Origin: Guillardia theta CCMP2712 | Taxonomy: Eukaryota; Protista; Cryptophyta | NCBI RefSeq assembly: GCF_000315625.1 | Contig: NW_005434608.1 | Location: forward strand, 381,747 to 445,746 | Direction of reading: 5' to 3' | Length of the DNA stretch: 64,000 nucleotides | Notes under the pieces: model-generated | Told to the model about the DNA's origin: nothing | Databases searched by the model: none | The model's input: the letters and a program-made list of their open reading frames with translations, nothing else | Part shown: positions 1-64,000 of the stretch, in pieces | Position numbering within the stretch: position 1 is the first letter of the stretch | How the letters are laid out: every line of letters starts with the position of its first letter | Made by a program: the position numbers and the translations under genes

Positions 1-231
1 GGAACTGTCAGATGTCTAAACCAACTAATACTCTTCATACTCTTCAATAAATTAAACAGTTACTGAACTAGCGGCGCCGGGCAAGTCCTGTAATAATGAC
101 TCAGATCCTGACTCAGATCAGATCTGTAGCTTGGAATGACTCAGATCTGTAACGTGATCTGGGGAGGAAGGCTTGTACATGGCGAAAATGTGTTGTGCTT
201 CTCCTGCTCTTTCATCTTCCTTCCTCCCACT

Positions 232-1405
232 CCTTCTACTTCATCTCCTTCTACTTCAGCTCCTTCTACTTCAGCTCCTTCTACTTCATCTCCTTCTACT
301 TCAGCTCCTTCTACTTCAGCTCCTTCTACTTCAGCTCCTTCTACTTCAGCTCCTTCTACTTCATTTCCTCTACTTCAGCTCCTTCTACTTCAGCTCCTTC
401 TACTTCATCTTCTTCTACTTCATTTCCTTCTACTTCAGCTCCTTCTACTTTATCTCCTTCTACTTCATTTCCTTCTACTTCATCTTCTTCTACTTCAGCT
501 CCTTCTACTTCAGCTCCTTCTACTTCATCTCCTTCTACTTCAGCTCCTTCTACTTCATCTTCTTCTACTTCAGCTCCTTCTACTTCAGCTCCTTCTACTT
601 CATCTTCTTCTACTTCATCTTCTTCTACTTCATTTCCTTCTACTTCATCTCCTTCTACTTCATCTTCTTCTACTTCATCTTCTTCTACTTCAGCTCCTTC
701 TACTTCATCTTCTTCTACTTCATCTCCTTCTACTTCATCTTCTTCTACTTCATCTCCTTCTACTTCAGCTCCTCTACTTCATCTCCTTCTACTTCATCTT
801 CCTTCTACTTCTCTCCTTCTACTTCTCTCCTTCTACTTCAGCTCCTTCTACTTCATCTCCTTCTACTTCATCTTCTTCTACTTCATCTCCTTCTACTTCA
901 TCTTCTTCTACTTCATCTTCTTCTACTTCATCTCCTTCTACTTCATCTCCTTCTACTTCATCTCCTTCTACTTCATCTCCTTCTACTTCATCTTCTTCTA
1001 CTTCATCTCCTTCTACTTCAGCTCCTTCTACTTCATCTCCTTCTACTTCATCTTCTTCTACTTCATTTCCTGCTACTTCATCTTCTTCTACTTCAGCTCC
1101 TTCTACTTCATCTCCTTCTACTTCATCTCCTTCTACTTCATCTTCTTCTACTTCATCTCCTTCTACTTCATCTCCTTCTACTTCATCTCCTTCTACTTCA
1201 GCTCCTTCTACTTCATCTTCTTCTACTTCATCTCCTTCTACTTCATCTTCTTCTACTTCATCTCCTTCTACTTCATCTCCTTCTACTTCAGCTCCTTCTA
1301 CTTCATCTCCTTCTACTTCAGCTCCTTCTACTTCATCTTCTTCTACTTCATCTTCTTCTACTTCAGCTCCTTCTACTTCATCTCCTTCTACTTCAGCTCC
1401 TCCTT
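232..1405. repeat. 15-bp minisatellite (consensus CCTTCTACTTCA[G/T]CT, roughly 75 or more copies)
   Basis: Directly visible tandem array with variant units (cagct/catct/cattt; cct/tct). All three + frames stay open (PSTSA, LLLLQ, FYFSS repeats) and the - strand reads EVEG(A/D)/EVEED. Phase slips occur near 370 and 770-830. Confidence 0.97.
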
Positions 1406-1561
1406 CAACCGATCCTGCGCCTTTTGCTCCCGTCCTCCCATCACTCAACCGAAGATGATCTGTGAGGCTTGTGTGTATGCCTCAAAGACCAGAAACAAAC
1501 TTTCTTGAGACCATGATGCCTCTTCATGACCTGACGCTTTCCTTATGCAGCCTTCACGCAT
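819..1561 (-). CDS. possible acidic (EVEGD/EVEED)n repeat protein, divergent from the F-box gene
   Basis: ORF 819..1448 reads the array as an E/D-rich pentapeptide. A GT..AG intron of about 40 nt near 1461-1500 would join an ATG at about 1561 in frame. Frameshifts inside the array weaken the call. Confidence 0.3.
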
Positions 1562-1608
1562 CGTTTGTGCTTGAGGTGCTGTAACAAGTTCAGCAAGTGG
1601 GACTCGAC

Positions 1609-4408
1609 ATGGTCGATTCCACCGGCAGATTGTTTCCGATCGACATCTTCCTGCATGTCTGCGAGGCGATTTCCTTTGATGTCATCCTGCAGCTCAGATG
1701 TGGTGAGGGCATGGCCGTTAGCTCTGACTTCTCTCTGCTGCTCTTGTGTGCTCATGCTTCCCCTTCCTTCGACCTCTTCATCTAGAAGCTGCAATGTTTG
1801 GGTTTGTGGTGAGGGTTGGAGGGTTCAATGCATGCCAGTTCTGTGTTTACAGTTCTCATCCTGTTCTCCTCTCTTTCAGCCTGCTCTCCTCTCCTCTCAC
1901 CTCCCCCATCATCCATGCGAACCAGGAGTGTTCATCCTGACTTCTTATGAAAGTCTGCAAGCATTGGAACAAGGAATGCGATGCTGTGCTATCTCAATTC
2001 AAGGTGGAAAAACCTAGCGCTGCATGCAAACATCAAATGATGATCTGTGAACAATCAGAACGTTGAGCTCTCTTATGTCTATGACATTGAGATGGCGAAG
2101 AGGCTGCTTGCAAAGGTGAGGGAGTGAGGAATGGAGGGAGGGAGGGAGGGAGGGGAGGGAGGGAGGGAGGGAGGGAGTGGTGAGAATCTTTCAAGCTATC
2201 GGCTCACTTGCTCTTCAGTGCTGCAACTTAGAAAGTCTGAAGCTCTCCAAGTGCGATGAGGCTTGCACTCTCATCCTAAAGGTATCAGCTGAGCGAGTGC
2301 TGAAGGAGGTAATGACTGTGAGAGCTCGTAGGACATAAACAAGTTCGCCTTCCGCACATGCCTCAAGGCTCTCAGCTGCGACTGTGAGCTCGTGGCAGCC
2401 TCTTGCCGGGCCTGATTGTCTGTGTGGAGCAGCAGCGGAGCAGAAGAGTTTGAAGAAGGTCGTGAAGTCTTGCTCGGGTCTCCAGTCTCTCGGGTGAGTG
2501 GGGGGAAAGAGAGGGCTGGCAATGACACTTCCTCGAGGTTGCGATGTAAGGAAACAGACCCTCATGTTCTGTGCCAGCGAAAAGCTCAAAGAAAGTTGAC
2601 GGTAAGGAGAGCGATGCGATAAGATAACAACAACGACTACACGATGATGACGATGACGATGACGATGATGACGATGACGACGATGACGATGACGATGATA
2701 ATGATGATTTGATTGTGTTAGAGGACGGATCACAAGGAGAGAAGGCAAGAGAATATGACAAAGTAGCAGAGCATAGACCTGAGAGGGACAACAGTCTGCG
2801 GTATCGGCGGCATGGTGGAGAAAATATCGAACAATCTTCTGCAGGTGAGAGCCTGCCAACAGAGAGAGGAGGGAGCTCAGTTGTTCTCCTTCAGCTGGGC
2901 CTGCGCGGTTGTAACGTCCACGATGTACACTTGACTGAGCACCTCTGTCGCTTCACCTCCCTGCAAGTACGCTCCATCACCATCCCCTTTCTCCTCTCCG
3001 CTAATCGCTCACGTTCCTCCCATTTTCTCCCGTGCTGACCTGCTCATCATCTCCATCATTCCTTCCTGCTCCCTCCCCTTCCGTGTTCTTTTCGCCTTAC
3101 ACGTGCTTGCTCCTTGTTCTCCTACAGGTCCTTGATGTGGGTAAGAGCTGTCGCCGTCTGTCTGACGAGTCCATCGGCATTGTGCTGAGCTCTAAGCAGC
3201 CAAAGACAAGCTGACGTTCGGTCAGGTCACAAGGAATTGCTCTCGCTTGCAGTCCCTTACCATCAGTCACAACCTCTGGCTGACGCAGAGATCCATCGAG
3301 CATGGTCTCACCGCAGTAGCAAGCTCAGGGCCGGAGGAAGTGACGTGCTTGCTGCAGCCTTAGGACTTCCCTTCCTCTCTCGTCTCGGAGCAGCTGGTTT
3401 GAATTTTCATGATCCTTGCACGCTCGAGGCAAGTCTTGAACGCTTGCTCCCCTCCCTCGCATTCCCTCCTCCTCTTCCTCCCTCCTCCCTTCGCTATCTC
3501 TCCCCCTTGTTCTCACTCTCTCTTGGGGTCCGTCAGGGAATTTTATCTCTCTTCGAGAACTCGCAGCTCAAGTCCATTGACGGCAAGTGCTTCTCAACAG
3601 TCTTCCGTTTCTCTTCCCTTCTTCTGCGCTTTGTTTCCTATCATGATGCTGCAACTGACAGTCTCAATCCCCCGGACTCGCTTCGCACATGGCGGGCCTC
3701 TCACAAACGAGACGAGGAACGGCAAGCTGCAGATGGAGGAAATCCGAGCGGTTGAAGGCCAAGGAGTGACGGGCAGAACTGACGAACAAGCAGGTGGGAT
3801 GGTACACTACGGCATCGACTGCCATGGCGCTAGCTGAAGCGACGACGAACTTGACGTCCTTGGACCTGGCTGGTATGCTGTCTCGTCGCTTGCTCCGCCT
3901 TCTTCTTCTCCTGTGCTGCCCCTCTTGCAATATCCTGCTATGTGGTAGTTTGTCACCCTTTTATCCCCTCCTCCCTCTCCTCCCACTACTCTCTGGACCC
4001 CCTCGCAAGGAGAACCTCACGAGCTCACCCTTATCTCAGCGACGAACTTCGACGACCCTGCTGTCCGCATGCTCAGCCAAGGTCTGCATGAGCGAGGAGG
4101 GGAGGCTTGGGAAGAGGAGGAGGGGAGGGGGCGAGCGGGAGGGGTGGAAGGAACTTTGATCACGTGCCACCTGGTGACTGCGAACAGGATGTTCGCGTTT
4201 GAGAGTTTTGAGGCTCAACGGCTGTAAGAAAGTCACCGATAAATCGTGCGAGACTTTCGCACAGATGGAATTTCTCACTGAGTTGGTGAAGTGTTGTGAA
4301 ACACGTGAAAGTAATGTCCATGCACGGTGATGGGGAGATGGTTGCACTCACGATGAAGATGAATATTCGGCTGCAGCAGCTCTTGTTGCTGCTGGTGATG
4401 ATGGTGAC

Positions 4409-4446
<38 letters not shown>

Positions 4447-5005
4447 TGATGATGAGTTGAATGGAGAGGTAATTGCAGTGATGGCAATGTGAAGGATGTC
4501 AAGTTGTCACAAGTGAGCGACACTGGACTGAAGACGCTCATCGAAAACAAGATGGTCTTTCATCCCATAGCATCTTCTACTCTACGTGAAACTTGTCAGG
4601 GTGAAAGACTTTCTGTCCTCTCCTTGGCCTTCTGCAGCAATATCTCCGTCCCTGGTGACGTCATGGTGGCAGGAGGCAGATCAGAGGCTGAGCTTTGCGA
4701 GCAGGGCTGCAGGCTGAGGTAGGAGCAGGATCGACGAGCTTCGAGTCCCTTCGGGTCCTCAACTTAGCAGGCCTGACTCTCAACGTCGACATCTTGCGAC
4801 TTATCTCCATGTCAGTCTTCACTGCAACCTTTCTCATCTCACATCTTGCCAACCAGTCTCTCTGCTCATCTCCTCTGCTCGCATCCTCTCACCTCTCCTT
4901 TGCAGGTTTCCCCTCCTCACCTGGCTCAACGTCACCGACTCACACATCGTGAGTGTGCGCCTTCTACAGTGATCGTGCTGTAATCCTGCGCAGCGCTCCA
5001 ACTCC

Positions 5006-5039
<34 letters not shown>

Positions 5040-5780
5040 GCTTTGCCAGCCTTAAGACGAAGGGGGAATTGATCGAGTATGCTGCTCGCATCGACGACCT
5101 GCCGGCGCTCGCGATCAGGCAGGGACGGCAGACCTGCGCGGTGTCACAAGGGATCCCCTCCTGGTATGCTGGCGGGGAGGCGAAGAAAGAGCTGAAGATC
5201 CATGCAAGGGGCTGGCAAGGGCAAGTCAACAACCCAGGAGCAACGGGGAGCAAGCGGAGAACGCCGTCGTTTAGCATGTTGCGCACGTTACACGCCGACA
5301 GGTGCAGCGGCGTTGAGACCCTCTTCAGGTGATAGTGGATGACAGGGGTCGTCGAGCACTGACAGTTTTGTTCTTTCATAGGCTCCTCATCAAGGCGATG
5401 CCGCAGCATCTTCGGGTCCTCACTCTCTCCGGCAACGTACGCGACCCCCCCTCCCCCCATCTCTTCCAGAGCTTCTGTTTCCCACCTGCCCCGCAGATGA
5501 GCGGGACGGACGTGCTGGTCCTCGCGCAGGCTTGCAGATCTCTGAAGGAGGTGCTTGTGACTTGCATTCCTCCTCTGCTCACATACACCCGCAGCTATCC
5601 CTACGGTACTGCTCCAACGTGCTGCCAGGGGACGTCGAGATGCTGGGTCAGCAACGAGCGCTAGCTCCGCTTGCCTGCATGTAACTCATGGCGTGCAGAG
5701 CGTCGAGGAATCAAAGTCACCATCACCGACTACTCGAGGAGATAAAAAGCAAGCGCGTCATCGTGTGTACATTAATAAGA
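1609..5780 (+). CDS. F-box/leucine-rich repeat protein (FBXL-like), multi-exon
   Basis: Exon 1609-1701 spliced to about 1954 gives MVDSTGRLFPIDIFLHVCEAISFDVILQLRCV-CKHWNKEC, an F-box. Later exons carry cysteine-containing LRRs (LGLRGCNVHD, LRLNGCKKVTD, LSLAFCSNIS, LRVLNLAG, LRVLTLSG, LAQACRSLKE). The 3' end is approximate. Confidence 0.8.
2134..2176. repeat. (GGGA)n intronic microsatellite
   Basis: Visible run inside an F-box gene intron. Confidence 0.9.
2638..2708. repeat. (GATGAC)n/(GAT)n microsatellite; a similar one lies at 4400-4455
   Basis: Visible trinucleotide/hexanucleotide runs in introns. Confidence 0.9.
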
Positions 5781-5803
5781 ACCCTGCTATTCTACATCCT
5801 CCA

Positions 5804-6664
5804 CTACGTGTCCATCCTCCTCCTCGCATTCCGGATCTTCACCAGCTCTTCACCGCTCGGAGCGGTCTTGAGAAGACTGTCGATGTACAACCCGGAGAAC
5901 GCAAACCAGCTGTCCTCGTCGACGAAGTGATGTTTCATGTGGTGGAGCTTGATTGCGCGGAGAAGGCGGTTCTTGGGCATGACCTTGGTGTGCGCAAGGT
6001 AGTGGCAGAACTCATACAGGAGTCCCATGGCGGAGTAGGCGAAGGTGGCAGAGAGGCAGAGATCCGTAGGCAGGAGGAGGTAGAACAAGCCAAAGGCAGC
6101 TAGGAACCAGGACACAACCAGCCACACTGGGTCGATGGAGACGTAATAGTAGTCGAGGAGGTGATGCTGATGGTGGTACTCCTGCCCCCACCACTTGAAC
6201 GAGTGCAGCAGGTACTTGTGCAGCCACCACTCCTGGAACATCCAGAACTGACAAACTAGCGCCAACACGAGGAGATCGAGATGGTCAAACGTCTCCCCGC
6301 CCGGCACGAGTGCCATGGCCGCCCTGGACACCGCCATGGCCATAACTGCCCCTACCAGAATCCTTGGAGAATGGTCTTTGCCAAGGAAGAACCGCTGAAT
6401 GGCTCTCTCCATGGTCGCTGGAACCTCTTCCTCCGCACTGCTCAACGGTGCTTCACCGGTGGATGGGGCAGTTTGTCGCCTCCTTGTGCGAGGCGCGGTA
6501 TTCCTGAAGCCAGTGACTTCGGGTCTTCTGGAGTTGCCATGTAAAGGGGACAGACAAGGTAGTCGTCCCAATGCTGGATGGAAGCCCTCGGAATTCTCTA
6601 GGGTACAGATGAGGAGAGTTACGATCACGAGCCCGCGGCTGCACTTCTCGATTCTACTGGCCAT
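5804..6664 (-). CDS. fatty acid hydroxylase/sterol desaturase superfamily di-iron enzyme with a probable bipartite plastid presequence, intronless
   Basis: Four His boxes: EWWLHKYLLH, HHQHH, YEFCHYLAH, HHMKHH, with transmembrane segments between them. N-terminus MASR...LVIVTLLICTLENSEG-F is followed by an Arg/Ser/Pro-rich transit-like region. The ATG at 6664 is preferred over the ORF-track start at 6721. Confidence 0.85.
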   Translation of the reverse strand: MASRIEKCSRGLVIVTLLICTLENSEGFHPALGRLPCLSPLHGNSRRPEVTGFRNTAPRTRRRQTAPSTGEAPLSSAEEEVPATMERAIQRFFLGKDHSPRILVGAVMAMAVSRAAMALVPGGETFDHLDLLVLALVCQFWMFQEWWLHKYLLHSFKWWGQEYHHQHHLLDYYYVSIDPVWLVVSWFLAAFGLFYLLLPTDLCLSATFAYSAMGLLYEFCHYLAHTKVMPKNRLLRAIKLHHMKHHFVDEDSWFAFSGLYIDSLLKTAPSGEELVKIRNARRRMDT

Positions 6665-7867
6665 AACTTGTGTCCCAGCTTTTTGGGAGGGTTGGCGTGA
6701 GAGCAACTTCTTGGTACCCAACGCAAGATCGAGAGAGTTTTTCGTCTCCTTCGTGTTCGTCTTTCTCTACTCTCTCTCTCTCTCCCTCTCTCTCTCCCTT
6801 CCTCCCCCTCTCTCTCTCCGACCCTGTTACGTTCTTCACGCTCCCCCGGCTTCTGCCCTCTTGTATGTCATTACAATAACCGTTATGTAACGGTGTAAAC
6901 TTTCAGTGCTGCGGCACATTTCCGCCGGAAATGCCCCGGGGCCGAAAATCATCCCCCTCATTCTCGCAGGTTTTCTGTTGGGGTGCTGGGTTGGGGTGGT
7001 CAATAGGGCGTAGCGGCTCGAAGGAGGGGTGGTAAAGGTACCGGTAGGGGACGTCTGACTGGCAAGGCATCTTGGAGATAGCGGGGGTATGACTCATAGG
7101 AATTTAGGTAGGGGGGTGGGTGGTTTACCTCTGTCGGGGTGGGTAGAGATATGATAGGGGTGGGGTGGAATGACCCAGGGGCGGGGTGTAGCTTTGCAAC
7201 CTCTTTCGGAAAACAGCTGCAAACTTGCACCGCTTGCAATTTCACACAGTTTCAGATTGGGTTAAAGAAGTTGAATGATGTCTCTAATATTTTGAAATAT
7301 AGAAACTTTGTGACAAAACACTTTAAAATTTATACAGGGAGTACCCCCTGATGAGAAACGGAGGCCAGGGTCTTTAGCAGCACAAAGAGCCCAAAGCATG
7401 TACCAAACACCCGGTACCTTTCCATAGTTTTGTCGCGTAGTAGACCCGTACTGGATTACCCCTACCCCCCCTTTCGCTCCCCGACTGAGAGAATGGGCGG
7501 ATGGGGAAAGACGCAACTCCCGGGTGGAGGAGCAGCGGGAGGGACAGCAGGAGCAGGAGCAGCCAGTATGAAAGAAGAGGGATCAACGTCTGCAGGATGA
7601 AGTGCACTGGAATCAGGAGTTGCGGAGCACAGGGTGAGGAGCAGGTGTTGGAAGATGGGATAGTTTGTTGAAAGCATAATCTCTCATGATTGGTGAAGGG
7701 ATAGCTCAACTGCTCAGCTAAGAGTTCAGACTAAGCATGCATTCGATGCAGCATCCCAAATAGCTTACGAGTAGTGCCTCATGAACCATGCTAATCTCCC
7801 CTCTTTCTCCCGGAAACCTTCACTGATCCAACCCACGCATCTGATGTGGTCTGCAGAACGTCAAAAA

Positions 7868-10436
7868 TGTCGATCGACTCAAACGATGGAAAGGATCTTT
7901 TCGGTGACCTGCAGAATTTCTAAAACTCTGAATGCTGCTTGGTCATGCTGACATGTGTTTGCAGGGCTGCAATTCTTCAACCCGGATGACGTGATCTCGC
8001 TGACATACACCACAAGGTACTTGCTTTTTCTCGTCGCTTTTTCTCGTCGGGATTACTACCTTATGTTGTCTCGAAGGATGAGATTTTTTGTGCGAAAGAC
8101 TGATATGACTCTATGAATTGCCACAAATGCATGTGATACCGCTGTCCTCTCATTCTTTCCCGATAGATCGGGAGACGTTCTGACAACATTGAAACCTCTT
8201 CGGCCTGAACCCAGCATCATTCTGTCGGAGGTCGCGCTCTGTGATTGTGATAACAACATCCTCTCTCATAAACTTCACTCAGACGCCCGATCATCCCGTC
8301 CATGGGGTGGCTGTTGTGGGATTCAGGTGGAATTCTTCGCGTTTCCTCAAGATCTTGGAGCTAACAAGGCCACGAACAGTTTTACGGGCAAGCGAGCAGT
8401 TCTGGATATTGTGAGAAATGAGGTGAAGCTATCTCACTGATCACGATGTCATGGCAAAGAAGATATTGAAGCAAACATCAGGGATGCTCCATGAAATGGA
8501 TAGTTGAAGACGATGAGAACTTGTGAGATTTCTTGCTGGATTGTGAAGACATCGACAGTAGGACTGAATCCAGAATGCACAGAATTAAGGAAGCAAAAGC
8601 AACATTAGAATCGATGAAGATCAAAGAGGCAAAGGTGGAGTGAGAGAGAGTGCTCTTTACTTGCGAATGACAACATGTTAGGTTGTTCCGTCGTCTCAAT
8701 ATACGGACGTCTTAAATGACAAGAGTGTTCGAATCGGTGAATACTGGTGTAATCATGCCTCCAGAGATCTTCTGAATGTTATTCTTGCAGTGATTATCAG
8801 CGGTCCTGTCGTTGATCGTCCAAGACGTGCAAGGTGAATCAGATAAAAATTAAGGCAAGATTCGAAGTGTGATTGAAGCGCTCACAGCGAAGCTTTGAAA
8901 GCGCACAAGGATGTCCTCTGCGACAGACCGATTGCCATGACGATTGATTCTGCAAGAGAGCTGTGAGTCTGTGGCAGCAACGCTGATTACTCTTGTTGAC
9001 ACCGAACTGCAAGATTTGCACTTGGACGGCGACAGAAGCAAGTGCTGATGACACTACTTCCTGGAAGGTGACGGTCACCGTATGGATGATTGGATTCTCA
9101 ACCCGAAAGTGAACAGACCTGGCAAATCTTTCTCTGCTGTCGTGATGTCTTTGTTCTCCTCTGCTTCCAAGATTGTCTGCGAACGCGTCATTCCTGGTAT
9201 GGCTAACTCCCTCCTTGATTTCTCCTTCTCCCGGTTTATTCCCGTCCTTCCCGCCTTTTCCCTCCTTCCCAGCCTGTCATCCTTTCACCTTCTTAAACTT
9301 CGTTGCAGACGGATATAAGCATCCTCTGCTTGATAAGAAGATCAATCCATCGGATCCTTCGGTAATGATTCCGCCTTGAAATCCCTTGAGTGATCGTTTT
9401 GATTGTTGCAGGTCGAGGCCATGTTTATCGATACCATCTTGCATGATTGTTTTGCCGTTAATTTCTGCATGTACATCTGTTAATTGTTGTCTCTTGTTTC
9501 TCTGACTTGACGCTCACCAGGTGTATGAGGCCCACGGAGGTTTCATCGTGCCTCGTCTCTGGGAAGGTGAGAGAAACTGCTTGCCGGATTTTTTCGTGTG
9601 TCAAAAGAATCGTTCGAATGTCTTTGTCTATAAAAATTAGGGCGAGATTATTTGACTCGATGCTGATGGTAATTGCTTAGGAGCACAAAGCTGAAATCAC
9701 CGTGTTGTATCCCAACGGATGTGTTTACACAATTTTCACGGCACTTGGATTGGAATCCGTTGATACTCAGAGCTTTTCACTGTCAGGAGAAAGGTTTTTA
9801 TCCAATTATGTTGTTTGACGTCTGATCAGTTGCCAACTAGATTGGTCGAGATGAGGAGAGTCGATCACATGCATGTCTTTCAGCACGAGATAACGCAGGG
9901 TGAGACCTCCAACCCGCTTCTCGTCTTCCTGACACTCTCGTGACCGCAGATAAACATCAAGAGTCTAAAGTTCTTCGCTTCACTCAGGCATGGATTCAGT
10001 CTCCTCTAACTTTCCACGCATGGCTCATCTCATCCACAGGAATACGAAGCTGCGAGAGCAGACGCGCTGGAGCAAATGTACGCTGCGTCCTCTGGAGCCA
10101 AGGTGAACAGGCGCTTTTCTTCCCCCCTCGTTTGTATCTGTTGACCTCACCTTTCACATGCTCCCCGTCCTAGTCTCGCGTACGCCTCTAGTTTTTTCAC
10201 GCAGATTTCAGGCGATCGCATCGAGAGTTCGCCCGCAACTGATCGAGCAGAATGTGGTACGACACGATGTTGTGCAGACTCGGAATTTTTGACACTTGAG
10301 ATGATTCAGGTTGACTGTCTCCGTATTGCCCAGGCATGCACTAAGGTGAAGCTTCCTTAGTCTGATCCCCTTCACCAATCCTGTCCTCCTCCTCCTTCAA
10401 GGCTCCGCGGCGATCAAAGTGCACTGACGCCGAGTG
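7868..10436 (+). CDS. hypothetical protein, about 20 or more very short exons
   Basis: Regular series of GT..CTGAC..AG introns. Exons read through as MSIDSNDGKDLFG/LQFFNPDDVISLTYTTR/SGDVLTTLKPLRPEPSIILSE ... VYEAHGGFIVPRLWE ... EYEAARADALEQMY ... APRRSKCTDAE*. No family recognised. Confidence 0.55.
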
Positions 10437-11704
10437 AACAGGCGCTAAGGACTGGTCAGACTGTTCCCATCGAATATTGGTAAAGCAACGAGTCGCTGTC
10501 ATGGTGCAGAGGAACCAGATGACGGGAGAGAATCTCCCCGGCCACTGAGCGGCTACTTCCATATGATTTTCCTAAGTTCCCCGTTCCTTCTCCCTCTCTA
10601 TCTCCCTCGCTCTTCTGAGTACCTAAACTCTCTATTCCTTCTCTTGCACGTCATTGCCAACAGCCCGACCGAAATCACAATTGAGCCTTAGTGAGTGGCA
10701 CTGGCCTTCAACTTGACGGGCCCGCGGCCGCCGCAGTCACTGGGCCCGGTGATGCTCAGATCATAGTCAGCCTGGTATCATGATGATCATGCTTGGCGGC
10801 GGCGGCATGACCCGCATTTCAACACTGGAATCAATCATGCCACACTGACAGTACCGCGATTCCGAAGCAGCAGTTTCAAGTTTGTAAAGCATCCCGGCCT
10901 CCTGGGAGGGCCGATCACTGTATACGGCCCGGACGGTTCCGCCGTTAGTACGGTCGCGGACTCGAACAAAATTTTAGTGACAGGTACGGCGGTCATAGCC
11001 AATCGGAGGCGGCGCGGCCCCGAGCCTGCCGGGTCCCGGCTGATGCGACCCGGCGGGTCCCCGGTCCGAGAGGGGATGTGGGTACTCTCATTCTTTGTGA
11101 CATCGACCCACCCACTCTGACCCCTACTACCCCCATTTTAATAATTCAAGTACCCCTCCACTGGCGGATCTAGTAATTAACTAATAAAAGTAATACTGCA
11201 ATCACCCCACCTCCTGTGCAGGCTCACAACCACCGGTGCCTCTCCTTCACTTCACCACCCTACCATTCGGGTTGACCTACCCACCCTCACTCCAATGAGG
11301 CCGTTACCCCTACCCTCATTCACACTCACCCTACCAGAGGATCAATCACGCAAAACCACCCTACCCCCCATTCGTCCATCCTTACAGCAACTACCCATCC
11401 ACTACCCACCCACAAAGTCTCACTTCGTTTGCATACCCCTCCATTGATCTTTACTTGAGAGATGTAGAGCCCCGTACTTTCAATGACCCCACCCCTCAAT
11501 TTCACTTTTGGAAATCACCTACCCAGCTCGGTTCTCCGTTTCGAGCAGCTAATGACCACCCATCGTGTACACCACCCCACTGTATCAAGTACCCCTACCT
11601 AGTCGAAAAGGACTAGACCCGTTCTTCACAACCCCAACCCAGTGGTCCTGACCCCACCCCAGTGTTCAAAAATAAGGCGTCACAGTCTGGAAAAAACAGC
11701 AGCC

Positions 11705-12717
11705 ATGCAGCTTCTCCGCTCTTGCCTCCTCCTTGCGCTCGTCGCCTCCGCCTCCGCCTTCTCCGCCCCTACGTGAGTACATCACAAACCTGTCCTCCTT
11801 CTTCCTTCCTGTCCCATCCCTTCTTGTCGATCTCCTCTGCTCTGTCTGTGTTTGGTCGATGCTGAACGTTGTGGGCTAATCTCTCTCGTGCCATGAGGGG
11901 TTTGCTCCTCGTGTGTGAACACCGTTGACAAGGTTGTAGCCCTTGTCAATCGAAGATATTGTTTGTTCATGTGTCGTTCCGATTGACGCGCTGGCTTTCT
12001 CTTCATGAGAGTCATCTCGGGCCATTTTTACCTCACATGTTAGAACTCACTGTGAAAGTCGGCTGACACCTAGTCTGTCCTGACGTTGGCTCCTCTTTTC
12101 ATGTTGCTTCTTATTCTTCTTTGTTGTGATCGATGTTATGTTGCAAGAATTTCGAATGTTTACATCCCCAGCACTGGTGTCGAGGACCTTTGTACATCTC
12201 GCTTGTGTGGACTCGATGAACGCACCCTTCCTTTATACCACTCCTTTCGTCTGTCTGGACTTACTTTGTCTTACACCTTCTCTCGCAGTCTCCCCCTCCG
12301 CGCCTCCGGACGCGCTGCGGTCTCCCAGCGCACTGTGATGAGCTACTCCCCCGTTCCCTCCCCCGAGGGAACCAAGGAGACCTACTGGGAGACCAAGGCT
12401 CCCAGCAGCGAGGTCAGGCTCTCGGAGGAGGATGGAGGCAGCTGCTGATGGGCATGGCAGGTTCTCGGCATCGGCAAGAACCTTCCTTCCGGCTCCTTTG
12501 CCTCCGCCTCCGTCGTTGCTGCTCTCGTTGGAGGCTTCTGCACCAGCCAGGTGACTGACGCTGCCTACAACATGATTTGTCACGTGCTCACTGTTCTCTG
12601 CAGTGCGTCCCCCTCACTGCTGACCCCAACCCTCTCTACATCGCTGGCTCCTTGTTCCTCCCCTACTCCTGGGCCCTTCACGTCGCTGCTTGGATCCAGA
12701 AGAACAACGGCAAGTAA
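11705..12717 (+). CDS. psaR: photosystem I subunit PsaR (Psa28), nucleus-encoded, 4 exons
   Basis: Exons 11705-11772, 12289-12412, 12461-12550 and 12604-12717 splice in frame. Signal peptide ends ASA-F; mature part [15 protein letters not shown]...[23 protein letters not shown] matches the PsaR C-terminal signature as I recall it. Confidence 0.8.
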
Positions 12718-12863
12718 ACGTTGACGCGCGATTTATTGAGTCTCTTGAAGCTTGCAATAAAAGAAGCTGAAGGCATCGCAGCCGTAGTGTGTCAGAGTTG
12801 TTACAGGGAACACAGGAGTCGAAAAAAGGGAGGTTATGATGAACAGAACTTAGTCTGATCCCA

Positions 12864-14540
12864 TCAGACTTCGGGTGCAAACAGAGTCATGCCGCAAGCT
12901 GTATCCGCATGCCCCAGAGCCTTCATGGAATGCTGACAAGACAGTCAGCATGACTTGCAAGAAATCCTAGTCGCAACCTGAAAGCTCTCTCGGCAGAAGA
13001 GAGTCATGCCAGCTTGGCTGTCGACAGCAACAACGTTGCTGCTCATGTTGGCCGACGGCGACTGGAAAAGAGTGATCCCGCAGCTTGACACGGCATGCAA
13101 ATCCTCTGCAACTTCCACCGGCTCCTTCAACACTGTCACATACGCCGTCTCAATGTGTTGACACAAACCTGCACGAACGTGTCCTCCTCCATTTTGAAAA
13201 GAGTCATACCGCAGGACTCGATGCATGTTTCATCCTGTCGCATCCGGGTCAGATCAGCGGAGGGCAAAGACATGTTGTTCACTACGTTGACTGCGCTGTC
13301 GAAGCTTTGAAGGTACTTGGTGAACGAAGCACACTTTTGACGCACAGACTGGATGAGGTTGGACACGTCTGCGCTGTTGAGAGCGTCGGACTCCTCGTCC
13401 TCGACCGTCTCGGCGAACAAGGTCATCCCTGCGATGCTACCAGTAGCTCTCAGGGGTTTCGAGTCTGCCTGATCGACTGCAAGAAAACATCATCATCATC
13501 AAGTTGAGAAACTGGACCGCTCCTCACCAGCACTGAGGAGAGAAACTCCTGCAGTCTCGTTGAACTGCACTTGACGATCCTCCAGAGACTGTTTTCCCTC
13601 ATTCCTGATGAGGGAGATCCCGGCGACGGAATCCATCACTGGGCCCTCGGAACATGCCTGCGAGGGGAGTTTCCCTCCCTGCATCTTGTCCATTCTCTCC
13701 TGGAGCTTCAACATGGCGTCGTTGTACAGCTCATCCACTTGGACGTGGGTGTCGCCGATGCACATCACGTTGAACTCATTCAAGACCAGGTTGAGGACAA
13801 CTCCAGTGTGACCCTCCGGCCGGTAGCGCAGGTGCTCGCACGAGAACAGCTCGACAACCTCCTGGAGGCTCAGCTCGCCAACGACGCTGCTGTCAATGGC
13901 GAACGACCTGAACCACTTCCCTGAGTGAGGATCGAACTTTCCGAGAGGCTTGGTTGCCGCCCCGAGCTTCTGCCCCAGCGGGTTCATCGCAGGCCGAGGA
14001 CCCAGCGAGGTGAGCTTGTCGAGGACGTACATGCGAGCCAGGCCATCTTGACCCTCCGGCATGCAGGGCGAGTCAGCATCTGACAAGGTTCTCGTACGAA
14101 GACCACTCTTCTTGCCGTCATCCTCATCCATCCTTGGCATGTATGACGCGCTAAAGCTGGATGGTCCGGCTTCGTCGTCAGTGCCGCTCCATGACCTGCT
14201 GGACTTCATGACAAAGCCTGCCAAGCATGTGAGAGCTCGAATATCGATTGAAATACGATATCAACAATCAAGCAATGGAGATGGAAAAAAGAACGGATCT
14301 CCTTGAAGCATCAAAACAATGAGGGAAGCAGGCCGTACTAAGATATCAGATGTGACTCATTGATTGCATCGTTCCAGTGAAAACCGGATTCTATGGCGCT
14401 CAAACATATCGAATGCTCTATCACGAGAGGATAAACAGTACACGTTCCATACATCATTTTCGGAAAGCGCTTTTCCCTCATGATGATTGAATCTTATGCA
14501 AGCATGCCTCTGCGACCCCACGACTCGTCACTGCCATCAT
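12864..14540 (-). CDS. protein with a PGM1_C/IQCH-like domain and a C-terminal G(M/I/V)(T/S)L(F/I/L) repeat, multi-exon
   Basis: LSLQEVVELF..EHLRYRPEGHTGVVLNL....FNVMCIGDTHVQVDELY resembles the C-terminal domain of PGM1-type ATP-grasp ligases. The last exon ends DTACGMTLFAPEV* at 12864. The start is approximate. Confidence 0.6.
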
Positions 14541-15070
14541 CCACTGACTCTTATCCTCTAGCTCCATTACCCAATTCTTGACATCTGTTTCATCCTCAGC
14601 AGTCTTTCGTGACTTGCTTGCCTATCTTGTTATCTTCGTTCATTCTTCTTCAACCTCCTCCTCTCCCCCGCGCCACTCCGCATCTCTTCGCAAAGGCCTC
14701 ATGGTCAGGGCCATGGCGCGTACGTACTTGACTACCCACCACGGTACAAAATACTACCCTACCTAATTGGTGTGCTGTTCGTTGGTAACTGATATGGGTA
14801 CTTGGACCGAAAGAGGAGTATTGAACTTAGAGGGGTGGGGTAGTGGGTAGGGGGATAAAATTTTCATTTTAAAGTTTTTAAGTTTTTACAGACGGTCTAC
14901 TAAAAATCCAAGAGTAACGGTTCATGTAACGTCGGATGATCTAGTCGCCGATCGGAGTGCCATCGGTAGTGATAAATCTTCAGAGTCTAATCATGGCAAG
15001 CCGGCAGTCAGGTCCCCCGCCGTTCGGGCCCGGCCCGACACGGACCGGACCCGCAGGCCTGACTAACTTG

Positions 15071-18000
15071 TGTAAGAACTCAGGTTCTGACAAACCTCTC
15101 AGAAGTTCTTTCAGACGCGATAAGTTCAAGGGATGCGTCTAATCAGGTTGTGAACCAAGTGAAGCCTGCAGGTCCAAGCTAGTGGGCTGGAGCTTAGTCT
15201 GTGACTTAGAAGATCCGGTTGGTTGGAGCCTGGGGAAGCTGAGGCGACGCCGGAGGAATCAAGAGGCGCCGGCTGTCGAAGAGGCAGCACTCGTACAGTG
15301 GTGGAAGTAAGGCGGTGGTGTGTGAAGGGAAGCTGTTTGGTTGGTCTTGCTGCTACGAGTGTTGGGAATAAAGTGCTGGGGATTGTTGGGAAGTTGATCT
15401 GAGTTATCTGAGGTGTTTGGTTGGCTGTGAAAGTCATTGGTGTCTTCGTGCGCACATCATCTGTGAGTCTTGGTCTTTGGACTTATCAGTCAGCTGTTGA
15501 GCTGTTCTACTAGTCATTCATCTGTGCACAGACTCTAGGAGTCAGGAATTGATTCCAATACAAAAAGAAAATTTTCTTTTTGTATTCACGAACAAAGGAA
15601 TACAAAAAGACTCTACGATAAGATTCCAAGGACAACGAGTTAAAGGGCTCTTGGTCTTTGTGCGTCGAATTGACAACGAGTTTGAAGGCTCTTTAAGGCT
15701 CCTGGTTGTTGTACTGTACGCTGTTACTCATTTTTTTTTGGAACGGTATTGGTAACTCCAAGTTGACGATCATGAGCATGCCAGATCTGCAAGAGGAGTT
15801 GAAACGAAGCCATGGTGATGTTCAGGTCGACAAGCTGAAGCATGGGAAGGTTACCTCCAAGGAAAAACTCGAGGACCTGTTCCTTCCTTTCTCAGGTGCC
15901 ATGAGTCGTTTTCGTCCGAATCTTGGGGCTTGTTTCTTAAAACTGTTGGACTTGTTTCCGATTGACGAGACTGGATCGTTTGTTGGAGAATTTCATGAAA
16001 TGTGGGAGTCGTCTCCAGAAGGTCTAGAAAAATTCTCTTCGCTGGAGTGGAAGATTCAGGTCACGGCGTTGTTTCTGCATGCAGGGTACATTTGGAAGAA
16101 TGGGAAGAAATTCAAGGATGCTCTTGAGAAGTTTAAGAAGTTGCGAGGAAAATTCGAGGAGGCAATCGCAGCCAGCGAGGATGTGATTGATGGTGCTTCA
16201 GAGGATGGAGAGATGGGTAATCCACTCGATACATCTGTGGTTTTCTCTCCACACAAGTACCAGATATCACCGAGGTTGTTCAGATCCTCAGCTGATCGAC
16301 AGGAGGTGGAAGTCTTATTTGAAGATATTGCTGAGGTACTTGTAAGCACGAACAGTTATTTTCGAGTGAAGCTAAAGGATGATTTCGACATAGAGTGGCA
16401 GATGTCAGGAGGAGGCAACTATCCTTTGGCATTCTTCAAAACTTTGGCACTGGTACGCTGGAATGTAAAGCAACGAAGTGGAGCTGAGCTTATCGAGCTT
16501 ACTGAGGACGAAGGGAGAGATCAGCTCAGAGCGCTAGCGAAACAGCCACTTGAGTCTGAAGAAGCCTTCTGGAGGAACGTGGACAAAATCAAGCTACTGT
16601 TTAAGAATCTCAAGGATAGTATTCAAGGTGTTGTGGGGGCACACCAAAGGATGGGGCCGTTAGAGATCCAGATCGCTGAACTCTTGCATGCCAGGTGTAA
16701 AGAATCGACTTGTGAATCGTTGCAGTCATTGGCATTGAATAGAGAATTGCGAAATTGGAAGAAGAGTAATATGAGACCAGAAAAGATTTCTCTCGACGAA
16801 ATATTCCACTGGGGGCGCATCTTAAAAACTAGAAGCAAGACGACTACGACCGTGACGCCCGCGATGGATGCGAAGGGAGACGTGTCAGTGGTGAATATCA
16901 CTGTGGCAAGTGAACCGATGGTACCGAATGAACCGCAGGCTGTCGGAGAAGTTGCAGTGGGCAAGAAGAGATCCTCGGGGTCAGGCGAAAATAGTGGTCA
17001 AGCGGATTCGGGAGAGCATCGGTTGGGGGATGATACTGAATATATGCCTGACGGTGCAATGTCTCCAGTTCCTCCAGCAGGCAGAAGAACACGGAGGGAT
17101 TTCAAGGCGGAGCGAGGGGTCTTGGAAAGCAAATATGTCAATCGAGATGTCGAAGTTCTTGTAAATGGTCAAGTAGAGCAAGGCAAAATTTTGCAGATGG
17201 TTTTCAAGGAGGGAAAGTTTCTCGCGCGGATTGTTTTCCCAACTCTCGACAATTACTGGGTGTTACGGTCTGTCACTGATCCTGACATCAAGTTTTTGGA
17301 ACAAACCGAACAGAAGGCAATGGTGGTGCTTACAAGTGGGGAGACAATATCAGAGGCCTGCATGTTAGCAGATTATTACTCGTGCAGCTTTCCACCGAAC
17401 GTCTTTGGTGATATGACCGACCATACCAAGGTTTTTAAACCCTGTCTTGATCGTGCAGCGGATGAGATCATGGATGTTGTCGAAGCTACAGTTGGGGGTT
17501 CGCCTGAAGTGGTTGTACTTTCCCAGCACAAGAAATTTCCACAGTATCTGCAAGTTACACATATTGTGCAGGGGTCGACTGAATCTGAAGAGATCTTGTA
17601 TGTTTGGGACAGGGGGGAAGACAGGACAAGCCTTCAGCCAGCATCCCAGCGTTTTGTTCCAGTATGGAGGGATGAGATGTACAAAACTCGTTTACAGCAT
17701 GTCGATCCTGTGTCATCTGCCCCACAGGTCAGTGCTAATGTGGACCCTACTTTCAGGGATACGCGTCTTCTTGTGGCGAATCTAGCGTTGGTCTCTCCCG
17801 TATGGGACGCGGTGGAGCTGGCATCTGACCTGTTATCTCTGATGTCTTCCGACCGTGACAATCCAGCTGCAATGCCTGAGAATCAGGCAGATTACGTGAT
17901 GACAGCGGCTTGCGATGCAGGAAATGTGGAGAACGAAAGTAGTTTTGACAAGTTACCAGATCCCAAGACAAGGTCAGAGATGTTACGTCGTCCGGATCGG

Positions 18001-18785
18001 CATCTTTGGGAGCAGGCTGAAAAGGAGGAAATTGCGAAGATCGAAAGTCGTGGGGTCTGGGAAGTTGTTACGCGTGATCAGAAAAACAGGGAGTCAAATC
18101 ATTCCGTCCTTGCTCGCGCCTTGTGGGTGTATGCTTCAAAACGAGACTTGAAGGGCAAGATCTTGAAACGAAAGGGGCGGCTAGTTATCATGGGCAACTT
18201 ACTTCCTTCATCTGAAGAATTGTTTGCACCGACTACATCGTTGGACAATATCCGGCTCTTGCTGAGCATCGCGGCAGGCAACCGTTGGAGAATCACATTC
18301 AGGGATATCTCTGCTGCTTTCTTGTATGGTGACTTGGAGGTTCCTGTGTATTTGATTCCTCCAGATATCATGAGTCTTCCTCCTGAGTGCCTCCTCAAAG
18401 TCTTGAAGTCGCTCTATGGACTTCGCATTGCACCAAGGAGATGGTATCTTAAGTTCACGCAGGTGTTGAAGACGGTGGGAGCAAGTGGGATAGGACATGA
18501 TGAGATCATCTACCGATACTCCAACTGTGCGGGGGACGTCTTGCTTCTGACTGTCTTCGTGGATGACTTACTCATTGTCTCTCAAACTGAAGCAGTTAAG
18601 ATTGAGTTTCTTGAGAAGCTCAACACAGTATTCGACTTTTCGGGGAGTGAGGCAACAGGTACCTTCTTGGGCATTAAAATAGAACAGAATGACGATCAGG
18701 GTCGGATAACTTTGTCACAACAGCATTTCATTGAAAAGATTGTTGAACGCTTTGAAATCGTTGCCAGAGGTGTCAAAACTCCTCC
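15071..18785 (+). mobile_element. Ty1/copia LTR retrotransposon, 3'-truncated (no RNase H or 3' LTR visible)
   Basis: Intronless 1052-aa ORF with copia reverse transcriptase motifs. The upstream non-coding block begins TGTAAG at about 15071 (putative LTR start, uncertain). Recognisable copia similarity stops at ...VKTP (about 18783). Confidence 0.85.
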
Positions 18786-18864
18786 ACTGACGCGCAGCCC
18801 CAAGCTTGTCGCGTCACACCCTCAACTTCTACGCATCCCAGCACCGCAACTTGATTCGATTTGA
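15772..18864 (+). CDS. copia gag-pol polyprotein (gag-like N-terminus + RVT_2 reverse transcriptase)
   Basis: W..A...E......GVW, WVYASKRD...KGRLV..G, FAPT, DISAAFLYGDL, LKSLYGLRIAPRRWY, VFVDDLL, FLGIKI, LSQQHFI. Confidence 0.9.
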   Translation: MSMPDLQEELKRSHGDVQVDKLKHGKVTSKEKLEDLFLPFSGAMSRFRPNLGACFLKLLDLFPIDETGSFVGEFHEMWESSPEGLEKFSSLEWKIQVTALFLHAGYIWKNGKKFKDALEKFKKLRGKFEEAIAASEDVIDGASEDGEMGNPLDTSVVFSPHKYQISPRLFRSSADRQEVEVLFEDIAEVLVSTNSYFRVKLKDDFDIEWQMSGGGNYPLAFFKTLALVRWNVKQRSGAELIELTEDEGRDQLRALAKQPLESEEAFWRNVDKIKLLFKNLKDSIQGVVGAHQRMGPLEIQIAELLHARCKESTCESLQSLALNRELRNWKKSNMRPEKISLDEIFHWGRILKTRSKTTTTVTPAMDAKGDVSVVNITVASEPMVPNEPQAVGEVAVGKKRSSGSGENSGQADSGEHRLGDDTEYMPDGAMSPVPPAGRRTRRDFKAERGVLESKYVNRDVEVLVNGQVEQGKILQMVFKEGKFLARIVFPTLDNYWVLRSVTDPDIKFLEQTEQKAMVVLTSGETISEACMLADYYSCSFPPNVFGDMTDHTKVFKPCLDRAADEIMDVVEATVGGSPEVVVLSQHKKFPQYLQVTHIVQGSTESEEILYVWDRGEDRTSLQPASQRFVPVWRDEMYKTRLQHVDPVSSAPQVSANVDPTFRDTRLLVANLALVSPVWDAVELASDLLSLMSSDRDNPAAMPENQADYVMTAACDAGNVENESSFDKLPDPKTRSEMLRRPDRHLWEQAEKEEIAKIESRGVWEVVTRDQKNRESNHSVLARALWVYASKRDLKGKILKRKGRLVIMGNLLPSSEELFAPTTSLDNIRLLLSIAAGNRWRITFRDISAAFLYGDLEVPVYLIPPDIMSLPPECLLKVLKSLYGLRIAPRRWYLKFTQVLKTVGASGIGHDEIIYRYSNCAGDVLLLTVFVDDLLIVSQTEAVKIEFLEKLNTVFDFSGSEATGTFLGIKIEQNDDQGRITLSQQHFIEKIVERFEIVARGVKTPPLTRSPKLVASHPQLLRIPAPQLDSI

Positions 18865-21800
18865 TGATCTCGCGCACTACAGTGAAGTTCCACTTCCCCT
18901 CAGCAACGCCCTCGACGTCCCACTCTGACGTTCCCCTCTCCTGCGACACACCCACATCCTCCCCCGTATTCCTCCTCGATCTTTTGCTCTGCACCAGGGA
19001 CCGTGGGCTAGTCTCCTCGTCGAGACGCCGAGGAGGAGAGAGGCTCTTCTGATGCCGCTTGAGCTCGAGCTCTGTGACTGGAGCCTTCTTGGGCTGCTCA
19101 ACAACAGCAGGCTCAGCGTCCGACTCAATCTTGCTGGTGAGGAGGAGCGGGGTGGACTGTGAGGTGACCTTGCCCCTCCTCGGGGAGATCGGGCGAATGG
19201 GGGAGTTGCTGTCCGTCGATGTCAAGTTGGTTGCAGAGCTGTTCCTGGGCAAACGCTGAGAGGGTCGACCTCTAGGCCTTCCCTTGCTGTTTCGGAGCGA
19301 TGAGAAGAAGTCGTGGACATCGTCTTCGTTCACATTGCTGACCCGCAAAGGAAGCTGGAAGTTGAATGTTGTACCCTGGTAGCAAGTCAGGTCTCCAATG
19401 TCTGCTATCCCCTAGCCCTCACTTCCCATCTCCCCTTCCTCCTCTTTTCTTCCTCCTCCTTCCTTGCCCCCAAAGACAGGACGATCATCTCACCTTCCCA
19501 ACTTCAGACTCGCACTGAATGTCACCTCCCATCAGGAGCGCGAGCTTTTTGCAAACGCTCAACCCCAGAGCTCCGTCCTTAAGAAGCTCCACACTGGTAG
19601 AAATGTCAGAGGCAAGCTGAGCTGACGCGGGAGAAGAAAGGGAGGAAGGTAAACGAGCAAGGGAGAAAGCAGCGAGAGTTAGTCTGCACTCACTCTCCGT
19701 CCACGAGGTTGTTCGAGTTATTGTGATTGCCAAAGATCATCTTCAGCTGCTCCGAGTCCATACCAGGGCCATCGTCAATGACCAACATGCTGCAGTTGAA
19801 GCAGACGCGGCCCTTGCTGTCCACAAACGTCTCGGAGCCAGTCCTGGCCTCCACACGAATTTTCTCGATCTCTTCGTGATTGAGAGAGTGGGAGATGATC
19901 TTGGTCAAGACCTGCTGGATGCGGAAGGGATCGCCGACCACGTTGAAGAACTGGAGCTTCGAGGTGTCGATGGAGACGGTGTCGCTCTCCTCGGAGAAAT
20001 GTGAGCCAAGCGCTTCGAAGAGAAGGCGCAGGTCAAACGTCAGCTCTTCAAGCTCTACTCCTCTGCAAGCATCAAGTGAGCGCCCTTAACGTCTGCAGCC
20101 CCTCTAATCACAGCCCTCCCTCCTCTCTTGCAAGCTCTTTCTCTCCCTCACCCTATGTTCTTTCACTCCTGCTCTTTCTCCTCTCTCACCCCATGTTGAT
20201 CTTCGCGATGTCCAAGATGTCATCGATGATCTTCCGCAGCTGGTTCGCTCTCTCCCACGTCCCTTCCACCAGCGCGAACTGCTCGTCATCGATGTCCGTG
20301 TCTTGTAAGAAGGAGATGTTGCCCATGATGCCATTCAGAGGGTTTCTGATCTCATGGCACAGGAACTGCAGCTGCTCCATCTTTGCCTGCATGACGTGTG
20401 AGCCTATCATCTAGGCGAGAGAGTGTCAAGCAAAGAACCTCATTGGCCGCCTCTTCTGCCAACTTGATCTTCTTCATGAGCTCCTTCTCTTGCCTCGTGG
20501 TCACGTCTTGCGCGAAGAAGACCACTCCCTCGACTGTGTCGTTGGTGGTGCGACGAGCTCCGGCGCTGACCAGCAGGTTCACAACCCCCTTGTTTCGCTT
20601 CTTGAAGATGACGTCGATGCAAGCGACTTCACAAAATTTCATCGCATTCACTCGTTGCTCGTTGAGCTGCAAGGGATGACGTCAGCACAAGACACGCAAG
20701 GAACGCCGTTGTCCATCGCACCTTTTGACACATCTCGTTGGAGAAAACTTCCAGGTCGTTGCCAAATATTTCCCCGACAAGGCTCTTGCCGATCACTTCC
20801 TCGCGCTTCAACATGGTAATCTCCGCCATCTTCGAGTTCCACTCATTCACTTTGCCATCGTTCGTGCAGCAGAACACAGGGACGGCACACTGTGCGATCA
20901 ACCTCTCATACTCAGCCGCTACCGACTGAGAAAAGTCCAAAGATCAGTCTTTTCTCGGTGAACGAATTCGGTGCAGACCAACCTTGCATCTCTCAAGAAC
21001 AATCACTGACTCGGTGATGTCTTGACCAACAAACGTGACAGACGCTGCAAAGCCGCAGACTTTCTTGAGCACGTTTGCGTTCAGGAGGAGGTGAACGGTC
21101 TGAGAGAACAATCAAGAAAACAAAAGGATGAAGCATAATTGCATGCAGACCTCTGACTTCTGCTTGTTGCTGAACATCTCAAGATGAAAAGGGTCTGTAT
21201 CAATTCCTGCATTGGTATCGTCTAGGATGCTTGACAACACAGTTCGGAACGACGCAGGGCAGAACTCCTTCAGCTCCTTTCCACATGCTTCTTCCTTTCG
21301 CAACGAGGAGAGTTGTTCCATCTTGGCGTTCCACTGCAAGCATGTGAACTCAGAAAAGACAGCAGACATGATCAATCCTGCACAGACCTGAATGATCACA
21401 CCCGAACGATCTATGCTGAAGATTGGAGCATTCGCAGCGGAGATGATGTTAGACAGCTGGACAAATGTGAGATGGAAATCATGCTTGCACGTAAATCACC
21501 TCTGTAGCCATACGAAAGCTTTCAGTTCTGCTCTTCACCCGCTGCTCATGAATTCTCATGCTCATGTCTTGGGTCAACTCTTGCCCTGTTGCCCACGACA
21601 AGATGTCGTTGACAAACTTCCCGAGATCCTGCACATCCTCCAGGTCGCTCTGAGACCAGTCACGGCAGCCCGCCTCAGCGGACTTGTCATGCTCGATCTG
21701 TCTAAACCAGAGCAGCTCGCCTCCCATCTTGAGGGGAAGGCAGAGCATTCCACATGCGCACAAGGGATCACAATCATACCCCGAAATGATGTCGCGCACA

Positions 21801-23119
21801 TCCCTGCTGCTCGAAAGCTTCCTGTCACTGTCGCTGTAAATCTCATCCACGAGCGCCTTGATGAAGTTCACATCCGGAGTCCTTCCGATGGTGTGGACCT
21901 CGCCGCTTGGCATGACAACAGCTCCTCCTGAGGTGTGGGGGACCACGGAGAGGAGGGAAGTCTCCTGAGATGCCACCAGCCCCTTGAGCGTGTCCACTCC
22001 TTCAAGGTTCTGCATCAAGTCCAGCAAATCTCCATGGATGTTGAGTAGCTTTGACAACCTTGCCTGCCGCTTCACCTCCATCAAGGAGTCCAGCTTGGAG
22101 AAGAAAGCCTGGCTCACGAAGTCGCACACAACTCGGTCATTGATCGACATGTGCTTAGGTTGCGAATAGTTATATCCGATCATGAGGCCCCAATCCCCAA
22201 CTCTCTTGGTCCTGATGGACATCACAAAGAACGACCTGATGCCCATCGAGAGGAAATATTCCTTGGTGAAAGGATCAGTTGCCAGGTAGCTAGACTTGAG
22301 GATAGAAATCTGCGATTTGCTCAATGGGCCCAGGGCTTCCTTCACGAAGCACATGGGCTCGTAGTCAGCGTTGAGATCACGATCGATGCAGAGATTCTTA
22401 AAGCCGCACACTTGGAGCAACTGCTTGCTGGCACTCTGGAACAGGAACGTGGAGTCTTGGACGGACGAAGCCTTGTCCTCTGCGACAGGGATGAGGAAAC
22501 CATACTCACTTTCAGAGGTAGAGAGTTTGTACAGCACAATGCGCTCGTAGCCCAAGATAGAACGCATCGTTGAGACAACAGTGCTGTAGAGGCTCTTGAG
22601 ATCGCGCTCGGCGAACACGTTTTCAATGGTTTCCCGAAAGCTGATCGTCAACTCAATCGGAGACTCTTCTTCTCGGGGCTCGATGTCAAGGATGACGTGG
22701 TCGTTCTCGTACACGAAGTGAATGTACGATTCCACGCCGCCCTTGAAAGTCACGTTGAAGGTGCCTGTAGACATCGAGTCTTTCTTCGCTTGCAACTCCG
22801 GCCAGGGCAGATTCGAGTCCAAGATTAGCTCGGACCAAGTTTTCCCGAGAATGTCATTGACAGCCCGGTTGATGATGCGATCCACGTTCTTACTGCAGCC
22901 AACCACCTTGCCAGTAGAGAGGTTTGCTACCAAGACTGCGCCCCCCGGCTGCACTCGATGGCAGGAAGGTTCACCGTAATATGGGATTTGGATCGGAGCT
23001 CCCAAATCAGAGCGGGGGACATGACTCAAGTTGTTGCTGCTCCTTGTCCTACCTCGGCTTCGCATAAGCCTGGAGCTTATGATCTGATCCATCTCGTAGT
23101 ACCTACGCCCAGCACCCAT
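18773..23119 (-). CDS. phytochrome-like histidine kinase (PAS-GAF-PHY-PAS-PAS-HisKA-HATPase), canonical bilin-binding motifs absent
   Basis: VQPGGAVL..CSKN (nPAS); RSILGYERIVLYK and WGLMIGY (GAF); LLWFR...W (PHY); two PAS repeats (QWNAKMEQLS, EWNSKMAEIT, FFAQDVT); H-box FLCHEIRNPLNGI; GDPFRIQQVL, DDGPGM, LGLSVCKKLALLMGGDI. Confidence 0.88.
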
Positions 23120-24599
23120 GTTGCCTGCTTCAGAAATTTGGGAGGGAATGGTAACAAATCTGTGAGGGGGGGAGCTAACTAATCGTTCTTATTGCAAGAG
23201 ACTCCAATGATCTCGAGCTTTCACCCCGGCTGTCCTCTCAGACGGCTCTTCTCAATACAGCTCCTCTCAAACTTAGAGCTCCTCTCAAGCTTGCTGGCTC
23301 TGTCCGCTCCTCACAAGGCGTCGCATCGCAGCAAGCATTGCCGGGTAGACAGTAAACTCAGGCTGTCTACCTACCCCAACCCGATGGACCCTCTACTGAC
23401 GTGTACTACCCCCTATTTCCTCTTCTTGGTTGCCTTCGAAAAAGAGTCAGGCATCCACCGGTGATACCCACTACCCCCTATTGTAAAACCCACCCTATCG
23501 AGTAAACTCGATGGCAAGTCCACAGCACCCCACCCCCTGAACTGCTTCAGATCACCCCTATGGAACGTAGAAGAGGGCTATAAATTCCAAACCTGTTATA
23601 AGTTTGGGGATAGAATATGAAATATTTCACTAAAACTTTGAAATATTCATAGTGACTTTGAGAATAGTAAAACCACATGGCCCATATGACTGAGATAACT
23701 CCACCTTAGATGTGCTGCAGTACCGGTGGATCTACCCACCTCACCCCCTTTTTATGCTGCGCGGATATAGGTTTACTACAGTGAAACCTCTTCCATGATC
23801 GGTCAATTCAAAATACATTTAAACATAAATTATTCTTTGGATTTGTAAATGTGTTCTATAAAGATAAAAAGAAAGGAAAGGGAGTCAGTTTAATGCGAAG
23901 GTGGCGTCCGTGATCATCAATGGTTGTCAGCTGCTTGCAGGTGGAAAGAATGAAAAGTATATTTTTGGTATCCTATCTTATAAGCCCCTGAGCCTCGTAT
24001 CTCTACCTGTCAAGAACCACCTTGACGCCAGTGGAAACAACCCCTGCCAAAGCCTTTTTATTTAAAAGTGATTATTCCTGGTACGTTACGATCTGGATAT
24101 ACAGGCAGATCCAGTACGAAAGCAGGAAGAAAACATTTTAGGAATAAATTCCACAACATATTTTAAAAACAAGTTTGTTGGCCTTTTAGAGGCCTTCTGG
24201 TGTTAACATCAGATCAGTGCTGCCGCCATCTCTCAATTATATTGATACTTGGGGCGGGCCCGATAAAGAACATAGCGGCCGGGCATTCGACAATTATGGA
24301 ACCCGGCGAGCTTCCGGCGCTTCCGATGATGCTCAGTAACTCACTGAGCCGCGACAAGACGAGTCTCGAGGCTCGGAGTCCGAGTCAGGCGGCTCGCGGG
24401 GCCCTGAGTCACGTGGCACTTGTTCGGCGGCGAGTGAGGGCAAGCTTACTCCGTCACGCTGTCGCGGACGGCCCAAGCGAGTCAGGTTGTCAACTTTACG
24501 TCGAGTCGCGGCGGCATACTAGACGGTACTCTGACTGCGGCCAGCCTGCGGAACTTCGGAAGCCATCCAAGTCTCCAGTTCAGGTTTAAGTTCAATCAC

Positions 24600-27500
24600 G
24601 CGCATATAAACTTGATACTGGCGACTGAGACATTCCAAGTTCCGCCGAGCCTCGTGGTCAATCCTCGATGATGTTGAGGTCCGACCAACAGCTGCCACAG
24701 CAAGTCAGCAGCGCCGGGGGCCGGGCTCCGACCGGGCCGCCCGGTGCAACTGAGGAAGAAGCAGACTTGAGGGAATACCTGGGACATCCGGCCCCGACGT
24801 GAAGGAAGAAGATATGCCAGGGCTGAAAGCATCGCAATCTACGTGGAGTCGGACAGAAAGTTCAGCAGCAGAAGCGGAGGGACAGAACTGAAGTAAGATA
24901 GAGGAAGGGGAAGAAACCTCTCCTGGCAGAAGCACGCCCCCAGCGACAGGATCGCCCATCCGAGGAGAGTGAGGAGAGGCCACAGGCATGTGACGCACAC
25001 AAGCCAGATCCATGCTGGGACCTGGAGGATCGTCTCAGCCATGGCTTGTCAAGGTAGCAGGTGAGCAAGAGACCTCGTACATGCGCCGGATCTTGTCGGC
25101 AGCGTTCTTGGTCCAAACCAGCGCAACCGGAGAGACAACCTAGAGCAGGGAGGAGAGTAAGGAACACGAGGCGCGCTCGTACGCCGCGTGGGTGGCGCGA
25201 GGGGGGATTTGGTGGGGGGAGAGGGGACGTTGGAGAGGACCTCTGTGCCACCGGAGACTGTAGCGATGGTGCTGTAGATGCTGCGACAGAGTGAGAGGAG
25301 CAAGACGTTGAGTCCTCCTCGCCTCTCCTCAGTGATGCCGTAATCGCTCCGCACCCAGACAGTGCTGGGCCGACCTGTTGCCACAAGAGGGGAGAAGAGT
25401 GTAGCGCCGATGTTGAGGAGGGGAGGAGCAGAGTAAGAGGATGAATCAGCGAGGAGAAAGAGGAGGAAGAACGGAAGGGAAGTTGAGACGGAAGGAAAGT
25501 GAAGGGGGAGGGAAAGGGGAAAGGGCGGGGGAAAGGGAAAGTAAGAACAAGAGAAGGGAAGAGAAGGAGTCCCACCTTGTAGATACCAGTTCACTCCCTG
25601 TTCCCACTTCTCCTTCCAGCCCGCGCACGTGATTATCCCGGGCGAGCAGCAGTCTGACGCAACCGCCCAGTAGGCAACCTGGACGCCGCTGTAAGGAGCA
25701 GCTGACAAAGGAGCAGGAGAGTTCGCGTGCCTGCTTGAGCGAGTAGGATGTGCCCACTGCGGTCTCCGGGACGATGGGTGCTGCGCACACTTGCTGACCG
25801 TCCTGGATTGGAGTGAGGAGAGGGAGAAAGACAACAGGGTGAGAGGGGGATACTCGATCTGCTGAGACGGTGTTGGAGTGATCGACGATGGTACCTGAGA
25901 ACGCAATTGAGGAGAACAGCAAGGAAGGAAGCGGCTGAGGTTGGCTGAGGCGAGCCTCGGAGGAGCAGTGAGCATGAAGAATGGCGGTTAAAAAAGGGTA
26001 GTGAAGGGGCGAGGAAAAGACCGTCAAGAAATCCATAGATTCCAAGGTGAGCCTTTGGAAGACGAGAGGGAGCAGGGTCGATGAGCAGTTCTGTGTGCTT
26101 GAGGTAGAAAGAAGATTGAACGAAGAGATCGGCTGGAAAGAAAGATCCCAGGATAGAGAAAAACGCGACCTGAAGGATGAGTTTAAGAAGACAATGAATG
26201 AGGGGAGGATAAGAGAGAGGGAGAAGCAAAGACATGCGAATATCAGAAGCTGGGAGAACATAGAGGAGATATGAAGGAGTGGGGAGAGGAAACTCCTTGC
26301 AAATAACGACACTTGCCGTTATTATTAATGTCCCAGCAGGAAACTCCCACTCATCCGTTTTGATTGAAATGACAATTCCTGTCAAACAACACCAGTGAGG
26401 TGAAGAAGGAGAATAACAATGACTAAGAGTGAGAGTGAAGGAGAGGGTGATAAAGAGGGAGAGGGAGAGGGAGAGGGAGGGAGAGAAAGGGAGAGGGAGG
26501 GAGAGAAAGGGAGAGGGAGGGAGAGAAAGGGAGAGGGAGGGAGCAAGGCCGCAAGTGAGAATCAACCGATTAGAAATAGTCCTCCTAGAACAGACCCCCA
26601 GATTATACACATTTTCGGCATCCCATGATTCAAAGCTGCGCAGCATGGAAGGCAAGATTCAGTAGTTGAGGTCCACTTAGGAGAAGGCAGGAGGACGAGC
26701 AAGGAAGCAATAAGAGCAAAGCGAGGAGGTAGAGAAAGAGGAGGAGGAAAGGGGAGGAGGTGAAAGCTGAGACGGCTCACCCGTTAACACTATCATCCCC
26801 TCGAGGAACGACATGAGTACTAACGCCGACCCCCAAAACTCTGCAGAGAGCAAGGAAGGAAAGGACAAGCAAAACACGAGTAATCAGTACGAAAGAGTAT
26901 CCGCTCAATCACAAAGTAGAATGCAAATGACGAAACAGAGGAAGGAGGAGATCAGATGAGATTACTTAGAAAATCTCTTGACTTGTTCACAAGTTGTCTC
27001 CGAGCTGGAGAATGAAGTCAGGTCCCTCTCACTCACAATGCGCAAAGCAATTCATCTCATCGCACATGCTTCACGTTGCATCTGTCTCGCCTGATTCAGC
27101 TGCTCTCCTGCATTTCGATCTTGAGAAACTCGACGTGGAGATCTCCCCTGCTCTGCTCCCTCCCTCACCAACGTTGAAGAACAAGTTTCCTCCATCCCAT
27201 TTGTAGTTTCTTGCCCGCTATACATCTCAGTCAGTGGGCATCGTGACCACGAACAGGCTCTGCCTCTTTCGCAGCTTCTTTGTTCCATCCCCAGCTATCA
27301 TGTCGGCATCAGATACAGCCTCAGCCCATCCAGTGTGCCAACTCACCCCACGTCCTGCTCTGCTATCCCCTCGTCGTACTCTTTCCGCTTCTCAGGATCA
27401 CTAAGCACCTGTCGACCGTCGTCATCCTCCTGCATCTGCGCAGCCTGCAGGCCAGGCGAATGATCCTTACCGTGTATGCCTCGTTGAGCAGGGCGAACTT

Positions 27501-27790
27501 CTGCTGAGCCTGAGGGTCATGAATGTTCTTGTCGGGGTGAAGCTTGATCGCCAGCTTCTTGTATGCCTTCTTGATCTGGGCATCTGCACCCCCGGTCAAC
27601 TCTGTGCAGGCTGGAAGACCTCCCTTCGACCCACCAGAAACATCCTTGTCCACTCCGAGGATCTCATAGTAGTTCTTCTTTGTGGCCTCCCCTCCGTTCT
27701 CGTCCTGGTTGATATCAGGGGGGCGAGTAGTGCTCGCCATGAGAGGAGGCGGTGTCTTCACAGGGCTGGACTTGTTGACATCATCCTGTC
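24600..27790 (-). CDS. DnaJ-domain protein, probably continuous with a downstream membrane protein carrying CAAPI...YWAVASDCC
   Basis: J-domain [25 protein letters not shown]...[20 protein letters not shown]. Following exons can be spliced in frame (QDVG/GQETTNG...). Hydrophobic exons lie near 26800 and 24930-25040. Both ends are approximate and it could be two genes. Confidence 0.65.
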
Positions 27791-28577
27791 CATCTCACTT
27801 TCATCATGCCTGCCAAGAGATTGGTAGTTAGCACATCCGTCTCCCAACTCCGGTCCTTGGCCTGGGGAATTCTTTCCTCTCTGACTCTACTCCTCATTCG
27901 TTCTAGTACTGCATGACCCCCTTCTAAGTTCCCGTTCTCTCATCAGATGATTCCTGTATCCCCAAACTTTCCCCTGTTACCCTCTGCCCACCTTGTCCTT
28001 CCCTGTCCCAGTCGTTCTCACACCATTGGCGCCCATCCACCTGCTTTGTCTTGCCGCCTCCTTTGCCCTCTCCCTGATCAAAAATGGCCTTCGTTGCGAA
28101 TCCGTGATGTCCCCGATTTTTCAAATATTTTGAAAGTAGTCATCATTATTTGAAACTAAGAAGTAGATAATTTTCAAAATGATTCTGAGATTTCTGATGG
28201 CCGTGCTCTCAGTTTAGACGGGACCCCGGCCGTGGCCCTCGGCGGGCCGGGTAGGGCTTGAGTGGGGATGTGGGGTCAGATACATCTAAAGGGGGTTGCA
28301 AAATGCTGACAGAGGGAAACGAGAGCGAAGGAGAGGGAGGGAGCGATAAGGGATGGATATAGGAGCGAGCTATGGCTGAAGTCATGTTTCATGAGAAGGA
28401 AGATGGTAGGTGGGTAAGGTGGAAGCTGCATAAATTCGATGTTGAAGAGGAACGAACATGGTTGTATATTTGGGGGTGCAGAAAGAATCGAAGAATTGCA
28501 GTGTTGTGCGACGTGGGAACTCTCATTTATGCAGTGCCTCCGTTGCAGGTTTTCTTATCTCGCCCACTGGTATCAAA

Positions 28578-29594
28578 ATGCGCTCCTGGATTGCTCCCCT
28601 CTCCGTCGTCCTCGCTACGATGACCGAATTCTCCAACGCCTTCACCCCCACCGCTGTTCCGGCTAACGTGAGGCCCTCGCCTCCTCCTCTTGTTGTACTG
28701 ACGGGCTGCAAGCTCCGTCCATCTCGCACCGCCAGCTGCGCTCTTCGCATGGGCCTCGACCAAGAGCTCTCGCGCAGGAGCCTCATCCAGGGTCAGTGCC
28801 ATGGGGGGGGTTCGAGTTGGTTGACAGCTAGCAGGCTTGTCTGTGGCTGCTGCTGGTGCTGCTCTTCCTGTATTTGCAGCAGAGAAGACGAGCAAGAAAG
28901 GTATACAGAGGATGGGCAGCGCTACCTGCTGGTGCCTGACAGGATGCGGCCAGGGAGTGAGGCTGTGATCGTGAAGCCTGGCCTGTCCTACGTCGACAAG
29001 AAGAAGAACGATGGGATCCTGAGCGGGCTGACCGCTGGCGTGAACGAGGGAGGTGAGAGGAGTCGCCGCTGCTTGTTGGAATGTGAAGGGGTTGACCTGC
29101 AGACTTTGTTGTCATCGACTACATCGCGTACCTTAGAGACGGTGAAAAGTTTCTCCCGTTGCTCAGTCACTGAACCATGCTGTGGCTGCAGGCACCATCT
29201 TCGACAACACGCGCAAGAGAGGCAAGCCTGTCGCCTTCCAGGTGCAGCGAGTAGGTGCGAGTGCGTGTTTGTTGAACGGTGAGGTGGGCAGGTCGGGAAG
29301 AAGCAGGTGGTCCCAGGCCTCGACCAGGGGATCATTGGGATGAAGGCAGGAGAGGCAAGGCAGATCTTTATGAAATCTGAGTTTGGTTATGGAGCACGAG
29401 GAGTTTGTCTCGAGGATAAGGGTTGCTTGGTAAGCTTGCTGCTCGCTACTTCTCTCCCCCCCCCCCCTTCCGATGCCCTCCCCAGCCCCCCTGTCCTCCT
29501 TCTCCTCTTCCCCTAACGATCTTCACAGGTTCCTCCTAACACTGATCTCGTCTACGACGTTACGCTCATCAGTGTTGGACCTTCGCCAATCTAA
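28578..29594 (+). CDS. FKBP-type peptidyl-prolyl isomerase, thylakoid lumen targeted
   Basis: Signal peptide ending SNA-F, transit region, twin-arginine SRRSLI plus hydrophobic AAAGAALPVFA. FKBP motifs VVPGLDQGIIGMKAGEAR, FGYGARG, VPPNTDLVYDVTL. Confidence 0.88.
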
Positions 29595-29667
29595 GAGACT
29601 GGTGTGTTGTGGAGGAGATGCGAGGGGTTCGAGTAGCAGGATACAGCAAGTCTCCCTCACGTGCCCT

Positions 29668-32397
29668 TCACTTGTCATCCCCCGAGGCTTTGATCTCCTC
29701 CATAACTGTTGCCGCCTCCTCCTTGAGCGCCGCTAGCTTCTCTTCATCCCCTGGCTTGAAGAGCCACTCCTCGAAGATGGTGTTGCCCTGCCTCAACGTG
29801 CCCAGCAGCCTCCCGTCGAGCGACCAAACGCGGACCAGATGGTCGAACCCTATCGAGATGATCTCCCGCTTCCCCTGCAGCGCTGAGATCGACCGAACGC
29901 AGTCGTGTGCATGCCATTGCTGTAGCACGGGGAATACTTTGTCGCCGTCCGCAAGTTTCGCCCCCGTTCCTCGTTGCGAGTCATTGAAGCTCTCCCTCGG
30001 ATTAGGGGGAGGAGGAATCGGAATCGAAGTCGTTCCCCTCCTCCTGAGCCGCAGCTCCAGGATGTCCGTTGCCTGGGGCTCAGGAACCGGTTGAAGCTCC
30101 ATACTTTCATCCGGTCTAGAGAAGTTCTTGAGGTTCTGGAGGAAGACGTCGAGGGACCTGACCTTGATCTCTCCCCCCTCGTCTCCTGTCACGACGCACT
30201 TCTCCTCGGGGAAGAAGGCGGCGCACAGGACGACGCTGTAGACACTCTGGAGGAGGATGTTCTTAATCCTGCTGATGCACTTGAAGCGGAGCGAGACGTG
30301 AGCTGGGGGCATCCCCCACAGGCAGACGTTGCCCAGGATGTCAGCGGAGAGGAGGAGAGGGAAAGGCTCGAGGAACGTGAGGACTGTAACATCCTGCGAG
30401 TGGCCCTTGCAAATCCCCTCCAGCACACCCAGCCCGTAATGCCAAACTAGGATGTGGCCGTCGGCTCCTGACGTGGCCACCAGCTTGAGGGAGAAGGAGT
30501 TGGCCAGGCACGTGATGTCCTTGGAGTGACCCTTCATCGTCCTCAGCAGCACTCCCTCGTCGTTGTCCATGTCGTCGTGGATGCAGACATGCCGATCCCA
30601 GGAGGAGGACAGCAGGCACTTGTCGAGATTGCAGTAGACGAGCTGGGAAACTTCGTCCCCGTGGGCCTCGAAGGACTTCATGAGAACCCCGTTGATGTAG
30701 TTGTGGCAGGTGATGTTCCCTTGGGCGTCCCCGATGAAGAATTTCCTTTGACGGTCGTCCAGGCACATTGAGATGATCGGGTAAGGCGAGATGTCTGGGA
30801 AACTTTTGAGGAGCTGCCCGGTCGACGAGTCCCAGATGCGGACGGAGCAGCCGGCAGCGGTGATGAAGGAGTCGATCACCTCGTTGTAGAGGGCGCAAAC
30901 TATCTCCTCGTCGTCAGTCAGCTCGGGGGTGTGAGAGAAGCAGAACTCGAACTCCTGGAACTTCCTCGCCCCAGCGGCGATGATCAAGTTCTTGCTGGGC
31001 AGGTTGATGTACTGCTTCACATCCTGCAGCCCGGCATCGCAAGAGAAGCTCTGCAAGCACTCAAGAGTCCGCAGGTCCCACACCTTGAAAGTCCCCGACT
31101 TGTCTGCAGAGAGCAGCTGGTATGCCCCCGTGCGCAAGGCCACGATGTGGAGGCCGAGCATCGGGGCTCTATGCCCGTGCAGCTCCGTCAGCTTCCTCTC
31201 AACGAAGGGGTTCCAGATGAGAATTTCGTCTGACACGCCGGCACTCACGATCATCTTCAGCTCGTGCGTGTAGGCGATGGCGATGATGCCGTTCCTGTGC
31301 CCTCTGTACACCTTCTTGGGCTTCTTGCCCCCTCCTTTCTCCCACAGGATCATCGTCCCATCCAGGTATCCCGTCAGAATCCCATCCAGCGAAGGAACGT
31401 CCACAATCACTTTGATCGCACTCTTCTGAGCTTGCATCTTGACGCTCTTCTGCTCCATCGCGGTGATGTCCCATGTGAGAATATGCCCGTTCACACTCCC
31501 GGTGAAAAGAGTAGCGCTCTCTGCATCCCAGAACAGAGTGTTCTGGTTGTCAGGAGCAACCATCATCGGGCTTCCATCGGGCTTGTTACTGATCACCGCG
31601 AACCCGGAAGCCTCCCATACTGACTGCGTGTCCCAGATCGTGATGGAGGCGTCGCAAGTGACGGCAACGATCAACTTCTTTACCCGGTTGTCGATGTAGG
31701 TTGACGCAAGGACTGCCGCCTTATGAGCAAGGGAGTGGACGTGTCTCTTTCCGAACAGATCGTAGATCAACAAGTCAAGACTGTTGTTGATGGTAATCCC
31801 GATCCAATCTGTCGATTCGTAGTACGATATGCTCTCTACTTTCTTGGGCAAACTTCTGTCTTCCCAGACCTTCTTTGGGTTGTATCGCATCACCGAACTC
31901 GCCTCTAATGCGCCCTCCGCCATCCCTTGCTCATGGATGTACTCGTAGAACTCATCCCACTCCATCGTCGCATCCCCATTCACGTCCACCTGAGCAAAAA
32001 GCTCGCACAGGGCAGCGACGAGCTGCTCCTCCCGCACACTGTTCTTGGTGAGGTACTTGAGCATCACCTTGACAAAGGCCGTCAGCGTCAGGCCATCTTC
32101 TTCGTCCATGAACTCTTGACGAATGTCTGATAGATGACTCGTGTCAAGGATCATCATGATATCGACCATTGTCTGCGTTTTCCTCTCCTTCATCATCTCC
32201 CTGCGTTGAATTACCGTATTGCGCTCTCTGGATCTCTCCTGGACTTGCATCCTGTTGTTGCTCATGTTGGTGGATTCTCCCTTCACAACAAGCTTCCGAT
32301 GACCTCCACACTGCGCTAACCCTGATAGGTAGCTTCGGATGGTCGCCAGATTGTTTTCGGTTTGTTTTGCGAATTTCACCTCCTCCATGGTGGCCAT
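29668..32397 (-). CDS. EF-hand + WD40 repeat protein (WDR49/WDR64-like, probably ciliary), intronless ORF
   Basis: EF-hand LFAQVDVNGDATMEWDEF, then many GH...WD repeats (GHRNGI, GHRAPM..KVWDLR, AHGDEV, GHSKDI, GHSQDV). Confidence 0.85.
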   Translation of the reverse strand: MATMEEVKFAKQTENNLATIRSYLSGLAQCGGHRKLVVKGESTNMSNNRMQVQERSRERNTVIQRREMMKERKTQTMVDIMMILDTSHLSDIRQEFMDEEDGLTLTAFVKVMLKYLTKNSVREEQLVAALCELFAQVDVNGDATMEWDEFYEYIHEQGMAEGALEASSVMRYNPKKVWEDRSLPKKVESISYYESTDWIGITINNSLDLLIYDLFGKRHVHSLAHKAAVLASTYIDNRVKKLIVAVTCDASITIWDTQSVWEASGFAVISNKPDGSPMMVAPDNQNTLFWDAESATLFTGSVNGHILTWDITAMEQKSVKMQAQKSAIKVIVDVPSLDGILTGYLDGTMILWEKGGGKKPKKVYRGHRNGIIAIAYTHELKMIVSAGVSDEILIWNPFVERKLTELHGHRAPMLGLHIVALRTGAYQLLSADKSGTFKVWDLRTLECLQSFSCDAGLQDVKQYINLPSKNLIIAAGARKFQEFEFCFSHTPELTDDEEIVCALYNEVIDSFITAAGCSVRIWDSSTGQLLKSFPDISPYPIISMCLDDRQRKFFIGDAQGNITCHNYINGVLMKSFEAHGDEVSQLVYCNLDKCLLSSSWDRHVCIHDDMDNDEGVLLRTMKGHSKDITCLANSFSLKLVATSGADGHILVWHYGLGVLEGICKGHSQDVTVLTFLEPFPLLLSADILGNVCLWGMPPAHVSLRFKCISRIKNILLQSVYSVVLCAAFFPEEKCVVTGDEGGEIKVRSLDVFLQNLKNFSRPDESMELQPVPEPQATDILELRLRRRGTTSIPIPPPPNPRESFNDSQRGTGAKLADGDKVFPVLQQWHAHDCVRSISALQGKREIISIGFDHLVRVWSLDGRLLGTLRQGNTIFEEWLFKPGDEEKLAALKEEAATVMEEIKASGDDK

Positions 32398-33049
32398 GGA
32401 CTCTGTTGATCCTTTTTAAGGAGAGGGATTCAAGTTCGTCAAGTGAGGATGAAGCATTCACCTGACAAGAGATTCAGTCAGGTTGAATTCAATGGCAGCA
32501 ACACAATGCCCTTGCATACAAGCCAGCATGTTGCAAACAGCCACGACAAGCAAGAAACGAAACCATCATTACCCCTTCTCTCTCAACTCCTCTCTGCCTG
32601 CTTGCCTGCCTCTTGGTCAGCCATCCTTCCCTTCCCTTCCCTTCCCTTTCATTGCCTCCCTCCCCTCCCCTCCCCTCCCTCCTCCTCCTACTCCTACTCC
32701 TTCCTGGCAAGATTTGCACATTGTTCTTCAACGGAAGCTGCCGTTTGAAACCGTTTTCTTTTACACATTCTCATTGATTTTTTTATTGGAAACATTGCAG
32801 TGGGATGGCGGTAGAGTAGGGGTCATCAAATTTATGGGGTGGTACTGTACTACCAAAAGGTGGGTAATACAGTGATAATACATAGGGTCCGAGATGAAAC
32901 TGAATATTTCCAGGGTAGGGTAGGGAGCATTTTGAAGGAAAAAGAAAGGTTGGGGCGGGGGTGGAACTCTGCCGAGGATTCATGCACGTGCGGCAGTGAA
33001 GGCGCGCGGCATGCGGAGGAGATGAGAAGCAGGTGAGTGAGCGAGTGAG

Positions 33050-33140
33050 GGGAGATGTTGTCTGTGATGTTATGAGAGAAGATGTCGTCTGTGATGTTAT
33101 GAGAGAAGATGTCATCTATGATGTTATGAGAGACGATATT
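33050..33140. repeat. 27-bp tandem repeat, about 3 copies (AGAGAAGATGTCGTCTGTGATGTTATG)
   Basis: Directly visible in intergenic DNA. Confidence 0.85.
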
Positions 33141-33529
33141 GCCTGTGATATTATGGTTGAATCATGATCTTTGCCTCTTGCAGCTTGCTGTATATTGTTT
33201 AATTTACTTTGAAGTGTGTATGCTCCGTCAATGGCTGTTGTATCTACGGTGCTGTTTTTCCCGTGGCATGCACCGTTTCAACAAGCAGCAACATGCGATG
33301 AATGCGGGTATCGGCGGACTGTTGTTGTCTAGATGAGCAATCTGCTTCACCCCAAGCTACATCTGACATGTTCCCTATGTCGATTTGTGTGTCGTTCACT
33401 CCTGAGAGTATTTTTGTGTATCCTTCATGTTGACATTGGATATGATTCCAGGTTCCTCAGGGATAAAAACCCTGTGACAATGCACTTCGCATGTACATTA
33501 TGTATCATAAGATATTTTTTCCAATGTAG

Positions 33530-34840
33530 AATGTGTTCTTGTACAGTCAAACCTGAGTAAAATGTCGATTCTATTCTGCACCTTGTCCAGCGCGTTCTGC
33601 AGCGAACGCCACCTCAACGTGTCCACCGCACACTCGTCGATCGACAGCCCCTTTACGATGTCCTGCTTAGCCTGTGATCATGCACTCATGCTGTAGCTTA
33701 TCTATCACGATCCAGGGCAACGTAAACCTGAGCGCCGAAGAGAACATCCCCGATTTCTATCACAGCCAGGAACGAGGGGAAATTGTGTTTCATTCACCCT
33801 TCATGTTCCAAGGTTCTTCTAGGTCCTTCTAGATCGCGGACAAGGTGGATACCATCGAACCACCTCATCAACTTGCGTCATCGATTCAACGGCGTCATCT
33901 CTCCCATGTATCGAAACCCGAACTTGGAGAAGCGATGACGAAACAAGCAGAGCAAGACAACTGCAGCTGCCATGGCGACAAAGGCGAGCTGTGCGTTGTC
34001 TGTACTGCTGCACCATACTCCAGGTCCCTCGCACCCACCTTGCGACCTCTGCATGGAGCTTGCACGAGCATCGAAGTCGCTAGCCGACATCCCCGCTCCT
34101 CGTTGTGTAGGAGGCTGCCGACACATGTTGAGATCCTCACCGTGCCATTGGCACAGGTACCGTCGAACTTCCATGAAACGGTCGCGCTTTCCTGACATCC
34201 TGCGATGCTAGGGATGGGGTTTTGTCGAGCAATGCAGGAAGAAGGTGGGGAGGATGAGAATAGAGCCAACAGAGAGCGTGAAAGCAGAGCGCGAAAGGAC
34301 AGCCCTCACCTTCACTTCAGTTCCCTTGCGGTGTAATCAGAAACAGCCAACGGCACGGCTCTCCTCCAGCAAGCAACGTAGAGCATCCCAGTAGTCGTTG
34401 TCGTCTTCATCATCGTCCTCTCTCTCCTGGAACTCCTCCTCGCTCTTCCTCGTATAGCTTACTGCCTCCCATGGCTCTTCCTTAGGTCAGAGGACCCCAC
34501 CCATCATCTTGAAGGTGGTTCACGGGGAAATAGACCCCTGTGACATCAAGCTGTACCCTCTTGCAACCTGCTTGCAACCAGGCTTAGCTTGCAACCATGT
34601 GGTTTGGAGGGGACGAGGGACAGGAGTGATCGAGGGACCAGCCAAGTCAACGATGTCGTACACCTGAGCATAGCAGACGATGGTGAATGAACTGAGGGGA
34701 CAGCTGCTCGGATGCTATCAGGATCAACCTACGGAGCTGGTCTCCCTATAGACTGAGACACGCAGGATCCTCGATCCGGTAGCATCGTTATGAAGGAGCG
34801 GCAGCGAGCCCTGTGTGATCTCCTCTTCCACTGCCATTCT
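33530..34840 (-). CDS. hypothetical multi-exon protein
   Basis: Minus-strand splice signals and coding-like exons (MAVEEEITQG..., EEEFQEREDDEDDNDYWDALRCLL, RDRFMEVRRYLCQWHG, KFGFRYMGE, DIVKGLSIDECAVDTLRWRSLQNAL). No family recognised. Confidence 0.45.
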
Positions 34841-35269
34841 AGAACTTTCCGTCTACTGTCTCGGCTGCAATGTAGCAACATGTCGGGGAAAGCATTGACG
34901 AGTTCGTAGTCAGGGGAGCGAGAGCAGATGGGGGAAGGAGAGGAGTCGATAAACATGCACTGACATGGTCAGTTTCTTTCACCGCTCAGATGGGATGGTG
35001 TCTCTGAGAGAACTCGCAGGTGACTGAAGCAAAGTTTGATCTTAAGACTGTACGTTAAAGTCGGCATGAAATGGACAGGCATCCAAGTTTCGATGTGTCA
35101 AAGTTGATTGAAGATGATTCAAGAGACCTCGCGTATCAAGTTCCTAGTCTTCAACCGACGACACTTGTTCTCTTTGACACTTCATCGATATTTCGTGGTA
35201 TGGTCCAAACAAGCAGGGTATATCACACAAACGTGTCTATTCGCAGGCAGGCCTTGTGTCTATTGCCGA

Positions 35270-38200
35270 CTATGTGACCTCCTCGTCCGTGATGAAGTGG
35301 CTACCACCAGCACATTGGTAGCCTCCATCAACCTTGATCCACTCAAAGTCCATCGGGCACCTTCCGAGCGCCTTGATCCTCTCCTGCCTCGCCTCCTCCT
35401 CCGCAGTCTTCTGTTGCCCTTGCTGAAGGATGAGACGCCTGACCTGCTTCAAGAAAGGAAGCCTGCATCCTTCTAACCCGTACCGCACCTTGTCCTTGTC
35501 CTGAAACCCTCCTTGTCTCATCACATGATCCACTACACGATCGTCGATGGATCGACTGAGCATGGCCTCCAGGTCATCGAGGGAGTAGCCCAACTCCTTG
35601 CAAGCTTGCTCCAGGAGGGGAGATAGCAGACTGGGATCTGCCGAAGAGCTGTCTTGCTTTCTTGTGTTGAGAAGGACTTTCTTGATGTTTCTGTTCCTCA
35701 CAGGTTTAGCTGCTGCAGGAGGAGTCGCCATGGGAGCTTCGAGGACATTTCCTTGTGATGTTGAAGATGCTGGGTGAGCAGGCGATCTCAGCCATGAGCT
35801 GTGTTGGCTCGGCTCAGCAGGAAATGATTCTTCCATTCGAGTCTCCTTGCGCTCGTTCTTGACGTCCTCCTCCATCTCCTTCTCCGTGCCAACCTGACTT
35901 CTTCGTTGAAAGATCTCTGAGAACGTTTTCTCGATGTCCTCACTCGTGTACGATCCATCCACACTTTGACTTGGGGTAGTTGATGCTTCGCGCAGGCGAT
36001 AAGCACGGTGGCGGTACAGCCCCTGTACAAGCAGTCAGACGTTCGAGCGTGAGATGGGAGACAATACCGTGAGGACGATCTCCACCACGTCTCGAGCTGA
36101 AGCCCATCCTTGTAACTTGGTCAGCCTCTCGTACTTCTGCAGGAGAAGATCGTGGCATTTCGATGAAATCTCGATCCCAGCCCTCTTCACTTCCTCGATC
36201 GTAGCATTCAAAGCTTGACTGGCCGTCCATGCGTCAAATGTCAACCTGTACTTGTCAAAGCGACTTCGGAAACCAGGGTTCACACTCTTGAACAGCTTAT
36301 CCATCTCTTCTTCATAACCTGCAAGGATCACCAGCAGATTTCCCTTGAACTCCTCTTCGGTCATCAACGATATCATCGTCTCTACAGCCTCCATCGCGTA
36401 CGATGACGTGTAAGTCTCGTTGCTGTGCTTCGAGTTGCAGAGGCTGTACGCCTCATCCACGAACAAGATTCCTCCTTTGGCCCGGCTCATCGCCTTTCTC
36501 ACGATCGTCTTGGTCTCTCCCACATACGTCCCTTGCAGAGATGTGCCGCTGACGACGATGACATCATCAGAGGGGAGCACGTGCAGCTTCTTGAACAGCC
36601 TCCCCATCCGTCTCGCTACTGTCGTCTTCCCTGTCCCCGGTGGTCCAACAAAGACCATGTGGCTGTCAGCCAGCACGTCTGCTGGATCCCGCTCCTCTCT
36701 CTCCGCGATCGAGACCATGGCGATGATCTGCTCCACCATAGTCTGCACGTTGGAGATGTTGTAGAGGCCGGCAAAGATGGCATCCACCGACTCGTCGTCG
36801 TTCTCTATCTCAAAGTCAGCCAATGTGAGGACGTTCCACTCCATGGCTGATCCAGCAGCCGTTGAGAGCCGTCTGGCCTTGTTGACCTGCAGTGACTCGC
36901 GTTACACTGGGTAACGATCTCAAAGCAGGAGCTCGCCTTGGCCTTGTTCACCAGAGAGGCAACAGTCGCTGCGTTCCTGGTCCCGTGCAGTCAGCGATCA
37001 AGGCAGGAAGAGGCGGCTGGGCGAGTGGTACCCGAAGTTAGGGAGCCTCCTCCGCTGCCAGAGAAAGCGAGAGATGGTAGGGATGTCTTCAATGTCGGCG
37101 AACTTGAGGCCCTCGTCCTTGACCTTCATGGTCAGGACCTGCTGCATCTCGTACTCGTTGAGGTCCTCAAAAAGAAGCCCGAAGTCATCAAAGTTGAATC
37201 TTCGCTTCAGTCCCGCGTTGTTCTCAAACATGTCCTTCATCTCTTGTTTGTAACCTGCCAACATACTTCATCGATGTAGATAAGCGAACACTTGTCTCAC
37301 CCGCAAGAATGACTGCAGACCGGCATGTGATGAAGCGAACGCAGCTGCGAGTCAGCAAATGACAGGAGCGCACCACAACAATTCAACCTGCGATGTCGCT
37401 GCCTGCTTCACCATCCAGCTTCTCCACCAGGGTGTCCAGCACGTTCCCACCATATTGGTTGGCCTTGCGGTTGGGGTCGAGGATGTACGCTTCATCGATG
37501 AAGAGCACCTTACCTCGCGCCTCCTCTATCACGTTCTTGGTGATAGTCGCCGCCGATCCTTCAGCGTTGCCTGTCAGGTCGGAGGGAGTGACTTGGATCA
37601 GGTCCCCTACGGAAAGGAGGGAACATTCTTTGAGGAGCTGACCGTACAGTCGAGCTACTGTTGTCTTCCCGGTCCCTGGGTTCCCATAGAAGATTCGATG
37701 CAAGGAGATGCTTTCAGGTTTCCCTCCCAGCAGCTCGTTCTGGTACGAAATGGCGCACAACTCCACCAGTTTGGTCATCTGCTCCTTGACATTCTTCAGC
37801 CCGATCATCTTGTTCAGTTGCGCTAGTGTCTTGTTGTCTTCTACTGAAGGCTTCGTCCCCAGGGCGTCTTGTGTGGTTATTGTTCGATACTCCTCCACCC
37901 TGACCGGTTTGTTCGCCAGCTTCAAACTTCCCAATCGTTCCATCTGATTGTGTACAATGTTCTCCACGATCTTTTCCACGTCCAGCGCATTTCCGAATCC
38001 CACCTTTGGTCGATTGCCAACGAGCCTTCTGGCCAGGGTTTGAGAGAGGTCGATCTTACACAGATGCTTCGGCTCCAAGTGAAGGCCTCTTTCCCTTAGA
38101 AACCGAATGAACAGGCGCTGGAGTTGACGCTCGCTGAAGTCAGGCAGCTCGATGGTGTGGATGATGGAGGTGAAGGGAATGAGATGCGTCGACAGCCTCT

Positions 38201-41200
38201 CTCTTACCAGCATGCGGTCCCCGATGATGATGAAGTTTGTGTTGACTCGGTGACGACGGATGAAGGCGAAAAAGCTGTCCAAGACTTGATTCGACTCGTT
38301 GGGCTGCTGATCTTTGGGCCTCGGGATCAACTGGTCCACGTCATCAAGGACGAAGCATCCTCCGATCGCCTGCGTCATCAACGTCTCCAGTCTTTGCGCC
38401 GGGTCCTTCTCCTTGAGAACGTCGAAGGTGCTCGCCTCAACAAACTTCGCCTCCTCGGATGCAAGCTGACACATGGAGCGGCCCAACAGCTTCCCAGCTG
38501 TAGTCTTCCCGGTCCCTCGGTTGCCGATGAGGAGGAGGCACTGAGAAGCATGAATGTGGTGCTTGATGGGCGAGTCCTTGTTGAGAAGCGCCTAACGCCA
38601 GCAGGTCACTCGTACGACTTGTCGCTGCCTCCGTTACCTTCTTGACATGCACCAGGGCATATCGTTTGAGCTCCGACAAGCCTTCTAGACCTATCAGCCT
38701 GCGAGGTAGCGTTAGATCCACAGGGAGCAGCGCAAGCATATTGTGCGCTTACTGGTCCAGCGACTCTGAAGTGAAGCCGTATGCAGTCTTGGCAGCTATC
38801 CATTCTTTCTCTTCTTGGGATGTCTTCTTCTCAAACAGCCGCAGGTCAGCAGTCAGAGGCTGCTCCTTGAGCTTTCTCAAGTTGTCTTGCTTGACAAGCT
38901 CATAGGTATCCGTGTGAACATTCAGGTGATGAAGAACCATCAGCGCACAAGCACTCTGAAGCTCTTCAGGCATGGTCAGATCGCTTGTTAGCAAAAAGTG
39001 GAGATAGTAGACGTAAAAGAAGTAGGGATCGATCACTATAGTCTTGTGCCTGATGACATCTTGGATGTAAATGTCGAGCTGCTTCTCGGCCTCGTCGATG
39101 CTGAATCCTCTTTCAATCAGCGAGCAGGCATAATAAATTCGAGCATCCATGTTTGTTTTGCACCCATCTCTGCACTTCTCCATGAACGGACGGTTGATGG
39201 CGTCTTGTGATGTGAGACGCAAAACATCTTCCCGTAATGACAAGATCTCTTCTGACAGCATCGGTTCAGCTCGAGAGAGAATGCTGCAAATAATCTTGGC
39301 CCTGTCATGATCTTTCAATCTCATGAAGAAATTTCCTTGCCGGATGGCATGATGTACATCTCTTTCTCTTCCGCCTGCCAGAAATATTCCATCTTCGAAC
39401 ATAGCTACACTCTGAAAGAAATGGTTTTCAGTCCAGATGTTTGCTCCAGCTTTTATGAGAGCATGTAACGACTTTTTCAACCCGGCCAGGCTCAAGTAGT
39501 GAGCTATAGTATTCCCAAATCGATCGCGCAGGTTCAGCATGTCAGCCATTGTCTTGATGACTCTGGTCATTTGACTTCCATCGTATTCTTCTCTCAACTG
39601 AGAATCTTCTGCTTCCATCGACTTCTGTATCGAATTGACTATCGCGTTGTTCTTCCGTTCGCTGCTGATCGCTCCGAAAGTTTGCATTCCTCTGCTCACG
39701 AGATGATTCTGCTCGGGCTGACGTTGGACCGACTTGTTCTCTCCCTGACTCACTGGCAGCACATCGAAGGCAGGAAAGGGAGGAAAGTCAGCAAATCTCG
39801 GTCGAGATCGAGTCGGAAGGGAAACAAGGCGAGAAGCGTCGACTGACTGAGTCGCTCCATTGATCTCCACCTTCCTCTCACTAGCTTCAAGCGTGTGCTC
39901 CTCCACCGAAAGTTTTCCCACTGAAAACTCAGAAAAGCTTTCGCACTGCCCTGTCAAACCCTGAGACAGAACAAGCACATACATGTTCTTCGATTCGGGC
40001 AATCTGTCCTGATTGGCATTCTTAGTCTGCACTCGTCTTGCGAGATCTCTGTCAAGACTGCAACAGCTGATGGCCTTCTTGTATTCATCGCAGGTAATGT
40101 AATCATTACACGCCGGCAAGGAATCAAAGATCTGGCTCACTTGATCCTGGTGGATTCTTTGCTGCAGGCTCTGGAAAAGAACTTCAGAGAGTACTCGTCC
40201 TTTGCGCTCTTTGTCAAGTCTGTTAAATTCGTAGTTGAGATCTGGAACATGAAAGTCAGGGCAGTTCTCTCGTGCCTCATCACACTGCACGCAAGAAGCT
40301 TGTTTCAAACTTGACACTCGTGAGCACTGCTTGCATCGATAAAAGGTTCGCAAGTTTCCACACATCTTGCAGCCTTTCATTCCCCGATTTCCAGAATATC
40401 CGCAGGAATCACACTTCCAAGTAGCGACATGTTTGCTGATGATCATTTGAGTCATCTTGTCGTAGTCATCGTGTCCCATCAAGATCGGACGAGAGCGAGC
40501 AAGCTTGAGTTTCATTCTCTTGCGATGCCACTCGATGAAGTACGCAAGCGCTTTTTCATCCGAAACAGTCTTCAACTCCCACAGTCGTGACCATGCTTGA
40601 AGCGTGACAAGACGAGTGATTTTCTCGACGTCGATCTCGCTGCTGACACCAAGTTTTGACAATGCTTCTATGAGCGACTTCTCATCGTCCTCGTCAAATT
40701 GAGCAGCATGGGAAGATTTGCACAAAGCGCTGGAGGGAAGTAAGCAAGGTCGTGAGCTTTTAAAGTCCATCCAGACGACTTGTACATTTCTCTGAATACT
40801 TTCGCGCATCACTCCGGCATGTACTACAACCCCAACAGCATTCTTGCCTACCTTGACAGTTTCTGGACTTCCCAATTGGACCACATCTCCTCGCCGAAAA
40901 ACGTTAGCATCTTCAGGTCTGAGATCTTTCCCATCGAAGAACTCTATCCTAAACGGATCTTCTTCTGCATAGACTGCGACGTTTTTCATTCCTTCTCCAT
41001 CAACATTGCCCAAGGAACATACGACAACTCCGACTTTTTGCTGAGTAGCAGTGCCTAAGACTGTAGAGTTCCCCTTATACTGGTGATCTAGTTGTACTCT
41101 GGTTCCGCCCTGCAAATAATCACACGGCACCAACAATATCGCCAGACCTCTGATTTTGCAGTTGATGCCGCCTGAATCATGCACATGTATTCTTACAACT

Positions 41201-42535
41201 TTTGCATCGCTGTTCGTAAGCATTGTGAAACTTTTGAGATCGTCAGACTTCGAAATCGGCAGCTTCAGTTTTCCCTCAGATCGAAGCTTTGATTGCACTT
41301 TCTTGGATGTCAAGACCTCAATTTGCTTCGGGCAATAACTATCATCGCTACCTTTAACAAACATTTGAACAGACTTGATGAGGTAGCCTTCGGCAATGTG
41401 AGCCTCAACCCAGTGCTCGCCAGAACGACCATCCGATTGCCAATATGTGGACTCATCTTGATCAAAGAGCCGGTCAAGTGTTGACGACTTACTTGAACTC
41501 TTCATGTCAATGACTCCTGCAGGACCTGAACAAGCAACGTGGAAAGTCAGAAAAGCCGGAGCCCGGCATTTGCAGCAATGTTATGTACAAACGTGGAAAT
41601 GAAAGCATCTGCATTCCCACTTAAAACTCCCATCCTGCTTGACTCACCACTAAAGCTTGAATCGTCGCTAGCGCTTGATTCTCCGCTAGAGCTTGATTCT
41701 CCGCTAGAGCTTGATTCCTCTGAGCCCTTGCTAGAGCTTGAGTCTGTGCTCGATTTATCTGTGCTCGATTTATCTGTGCTCGATTTATCTGTGCTCGATT
41801 TATCTGTGCTCGGGTTGTCTCCAGGCGAGATTGGCACATCTTCTGCTGGCATCCATCCAAACCTTGTTCCATCCGCAAAACTCAGATCCGATGCGGAGTA
41901 GGTGCAAATAGCGCCACTGAAACCAAATCAAACACGTCTCACACGCACAAACACGCGCACTTCTTTAACGACGCCACTTTGACCTGATAGTCTTGAGAAG
42001 CTCCTTGGACTTCAAGCAAGTGACGGCTGGTCTCTAGCACTATGCCATATCGATCTTCCTGTGAGAATCCCAGGCAGTGGTGAAAGTCTGCAGCACAGAA
42101 GGAAAGCTCAGCATCAACAGGTACTGATGACATGCGCTTCTTTGAACTCAGAACCACGAGGTCGCCAGCCTGAAAATCATCGAAATTTTCCAGAACCGTG
42201 TCTCCGACTGCTTCGTCCTCGACCTTAACATCGGATTCTTGCACAGAGCTTCTTGATTGCAAGAATTCAAGAAATGCTTCATCGGTCTGTTTGATAGATT
42301 CTTTGTTCAGAAACCACGTGATCTCGTCCTCCACAAACGTTAAACTCTGTTCTTCTGGATTACAGCCTTGAAAGCATTTTGCTAATTGCGTGGAGGTTGT
42401 CATGAAGCCGGCATTGGATTTCTTGACAAACAAGGTGGTGAGGTCGAGCTCGACTTCACCCTCGTTGCCGTCAAACTTGAAGTCTGCGATCTCGTCCAGC
42501 CGGAGCGACTCATGCCTCGACAGCGACGGCGGCAT
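35270..42535 (-). CDS. large multidomain protein: DOC/APC10 + SH3-like repeats + RanBP2-type zinc fingers + EF-hand-like + ankyrin + three SpoVK/CbbX-type AAA+ modules + Cys/His C-terminus
   Basis: DOC: LFDQDESTYWQSDG..HWV...DDSYCPK...GGINCKIRGL. Zinc fingers: WKCDSC...CKMC and YRCKQC...CVQC. Ankyrin: DRFGNTIAHYL...LIKAGANIW. Walker A GNRGTGKT, GNPGTGKT, GPPGTGKT; Walker B VLDDVD, FIDEAY, FVDEAY. Tail CPMDFEW...GYQCAGGSH. The ORFs are separated by short GT-AG introns. Confidence 0.85.
41655..41812. repeat. coding tandem repeats: 15-bp (TDKSS)n and 18-bp (ESSSSG)n
   Basis: CTCGATTTATCTGTG x4 and GCTTGATTCTCCGCTAGA x2-3, encoding a Ser-rich linker in the AAA+ gene. Confidence 0.9.
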
Positions 42536-42649
42536 GTCGGACCCCAGCAAAGCCGACGAGGTACAAAACGTGTCGAGTTGCGAAAAGAGGTTTTTTCATA
42601 GGAACAGAACGTGTCAAGAGGAACAGAACGTGTCATAGAGCGACTCGGC
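42536..42649. promoter_or_regulatory. putative compact bidirectional promoter with three AACGTGTC motifs
   Basis: 114 bp between divergent ATGs (42535 -, 42650 +). Direct repeat GGAACAGAACGTGTCA at 42601 and 42620, plus AAAACGTGTC at 42565. Confidence 0.55.
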
Positions 42650-45600
42650 ATGGGTTGCGGCGGAAGCGTCCATGCCACCTCCAGCCCGTCAGAGGTTCCG
42701 ATCGACGTGGCCACGAGTGAGTTTCCGCTGCATGCTAGGTTCCAAAGAGAGACCGCGTCCATCGCTGCAGCTGACATGAGCACGCTCAAGTCTACCAATC
42801 CAGCAATCTACCTGTGCAAGGGGCCTGATCGAAGCCTCCTGCACAAGCTGGAGATGAAGATGCGGTCGTCAGGGTTTTATGTCCTCGACATAGCAAACGT
42901 TCCCAAGGACGTGTTTTTGAGTCACTCGTGGCAGAACAAACTTGATGGGACCAGCACTCATGAACAAGTCAAACGAATTAGTATCGAACTAGAGAAGCGA
43001 GGATGGTCGACTTTCTTGGATGAGAATGACATGAAGCCTAATCTGAAATCTTGCATGGCTCAGGCGATAGAGCAGTCATATGTCGTGATCATCTTCTTGA
43101 CCAAGAGTTACATGGACAAGGTGAACAACGATGACGTCAACGACAATGTCTGCTTCGAGTATTCAGCGACTATCAGCCAAAAAGGCTCGGGAAGAATGTT
43201 TATCCCTGTCATTCTTGAAGAATTCGAAGTGAGAAAAGGGCTGCAGTTTCCCAAGGACTCGAAGGCATGGTATGGGCCCGTAGGAGCTGAGATCGGGAAG
43301 AGGAGGATGTACCTTGATTTCCTGAATTCCACAATGTTCGAGACCAACATGAATCGACTTGATCAAGCTCTGAAGGAGCTTGTTCCCATCAAGCACTCTC
43401 CAGCTGCCAAGATGTATAACACGATATCATCAGGAATCATGAGAAGCGATGTGGTCGTGATCTTTGTTGGCAAAGGGACCCTGCAATGTAGCACTGTGTC
43501 TGAGGAGTACATGGTGGCAGTCAGCATCCAGAGACCAGTGTTGCTGGTGATGTATGACAGAGATGTTTCGGTAGAAGAATGTACCCGCATGTTTCCTTCC
43601 AATCATGTTCTGAATCTGTCGGATAGCTCTTTGCAAGTGGGGGATCAGGGCTGGTCGGAAGCAGTTTATGCGAAAATTCTGCAGATCTATGAGCAAACGA
43701 ATGAAATTGACACGAATGCCACGTCAGCCGGGAGGTCTCAAGACCAATCAGAGCCAACAAGTAAACGAGATGTCGATGCAACAAGGTCTTTTTCAGTGGA
43801 AGAAGTTGTGGGATGTATTGGGGGCCGAATAGTTGCGTCAAGAATCGAGTTCAATGATTCTCATGTCATAGCACAAGGTGCGTGTGGTAGAGTTTATCGT
43901 GGAACACTGCAATCTATAGGCAATGTAGCTGTAAAAGTTCTCTCACCCATTAATGGCAAACCACCTAGCAAAGAGCAATATGATCAGCTTGTTAGAGAAG
44001 CAAAGATTCTCAGGGTAGTGCGATCGCCTTTTTTTGTTCAAATGCTCGGAGCCTGCAACATAGACGACGATAATGCTGACTCGACAGCAATTTTGGATTT
44101 CCGTTCAATCGTTTTCACCTTGTACGAGAACGGAACACTTCATCAGCATCTCTTCGATGCAAACTATAGCAAACTCCCTTGGAAGCTTCGACTGCAGATC
44201 TTGTGGCAAGGTCTTGCTACACTTGAGAGCTTTTGAAGCGACTGACTTGTATACAGCTGCCCGTGGACTGGTAGAGTTGCATAATCTTGGGGTTTATCAT
44301 CTAGATTTCAAGCCGGCGAATATCCTTCTTGATGAGAAGATGAACGCAAAGATTGGTGACTTCGGGCTCTCCAAGGTGATTCACAACCAGGCTGATACCA
44401 TGGACTCCCGACTGCTGCTTGCCATGTCAAGAACCCGCCATAGTGCAGCAGGCACAGGTCAAATCTTGCTTTGAAAAGCATTTTGCATACGTTGATGACT
44501 GGTGGATGTTGCAGACGGATACATGTGTCCCATTTACGTACAAACCAAGAGGATTTCACAGTACATCGATATCTACAGCTTCGGAGTGAGTTTGATGCAA
44601 ATCGTCCGCAAGGAGCATGCCGTCACTGGCGATCAAAAGCTGCTCACAGAGAAAGTTGCAGATGACGTTCGCACGAATGATTTGAGCCAGTGGAGGTATG
44701 ATCGGGAAGCAGACTGGGACGCCGGAACAGCGAGTGATATCACGTTGTTTGCGTTGCAATGTACAGACCTGAAGGAGAGCGAAAGACCTTCAGTCGAACA
44801 AATCCACATTCAACTTTCGTCCGCCCTCGGAGTGCATCAGCGCATCGATGACACACCATACCTGTTCATCCGAGTGAAGTTTGAAGGGCATCGGGAGCTA
44901 AAGAAAGTGTGTGTTAGCATCAACGCGGACCTTGACAGCGTGAGGGAGAAGCTGAGAAGTCAATTCAGACTCAACTGGAGGTCGTGTGAAAGTATCACGT
45001 TGAAAGGAAGGCGCTTGTCGGAACTGTTCATAATCAGGGACATGATGTCTCCGGGGTTCGACCCGAGCTTTGACGTCAAGACGGACACTCTTTATTTCCA
45101 GTCAAGCGTGCGGGCTGAACCAGAGCAAGTGGAGGAGAACAAGTCGAAGCAAGCAACGTCCATGAGCTCCAACAAGTCCATCAAGGCAAAGCATCGTCCC
45201 ATCCTAAGTGCATTGGCGATCGCTGCTGCTCCAGGTTCACCCCAGGAAATCAAAGAAACCATTGCGCCTTCTCTAGATATTCTATCGAGTGAAGGAATCA
45301 ACCTTAAAGATGTTTACGAGAAGATCTCACAAGGTAGCAGAGATGCTGAGAAATTGGCCCAAGGCTTATCAAAGAAAGAAAAATTGTACGTCATGCATAT
45401 TTTGGAGCTGCTGAAAAACAAAAATGCAAGAAAGATAGCAAAGCTTGCAGCTCGAGACATGCGCTCAGCTTTGTCTCAATCGGATTCATCGTCGGGTTCA
45501 CCGTCAAGCTCATCGTCAGAATCTGAATCAGAAAAGAAGGATAGTGGACAGGAGAAAACGAAGAAGAAAAAGAAGTATCAGATAGTCTATGAACGTTTCA

Positions 45601-48600
45601 AATCCTTCTGGGAGCGACTTGCCAAGATCGCGGCCCTCTCCCCCCCTCCCGAGGACCTTCTCCTCAAGCTGGAGCTGGACTACTTCGACAAGTCTGTCAT
45701 CCAAGACCTCGAGGCCGCCAACTGGTCCCTCCGAGAAGCCATCCAGCTCGTCTTGATCGAGGGCAAGCGAGACCTCGACGAGGTGGCTGGCGACGTCGAC
45801 GACAACAGCAAGGCGAAGCTTGGGCTGTTCTTGAAGGAAGTCGAGGCGCAGGAGGCTCGCCTGAGGGCCGCAGGAGAGTCGGAGCTGTTCAAGCCCTCCC
45901 AGCGCCCCTCCTCCTCTACCGAGAACAAGCTGCTGGCCAAGTACGACCGCGTGCTGCAGACCTTGGCGTGGCTGCTGGTCTCGCCGGACGCGGAGGGGAA
46001 GCAGAGCAAGGCAGCGGCGCTCCGAGAGCTCGTCGAGCCTCATCTCCTCCAGGATCGCCTCGACATCTTGACGGCGGCAGACGCGCTCGCCGTGGGCACG
46101 AGGAGCAAGGAAGCTCTCACCGCCGGCAAGTCGGAGGCTGAAGCTCTGCTCATCGACAGGCTGCTCGAGCATGTCCACGCGGGGGTCAATGACCTCTCCT
46201 CGCGGCGAGCGAAGCACAACCTCGACGTGCTGGAGGCTCTGGGCAAGAAGGAAGACGCCTGGAGCGAGCAGTCGGCTTTGGGTATCAAGCAAGCGAAGAA
46301 GCACGACCTGCTATGGAAGCGCTTTGTGCAGCTGGTGCTGAAGCCGTCAGAAGCGAGCAAGTCACGGTATCGGATCTGCTCTGGGAGCCAAGAGGACGAG
46401 ATGAAGTGTATCTTTGATGACATCTTACCTCGCATGGAGAAGTGTGGGTGGGACATTCGGATCCCTCTGATCAGGTTTCGAGAGGGTGAAACTGACAGAA
46501 CTCGGTTTCTTGCAACAGTGACGGACAAGAATGATTTGCAACTGCTGGAGTATGTGTTTGATAACTACATTGCCAGTCATCTACCTCAAAGCTCTAGCTC
46601 GGTCTTTCACTGTGACAGTAGCATTGCATGGTTCTCTCTGCAACAATTCACTCTTCTGTCCTGTGTTGCTCAGCTAAGCAGCCAGGACTTGTTTGACAGG
46701 AGTGATTTCAGGCTGGCTCATCAAACTCTCCATGAAGTTCGTCGTATGTATATGGATCAGCTTTTACGTGCTACAGCAGACAACTATACCTCCTTGATCC
46801 CCAAAGTTGAGAAATTCTGGGATGGAGTGCGTGATGAAAATGTCTTGATCTCAGATCTTGACGCTGACGAGGCAGCACTGATGAACATCCTTCTTCGATT
46901 GCATACTGCTTTCTCCCAGAGCTCAGCCGACAGACAGGCGTCAATCAATGCGATTCTAAAAGATCTCCTGCCCAAGAATGAAATCGAGGTTTGTTTGTGT
47001 AGCTGATACGAATATCAAAGCATATGAAGCTCCTGTTGGGCAGGTGTTGATCGTTGGGTGGGCGTGTGTAGATGATTCGAGAGACCTGAAAGTTAAACAA
47101 AACTTGCGGGACAGGATAATATTTTACATCCTCAATCAAGCGACCTCGGACTCATTCCCTGAAGAGCTTGAGGTATATGAGACAAAGTCTCAACCCCTAG
47201 CTTGACTGCGTTGATTGTCGACAGGATGCTTTGGATCAACTGCTAGCCGTCCATGTTGTTACTGAAGCTTCAATGTTGTCGTCGCAAAGGTTTTTCATGA
47301 ATTCGCTCATTTGTCCTTGTCAGGAATAGACTAGATGGCAATCATGCTAAGTTTTTGCGGCAAGTCATGATATGCATAAAAAACATCAGCCCATCTTTGC
47401 TCAAGGTAAGAAAGCATGATACAGATCTCCGAACACATAGCAGTGGTGCAGGAAGCTGTGGACAACAGCACTCAAGTTGCGATCAAAACCAACATGTTGA
47501 CGGAGAGTGCATATGAAAAGACTTTTCGCTCGAAAGAAGACGCTTTTCGTCGTGCTGCTCAGGTGATTTGGCTACTGAGGTGTTCCACCCTCAAGATCAC
47601 ATGGAGCTGAACACATTGCGACAGCTCTGTGATGCAGATTGCGCCGAGAGATATAAGACAGAGAGGATGTTTCCAGGTGCGTGTACTTTCATTCACCTCA
47701 CGACAGTCATGTTTCAACATCAGGCACATTGGAGAGGGAGCGAGAACTGATGATTTCTCACTTCTTTGAGGTGAGGAGATGCTAGCATAGATTTAACCAT
47801 GTCGGCACTGAGTTTCAACATCTGCAGCCGATGAAGGAAAAGTTAGGGTCTGGCATCACAGACGCGATTAAGAAGATGTGGAATGGAACGCTATCTCTCT
47901 CTAAACTCTGCGAAGGTCAGAACATACGGGCCTTGCTCCTTCTTGCCACCTGAACCTGCGCTTTCAGATCTTAAGGATACCAAACACGTTGGGGCGAGAT
48001 TCAGCATTTGGAAAACCATCAAATTCACAAAACAATATGGTTTGAAAGATTCAACATGTGCAGATCCAGATAAAGGCGAGATCATCTACTACAACGACGA
48101 GACAGAACAAGAAGAGGATGAGGGGAATGATATTTGGACCCGATTCAAATCCTTCTGGGAGCGACTGGCCAAGATCGCGGCCCTCTCCCCCCCTCCCGAG
48201 GACCTTCTCCTCAAGCTGGAGCTGGACTACTTCGACAAGTCTGTCATCCAAGACCTCGAGGCCGCCAACTGGTCCCTCCGAGAAGCCATCCAGCTCGTCT
48301 TGATCGAGGGCAAGCGAGACCTCGACGAGGTGGCTGGCGACGTCGACGACAACAGCAAGGCGAAGCTCGGGCTGTTCTTGAAGGAAGTCGAGGCGCAGGA
48401 GGCTCGCCTGAGGGCCGCAGGAGAGTCGGAGCTGTTCAAGCCCTCCCAGCGCCCCTCCTCCTCTACCGAGAACAAGCTGCTGGCCAAGTACGACCGCGTG
48501 CTGCAGACCTTGGCGTGGCTGCTGGTCTCGCCGGACGCGGAGGGGAAGCAGAGCAAGGCAGCGGCGCTCCGAGAGCTCGTCGAGCCTCATCTCCTCCAGG

Positions 48601-49142
48601 ATCGCCTCGACATCTTGACGGCGGCAGACGCGCTCGCCGTGGGCACGAGGAGCAAGGAAGCTCTCACCGCCGGCAAGTCGGAGGCTGAAGCTCTGCTCAT
48701 CGACAGGCTGCTCGAGCATGTCCACGCGGGGGTCAATGACCTCTCCTCGCGGCGAGCGAAGCACAACCTCGACGTGCTGGAGGCTCTGGGCAAGAAGGAA
48801 GACGCCTGGAGCGAGCAGTCGGCTTTGGGTATCAGGCAAGCGAAGAAGCACGACCTGCTATGGAAGCGCTTTGTGCAGCTGGTGCTGAAGCCGTCAGAAG
48901 CGAGCAAGTCGCGGTATCGGATCTGCTCTGGGAGCCAAGAGGACGAGATGAGGTGTATCTTTGATGACATCTTACCTCGCATGGAGCAAGACGGGTGGGA
49001 CATTCGGATCCCTCTGATCAGGTTTCGTGATGGGAAAAGAACGAAAGATGATTTGATTCAGGGCATTGAAGACCCTCTTGATGTACAACTGCTGGAGTAT
49101 GTGTTTGATACATACTTTGCAACCTCTGTCTGCGAGAATTGA
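42650..49142 (+). CDS. TIR-TIR - IRAK/Pelle-like Ser/Thr kinase - PB1/ubiquitin-like - helical repeat protein, multi-exon
   Basis: MGCGGS N-terminus. [11 protein letters not shown]...FLDE...[19 protein letters not shown]...CFEY. Kinase [60 protein letters not shown]. Introns at about 44211-44256 and 44457-44514 join the ORFs; exons continue to 49142. Confidence 0.87.
45597..46480 (+). repeat. copy 1 of an approximately 884-bp near-identical intragenic duplication
   Basis: Matches 48144-49027 at a constant offset of 2547 with only about 10 substitutions seen by eye. Confidence 0.97.
48144..49027 (+). repeat. copy 2 of the approximately 884-bp intragenic duplication
   Basis: Matches 45597-46480. 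Confidence 0.97.
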
Positions 49143-49587
49143 ATTTCGAGTGTAGTTCTAGTCTCATCTCTGCTATAGTATGTGCAATATGATGTATAAA
49201 GTTTGATCAAGACTATGAATGTGAAGCATTGACTGACAATTCTAGTGCGGCTCCGATGATGCCCGGTGCTGCTCAGTGATGCCTCAGCTTGGCCCCCGGC
49301 CGGGCCCGCCGGCTGACTCACCGGGGGGTCCGATCACCGCACTGAGGTCTTGCTTTGTATCCTTAGGGATACTTGTGGCGCCAGTGCTTCCCTTCGGAAC
49401 CCACAATGGAGTGACGTCATGAAGGCGTGGCGAACGGACAGTTGATAAGCAGACAAGACAGACAGACAGACAAGACAAGACAAGACAGGACAGGACAAGA
49501 CAAGACAAGACAGAAGTAGAGATCGGGGAAAGGTGATCGAGTGATCGAGTGAGATAGGAAGGGAAAGAGCGTGAGACTGAGGAACTC

Positions 49588-61627
<12,040 letters not shown>

Positions 61628-61689
61628 GAGGTCGACAGGCTATTATGTGAATACAACTCAAGTTAAGATGAGACAAAAAGTATAGTTCA

Positions 61690-62300
61690 GCCTTCAATCA
61701 ATTGGGTGTACTCTCCATGATCGCAATGACATCCACAAGAGACTCTTCCCGTCGAAGCGCCTCCACCTGCCGACATGGTCAGCACAGTCCTCCCCCTCCT
61801 CTCTTGCCTCGTCGTCAATCCTCTCCTCTCACTTCCAAACTCACCGTTGCCGACAACTTGTTCTTGTTCTTCGTCAGAACACTCATCAGCTTGATGATCG
61901 CCCACCTCGCCTGCTCCGCCGTCACTTCCTCCACGGAGCATTCCAATCCTTCCTTCACCCCCATTTTCTCCTGCCCCCCTCGTTTCCTCCCTCCTCCTGC
62001 CCCCTCCCCCCCGACTCCCTCGTTCCCTCCCTCGCTCCCTCACCTGCCCCTGCATCTTCTCCGGCTGCATCACGTCGTAGCTCATGAGCATGCAGGTGTC
62101 GAGCTGCTGGAAGCAGAGAGCTCCGTTGATGCTTCCTCCGAACTTGATGTACTCCGCCACCGGCCCCGCAAGCAGCGTCAAGCTGGAGGCGAGCAGACGT
62201 CAGATGACGCGAAGGAGACGGAGACAGCGATCAGAGGTAACGGCGAAGAGAAGGAGAGCAAGATTGTTACGAACACGAAGAGCAGGATCAGGATCAGGAT

Positions 62301-62339
<39 letters not shown>

Positions 62340-62340
62340 A

Positions 62341-62378
<38 letters not shown>

Positions 62379-63402
62379 TCAACAAGAAGCATCAAGAGAG
62401 GAGCACAGCAGAGAAAGGAGGCAGAGGCTTCCCATCGCCCTCAGCACCTGAGATGATCGATCTCCTTGCTCGTGTACCCGTTCCTGATCGGCTCCGGGTT
62501 CAGCCCTCCGAACATCATGTCCCCCTACTCGCGGACAACGTGAGCCGACAACCTGCTGCCTCCTCTACTCACATCGCTCGGGATCTCACTCTCCAGGGAC
62601 GCCCAGGGGGGCAGGCCGAGCGGACGGTTCCTGGGAACCACCTGAAGCCTCTCGTCATACCGACAGTCTCCCCCTGACAGCTCCTGCCCACCTCGGGGTC
62701 TCCTCTCCTTGACGAGAAGACCTGAGCTCTTCCTGTCGGCCTTGTCCGCAGAGGATATCCGATGTACTCCCTGCTCCTCTCGTCACGTCGCTCCTCCCCG
62801 CCCTCCCTCTCAGCACCTGCGGTACTCCTGCACTGGGAGGCCACACATGTACGCCACCATGAGATGAGCCGCCTTTAGACTTGCGTCATCCCCCTGCCCC
62901 CTCCCCTCCTCCCTTTCTCCTCCCCATCCTTCCCTTCCTTCCTTCCTTCCTTCCTCTTCCTCCTCCTCCTTCCTCCTCCTCACATCCTCCACTCTTCCCC
63001 CCTCCTTCCCTCCCCCGCCCCCCCCCCCGTCTTCCTCCCTGCCTGCTCCTTCCCCCCTCCTCCTCCAGTCTTACCTCGGATACCAGGGCCCTCTCCTTGT
63101 AGTCATCGTAGTTCAACTGCCAGAACCTGCTCCTCCGTCAACCCTGCAGCAGCGCTCACACCGCCTCCTCCACCTCTGCACCAGCCAGTCGTTGACTTGC
63201 TGCCCGAAGAAACCAGATGCGATGTTGAGGAGGAGGGCACCGTATCCCAGGTCCGCAAACGTCTGTGCGGAGGAGCTGGAAAGAGCTCCGACCTTCTCCA
63301 AGTACCCGGCGAAGATCAGGCCCAGCCCTCCGAACATAAGCAGAGCTCCTGAGAATGAGTTCTTGACCTTGGGTGCAACTCGTCAATACGAGGCAGGCAG
63401 CC

Positions 63403-63447
<45 letters not shown>

Positions 63448-64000
63448 GGGTGAGCGTGAGGAGGAGGAGGAGGAGGAGGAGGAGGAGGAGGAGGAGGAGG
63501 AGGAGGAGGAGGAGCTACCTGGAGGGCCTTGTAGGAGCTGACTCCAAAGGAGACGTCCACGCTCCCTTCCTTGGTCTTGCTGGCGCTCAACAGCTGAGGA
63601 AGGCTGTTGCCTCCTCGAAAGCCCATCGCTCCCAGCTCAGCATCCAGCCGGTTCCACACCTGCAGCTTTCCTGCCGTCTACCAGGTTGATAGCTCAGGAC
63701 GGAAACAAGGAGGGGAGGCAGGAGGACCTTGAGGTCGTCGAGAGCGTCAGTGGTCCTTGAGATGTCAGTTCGTGATCCGGTGACGGGGACGAGGCGAACA
63801 TCCTTCAGGGATTCGATCACAGCTTCGTAGGTGAGCGCGTAGTCATGCGCAGCTTCTGCGTGATGCTGAAAGTCTGAGGTTGCGATCCTTCGCTCTGCGT
63901 CGTCCGCTTCCAAGATCGCCTCTCGGGACTTTTCGGCGTACTTCTGCGCCAACGTGGTGGTTCCTCGCTCTCGCTCAGCCTTTTCTGCAGCAGCCGCAAG
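61690..64000 (-). CDS. peptidase M41-like (VIR3 / cyanobacterial FtsH-protease-domain-only family) membrane protein, 5' end outside the window, metal ligands degenerate
   Basis: Two transmembrane segments, then YKERALVSE/AAHLMVAYMCGLPVQEY (compare HEAGH.LVAYL.G.P..Y) and LLAGPVAEYIKFGGSING (compare AG..AE...G...GG..D). Confidence 0.7.

Follow-up and report, generated by a model that had tools for sequence, protein, structure and literature searches.

Two very large genes of the cryptophyte Guillardia theta that start head-to-head, here called GtTIRK and GtAAA, are most probably intact, single-copy and unrelated, divergent neighbours by chance that share a 114-bp promoter region; we put the probability of this reading, including the roles proposed below for the two proteins, at roughly 0.65. 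The pair lies in a window of 64,000 nucleotides (the whole stretch of DNA that was analysed), where a sequence-only reading had described two very large genes on opposite strands about 115 bp apart. This layout is correct: the start codons lie at 42535 (minus strand) and 42650 (plus strand) with 114 bp in between, and the minus-strand gene has an in-frame stop codon upstream of its first ATG at 42535. Both gene models were spliced with cryptophyte transcript proteins as a guide; the introns are GT-AG and 44–122 nt long, and both frames are intact after splicing. The range earlier assigned to the pair, up to 49142, was too wide, as 47007–49142 lies outside the TIR-kinase gene and carries a separate ORF.

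35270–42535, minus strand: GtAAA (DOC, zinc ribbon, ANK-like and triple AAA+), 10 exons, 2237 aa, intact
42536–42649, no strand: shared divergent intergenic region between both start codons
42650–47006, plus strand: GtTIRK (TIR-TIR-kinase gene), 3 exons, 1417 aa, intact

By its domain content, GtTIRK is a tandem-TIR kinase of the TKL group. The TIR domains and the kinase that had been proposed for it were all matched by Pfam, the second TIR by the ThsB_TIR family, and this second domain is kept in the Hanusia phi homologue P0171.

42650–44210, 44257–44457 and 44515–47006, plus strand: exons of GtTIRK in the spliced model
42650–42670, plus strand: predicted N-terminal acylation motif MGCGGSV, which fits the N-myristoylation pattern, with Cys3 as a possible palmitoylation site
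42911–43231, plus strand: TIR domain 1 (Pfam TIR_2, E = 2.8e-16, 60.5 bits, cut-off 28)
43340–43561, plus strand: TIR-like domain 2 (Pfam ThsB_TIR, E = 7.8e-6, 26.7 bits, cut-off 21.2)
43856–44804, plus strand: protein kinase domain (Pfam Pkinase / PK_Tyr_Ser-Thr), split across three ORFs
44805–47006, plus strand: C-terminal tail of ~730 aa, helical, with a Ser/Lys-rich low-complexity stretch

The N-myristoylation pattern is G-{EDRKHPFYW}-x2-[STAGCN]-{P}. The kinase domain is cut by introns at 44211–44256 and 44458–44514; removal of the 46-nt intron joins RLQILWQ to AARGL, the counterpart of RLQIAVQAARG in P0171. The spliced domain has the VAVK lysine, an HLD motif (non-RD), DFKPAN with the catalytic loop asparagine, and DFG, with CPIY where APE is expected. 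Many pattern-recognition kinases are likewise non-RD. The kinase of Hanusia P0171, in which N-lobe and catalytic loop are contiguous, served for the comparison of kinase families. Its best matches in the PDB were mostly lectin-RLK, SYMRK, Pto and CERK1 (E = 1e-20 to 1e-14), the top single row being an EGFR construct, and the N-lobe of GtTIRK itself matched FERONIA and Pto. These residues and matches indicate a kinase that is nearest to the plant RLK/Pelle family of the TKL group, with its catalytic residues intact. The earlier description of the kinase as IRAK/Pelle-like stands as to the RLK/Pelle affinity; however, IRAK is absent from the best 60 kinase matches, the DFKPAN catalytic loop is closer to generic Ser/Thr kinases, and neither Death nor LRR nor any further ectodomain family of Pfam matched GtTIRK. 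The tail matched no Pfam family and an Atlas search with it gave no usable match; a homologue search with the kinase C-lobe and tail returned none.

The first TIR domain appears to keep a catalytic glutamate motif. By eye, its DNVCFEY is similar to DHVLMEW, the stretch with Glu1141 in L1IYH1, an active TIR protein of G. theta (sequence and glutamate position from the supplement of preprint 10.64898/2026.04.20.719644), although a BLAST alignment of TIR1 with a paralogous TIR left the DNVCFEY stretch unaligned and a comparison of TIR1 with PDB sequences gave no true match. The same preprint demonstrates that TIR domains of G. theta can consume NAD+, the protein tested being another TIR, and tabulates the two-TIR entries L1JXD3, L1JCH1 and A0A6U6CBX1.

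The closest described architecture is that of the choanoflagellate ‘Kinase TIRs’ and ‘Kinase TLRs’, which were suggested to skip the recruitment of a kinase by adaptors (Richter et al. 2018, PMC6040629). In GtTIRK as in the ‘Kinase TIRs’, a single cytoplasmic polypeptide unites TIR with a protein kinase, but the choanoflagellate order is Pkinase then TIR, whereas GtTIRK reads TIR-TIR-kinase and adds the acylation motif and the 730-aa tail. Because the kinase-TIR architecture was unique to choanoflagellates in that data set (PMC6040629) and cryptophytes are an unrelated lineage, GtTIRK is most likely an independent fusion. With the TIR of MyD88 and TLRs plus IRAK/Pelle, and with plant RLK/Pelle proteins, it has in common TIR domains and a TKL kinase, RLK/Pelle kinases being its nearest solved relatives; it differs from IRAK/Pelle and RLKs in having no death domain, transmembrane helix, ectodomain or LRR. 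In our reading, GtTIRK most likely transduces signals while tethered to a membrane. Acylation of its N-terminus would provide the anchor, and its tandem TIR domains would oligomerise upon a signal, with TIR1 perhaps cleaving NAD+; oligomerisation would gather the RLK/Pelle-like non-RD kinase domains for trans-activation, provided that the kinase is active. Like the choanoflagellate ‘Kinase TIRs’, GtTIRK would then merge the roles of TIR adaptor and IRAK-type kinase in a single chain. A TIR-TIR-kinase outside choanoflagellates would be a second, independent fusion of TIR with an IRAK-type kinase, and bears on the repeated origin of Toll-like signalling logic.

The domains of GtAAA place it in the CbbX/SpoVK clade of AAA+ proteins.

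42535–41961, 41916–41648, 41525–38753, 38698–38638 and 38591–37388, minus strand: exons 1–5 of GtAAA
37312–37301, 37254–37032, 36976–36952, 36886–36068 and 36022–35270, minus strand: exons 6–10 of GtAAA
41299–41499, minus strand: DOC (APC10-like) domain core (Pfam ANAPC10, E = 6.8e-7, 29.5 bits, cut-off 21)
40282–40419, minus strand: two CxxC...CxxC zinc ribbons (residues 651–696, four CxxC pairs, from a regular-expression search)
39421–39549, minus strand: single ankyrin-like motif G-x-T-x-A-H...GA (G44, H49 and L63 invariant in alignment A3)
37866–38591, minus strand: AAA+ module 1 with lid, Walker A GNRGTGKT, degenerate Walker B CFVLDD
36952–37865, minus strand: AAA+ module 2, Walker A GNPGTGKT, Walker B VLFIDE, including the 12-nt microexon 37312–37301
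36068–36886, minus strand: AAA+ module 3, Walker A GPPGTGKT, Walker B ILFVDE
35273–35626, minus strand: conserved C-terminal module of short helices, one long helix and a three-stranded knuckle

Three SpoVK/CbbX-like AAA+ modules had been proposed, and three there are: Pfam AAA matched three times (65–66 bits in both AAA-bearing ORFs) together with AAA_lid_6 (25.7 bits, cut-off 24.3), and Walker A motifs lie at residues 1249, 1529 and 1795. Inclusion of the 12-nt microexon restores DIAVILAGY in module 2, and the stretch GTYVGET in module 3, judged by eye against CbbX, resembles a pore loop. The DOC domain was likewise borne out, its ANAPC10 match exceeding the cut-off; two further DOC loci are found in the genome. 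Two other elements of the N-terminal half survived in part. The zinc fingers have their four CxxC pairs, and the first ribbon fits a RanBP2-like pattern, but the Pfam DZR match is below its cut-off (E = 0.0023). For the ankyrin, one conserved ANK-like motif is present, and Ank_2 matches residues 404–474 of the homologue P0004, within its stretch 380–660 aligned in A3; however, no Ank family matched GtAAA in Pfam at E ≤ 1. A fold model of the ANK-like and pre-AAA region was unusable (pLDDT 49). The Cys/His tail is present and conserved, with the knuckle motif C-P-x-x-F-x-W...GG-Y-x-C-x-GG-S-H and invariant C90, G102, C105, G108 and H110 in alignment A2. The AlphaFold model of the C-terminal module has a pLDDT of 89; a Foldseek search of this model against the PDB found no fold match, and an Atlas search with the tail gave no usable match.

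GtAAA has in common with CbbX, the red-type Rubisco activase, and with SpoVK the AAA and AAA_lid_6 domains, CbbX-like Walker motifs and ILAGY. It differs from CbbX in having three tandem modules within 2237 aa, together with the DOC, zinc-ribbon and ANK-like parts and the Cys/His tail. A tandem array of CbbX-type modules is also found in giant proteins, from algae and further eukaryotes, that combine an SF1 helicase (AAA_11/AAA_12) with several AAA modules, which we take to be ZNFX1-like; in GtAAA the N-terminal half is instead DOC, zinc ribbon and ANK-like. One such giant is the 4442-aa Cymbomonas protein KAK3240587.1. P0022, which falls in one 90%-identity cluster with it, ends in a CPxGFxW..GGWRCxGGSH knuckle, and the SF1 helicase as well as NFX1-type zinc fingers were found in the Cymbomonas relative P0170. 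The proposed likeness to NFX1/ZNFX1 is partial: the tail recurs in SF1-helicase/AAA giants, but Pfam found AAA_11/AAA_12 and NFX1-type zinc fingers in no piece of GtAAA.

The AAA part has more than 16,000 relatives, many with 3–7 tandem modules, and the GtAAA family is pan-eukaryotic. Among the best 150 AAA relatives the tail pattern occurs in 11 and the tail sequence in 14, including Amoeboradix, an amoeba-like protist, and a relative of the Cymbomonas green alga protein. Teleaulax amphioxeia P0151 is collinear with GtAAA (aligned over 1370 columns at 36.8% identity, with two further N-terminal blocks), and Hanusia P0002 is 61–63% identical. We came across no functional description of this family and no solved fold of the knuckle; GtAAA supplies a clearly delimited, spliced member of a very large family that is widespread among eukaryotes, with tandem CbbX-type modules and a conserved Cys/His knuckle. 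As a protein of the CbbX/SpoVK clade it would most likely use ATP to remodel other proteins. Given the DD in its Walker B, module 1 seems to be regulatory, and modules 2 and 3 seem to be hydrolytic. Two chains could form a six-module ring, and client selection would fall to the DOC, zinc-ribbon and ANK-like parts. The Teleaulax homologue contains a ClpS domain, so that both it and GtAAA contain modules of a type commonly used to recognise degrons or in the ubiquitin system.

That the two genes are chance neighbours is consistent with their surroundings. They lie in a cryptophyte nuclear genome that is densely packed with genes, and the 64-kb window also holds a copia element, a phytochrome-like gene, a WD40 gene and VPS13; the genes flanking the pair are housekeeping genes, which we count against a dedicated pair. 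Elsewhere, an arbitrary sample of 200 kb from the genome contained divergent ORF pairs 143, 259 and 453 bp apart. This baseline is crude, being ORF-based, and Pfam backs only part of the pairs; judged by it, closely spaced divergent genes do not seem rare in G. theta.

The best placed of the alternatives, itself unlikely, limits the connection between the genes to regulation: a bidirectional promoter bound by an ACGTGTC-binding factor would induce both together, for example under stress, and their products would act in separate pathways. A spacer of 114 bp leaves no room for two independent promoters, and it carries AACGTGTC three times, at 42567, 42608 and 42627. The three ACGTGTC cores are packed into 61 bp, whereas 292 kb of the genome contain such cores at a density of 0.086 per kb. 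The clustered copies give the spacer a distinct feature through which both genes could be regulated together, and we regard the cluster as a candidate common promoter element. However, two of the three copies lie within a 19-nt tandem repeat (42600–42640), and since one local duplication of this kind accounts for both, the cluster may have arisen recently and neutrally. Furthermore, the longer form ACARAACGTGTCR is not enriched genome-wide, with 8 copies, 3 of them in the spacer, against 20 matches for a reversed control. The two genes may be regulated from their common promoter; nothing points to a dedicated sensor/helper partnership of GtTIRK and GtAAA.

Such a partnership was the model of the sequence-only reading, in which the two genes form one innate-immunity unit under a bidirectional promoter, the TIR-kinase signalling and the AAA+ protein acting as sensor, helper or executor, as in plant NLR pairs. 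We consider this improbable. The head-to-head arrangement with 114 bp between start codons and the clustered triple ACGTGTC element agree with it, as do the Hanusia homologues of both genes, the NAD+ consumption by another G. theta TIR protein (10.64898/2026.04.20.719644) and the fusion of the AAA-plus-tail module to SF1-helicase (AAA_11/AAA_12) giants in other lineages. The likeness to the plant pairs RPS4/RRS1 and RGA4/RGA5 holds for the divergent orientation and the very short shared upstream region, but neither GtTIRK nor GtAAA is an NLR, and an integrated decoy and repeated paralogue pairing are both absent. Pfam found NB-ARC, a NACHT core and LRR, WD or TPR sensor repeats in neither protein; the search for a STAND NTPase gave only sub-threshold NACHT/nSTAND3 noise over the classical AAA modules.

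The distribution of the two genes also argues against an immune unit. Both are single-copy, and the same divergent pairing, which the sequence-only reading had suggested looking for at paralogous loci, was not found: the genome has no second TIR-kinase/AAA+ pair, the sole other AAA_lid_6 locus has no TIR nearby, and the other TIR loci examined encode Roc-COR-TIR proteins. A GtAAA-type gene was found in Teleaulax and Hanusia, whereas homologue searches with the N-terminal part of GtTIRK (single and profile) returned only the Hanusia fragment P0171. None of the best 150 AAA relatives has TIR or kinase sequence like that of GtTIRK, no TIR or kinase lies close to an Ank-4xAAA relative (37% identical, on a contig of 491 kb), and a metagenome scan for TIR-kinase relatives with flanks gave none. 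The longest listed environmental contig with a Teleaulax-like homologue (10.8 kb) begins inside the gene and so does not reach its upstream neighbour. In addition, close divergent pairs seem not to be rare, and the DOC domain, with ClpS in the homologue, points to protein turnover over pathogen sensing. Apart from adjacency, nothing supports co-transcription of the genes as a single sensing and signalling unit, with no paralogous pair and a differing phylogenetic spread; the proposed immune pairing currently draws on adjacency alone.

Less probable again is a co-regulated two-gene defence module of cryptophytes, driven from the triple-ACGTGTC bidirectional promoter, which would amount to NLR-independent paired immunity in a secondary alga: TIR-derived nucleotide signals or kinase phosphorylation would activate the AAA+ remodeller, or the reverse. 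Finally, decay or mis-assembly of one or both genes, which would make the architecture an artefact, is very improbable: 1-nt deletions occur at 44029 and 44112 in one DNA run, a single raw RNA run placed only 2 reads on 41401–47300 (5.9 kb), and the kinase and AAA regions contain several frame changes, but both deletions are in T homopolymers of low-depth 2011 contigs, each frame change is accounted for by a GT-AG intron whose removal restores residues kept in Hanusia or Teleaulax transcripts, including the 12-nt microexon, and the spliced open frames reach 1417 and 2237 codons.

The separate ORF downstream of GtTIRK is a partial copy of its tail.

47883–49142, plus strand: separate 419-aa ORF, partial tandem duplicate of the GtTIRK tail

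The stretch 48141–49037 is a 98.6% identical copy of 45594–46491, and DNA depth is doubled across 45538–46522 in DNA run X1.

Two multi-exon genes on opposite strands diverge from a short spacer, as seen from ORF lists and a six-frame reading of the window, which lies at C66:381747-445746 of the 87.1-Mb, 669-contig assembly that was searched. The first ATG of the TIR-TIR-kinase gene, GtTIRK, is at 42650 (+), and that of the DOC/zinc-ribbon/triple-AAA+ gene, GtAAA, is at 42535 (-), the first after an in-frame stop. The start codons are thus 114 bp apart, as the sequence-only reading had it, and the locus is real. The closest relatives of both genes are found in two cryptophytes, Hanusia phi and Teleaulax amphioxeia. 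A WD40 gene is also among the neighbours in the window, together with the following:

15706-18864, plus strand: copia-type reverse transcriptase ORF (RVT_2)
21479-23119, minus strand: phytochrome-like gene (PAS_2/GAF/PHY)
52501-60105, plus strand: VPS13-family gene, >2500 aa in a single open frame

At 230-1401, a 15-nt tandem array of CTCCTTCTACTTCAT (78 copies, 92% matches) gives rise to strong GC and AT skew and to overlapping ORFs in three frames.

In Pfam searches the first TIR domain of GtTIRK, TIR1, matched TIR_2 (E 2.8e-16), the second TIR-like domain (TIR2) exceeded the cut-off for ThsB_TIR, and the protein kinase domain was spread across three ORFs. Joined via two short GT-AG introns, the pieces give 1417 codons:

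44211-44256, plus strand: intron 1, 46 nt
44458-44514, plus strand: intron 2, 57 nt

Removal of intron 1 yields RLQILWQ/AARGL, the counterpart of RLQIAVQAARG in P0171, a Hanusia phi transcript fragment that is 38% identical to GtTIRK across TIR2, linker and kinase. Two 1-nt deletions were seen over the gene in one DNA run, and because both fall in T homopolymers of low-depth contigs we took them as read errors.

In the kinase, the VAVK lysine, a non-RD HLD, DFKPAN and DFG are present, and CPIY stands at the usual APE position. The best matches were FERONIA, Pto and SYMRK for the N-lobe by itself, GCN2 and Chk1 for the short catalytic exon by itself, and plant RLK/Pelle-family kinases, followed by CTR1/Raf and RIPK2, for the contiguous Hanusia kinase; because of these matches we class the GtTIRK kinase as TKL, nearest to RLK/Pelle, though a death domain and a receptor part are absent. 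GtTIRK would act as a TIR adaptor and an IRAK-type kinase fused in cis. The choanoflagellate 'Kinase TIRs' (PMC6040629) are similar, but have the opposite domain order and belong to an unrelated lineage. The N-terminus, MGCGGSV, fits the myristoylation pattern and offers a Cys for palmitoylation, so that acylation is predicted. TIR1 contains DNVCFEY, similar by eye to DHVLMEW around the catalytic Glu of the active G. theta TIR L1IYH1. This TIR was shown to make cADPR and to deplete NAD+ (preprint 10.64898/2026.04.20.719644); the tested protein is of the Roc-COR-TIR kind and distinct from GtTIRK. Searches with the 730-aa tail of GtTIRK turned up neither a Pfam family nor a homologue, and Atlas gave no lead.

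The earlier range, running to 49142, extended too far on the right: the ORF at 47883-49142 was rejected as a GtTIRK exon, the gene having its stop codon at 47004-47006. Within this ORF (419 aa, ~2.5 kb downstream), 48141-49037 copies 45594-46491 of the kinase tail at 98.6% identity, flanked by diverged ends of its own. DNA depth is doubled over the repeat, and a third, identical tail fragment of 231 nt lies at G000:C127:55069-55299. The duplicate may have arisen by recent segmental copying or gene conversion, or may reflect a problem of the assembly.

The GtAAA model, guided by its homologues P0151 from Teleaulax (2817 aa, complete transcript ORF) and P0002 from Hanusia, has 10 exons and 2237 codons, with nine GT-AG introns of 44-122 nt. 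A 12-nt microexon at 37312-37301 (-), TCATTCTTGCGG, is the source of VILA in the AAA module 2 motif DIAVILAGY, and the restored motif is exactly the same in P0151. Introns at the locus are as short as 44-46 nt. GtAAA and P0151 run collinear, with 36.8% identity across 1370 alignment columns and two additional N-terminal blocks; from its N-terminus GtAAA reads:

Small barrel-like region
Ser-rich stretch, minisatellite-encoded (exon 2)
41637-41812, minus strand: two minisatellites, 15 nt x 4.7 (100% identity) and 18 nt x 4.5
DOC/APC10 domain, exceeding the Pfam cut-off
Two further stretches that look barrel-like by eye
Two CxxC...CxxC zinc ribbons, Pfam DZR match under the cut-off
Single conserved ankyrin-like motif
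Three AAA+ modules, CbbX/SpoVK-type
Conserved C-terminal module

The exon 2 minisatellites encode STDKS and SSSGES repeats. The ankyrin-like motif had no Pfam match, but the homologue P0004 does have Ank_2. Walker B is DD in module 1 and DE in modules 2 and 3. In a high-confidence model of the C-terminal module (pLDDT 89), a long helix leads into a three-stranded knuckle with invariant Cys, Cys and His; the module had no match among solved structures. P0151 differs in carrying a ClpS domain, and weakly matches MIB_HERC2, at places where the Guillardia protein has other parts. The accessory domains of GtAAA point to protein turnover.

GtAAA belongs to the CbbX/SpoVK clade and to a multi-module family that is widespread. 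With modules 1-2 as query, a full HMMER search gave 16,043 relatives, many with 3-7 tandem AAA modules. Among the best 150 of these, the Cys/His knuckle pattern occurs in 11 and a tail sequence match (E <= 0.001) in 14; Amoeboradix P0147 is one such protein, and others are giants of 3200-3800 aa. P0022, one of the giants, falls into the same 90%-identity cluster as Cymbomonas P0170 (4442 aa), in which an SF1 helicase (AAA_11/AAA_12) precedes the AAA array. This agrees with the likeness to ZNFX1-like proteins named in the sequence-only reading; GtAAA itself has neither helicase nor NFX1 fingers.

The spacer contains three copies of AACGTGTC, which occurs six times in the whole 64-kb window against 1.4 expected, and three of the eight genome-wide copies of ACARAACGTGTCR; the background of the core heptamer, ACGTGTC, is 0.086 per kb. 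Two of the three spacer copies lie within a 19-nt tandem repeat, so the cluster may be recent. As a sequence pattern, the triple element speaks for possible shared regulation of the two genes.

That the genes form a paired innate-immunity unit, as first proposed, is possible but unsupported, and we consider it improbable. Each gene is single-copy, neither protein is an NLR, and their spread differs: GtAAA is in Teleaulax and Hanusia, whereas GtTIRK was found in Hanusia only, within the limits of a word-based search. None of the best 150 AAA relatives has a GtTIRK-like sequence, and an AAA relative on a 491-kb contig has neither TIR nor kinase as neighbour. At the only other AAA_lid_6 locus of the genome (C3:774-778 kb) the nearest TIR is 240 kb away; a pair of 751-aa ORFs that overlap in different frames and match nothing in Pfam lies there at L003:6763-9091 (G000:C3:774.7-777.1 kb, -). 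A metagenome scan for GtTIRK relatives with flanks found none, and the contig examined for synteny, a 10.8-kb one with a Teleaulax-like GtAAA homologue, begins within that gene. The one RNA run gave 2 reads over GtTIRK and the start of GtAAA. In 20 arbitrary 10-kb genome pieces, scored for non-overlapping ATG-ORFs of >= 150 aa, divergent neighbours lay 143, 259 and 453 bp apart (Pfam backs the 453-bp pair and, for the 259-bp pair, one of its two ORFs), with three further overlapping, possibly spurious cases. Judged from this crude, ORF-based sample, which undercounts because short first exons are missed, closely spaced divergent genes do not seem rare.

The genome has ~20 other TIR loci. Stop-free frames of ~1200-1370 aa hold at least 11 TIR_2 loci (G000 contigs C150, C149, C23, C92, C184, C221, C228, C33 and others; L002:616-4428, L004:18-2939); the two examined encode Roc-COR-TIR proteins (Roc - COR-A - (COR-B) - TIR). 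L1IYH1, a 1337-aa G. theta protein, likewise carries its TIR at the C-terminus, and this TIR reportedly produces cADPR and depletes NAD+ (preprint 10.64898/2026.04.20.719644). These ~1200-1370-aa loci seem to make up the alga's main TIR repertoire.

Follow-up and report, generated by a model that had tools for sequence, protein, structure and literature searches.

The gene described here, from the cryptophyte Guillardia theta CCMP2712, encodes a complete TIR domain lying between two further conserved pieces, and the downstream one of these (the C piece) is the alphaB-to-alphaE remainder of a TIR, without betaA-alphaA-betaB. Of several possible explanations for this layout, we favour, with moderate confidence, a nested architecture in which the 29 residues upstream of the complete TIR (the N piece) form one fold together with the C piece, with one TIR enclosed in another. 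The C side of the insert belongs to a parent TIR-like domain, and the N side is predicted from the structure model to belong to the same parent. All positions are those of the window, the whole stretch of 64,000 nucleotides of contig NW_005434608.1 that was analysed.

The gene and its complete inner TIR

A single uninterrupted frame, the ORF at 42611-44236 on the plus strand, holds the N piece, the inner TIR, the C piece and the start of a kinase. The encoded order is an MGCGGS start, the N piece, the inner complete TIR, the C piece and a protein kinase, and all three pieces of the TIR head are free of introns within this ORF. The features are as follows.

42650..42667, plus strand: start codon (ATG read in the sequence) and MGCGGS motif, a putative N-myristoylation/palmitoylation membrane anchor
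42668..42802, plus strand: linker from the anchor to the first structured element, of low model confidence
42803..42889, plus strand: N piece, 29 residues, proposed betaA-alphaA-betaB of an outer split TIR-like domain (AlphaFold, conservation)
42890..42907, plus strand: N-side linker IANVPK, 6 residues (homologue alignments)
42908..43384, plus strand: inner complete TIR domain (Pfam TIR_2 and AlphaFold)
43157..43159, plus strand: Glu170 of the inner TIR (CFEY) at the alphaC catalytic position (alignment column E130)
43385..43399, plus strand: C-side linker of about 5 residues from inner alphaE to outer alphaB (secondary-structure break at model residues 205-210)
43400..43696, plus strand: C piece, alphaB-betaC-alphaC-betaD-alphaD-betaE-alphaE of the proposed outer TIR-like domain (Pfam, HHalign, AlphaFold)
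43505..43507, plus strand: Glu286 of the proposed outer domain (SEEY) at the alphaC position (HHalign)
43856..44805, plus strand: protein kinase domain in three exons (Pfam on three consecutive ORFs)
about 44211-44256, plus strand: first kinase intron (splice sites read by eye)
ending at 44514, donor approximate, plus strand: second kinase intron (splice sites read by eye)

The pattern MGxxxS is an N-myristoylation signal, here with an adjoining palmitoylated cysteine, and going by this consensus MGCGGS is a probable membrane anchor by N-myristoylation and palmitoylation. The closest protein relatives come from Hanusia phi, which we take to be another cryptophyte, and its corresponding protein begins with MGCGFS. 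The linker behind the anchor is poorly conserved in the alignment with Hanusia and is predicted by AlphaFold to be without secondary structure (pLDDT 40-49; the modelled part begins at 42770).

The middle stretch had been read as a complete TIR in the first-pass annotation, and this was borne out. It matches Pfam TIR_2 (PF13676) over profile positions 1-98 of 122 with 51.6-60.5 bits, against a cut-off of 28 (E 1.6e-13 for the 51.6-bit match), and in an AlphaFold model of the head, built with a 60-sequence alignment, it reaches a pLDDT of >90 over most of its length. The predicted model of this part is a flavodoxin-like five-strand fold that the structure search superposes on solved TIRs. Among 1.84 billion representative proteins there are 1369 relatives, nearly all of which match the inner TIR stretch only, and a metagenome scan returned two ordinary TIR loci and nothing else. 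A second claim, that both TIRs keep a glutamate in alphaC, holds as well: in the 60-sequence alignment of inner TIRs, the column of Glu170 (E130) reaches a conservation of at least 90%, while HHalign puts Glu286 opposite the TIR family glutamate, and Glu286 is present in each of the five homologues whose sequence extends over the C piece. The predicted-structure clusters nearest to the inner TIR in the ESM Atlas are TIR_2 proteins of giant viruses (Nucleocytoviricota) of 311-348 residues, which seem to be without the nested layout, since it is the inner TIR alone that aligns.

The kinase is recognised by Pfam (Pkinase/PK_Tyr_Ser-Thr) on the ORFs 42611-44236, 44073-44474 and 44502-47006, which cover profile positions 3-90, 105-154 and 161-257, respectively. 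It carries HLD in place of HRD and is thus of the non-RD type. Within 44372-44516, a donor right after GDFGLSK leaves an activation loop of about 6 residues, and one near 44443 or 44457 gives a loop of normal length. Because the early donor leaves so short a loop, the actual length of the second kinase intron is probably less than a first inspection suggests.

The two flanking pieces

That the remainder of a TIR follows the inner domain had also been claimed at first sight, and the evidence agrees, as the matches to ThsB_TIR, to TIR_2 and in HHalign are all confined to the alphaB-to-alphaE part. By itself, the C piece matches Pfam ThsB_TIR (PF08937) at positions 45-97 of 100 with 21 bits, just below the cut-off of 21.2. 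With 18 upstream residues added, positions 26-97 are matched with 25.2 bits, above the cut-off, and the whole ORF scores up to 26.7 bits (positions 24-97). The match to TIR_2 (positions 35-95 of 122, and 37-95 with the C piece by itself) is below the cut-off. HHalign places the C piece on columns 47-155 of a 126-sequence TIR profile with a probability of 89-93% (E 3e-7 to 2e-6), its protein-language-model features are nearest to TIR_2/ThsB clusters of the Atlas (0.94), and the equivalent region of a homologue (P0151) matches the TIR-like DUF4062 in Pfam. Neither the 350-residue head nor the C piece found a match in word-index protein searches, and a tblastn search of the C piece against plasmids, which sought ThsB-like sequences for a generic profile, gave one chance match only.

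In the AlphaFold model the C piece consists of helices at residues 211-225, 241-252, 268-274 and 294-309, alternating with strands at 229-233, 257-261 and 279-282, at a pLDDT of 64-83. It is set off from the inner TIR by the C-side linker, with a pLDDT of about 52 in the block after residues 205-210. The C piece likely folds, as the TIR core pattern and the alphaC glutamate persist between lineages that have only 25% identity there. If it does so without a central strand of its own, betaA and betaB are needed from elsewhere.

A candidate source is the N piece, which had been claimed to be the beta-alpha-beta of a TIR. Part of this claim stands: the piece is conserved, is predicted as strand-helix-strand (model residues 12-14, 21-33 and 37-39) and adjoins the insert through a conserved linker of 6 residues, as a domain insertion requires. 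The motif VPK or KPK directly before the inner TIR is conserved in the alignments with homologues. However, the N piece shows no significant similarity to TIR N-termini. Used alone, it finds nothing above chance in Pfam, PADLOC, NCBIfam, PDB sequences or Atlas features.

We also deleted the inner TIR in silico and aligned the resulting N+C chimera with profiles built from fetched sequences. Against an uninterrupted TIR repeat (P0108), the chimera gives one local alignment that runs through the junction in register and locates the break within the BB loop. It reaches a Smith-Waterman score of 62, which is 15 more than the C piece alone (47), and 3 of 1000 shuffles of the N piece did as well, as did 4 of 150 in a profile version of the comparison (p about 0.003-0.03). 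Over 147 TIR-containing targets, however, score gains are at least as frequent with a reversed or shuffled N piece as with the real one, and the gain with P0108, the best of the 147, therefore counts as one match among many tests. The N piece likewise adds no score against the 126-sequence inner-type TIR profile. An HMM-type search after removal of the inner TIR, which the first-pass annotation had put forward as a check on nesting, thus gives the N piece no significant link to TIRs when every target and control is taken into account.

The model of the whole head has a mean pLDDT of 79.6 and a pTM of 0.64; from the single sequence, with no alignment, the pLDDT is 34.8. By a rough estimate, a pTM of about 0.5 would be expected if the 160-residue inner domain alone were confidently placed, and the value for the model lies above this. 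Read together, the flanks follow the canonical TIR order in the model, beta-alpha-beta before the insert and alpha-beta-alpha-beta-alpha-beta-alpha after it. Structure prediction, proposed as a further check, hence agrees with nesting in the order of the elements, but it places the N piece at a pLDDT of only 49-66 (two sequences cover this region in the input alignment), and the structure matches are confined to the inner TIR: searches with PDB VIA-align, PDB Foldseek and the ESM Atlas gave no match spanning the N and C pieces, all lying at about model residues 43-208. The original proposal of a TIR inserted into the BB loop of another is accordingly sustained on the C side, which is TIR, and by the position of the break in the P0108 alignment, whereas the N side is predicted only.

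Relatives and competing explanations

The layout recurs in relatives from at least two distant lineages, on the N side in Hanusia phi and on both sides in a GC-rich eukaryote, and because it is kept across lineages that share only 25-45% identity, the layout is not a one-off accident. A Hanusia phi fragment in EukProt (P0034) begins at the MGCG start, continues through the N piece (45% identity) and breaks off 40 residues into the inner TIR. The EukProt Hanusia set is presumably transcriptome-derived; in that case mRNA contains the N piece joined to the inner TIR, and this joint is no intron artefact. The second group consists of contigs of a GC-rich eukaryote (60-63% G+C; one sample from Tara Oceans), with the loci L001/L002, L005-L008, L009 and L010 representing three related gene versions. 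Here the inner TIR and the C piece share one ORF, the kinase comes next, and a similarly built N piece precedes the inner TIR. In the window, as in four independent contigs, the reading frame is unbroken from the inner TIR into the C piece, and the N piece was found in every homologue for which the N-terminal side was available (Hanusia P0034, L001, L005, L009 and L010). Identity between the window protein and the GC-rich lineage is 25-29% for the N piece, 44-45% for the inner TIR and 25% for the C piece. A relative with an uninterrupted outer-type TIR was not found among the homologues.

Within the GC-rich lineage, a small second exon was proposed in L001, L005 and L009, and this is confirmed by L010, where the N piece is one continuous stretch. 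A conserved phase-1 donor, AAAG|GTGA, closes the small exon (L001 505-565; L005 3600-3665), whereas the inner-TIR exon of these two loci is preceded by a single good acceptor, in phase 0, and an extra micro-exon is possible. A conserved region of about 200 residues precedes the N piece in these homologues (L005 2665-3384; L009 320-1138; L001 2-379). It takes the place of the cryptophyte MGCG anchor and gives a weak, sub-threshold SAM-like match; together with the TIR, such a region would recall the SAM-then-TIR order of SARM1.

The main rival to nesting is a tandem of TIRs with a decayed second copy. The C piece would then have lost its first beta-alpha-beta and would now be a linker, or pack against the inner TIR or the kinase, and the N piece would be an unrelated small conserved element. 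We regard this as doubtful, though several points favour it: tandem TIRs are known, for example in mollusc Tolls (PMC4929906), the outer pieces evolve faster than the inner TIR (25-29% vs 44% identity), and no TIR N-terminus is significantly similar to the N piece. A three-strand remnant without a central strand should, however, lose both the TIR core and the alphaC glutamate at 25% identity, and both are kept. The regular alpha/beta structure predicted for the C piece (pLDDT 64-83) and the beta-alpha-beta predicted for the N piece also speak against decay, as does the constant presence of the N piece with the module, on a short conserved linker.

It is quite improbable, in our judgement, that the N piece is instead an extra beta-alpha-beta that extends or caps the sheet of the inner TIR, with the C piece completed by a partner molecule (domain swap) or by the kinase region. 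Some structure alignments do begin inside the N piece (model ranges 29-206, 30-209, 21-205 and 3-204), but such ranges give first and last residues only and are weak evidence. None of the 126 inner-type TIR relatives has an extension of this kind, and the stretch from the C piece to the kinase offers no candidate beta-alpha-beta. Still more remote is an artefact of the gene model, where two separate proteins look like a nested one because an in-frame intron went unnoticed or because adjacent genes were fused. The genome has many short introns, and RNA reads from the source organism are lacking over the locus: the sole RNA run, labelled another species, gave four weak reads, and the runs that contain the stretch are DNA contigs with introns. 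Yet the ORF is uninterrupted, the alignment to homologues has no unmatched block of intron size, and the kinase adjoins the shared ORF of inner TIR and C piece in the homologous contigs. We reject a hidden intron because of these continuous ORFs in relatives and because the Hanusia fragment spans the anchor, the N piece and the start of the inner TIR.

Proposed working, known systems and genomic surroundings

Under the nested reading, the gene product would be a signalling protein attached to the membrane by its lipid anchor, with two TIR-type domains in its head, one nested in the other. The outer of these, divergent and ThsB/TIR_2-like, would be interrupted in the BB loop, where betaB leads into alphaB, by the complete inner TIR, which is SARM1-like. 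The helix and both strands missing from the C piece would be supplied by the N piece, and the outer domain could then reach a five-stranded flavodoxin-like TIR fold whose BB-loop face carries the inner TIR. We suggest that this double head may act as an assembly (oligomerising) module, possibly one that also cleaves NAD, and that it may switch the non-RD kinase fused directly behind it, which would unite adaptor and kinase in one chain.

TIRs signal by assembly through the BB loop, and NAD-cleaving TIRs form their active site only on assembly. For SARM1 and for the TIRs of plants and bacteria it is established that the active site opens when the BB loop of one TIR meets the E surface of its neighbour. 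In the nested protein, the BB-loop stumps of the outer domain would be fixed to the betaA/alphaE end of the inner TIR and so mimic the contact between BB loop and E surface; such mimicry within one chain may be geometrically reasonable. The dimer, pre-formed or gated, that the first-pass annotation had suggested would be of this kind. One may go further and propose that the nested pair amounts to a head-to-tail TIR dimer, formed in advance by covalent linkage, that is membrane-gated or works as a self-contained generator of a nucleotide signal that drives the fused kinase. We offer this as speculation and think it rather unlikely. If true, a pre-formed dimer would be a new solution to TIR activation, common to cryptophytes and at least one other lineage of marine eukaryotes.

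The NAD-cleaving TIR of animal SARM1/TIR-1 shares only about 17% identity with the inner TIR. The inner TIR, a candidate NADase, differs further in sitting between the halves of another TIR-like domain, followed by a kinase. The best profile matches of the C piece are to ThsB, DUF1863 and DUF4062 (Thoeris and relatives), which have a similar G-x-x-T ... E pattern after betaC. Only positions 24-97 of the ThsB-type profile are matched, however, and for the first third one would have to turn to the N piece, which lies 165 residues upstream; moreover, ThsB belongs to a bacterial defence operon, whereas the window protein is eukaryotic and multidomain.

In animals MyD88 and IRAK are separate proteins, and TRAM has an N-terminal myristoylation signal. 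The window protein resembles this set in a TIR with adaptor function, an IRAK/Pelle-like non-RD kinase and a TRAM-like myristoylation signal, here all on one chain. It differs in being without a death domain, in the covalent joining of TIR and kinase and in having two TIR-type domains. The resemblance to animal Toll signalling would be one of logic, and homology of the pathways is not implied. If the interpretation is true, direct fusion of TIRs with an IRAK-like kinase occurs in protists, beyond the animals and plants.

The extended TIR of TEP1 (TeTIR) carries insertions, including an extended BB-loop region with a helix, and keeps an active NADase, which indicates that the BB loop tolerates insertion together with NADase activity (bioRxiv 10.64898/2026.09.21.753143). 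The inserts in TeTIR are single secondary-structure elements, in contrast to the whole autonomous TIR of about 160 residues found here. Mollusc Toll receptors carry tandem TIRs (PMC4929906) and likewise have two per polypeptide, but these are complete and consecutive, whereas the second TIR of the window protein would be split around the first. In the full-text literature we found tandem TIRs and small loop insertions, and no TIR described as split, nested, interrupted or inserted within another TIR. If the nested reading is true, the protein is a ready-made test object for the relation between TIR-pair geometry and activity and for the insertion tolerance of the BB loop.

Several features of the surrounding DNA were noted. 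The helical C-terminal part of the same gene contains a direct duplication (45594-45893 and 48141-48440; 300 bases by repeat search, 99% identity, spacing 2547 bases), which by ORF translations runs on to about 1 kb, about 330 residues being nearly the same in the ORFs 44502-47006 and 47883-49142. Either a recent segmental duplication or an artefact of assembly could account for it. Upstream lies a divergent neighbour on the minus strand, an ORF of 918 residues at 38749-41505 in which an N-terminal DOC/discoidin-type-like stretch and zinc-finger-like CxxC...CxxC motifs were recognised by eye. Between the two divergent genes, in what is either intergenic sequence or a 5' region, a short tandem coding-like repeat occupies 41547-41852, with units reading SSTDK on the minus strand and LELDSP/LSVLD on the plus strand.
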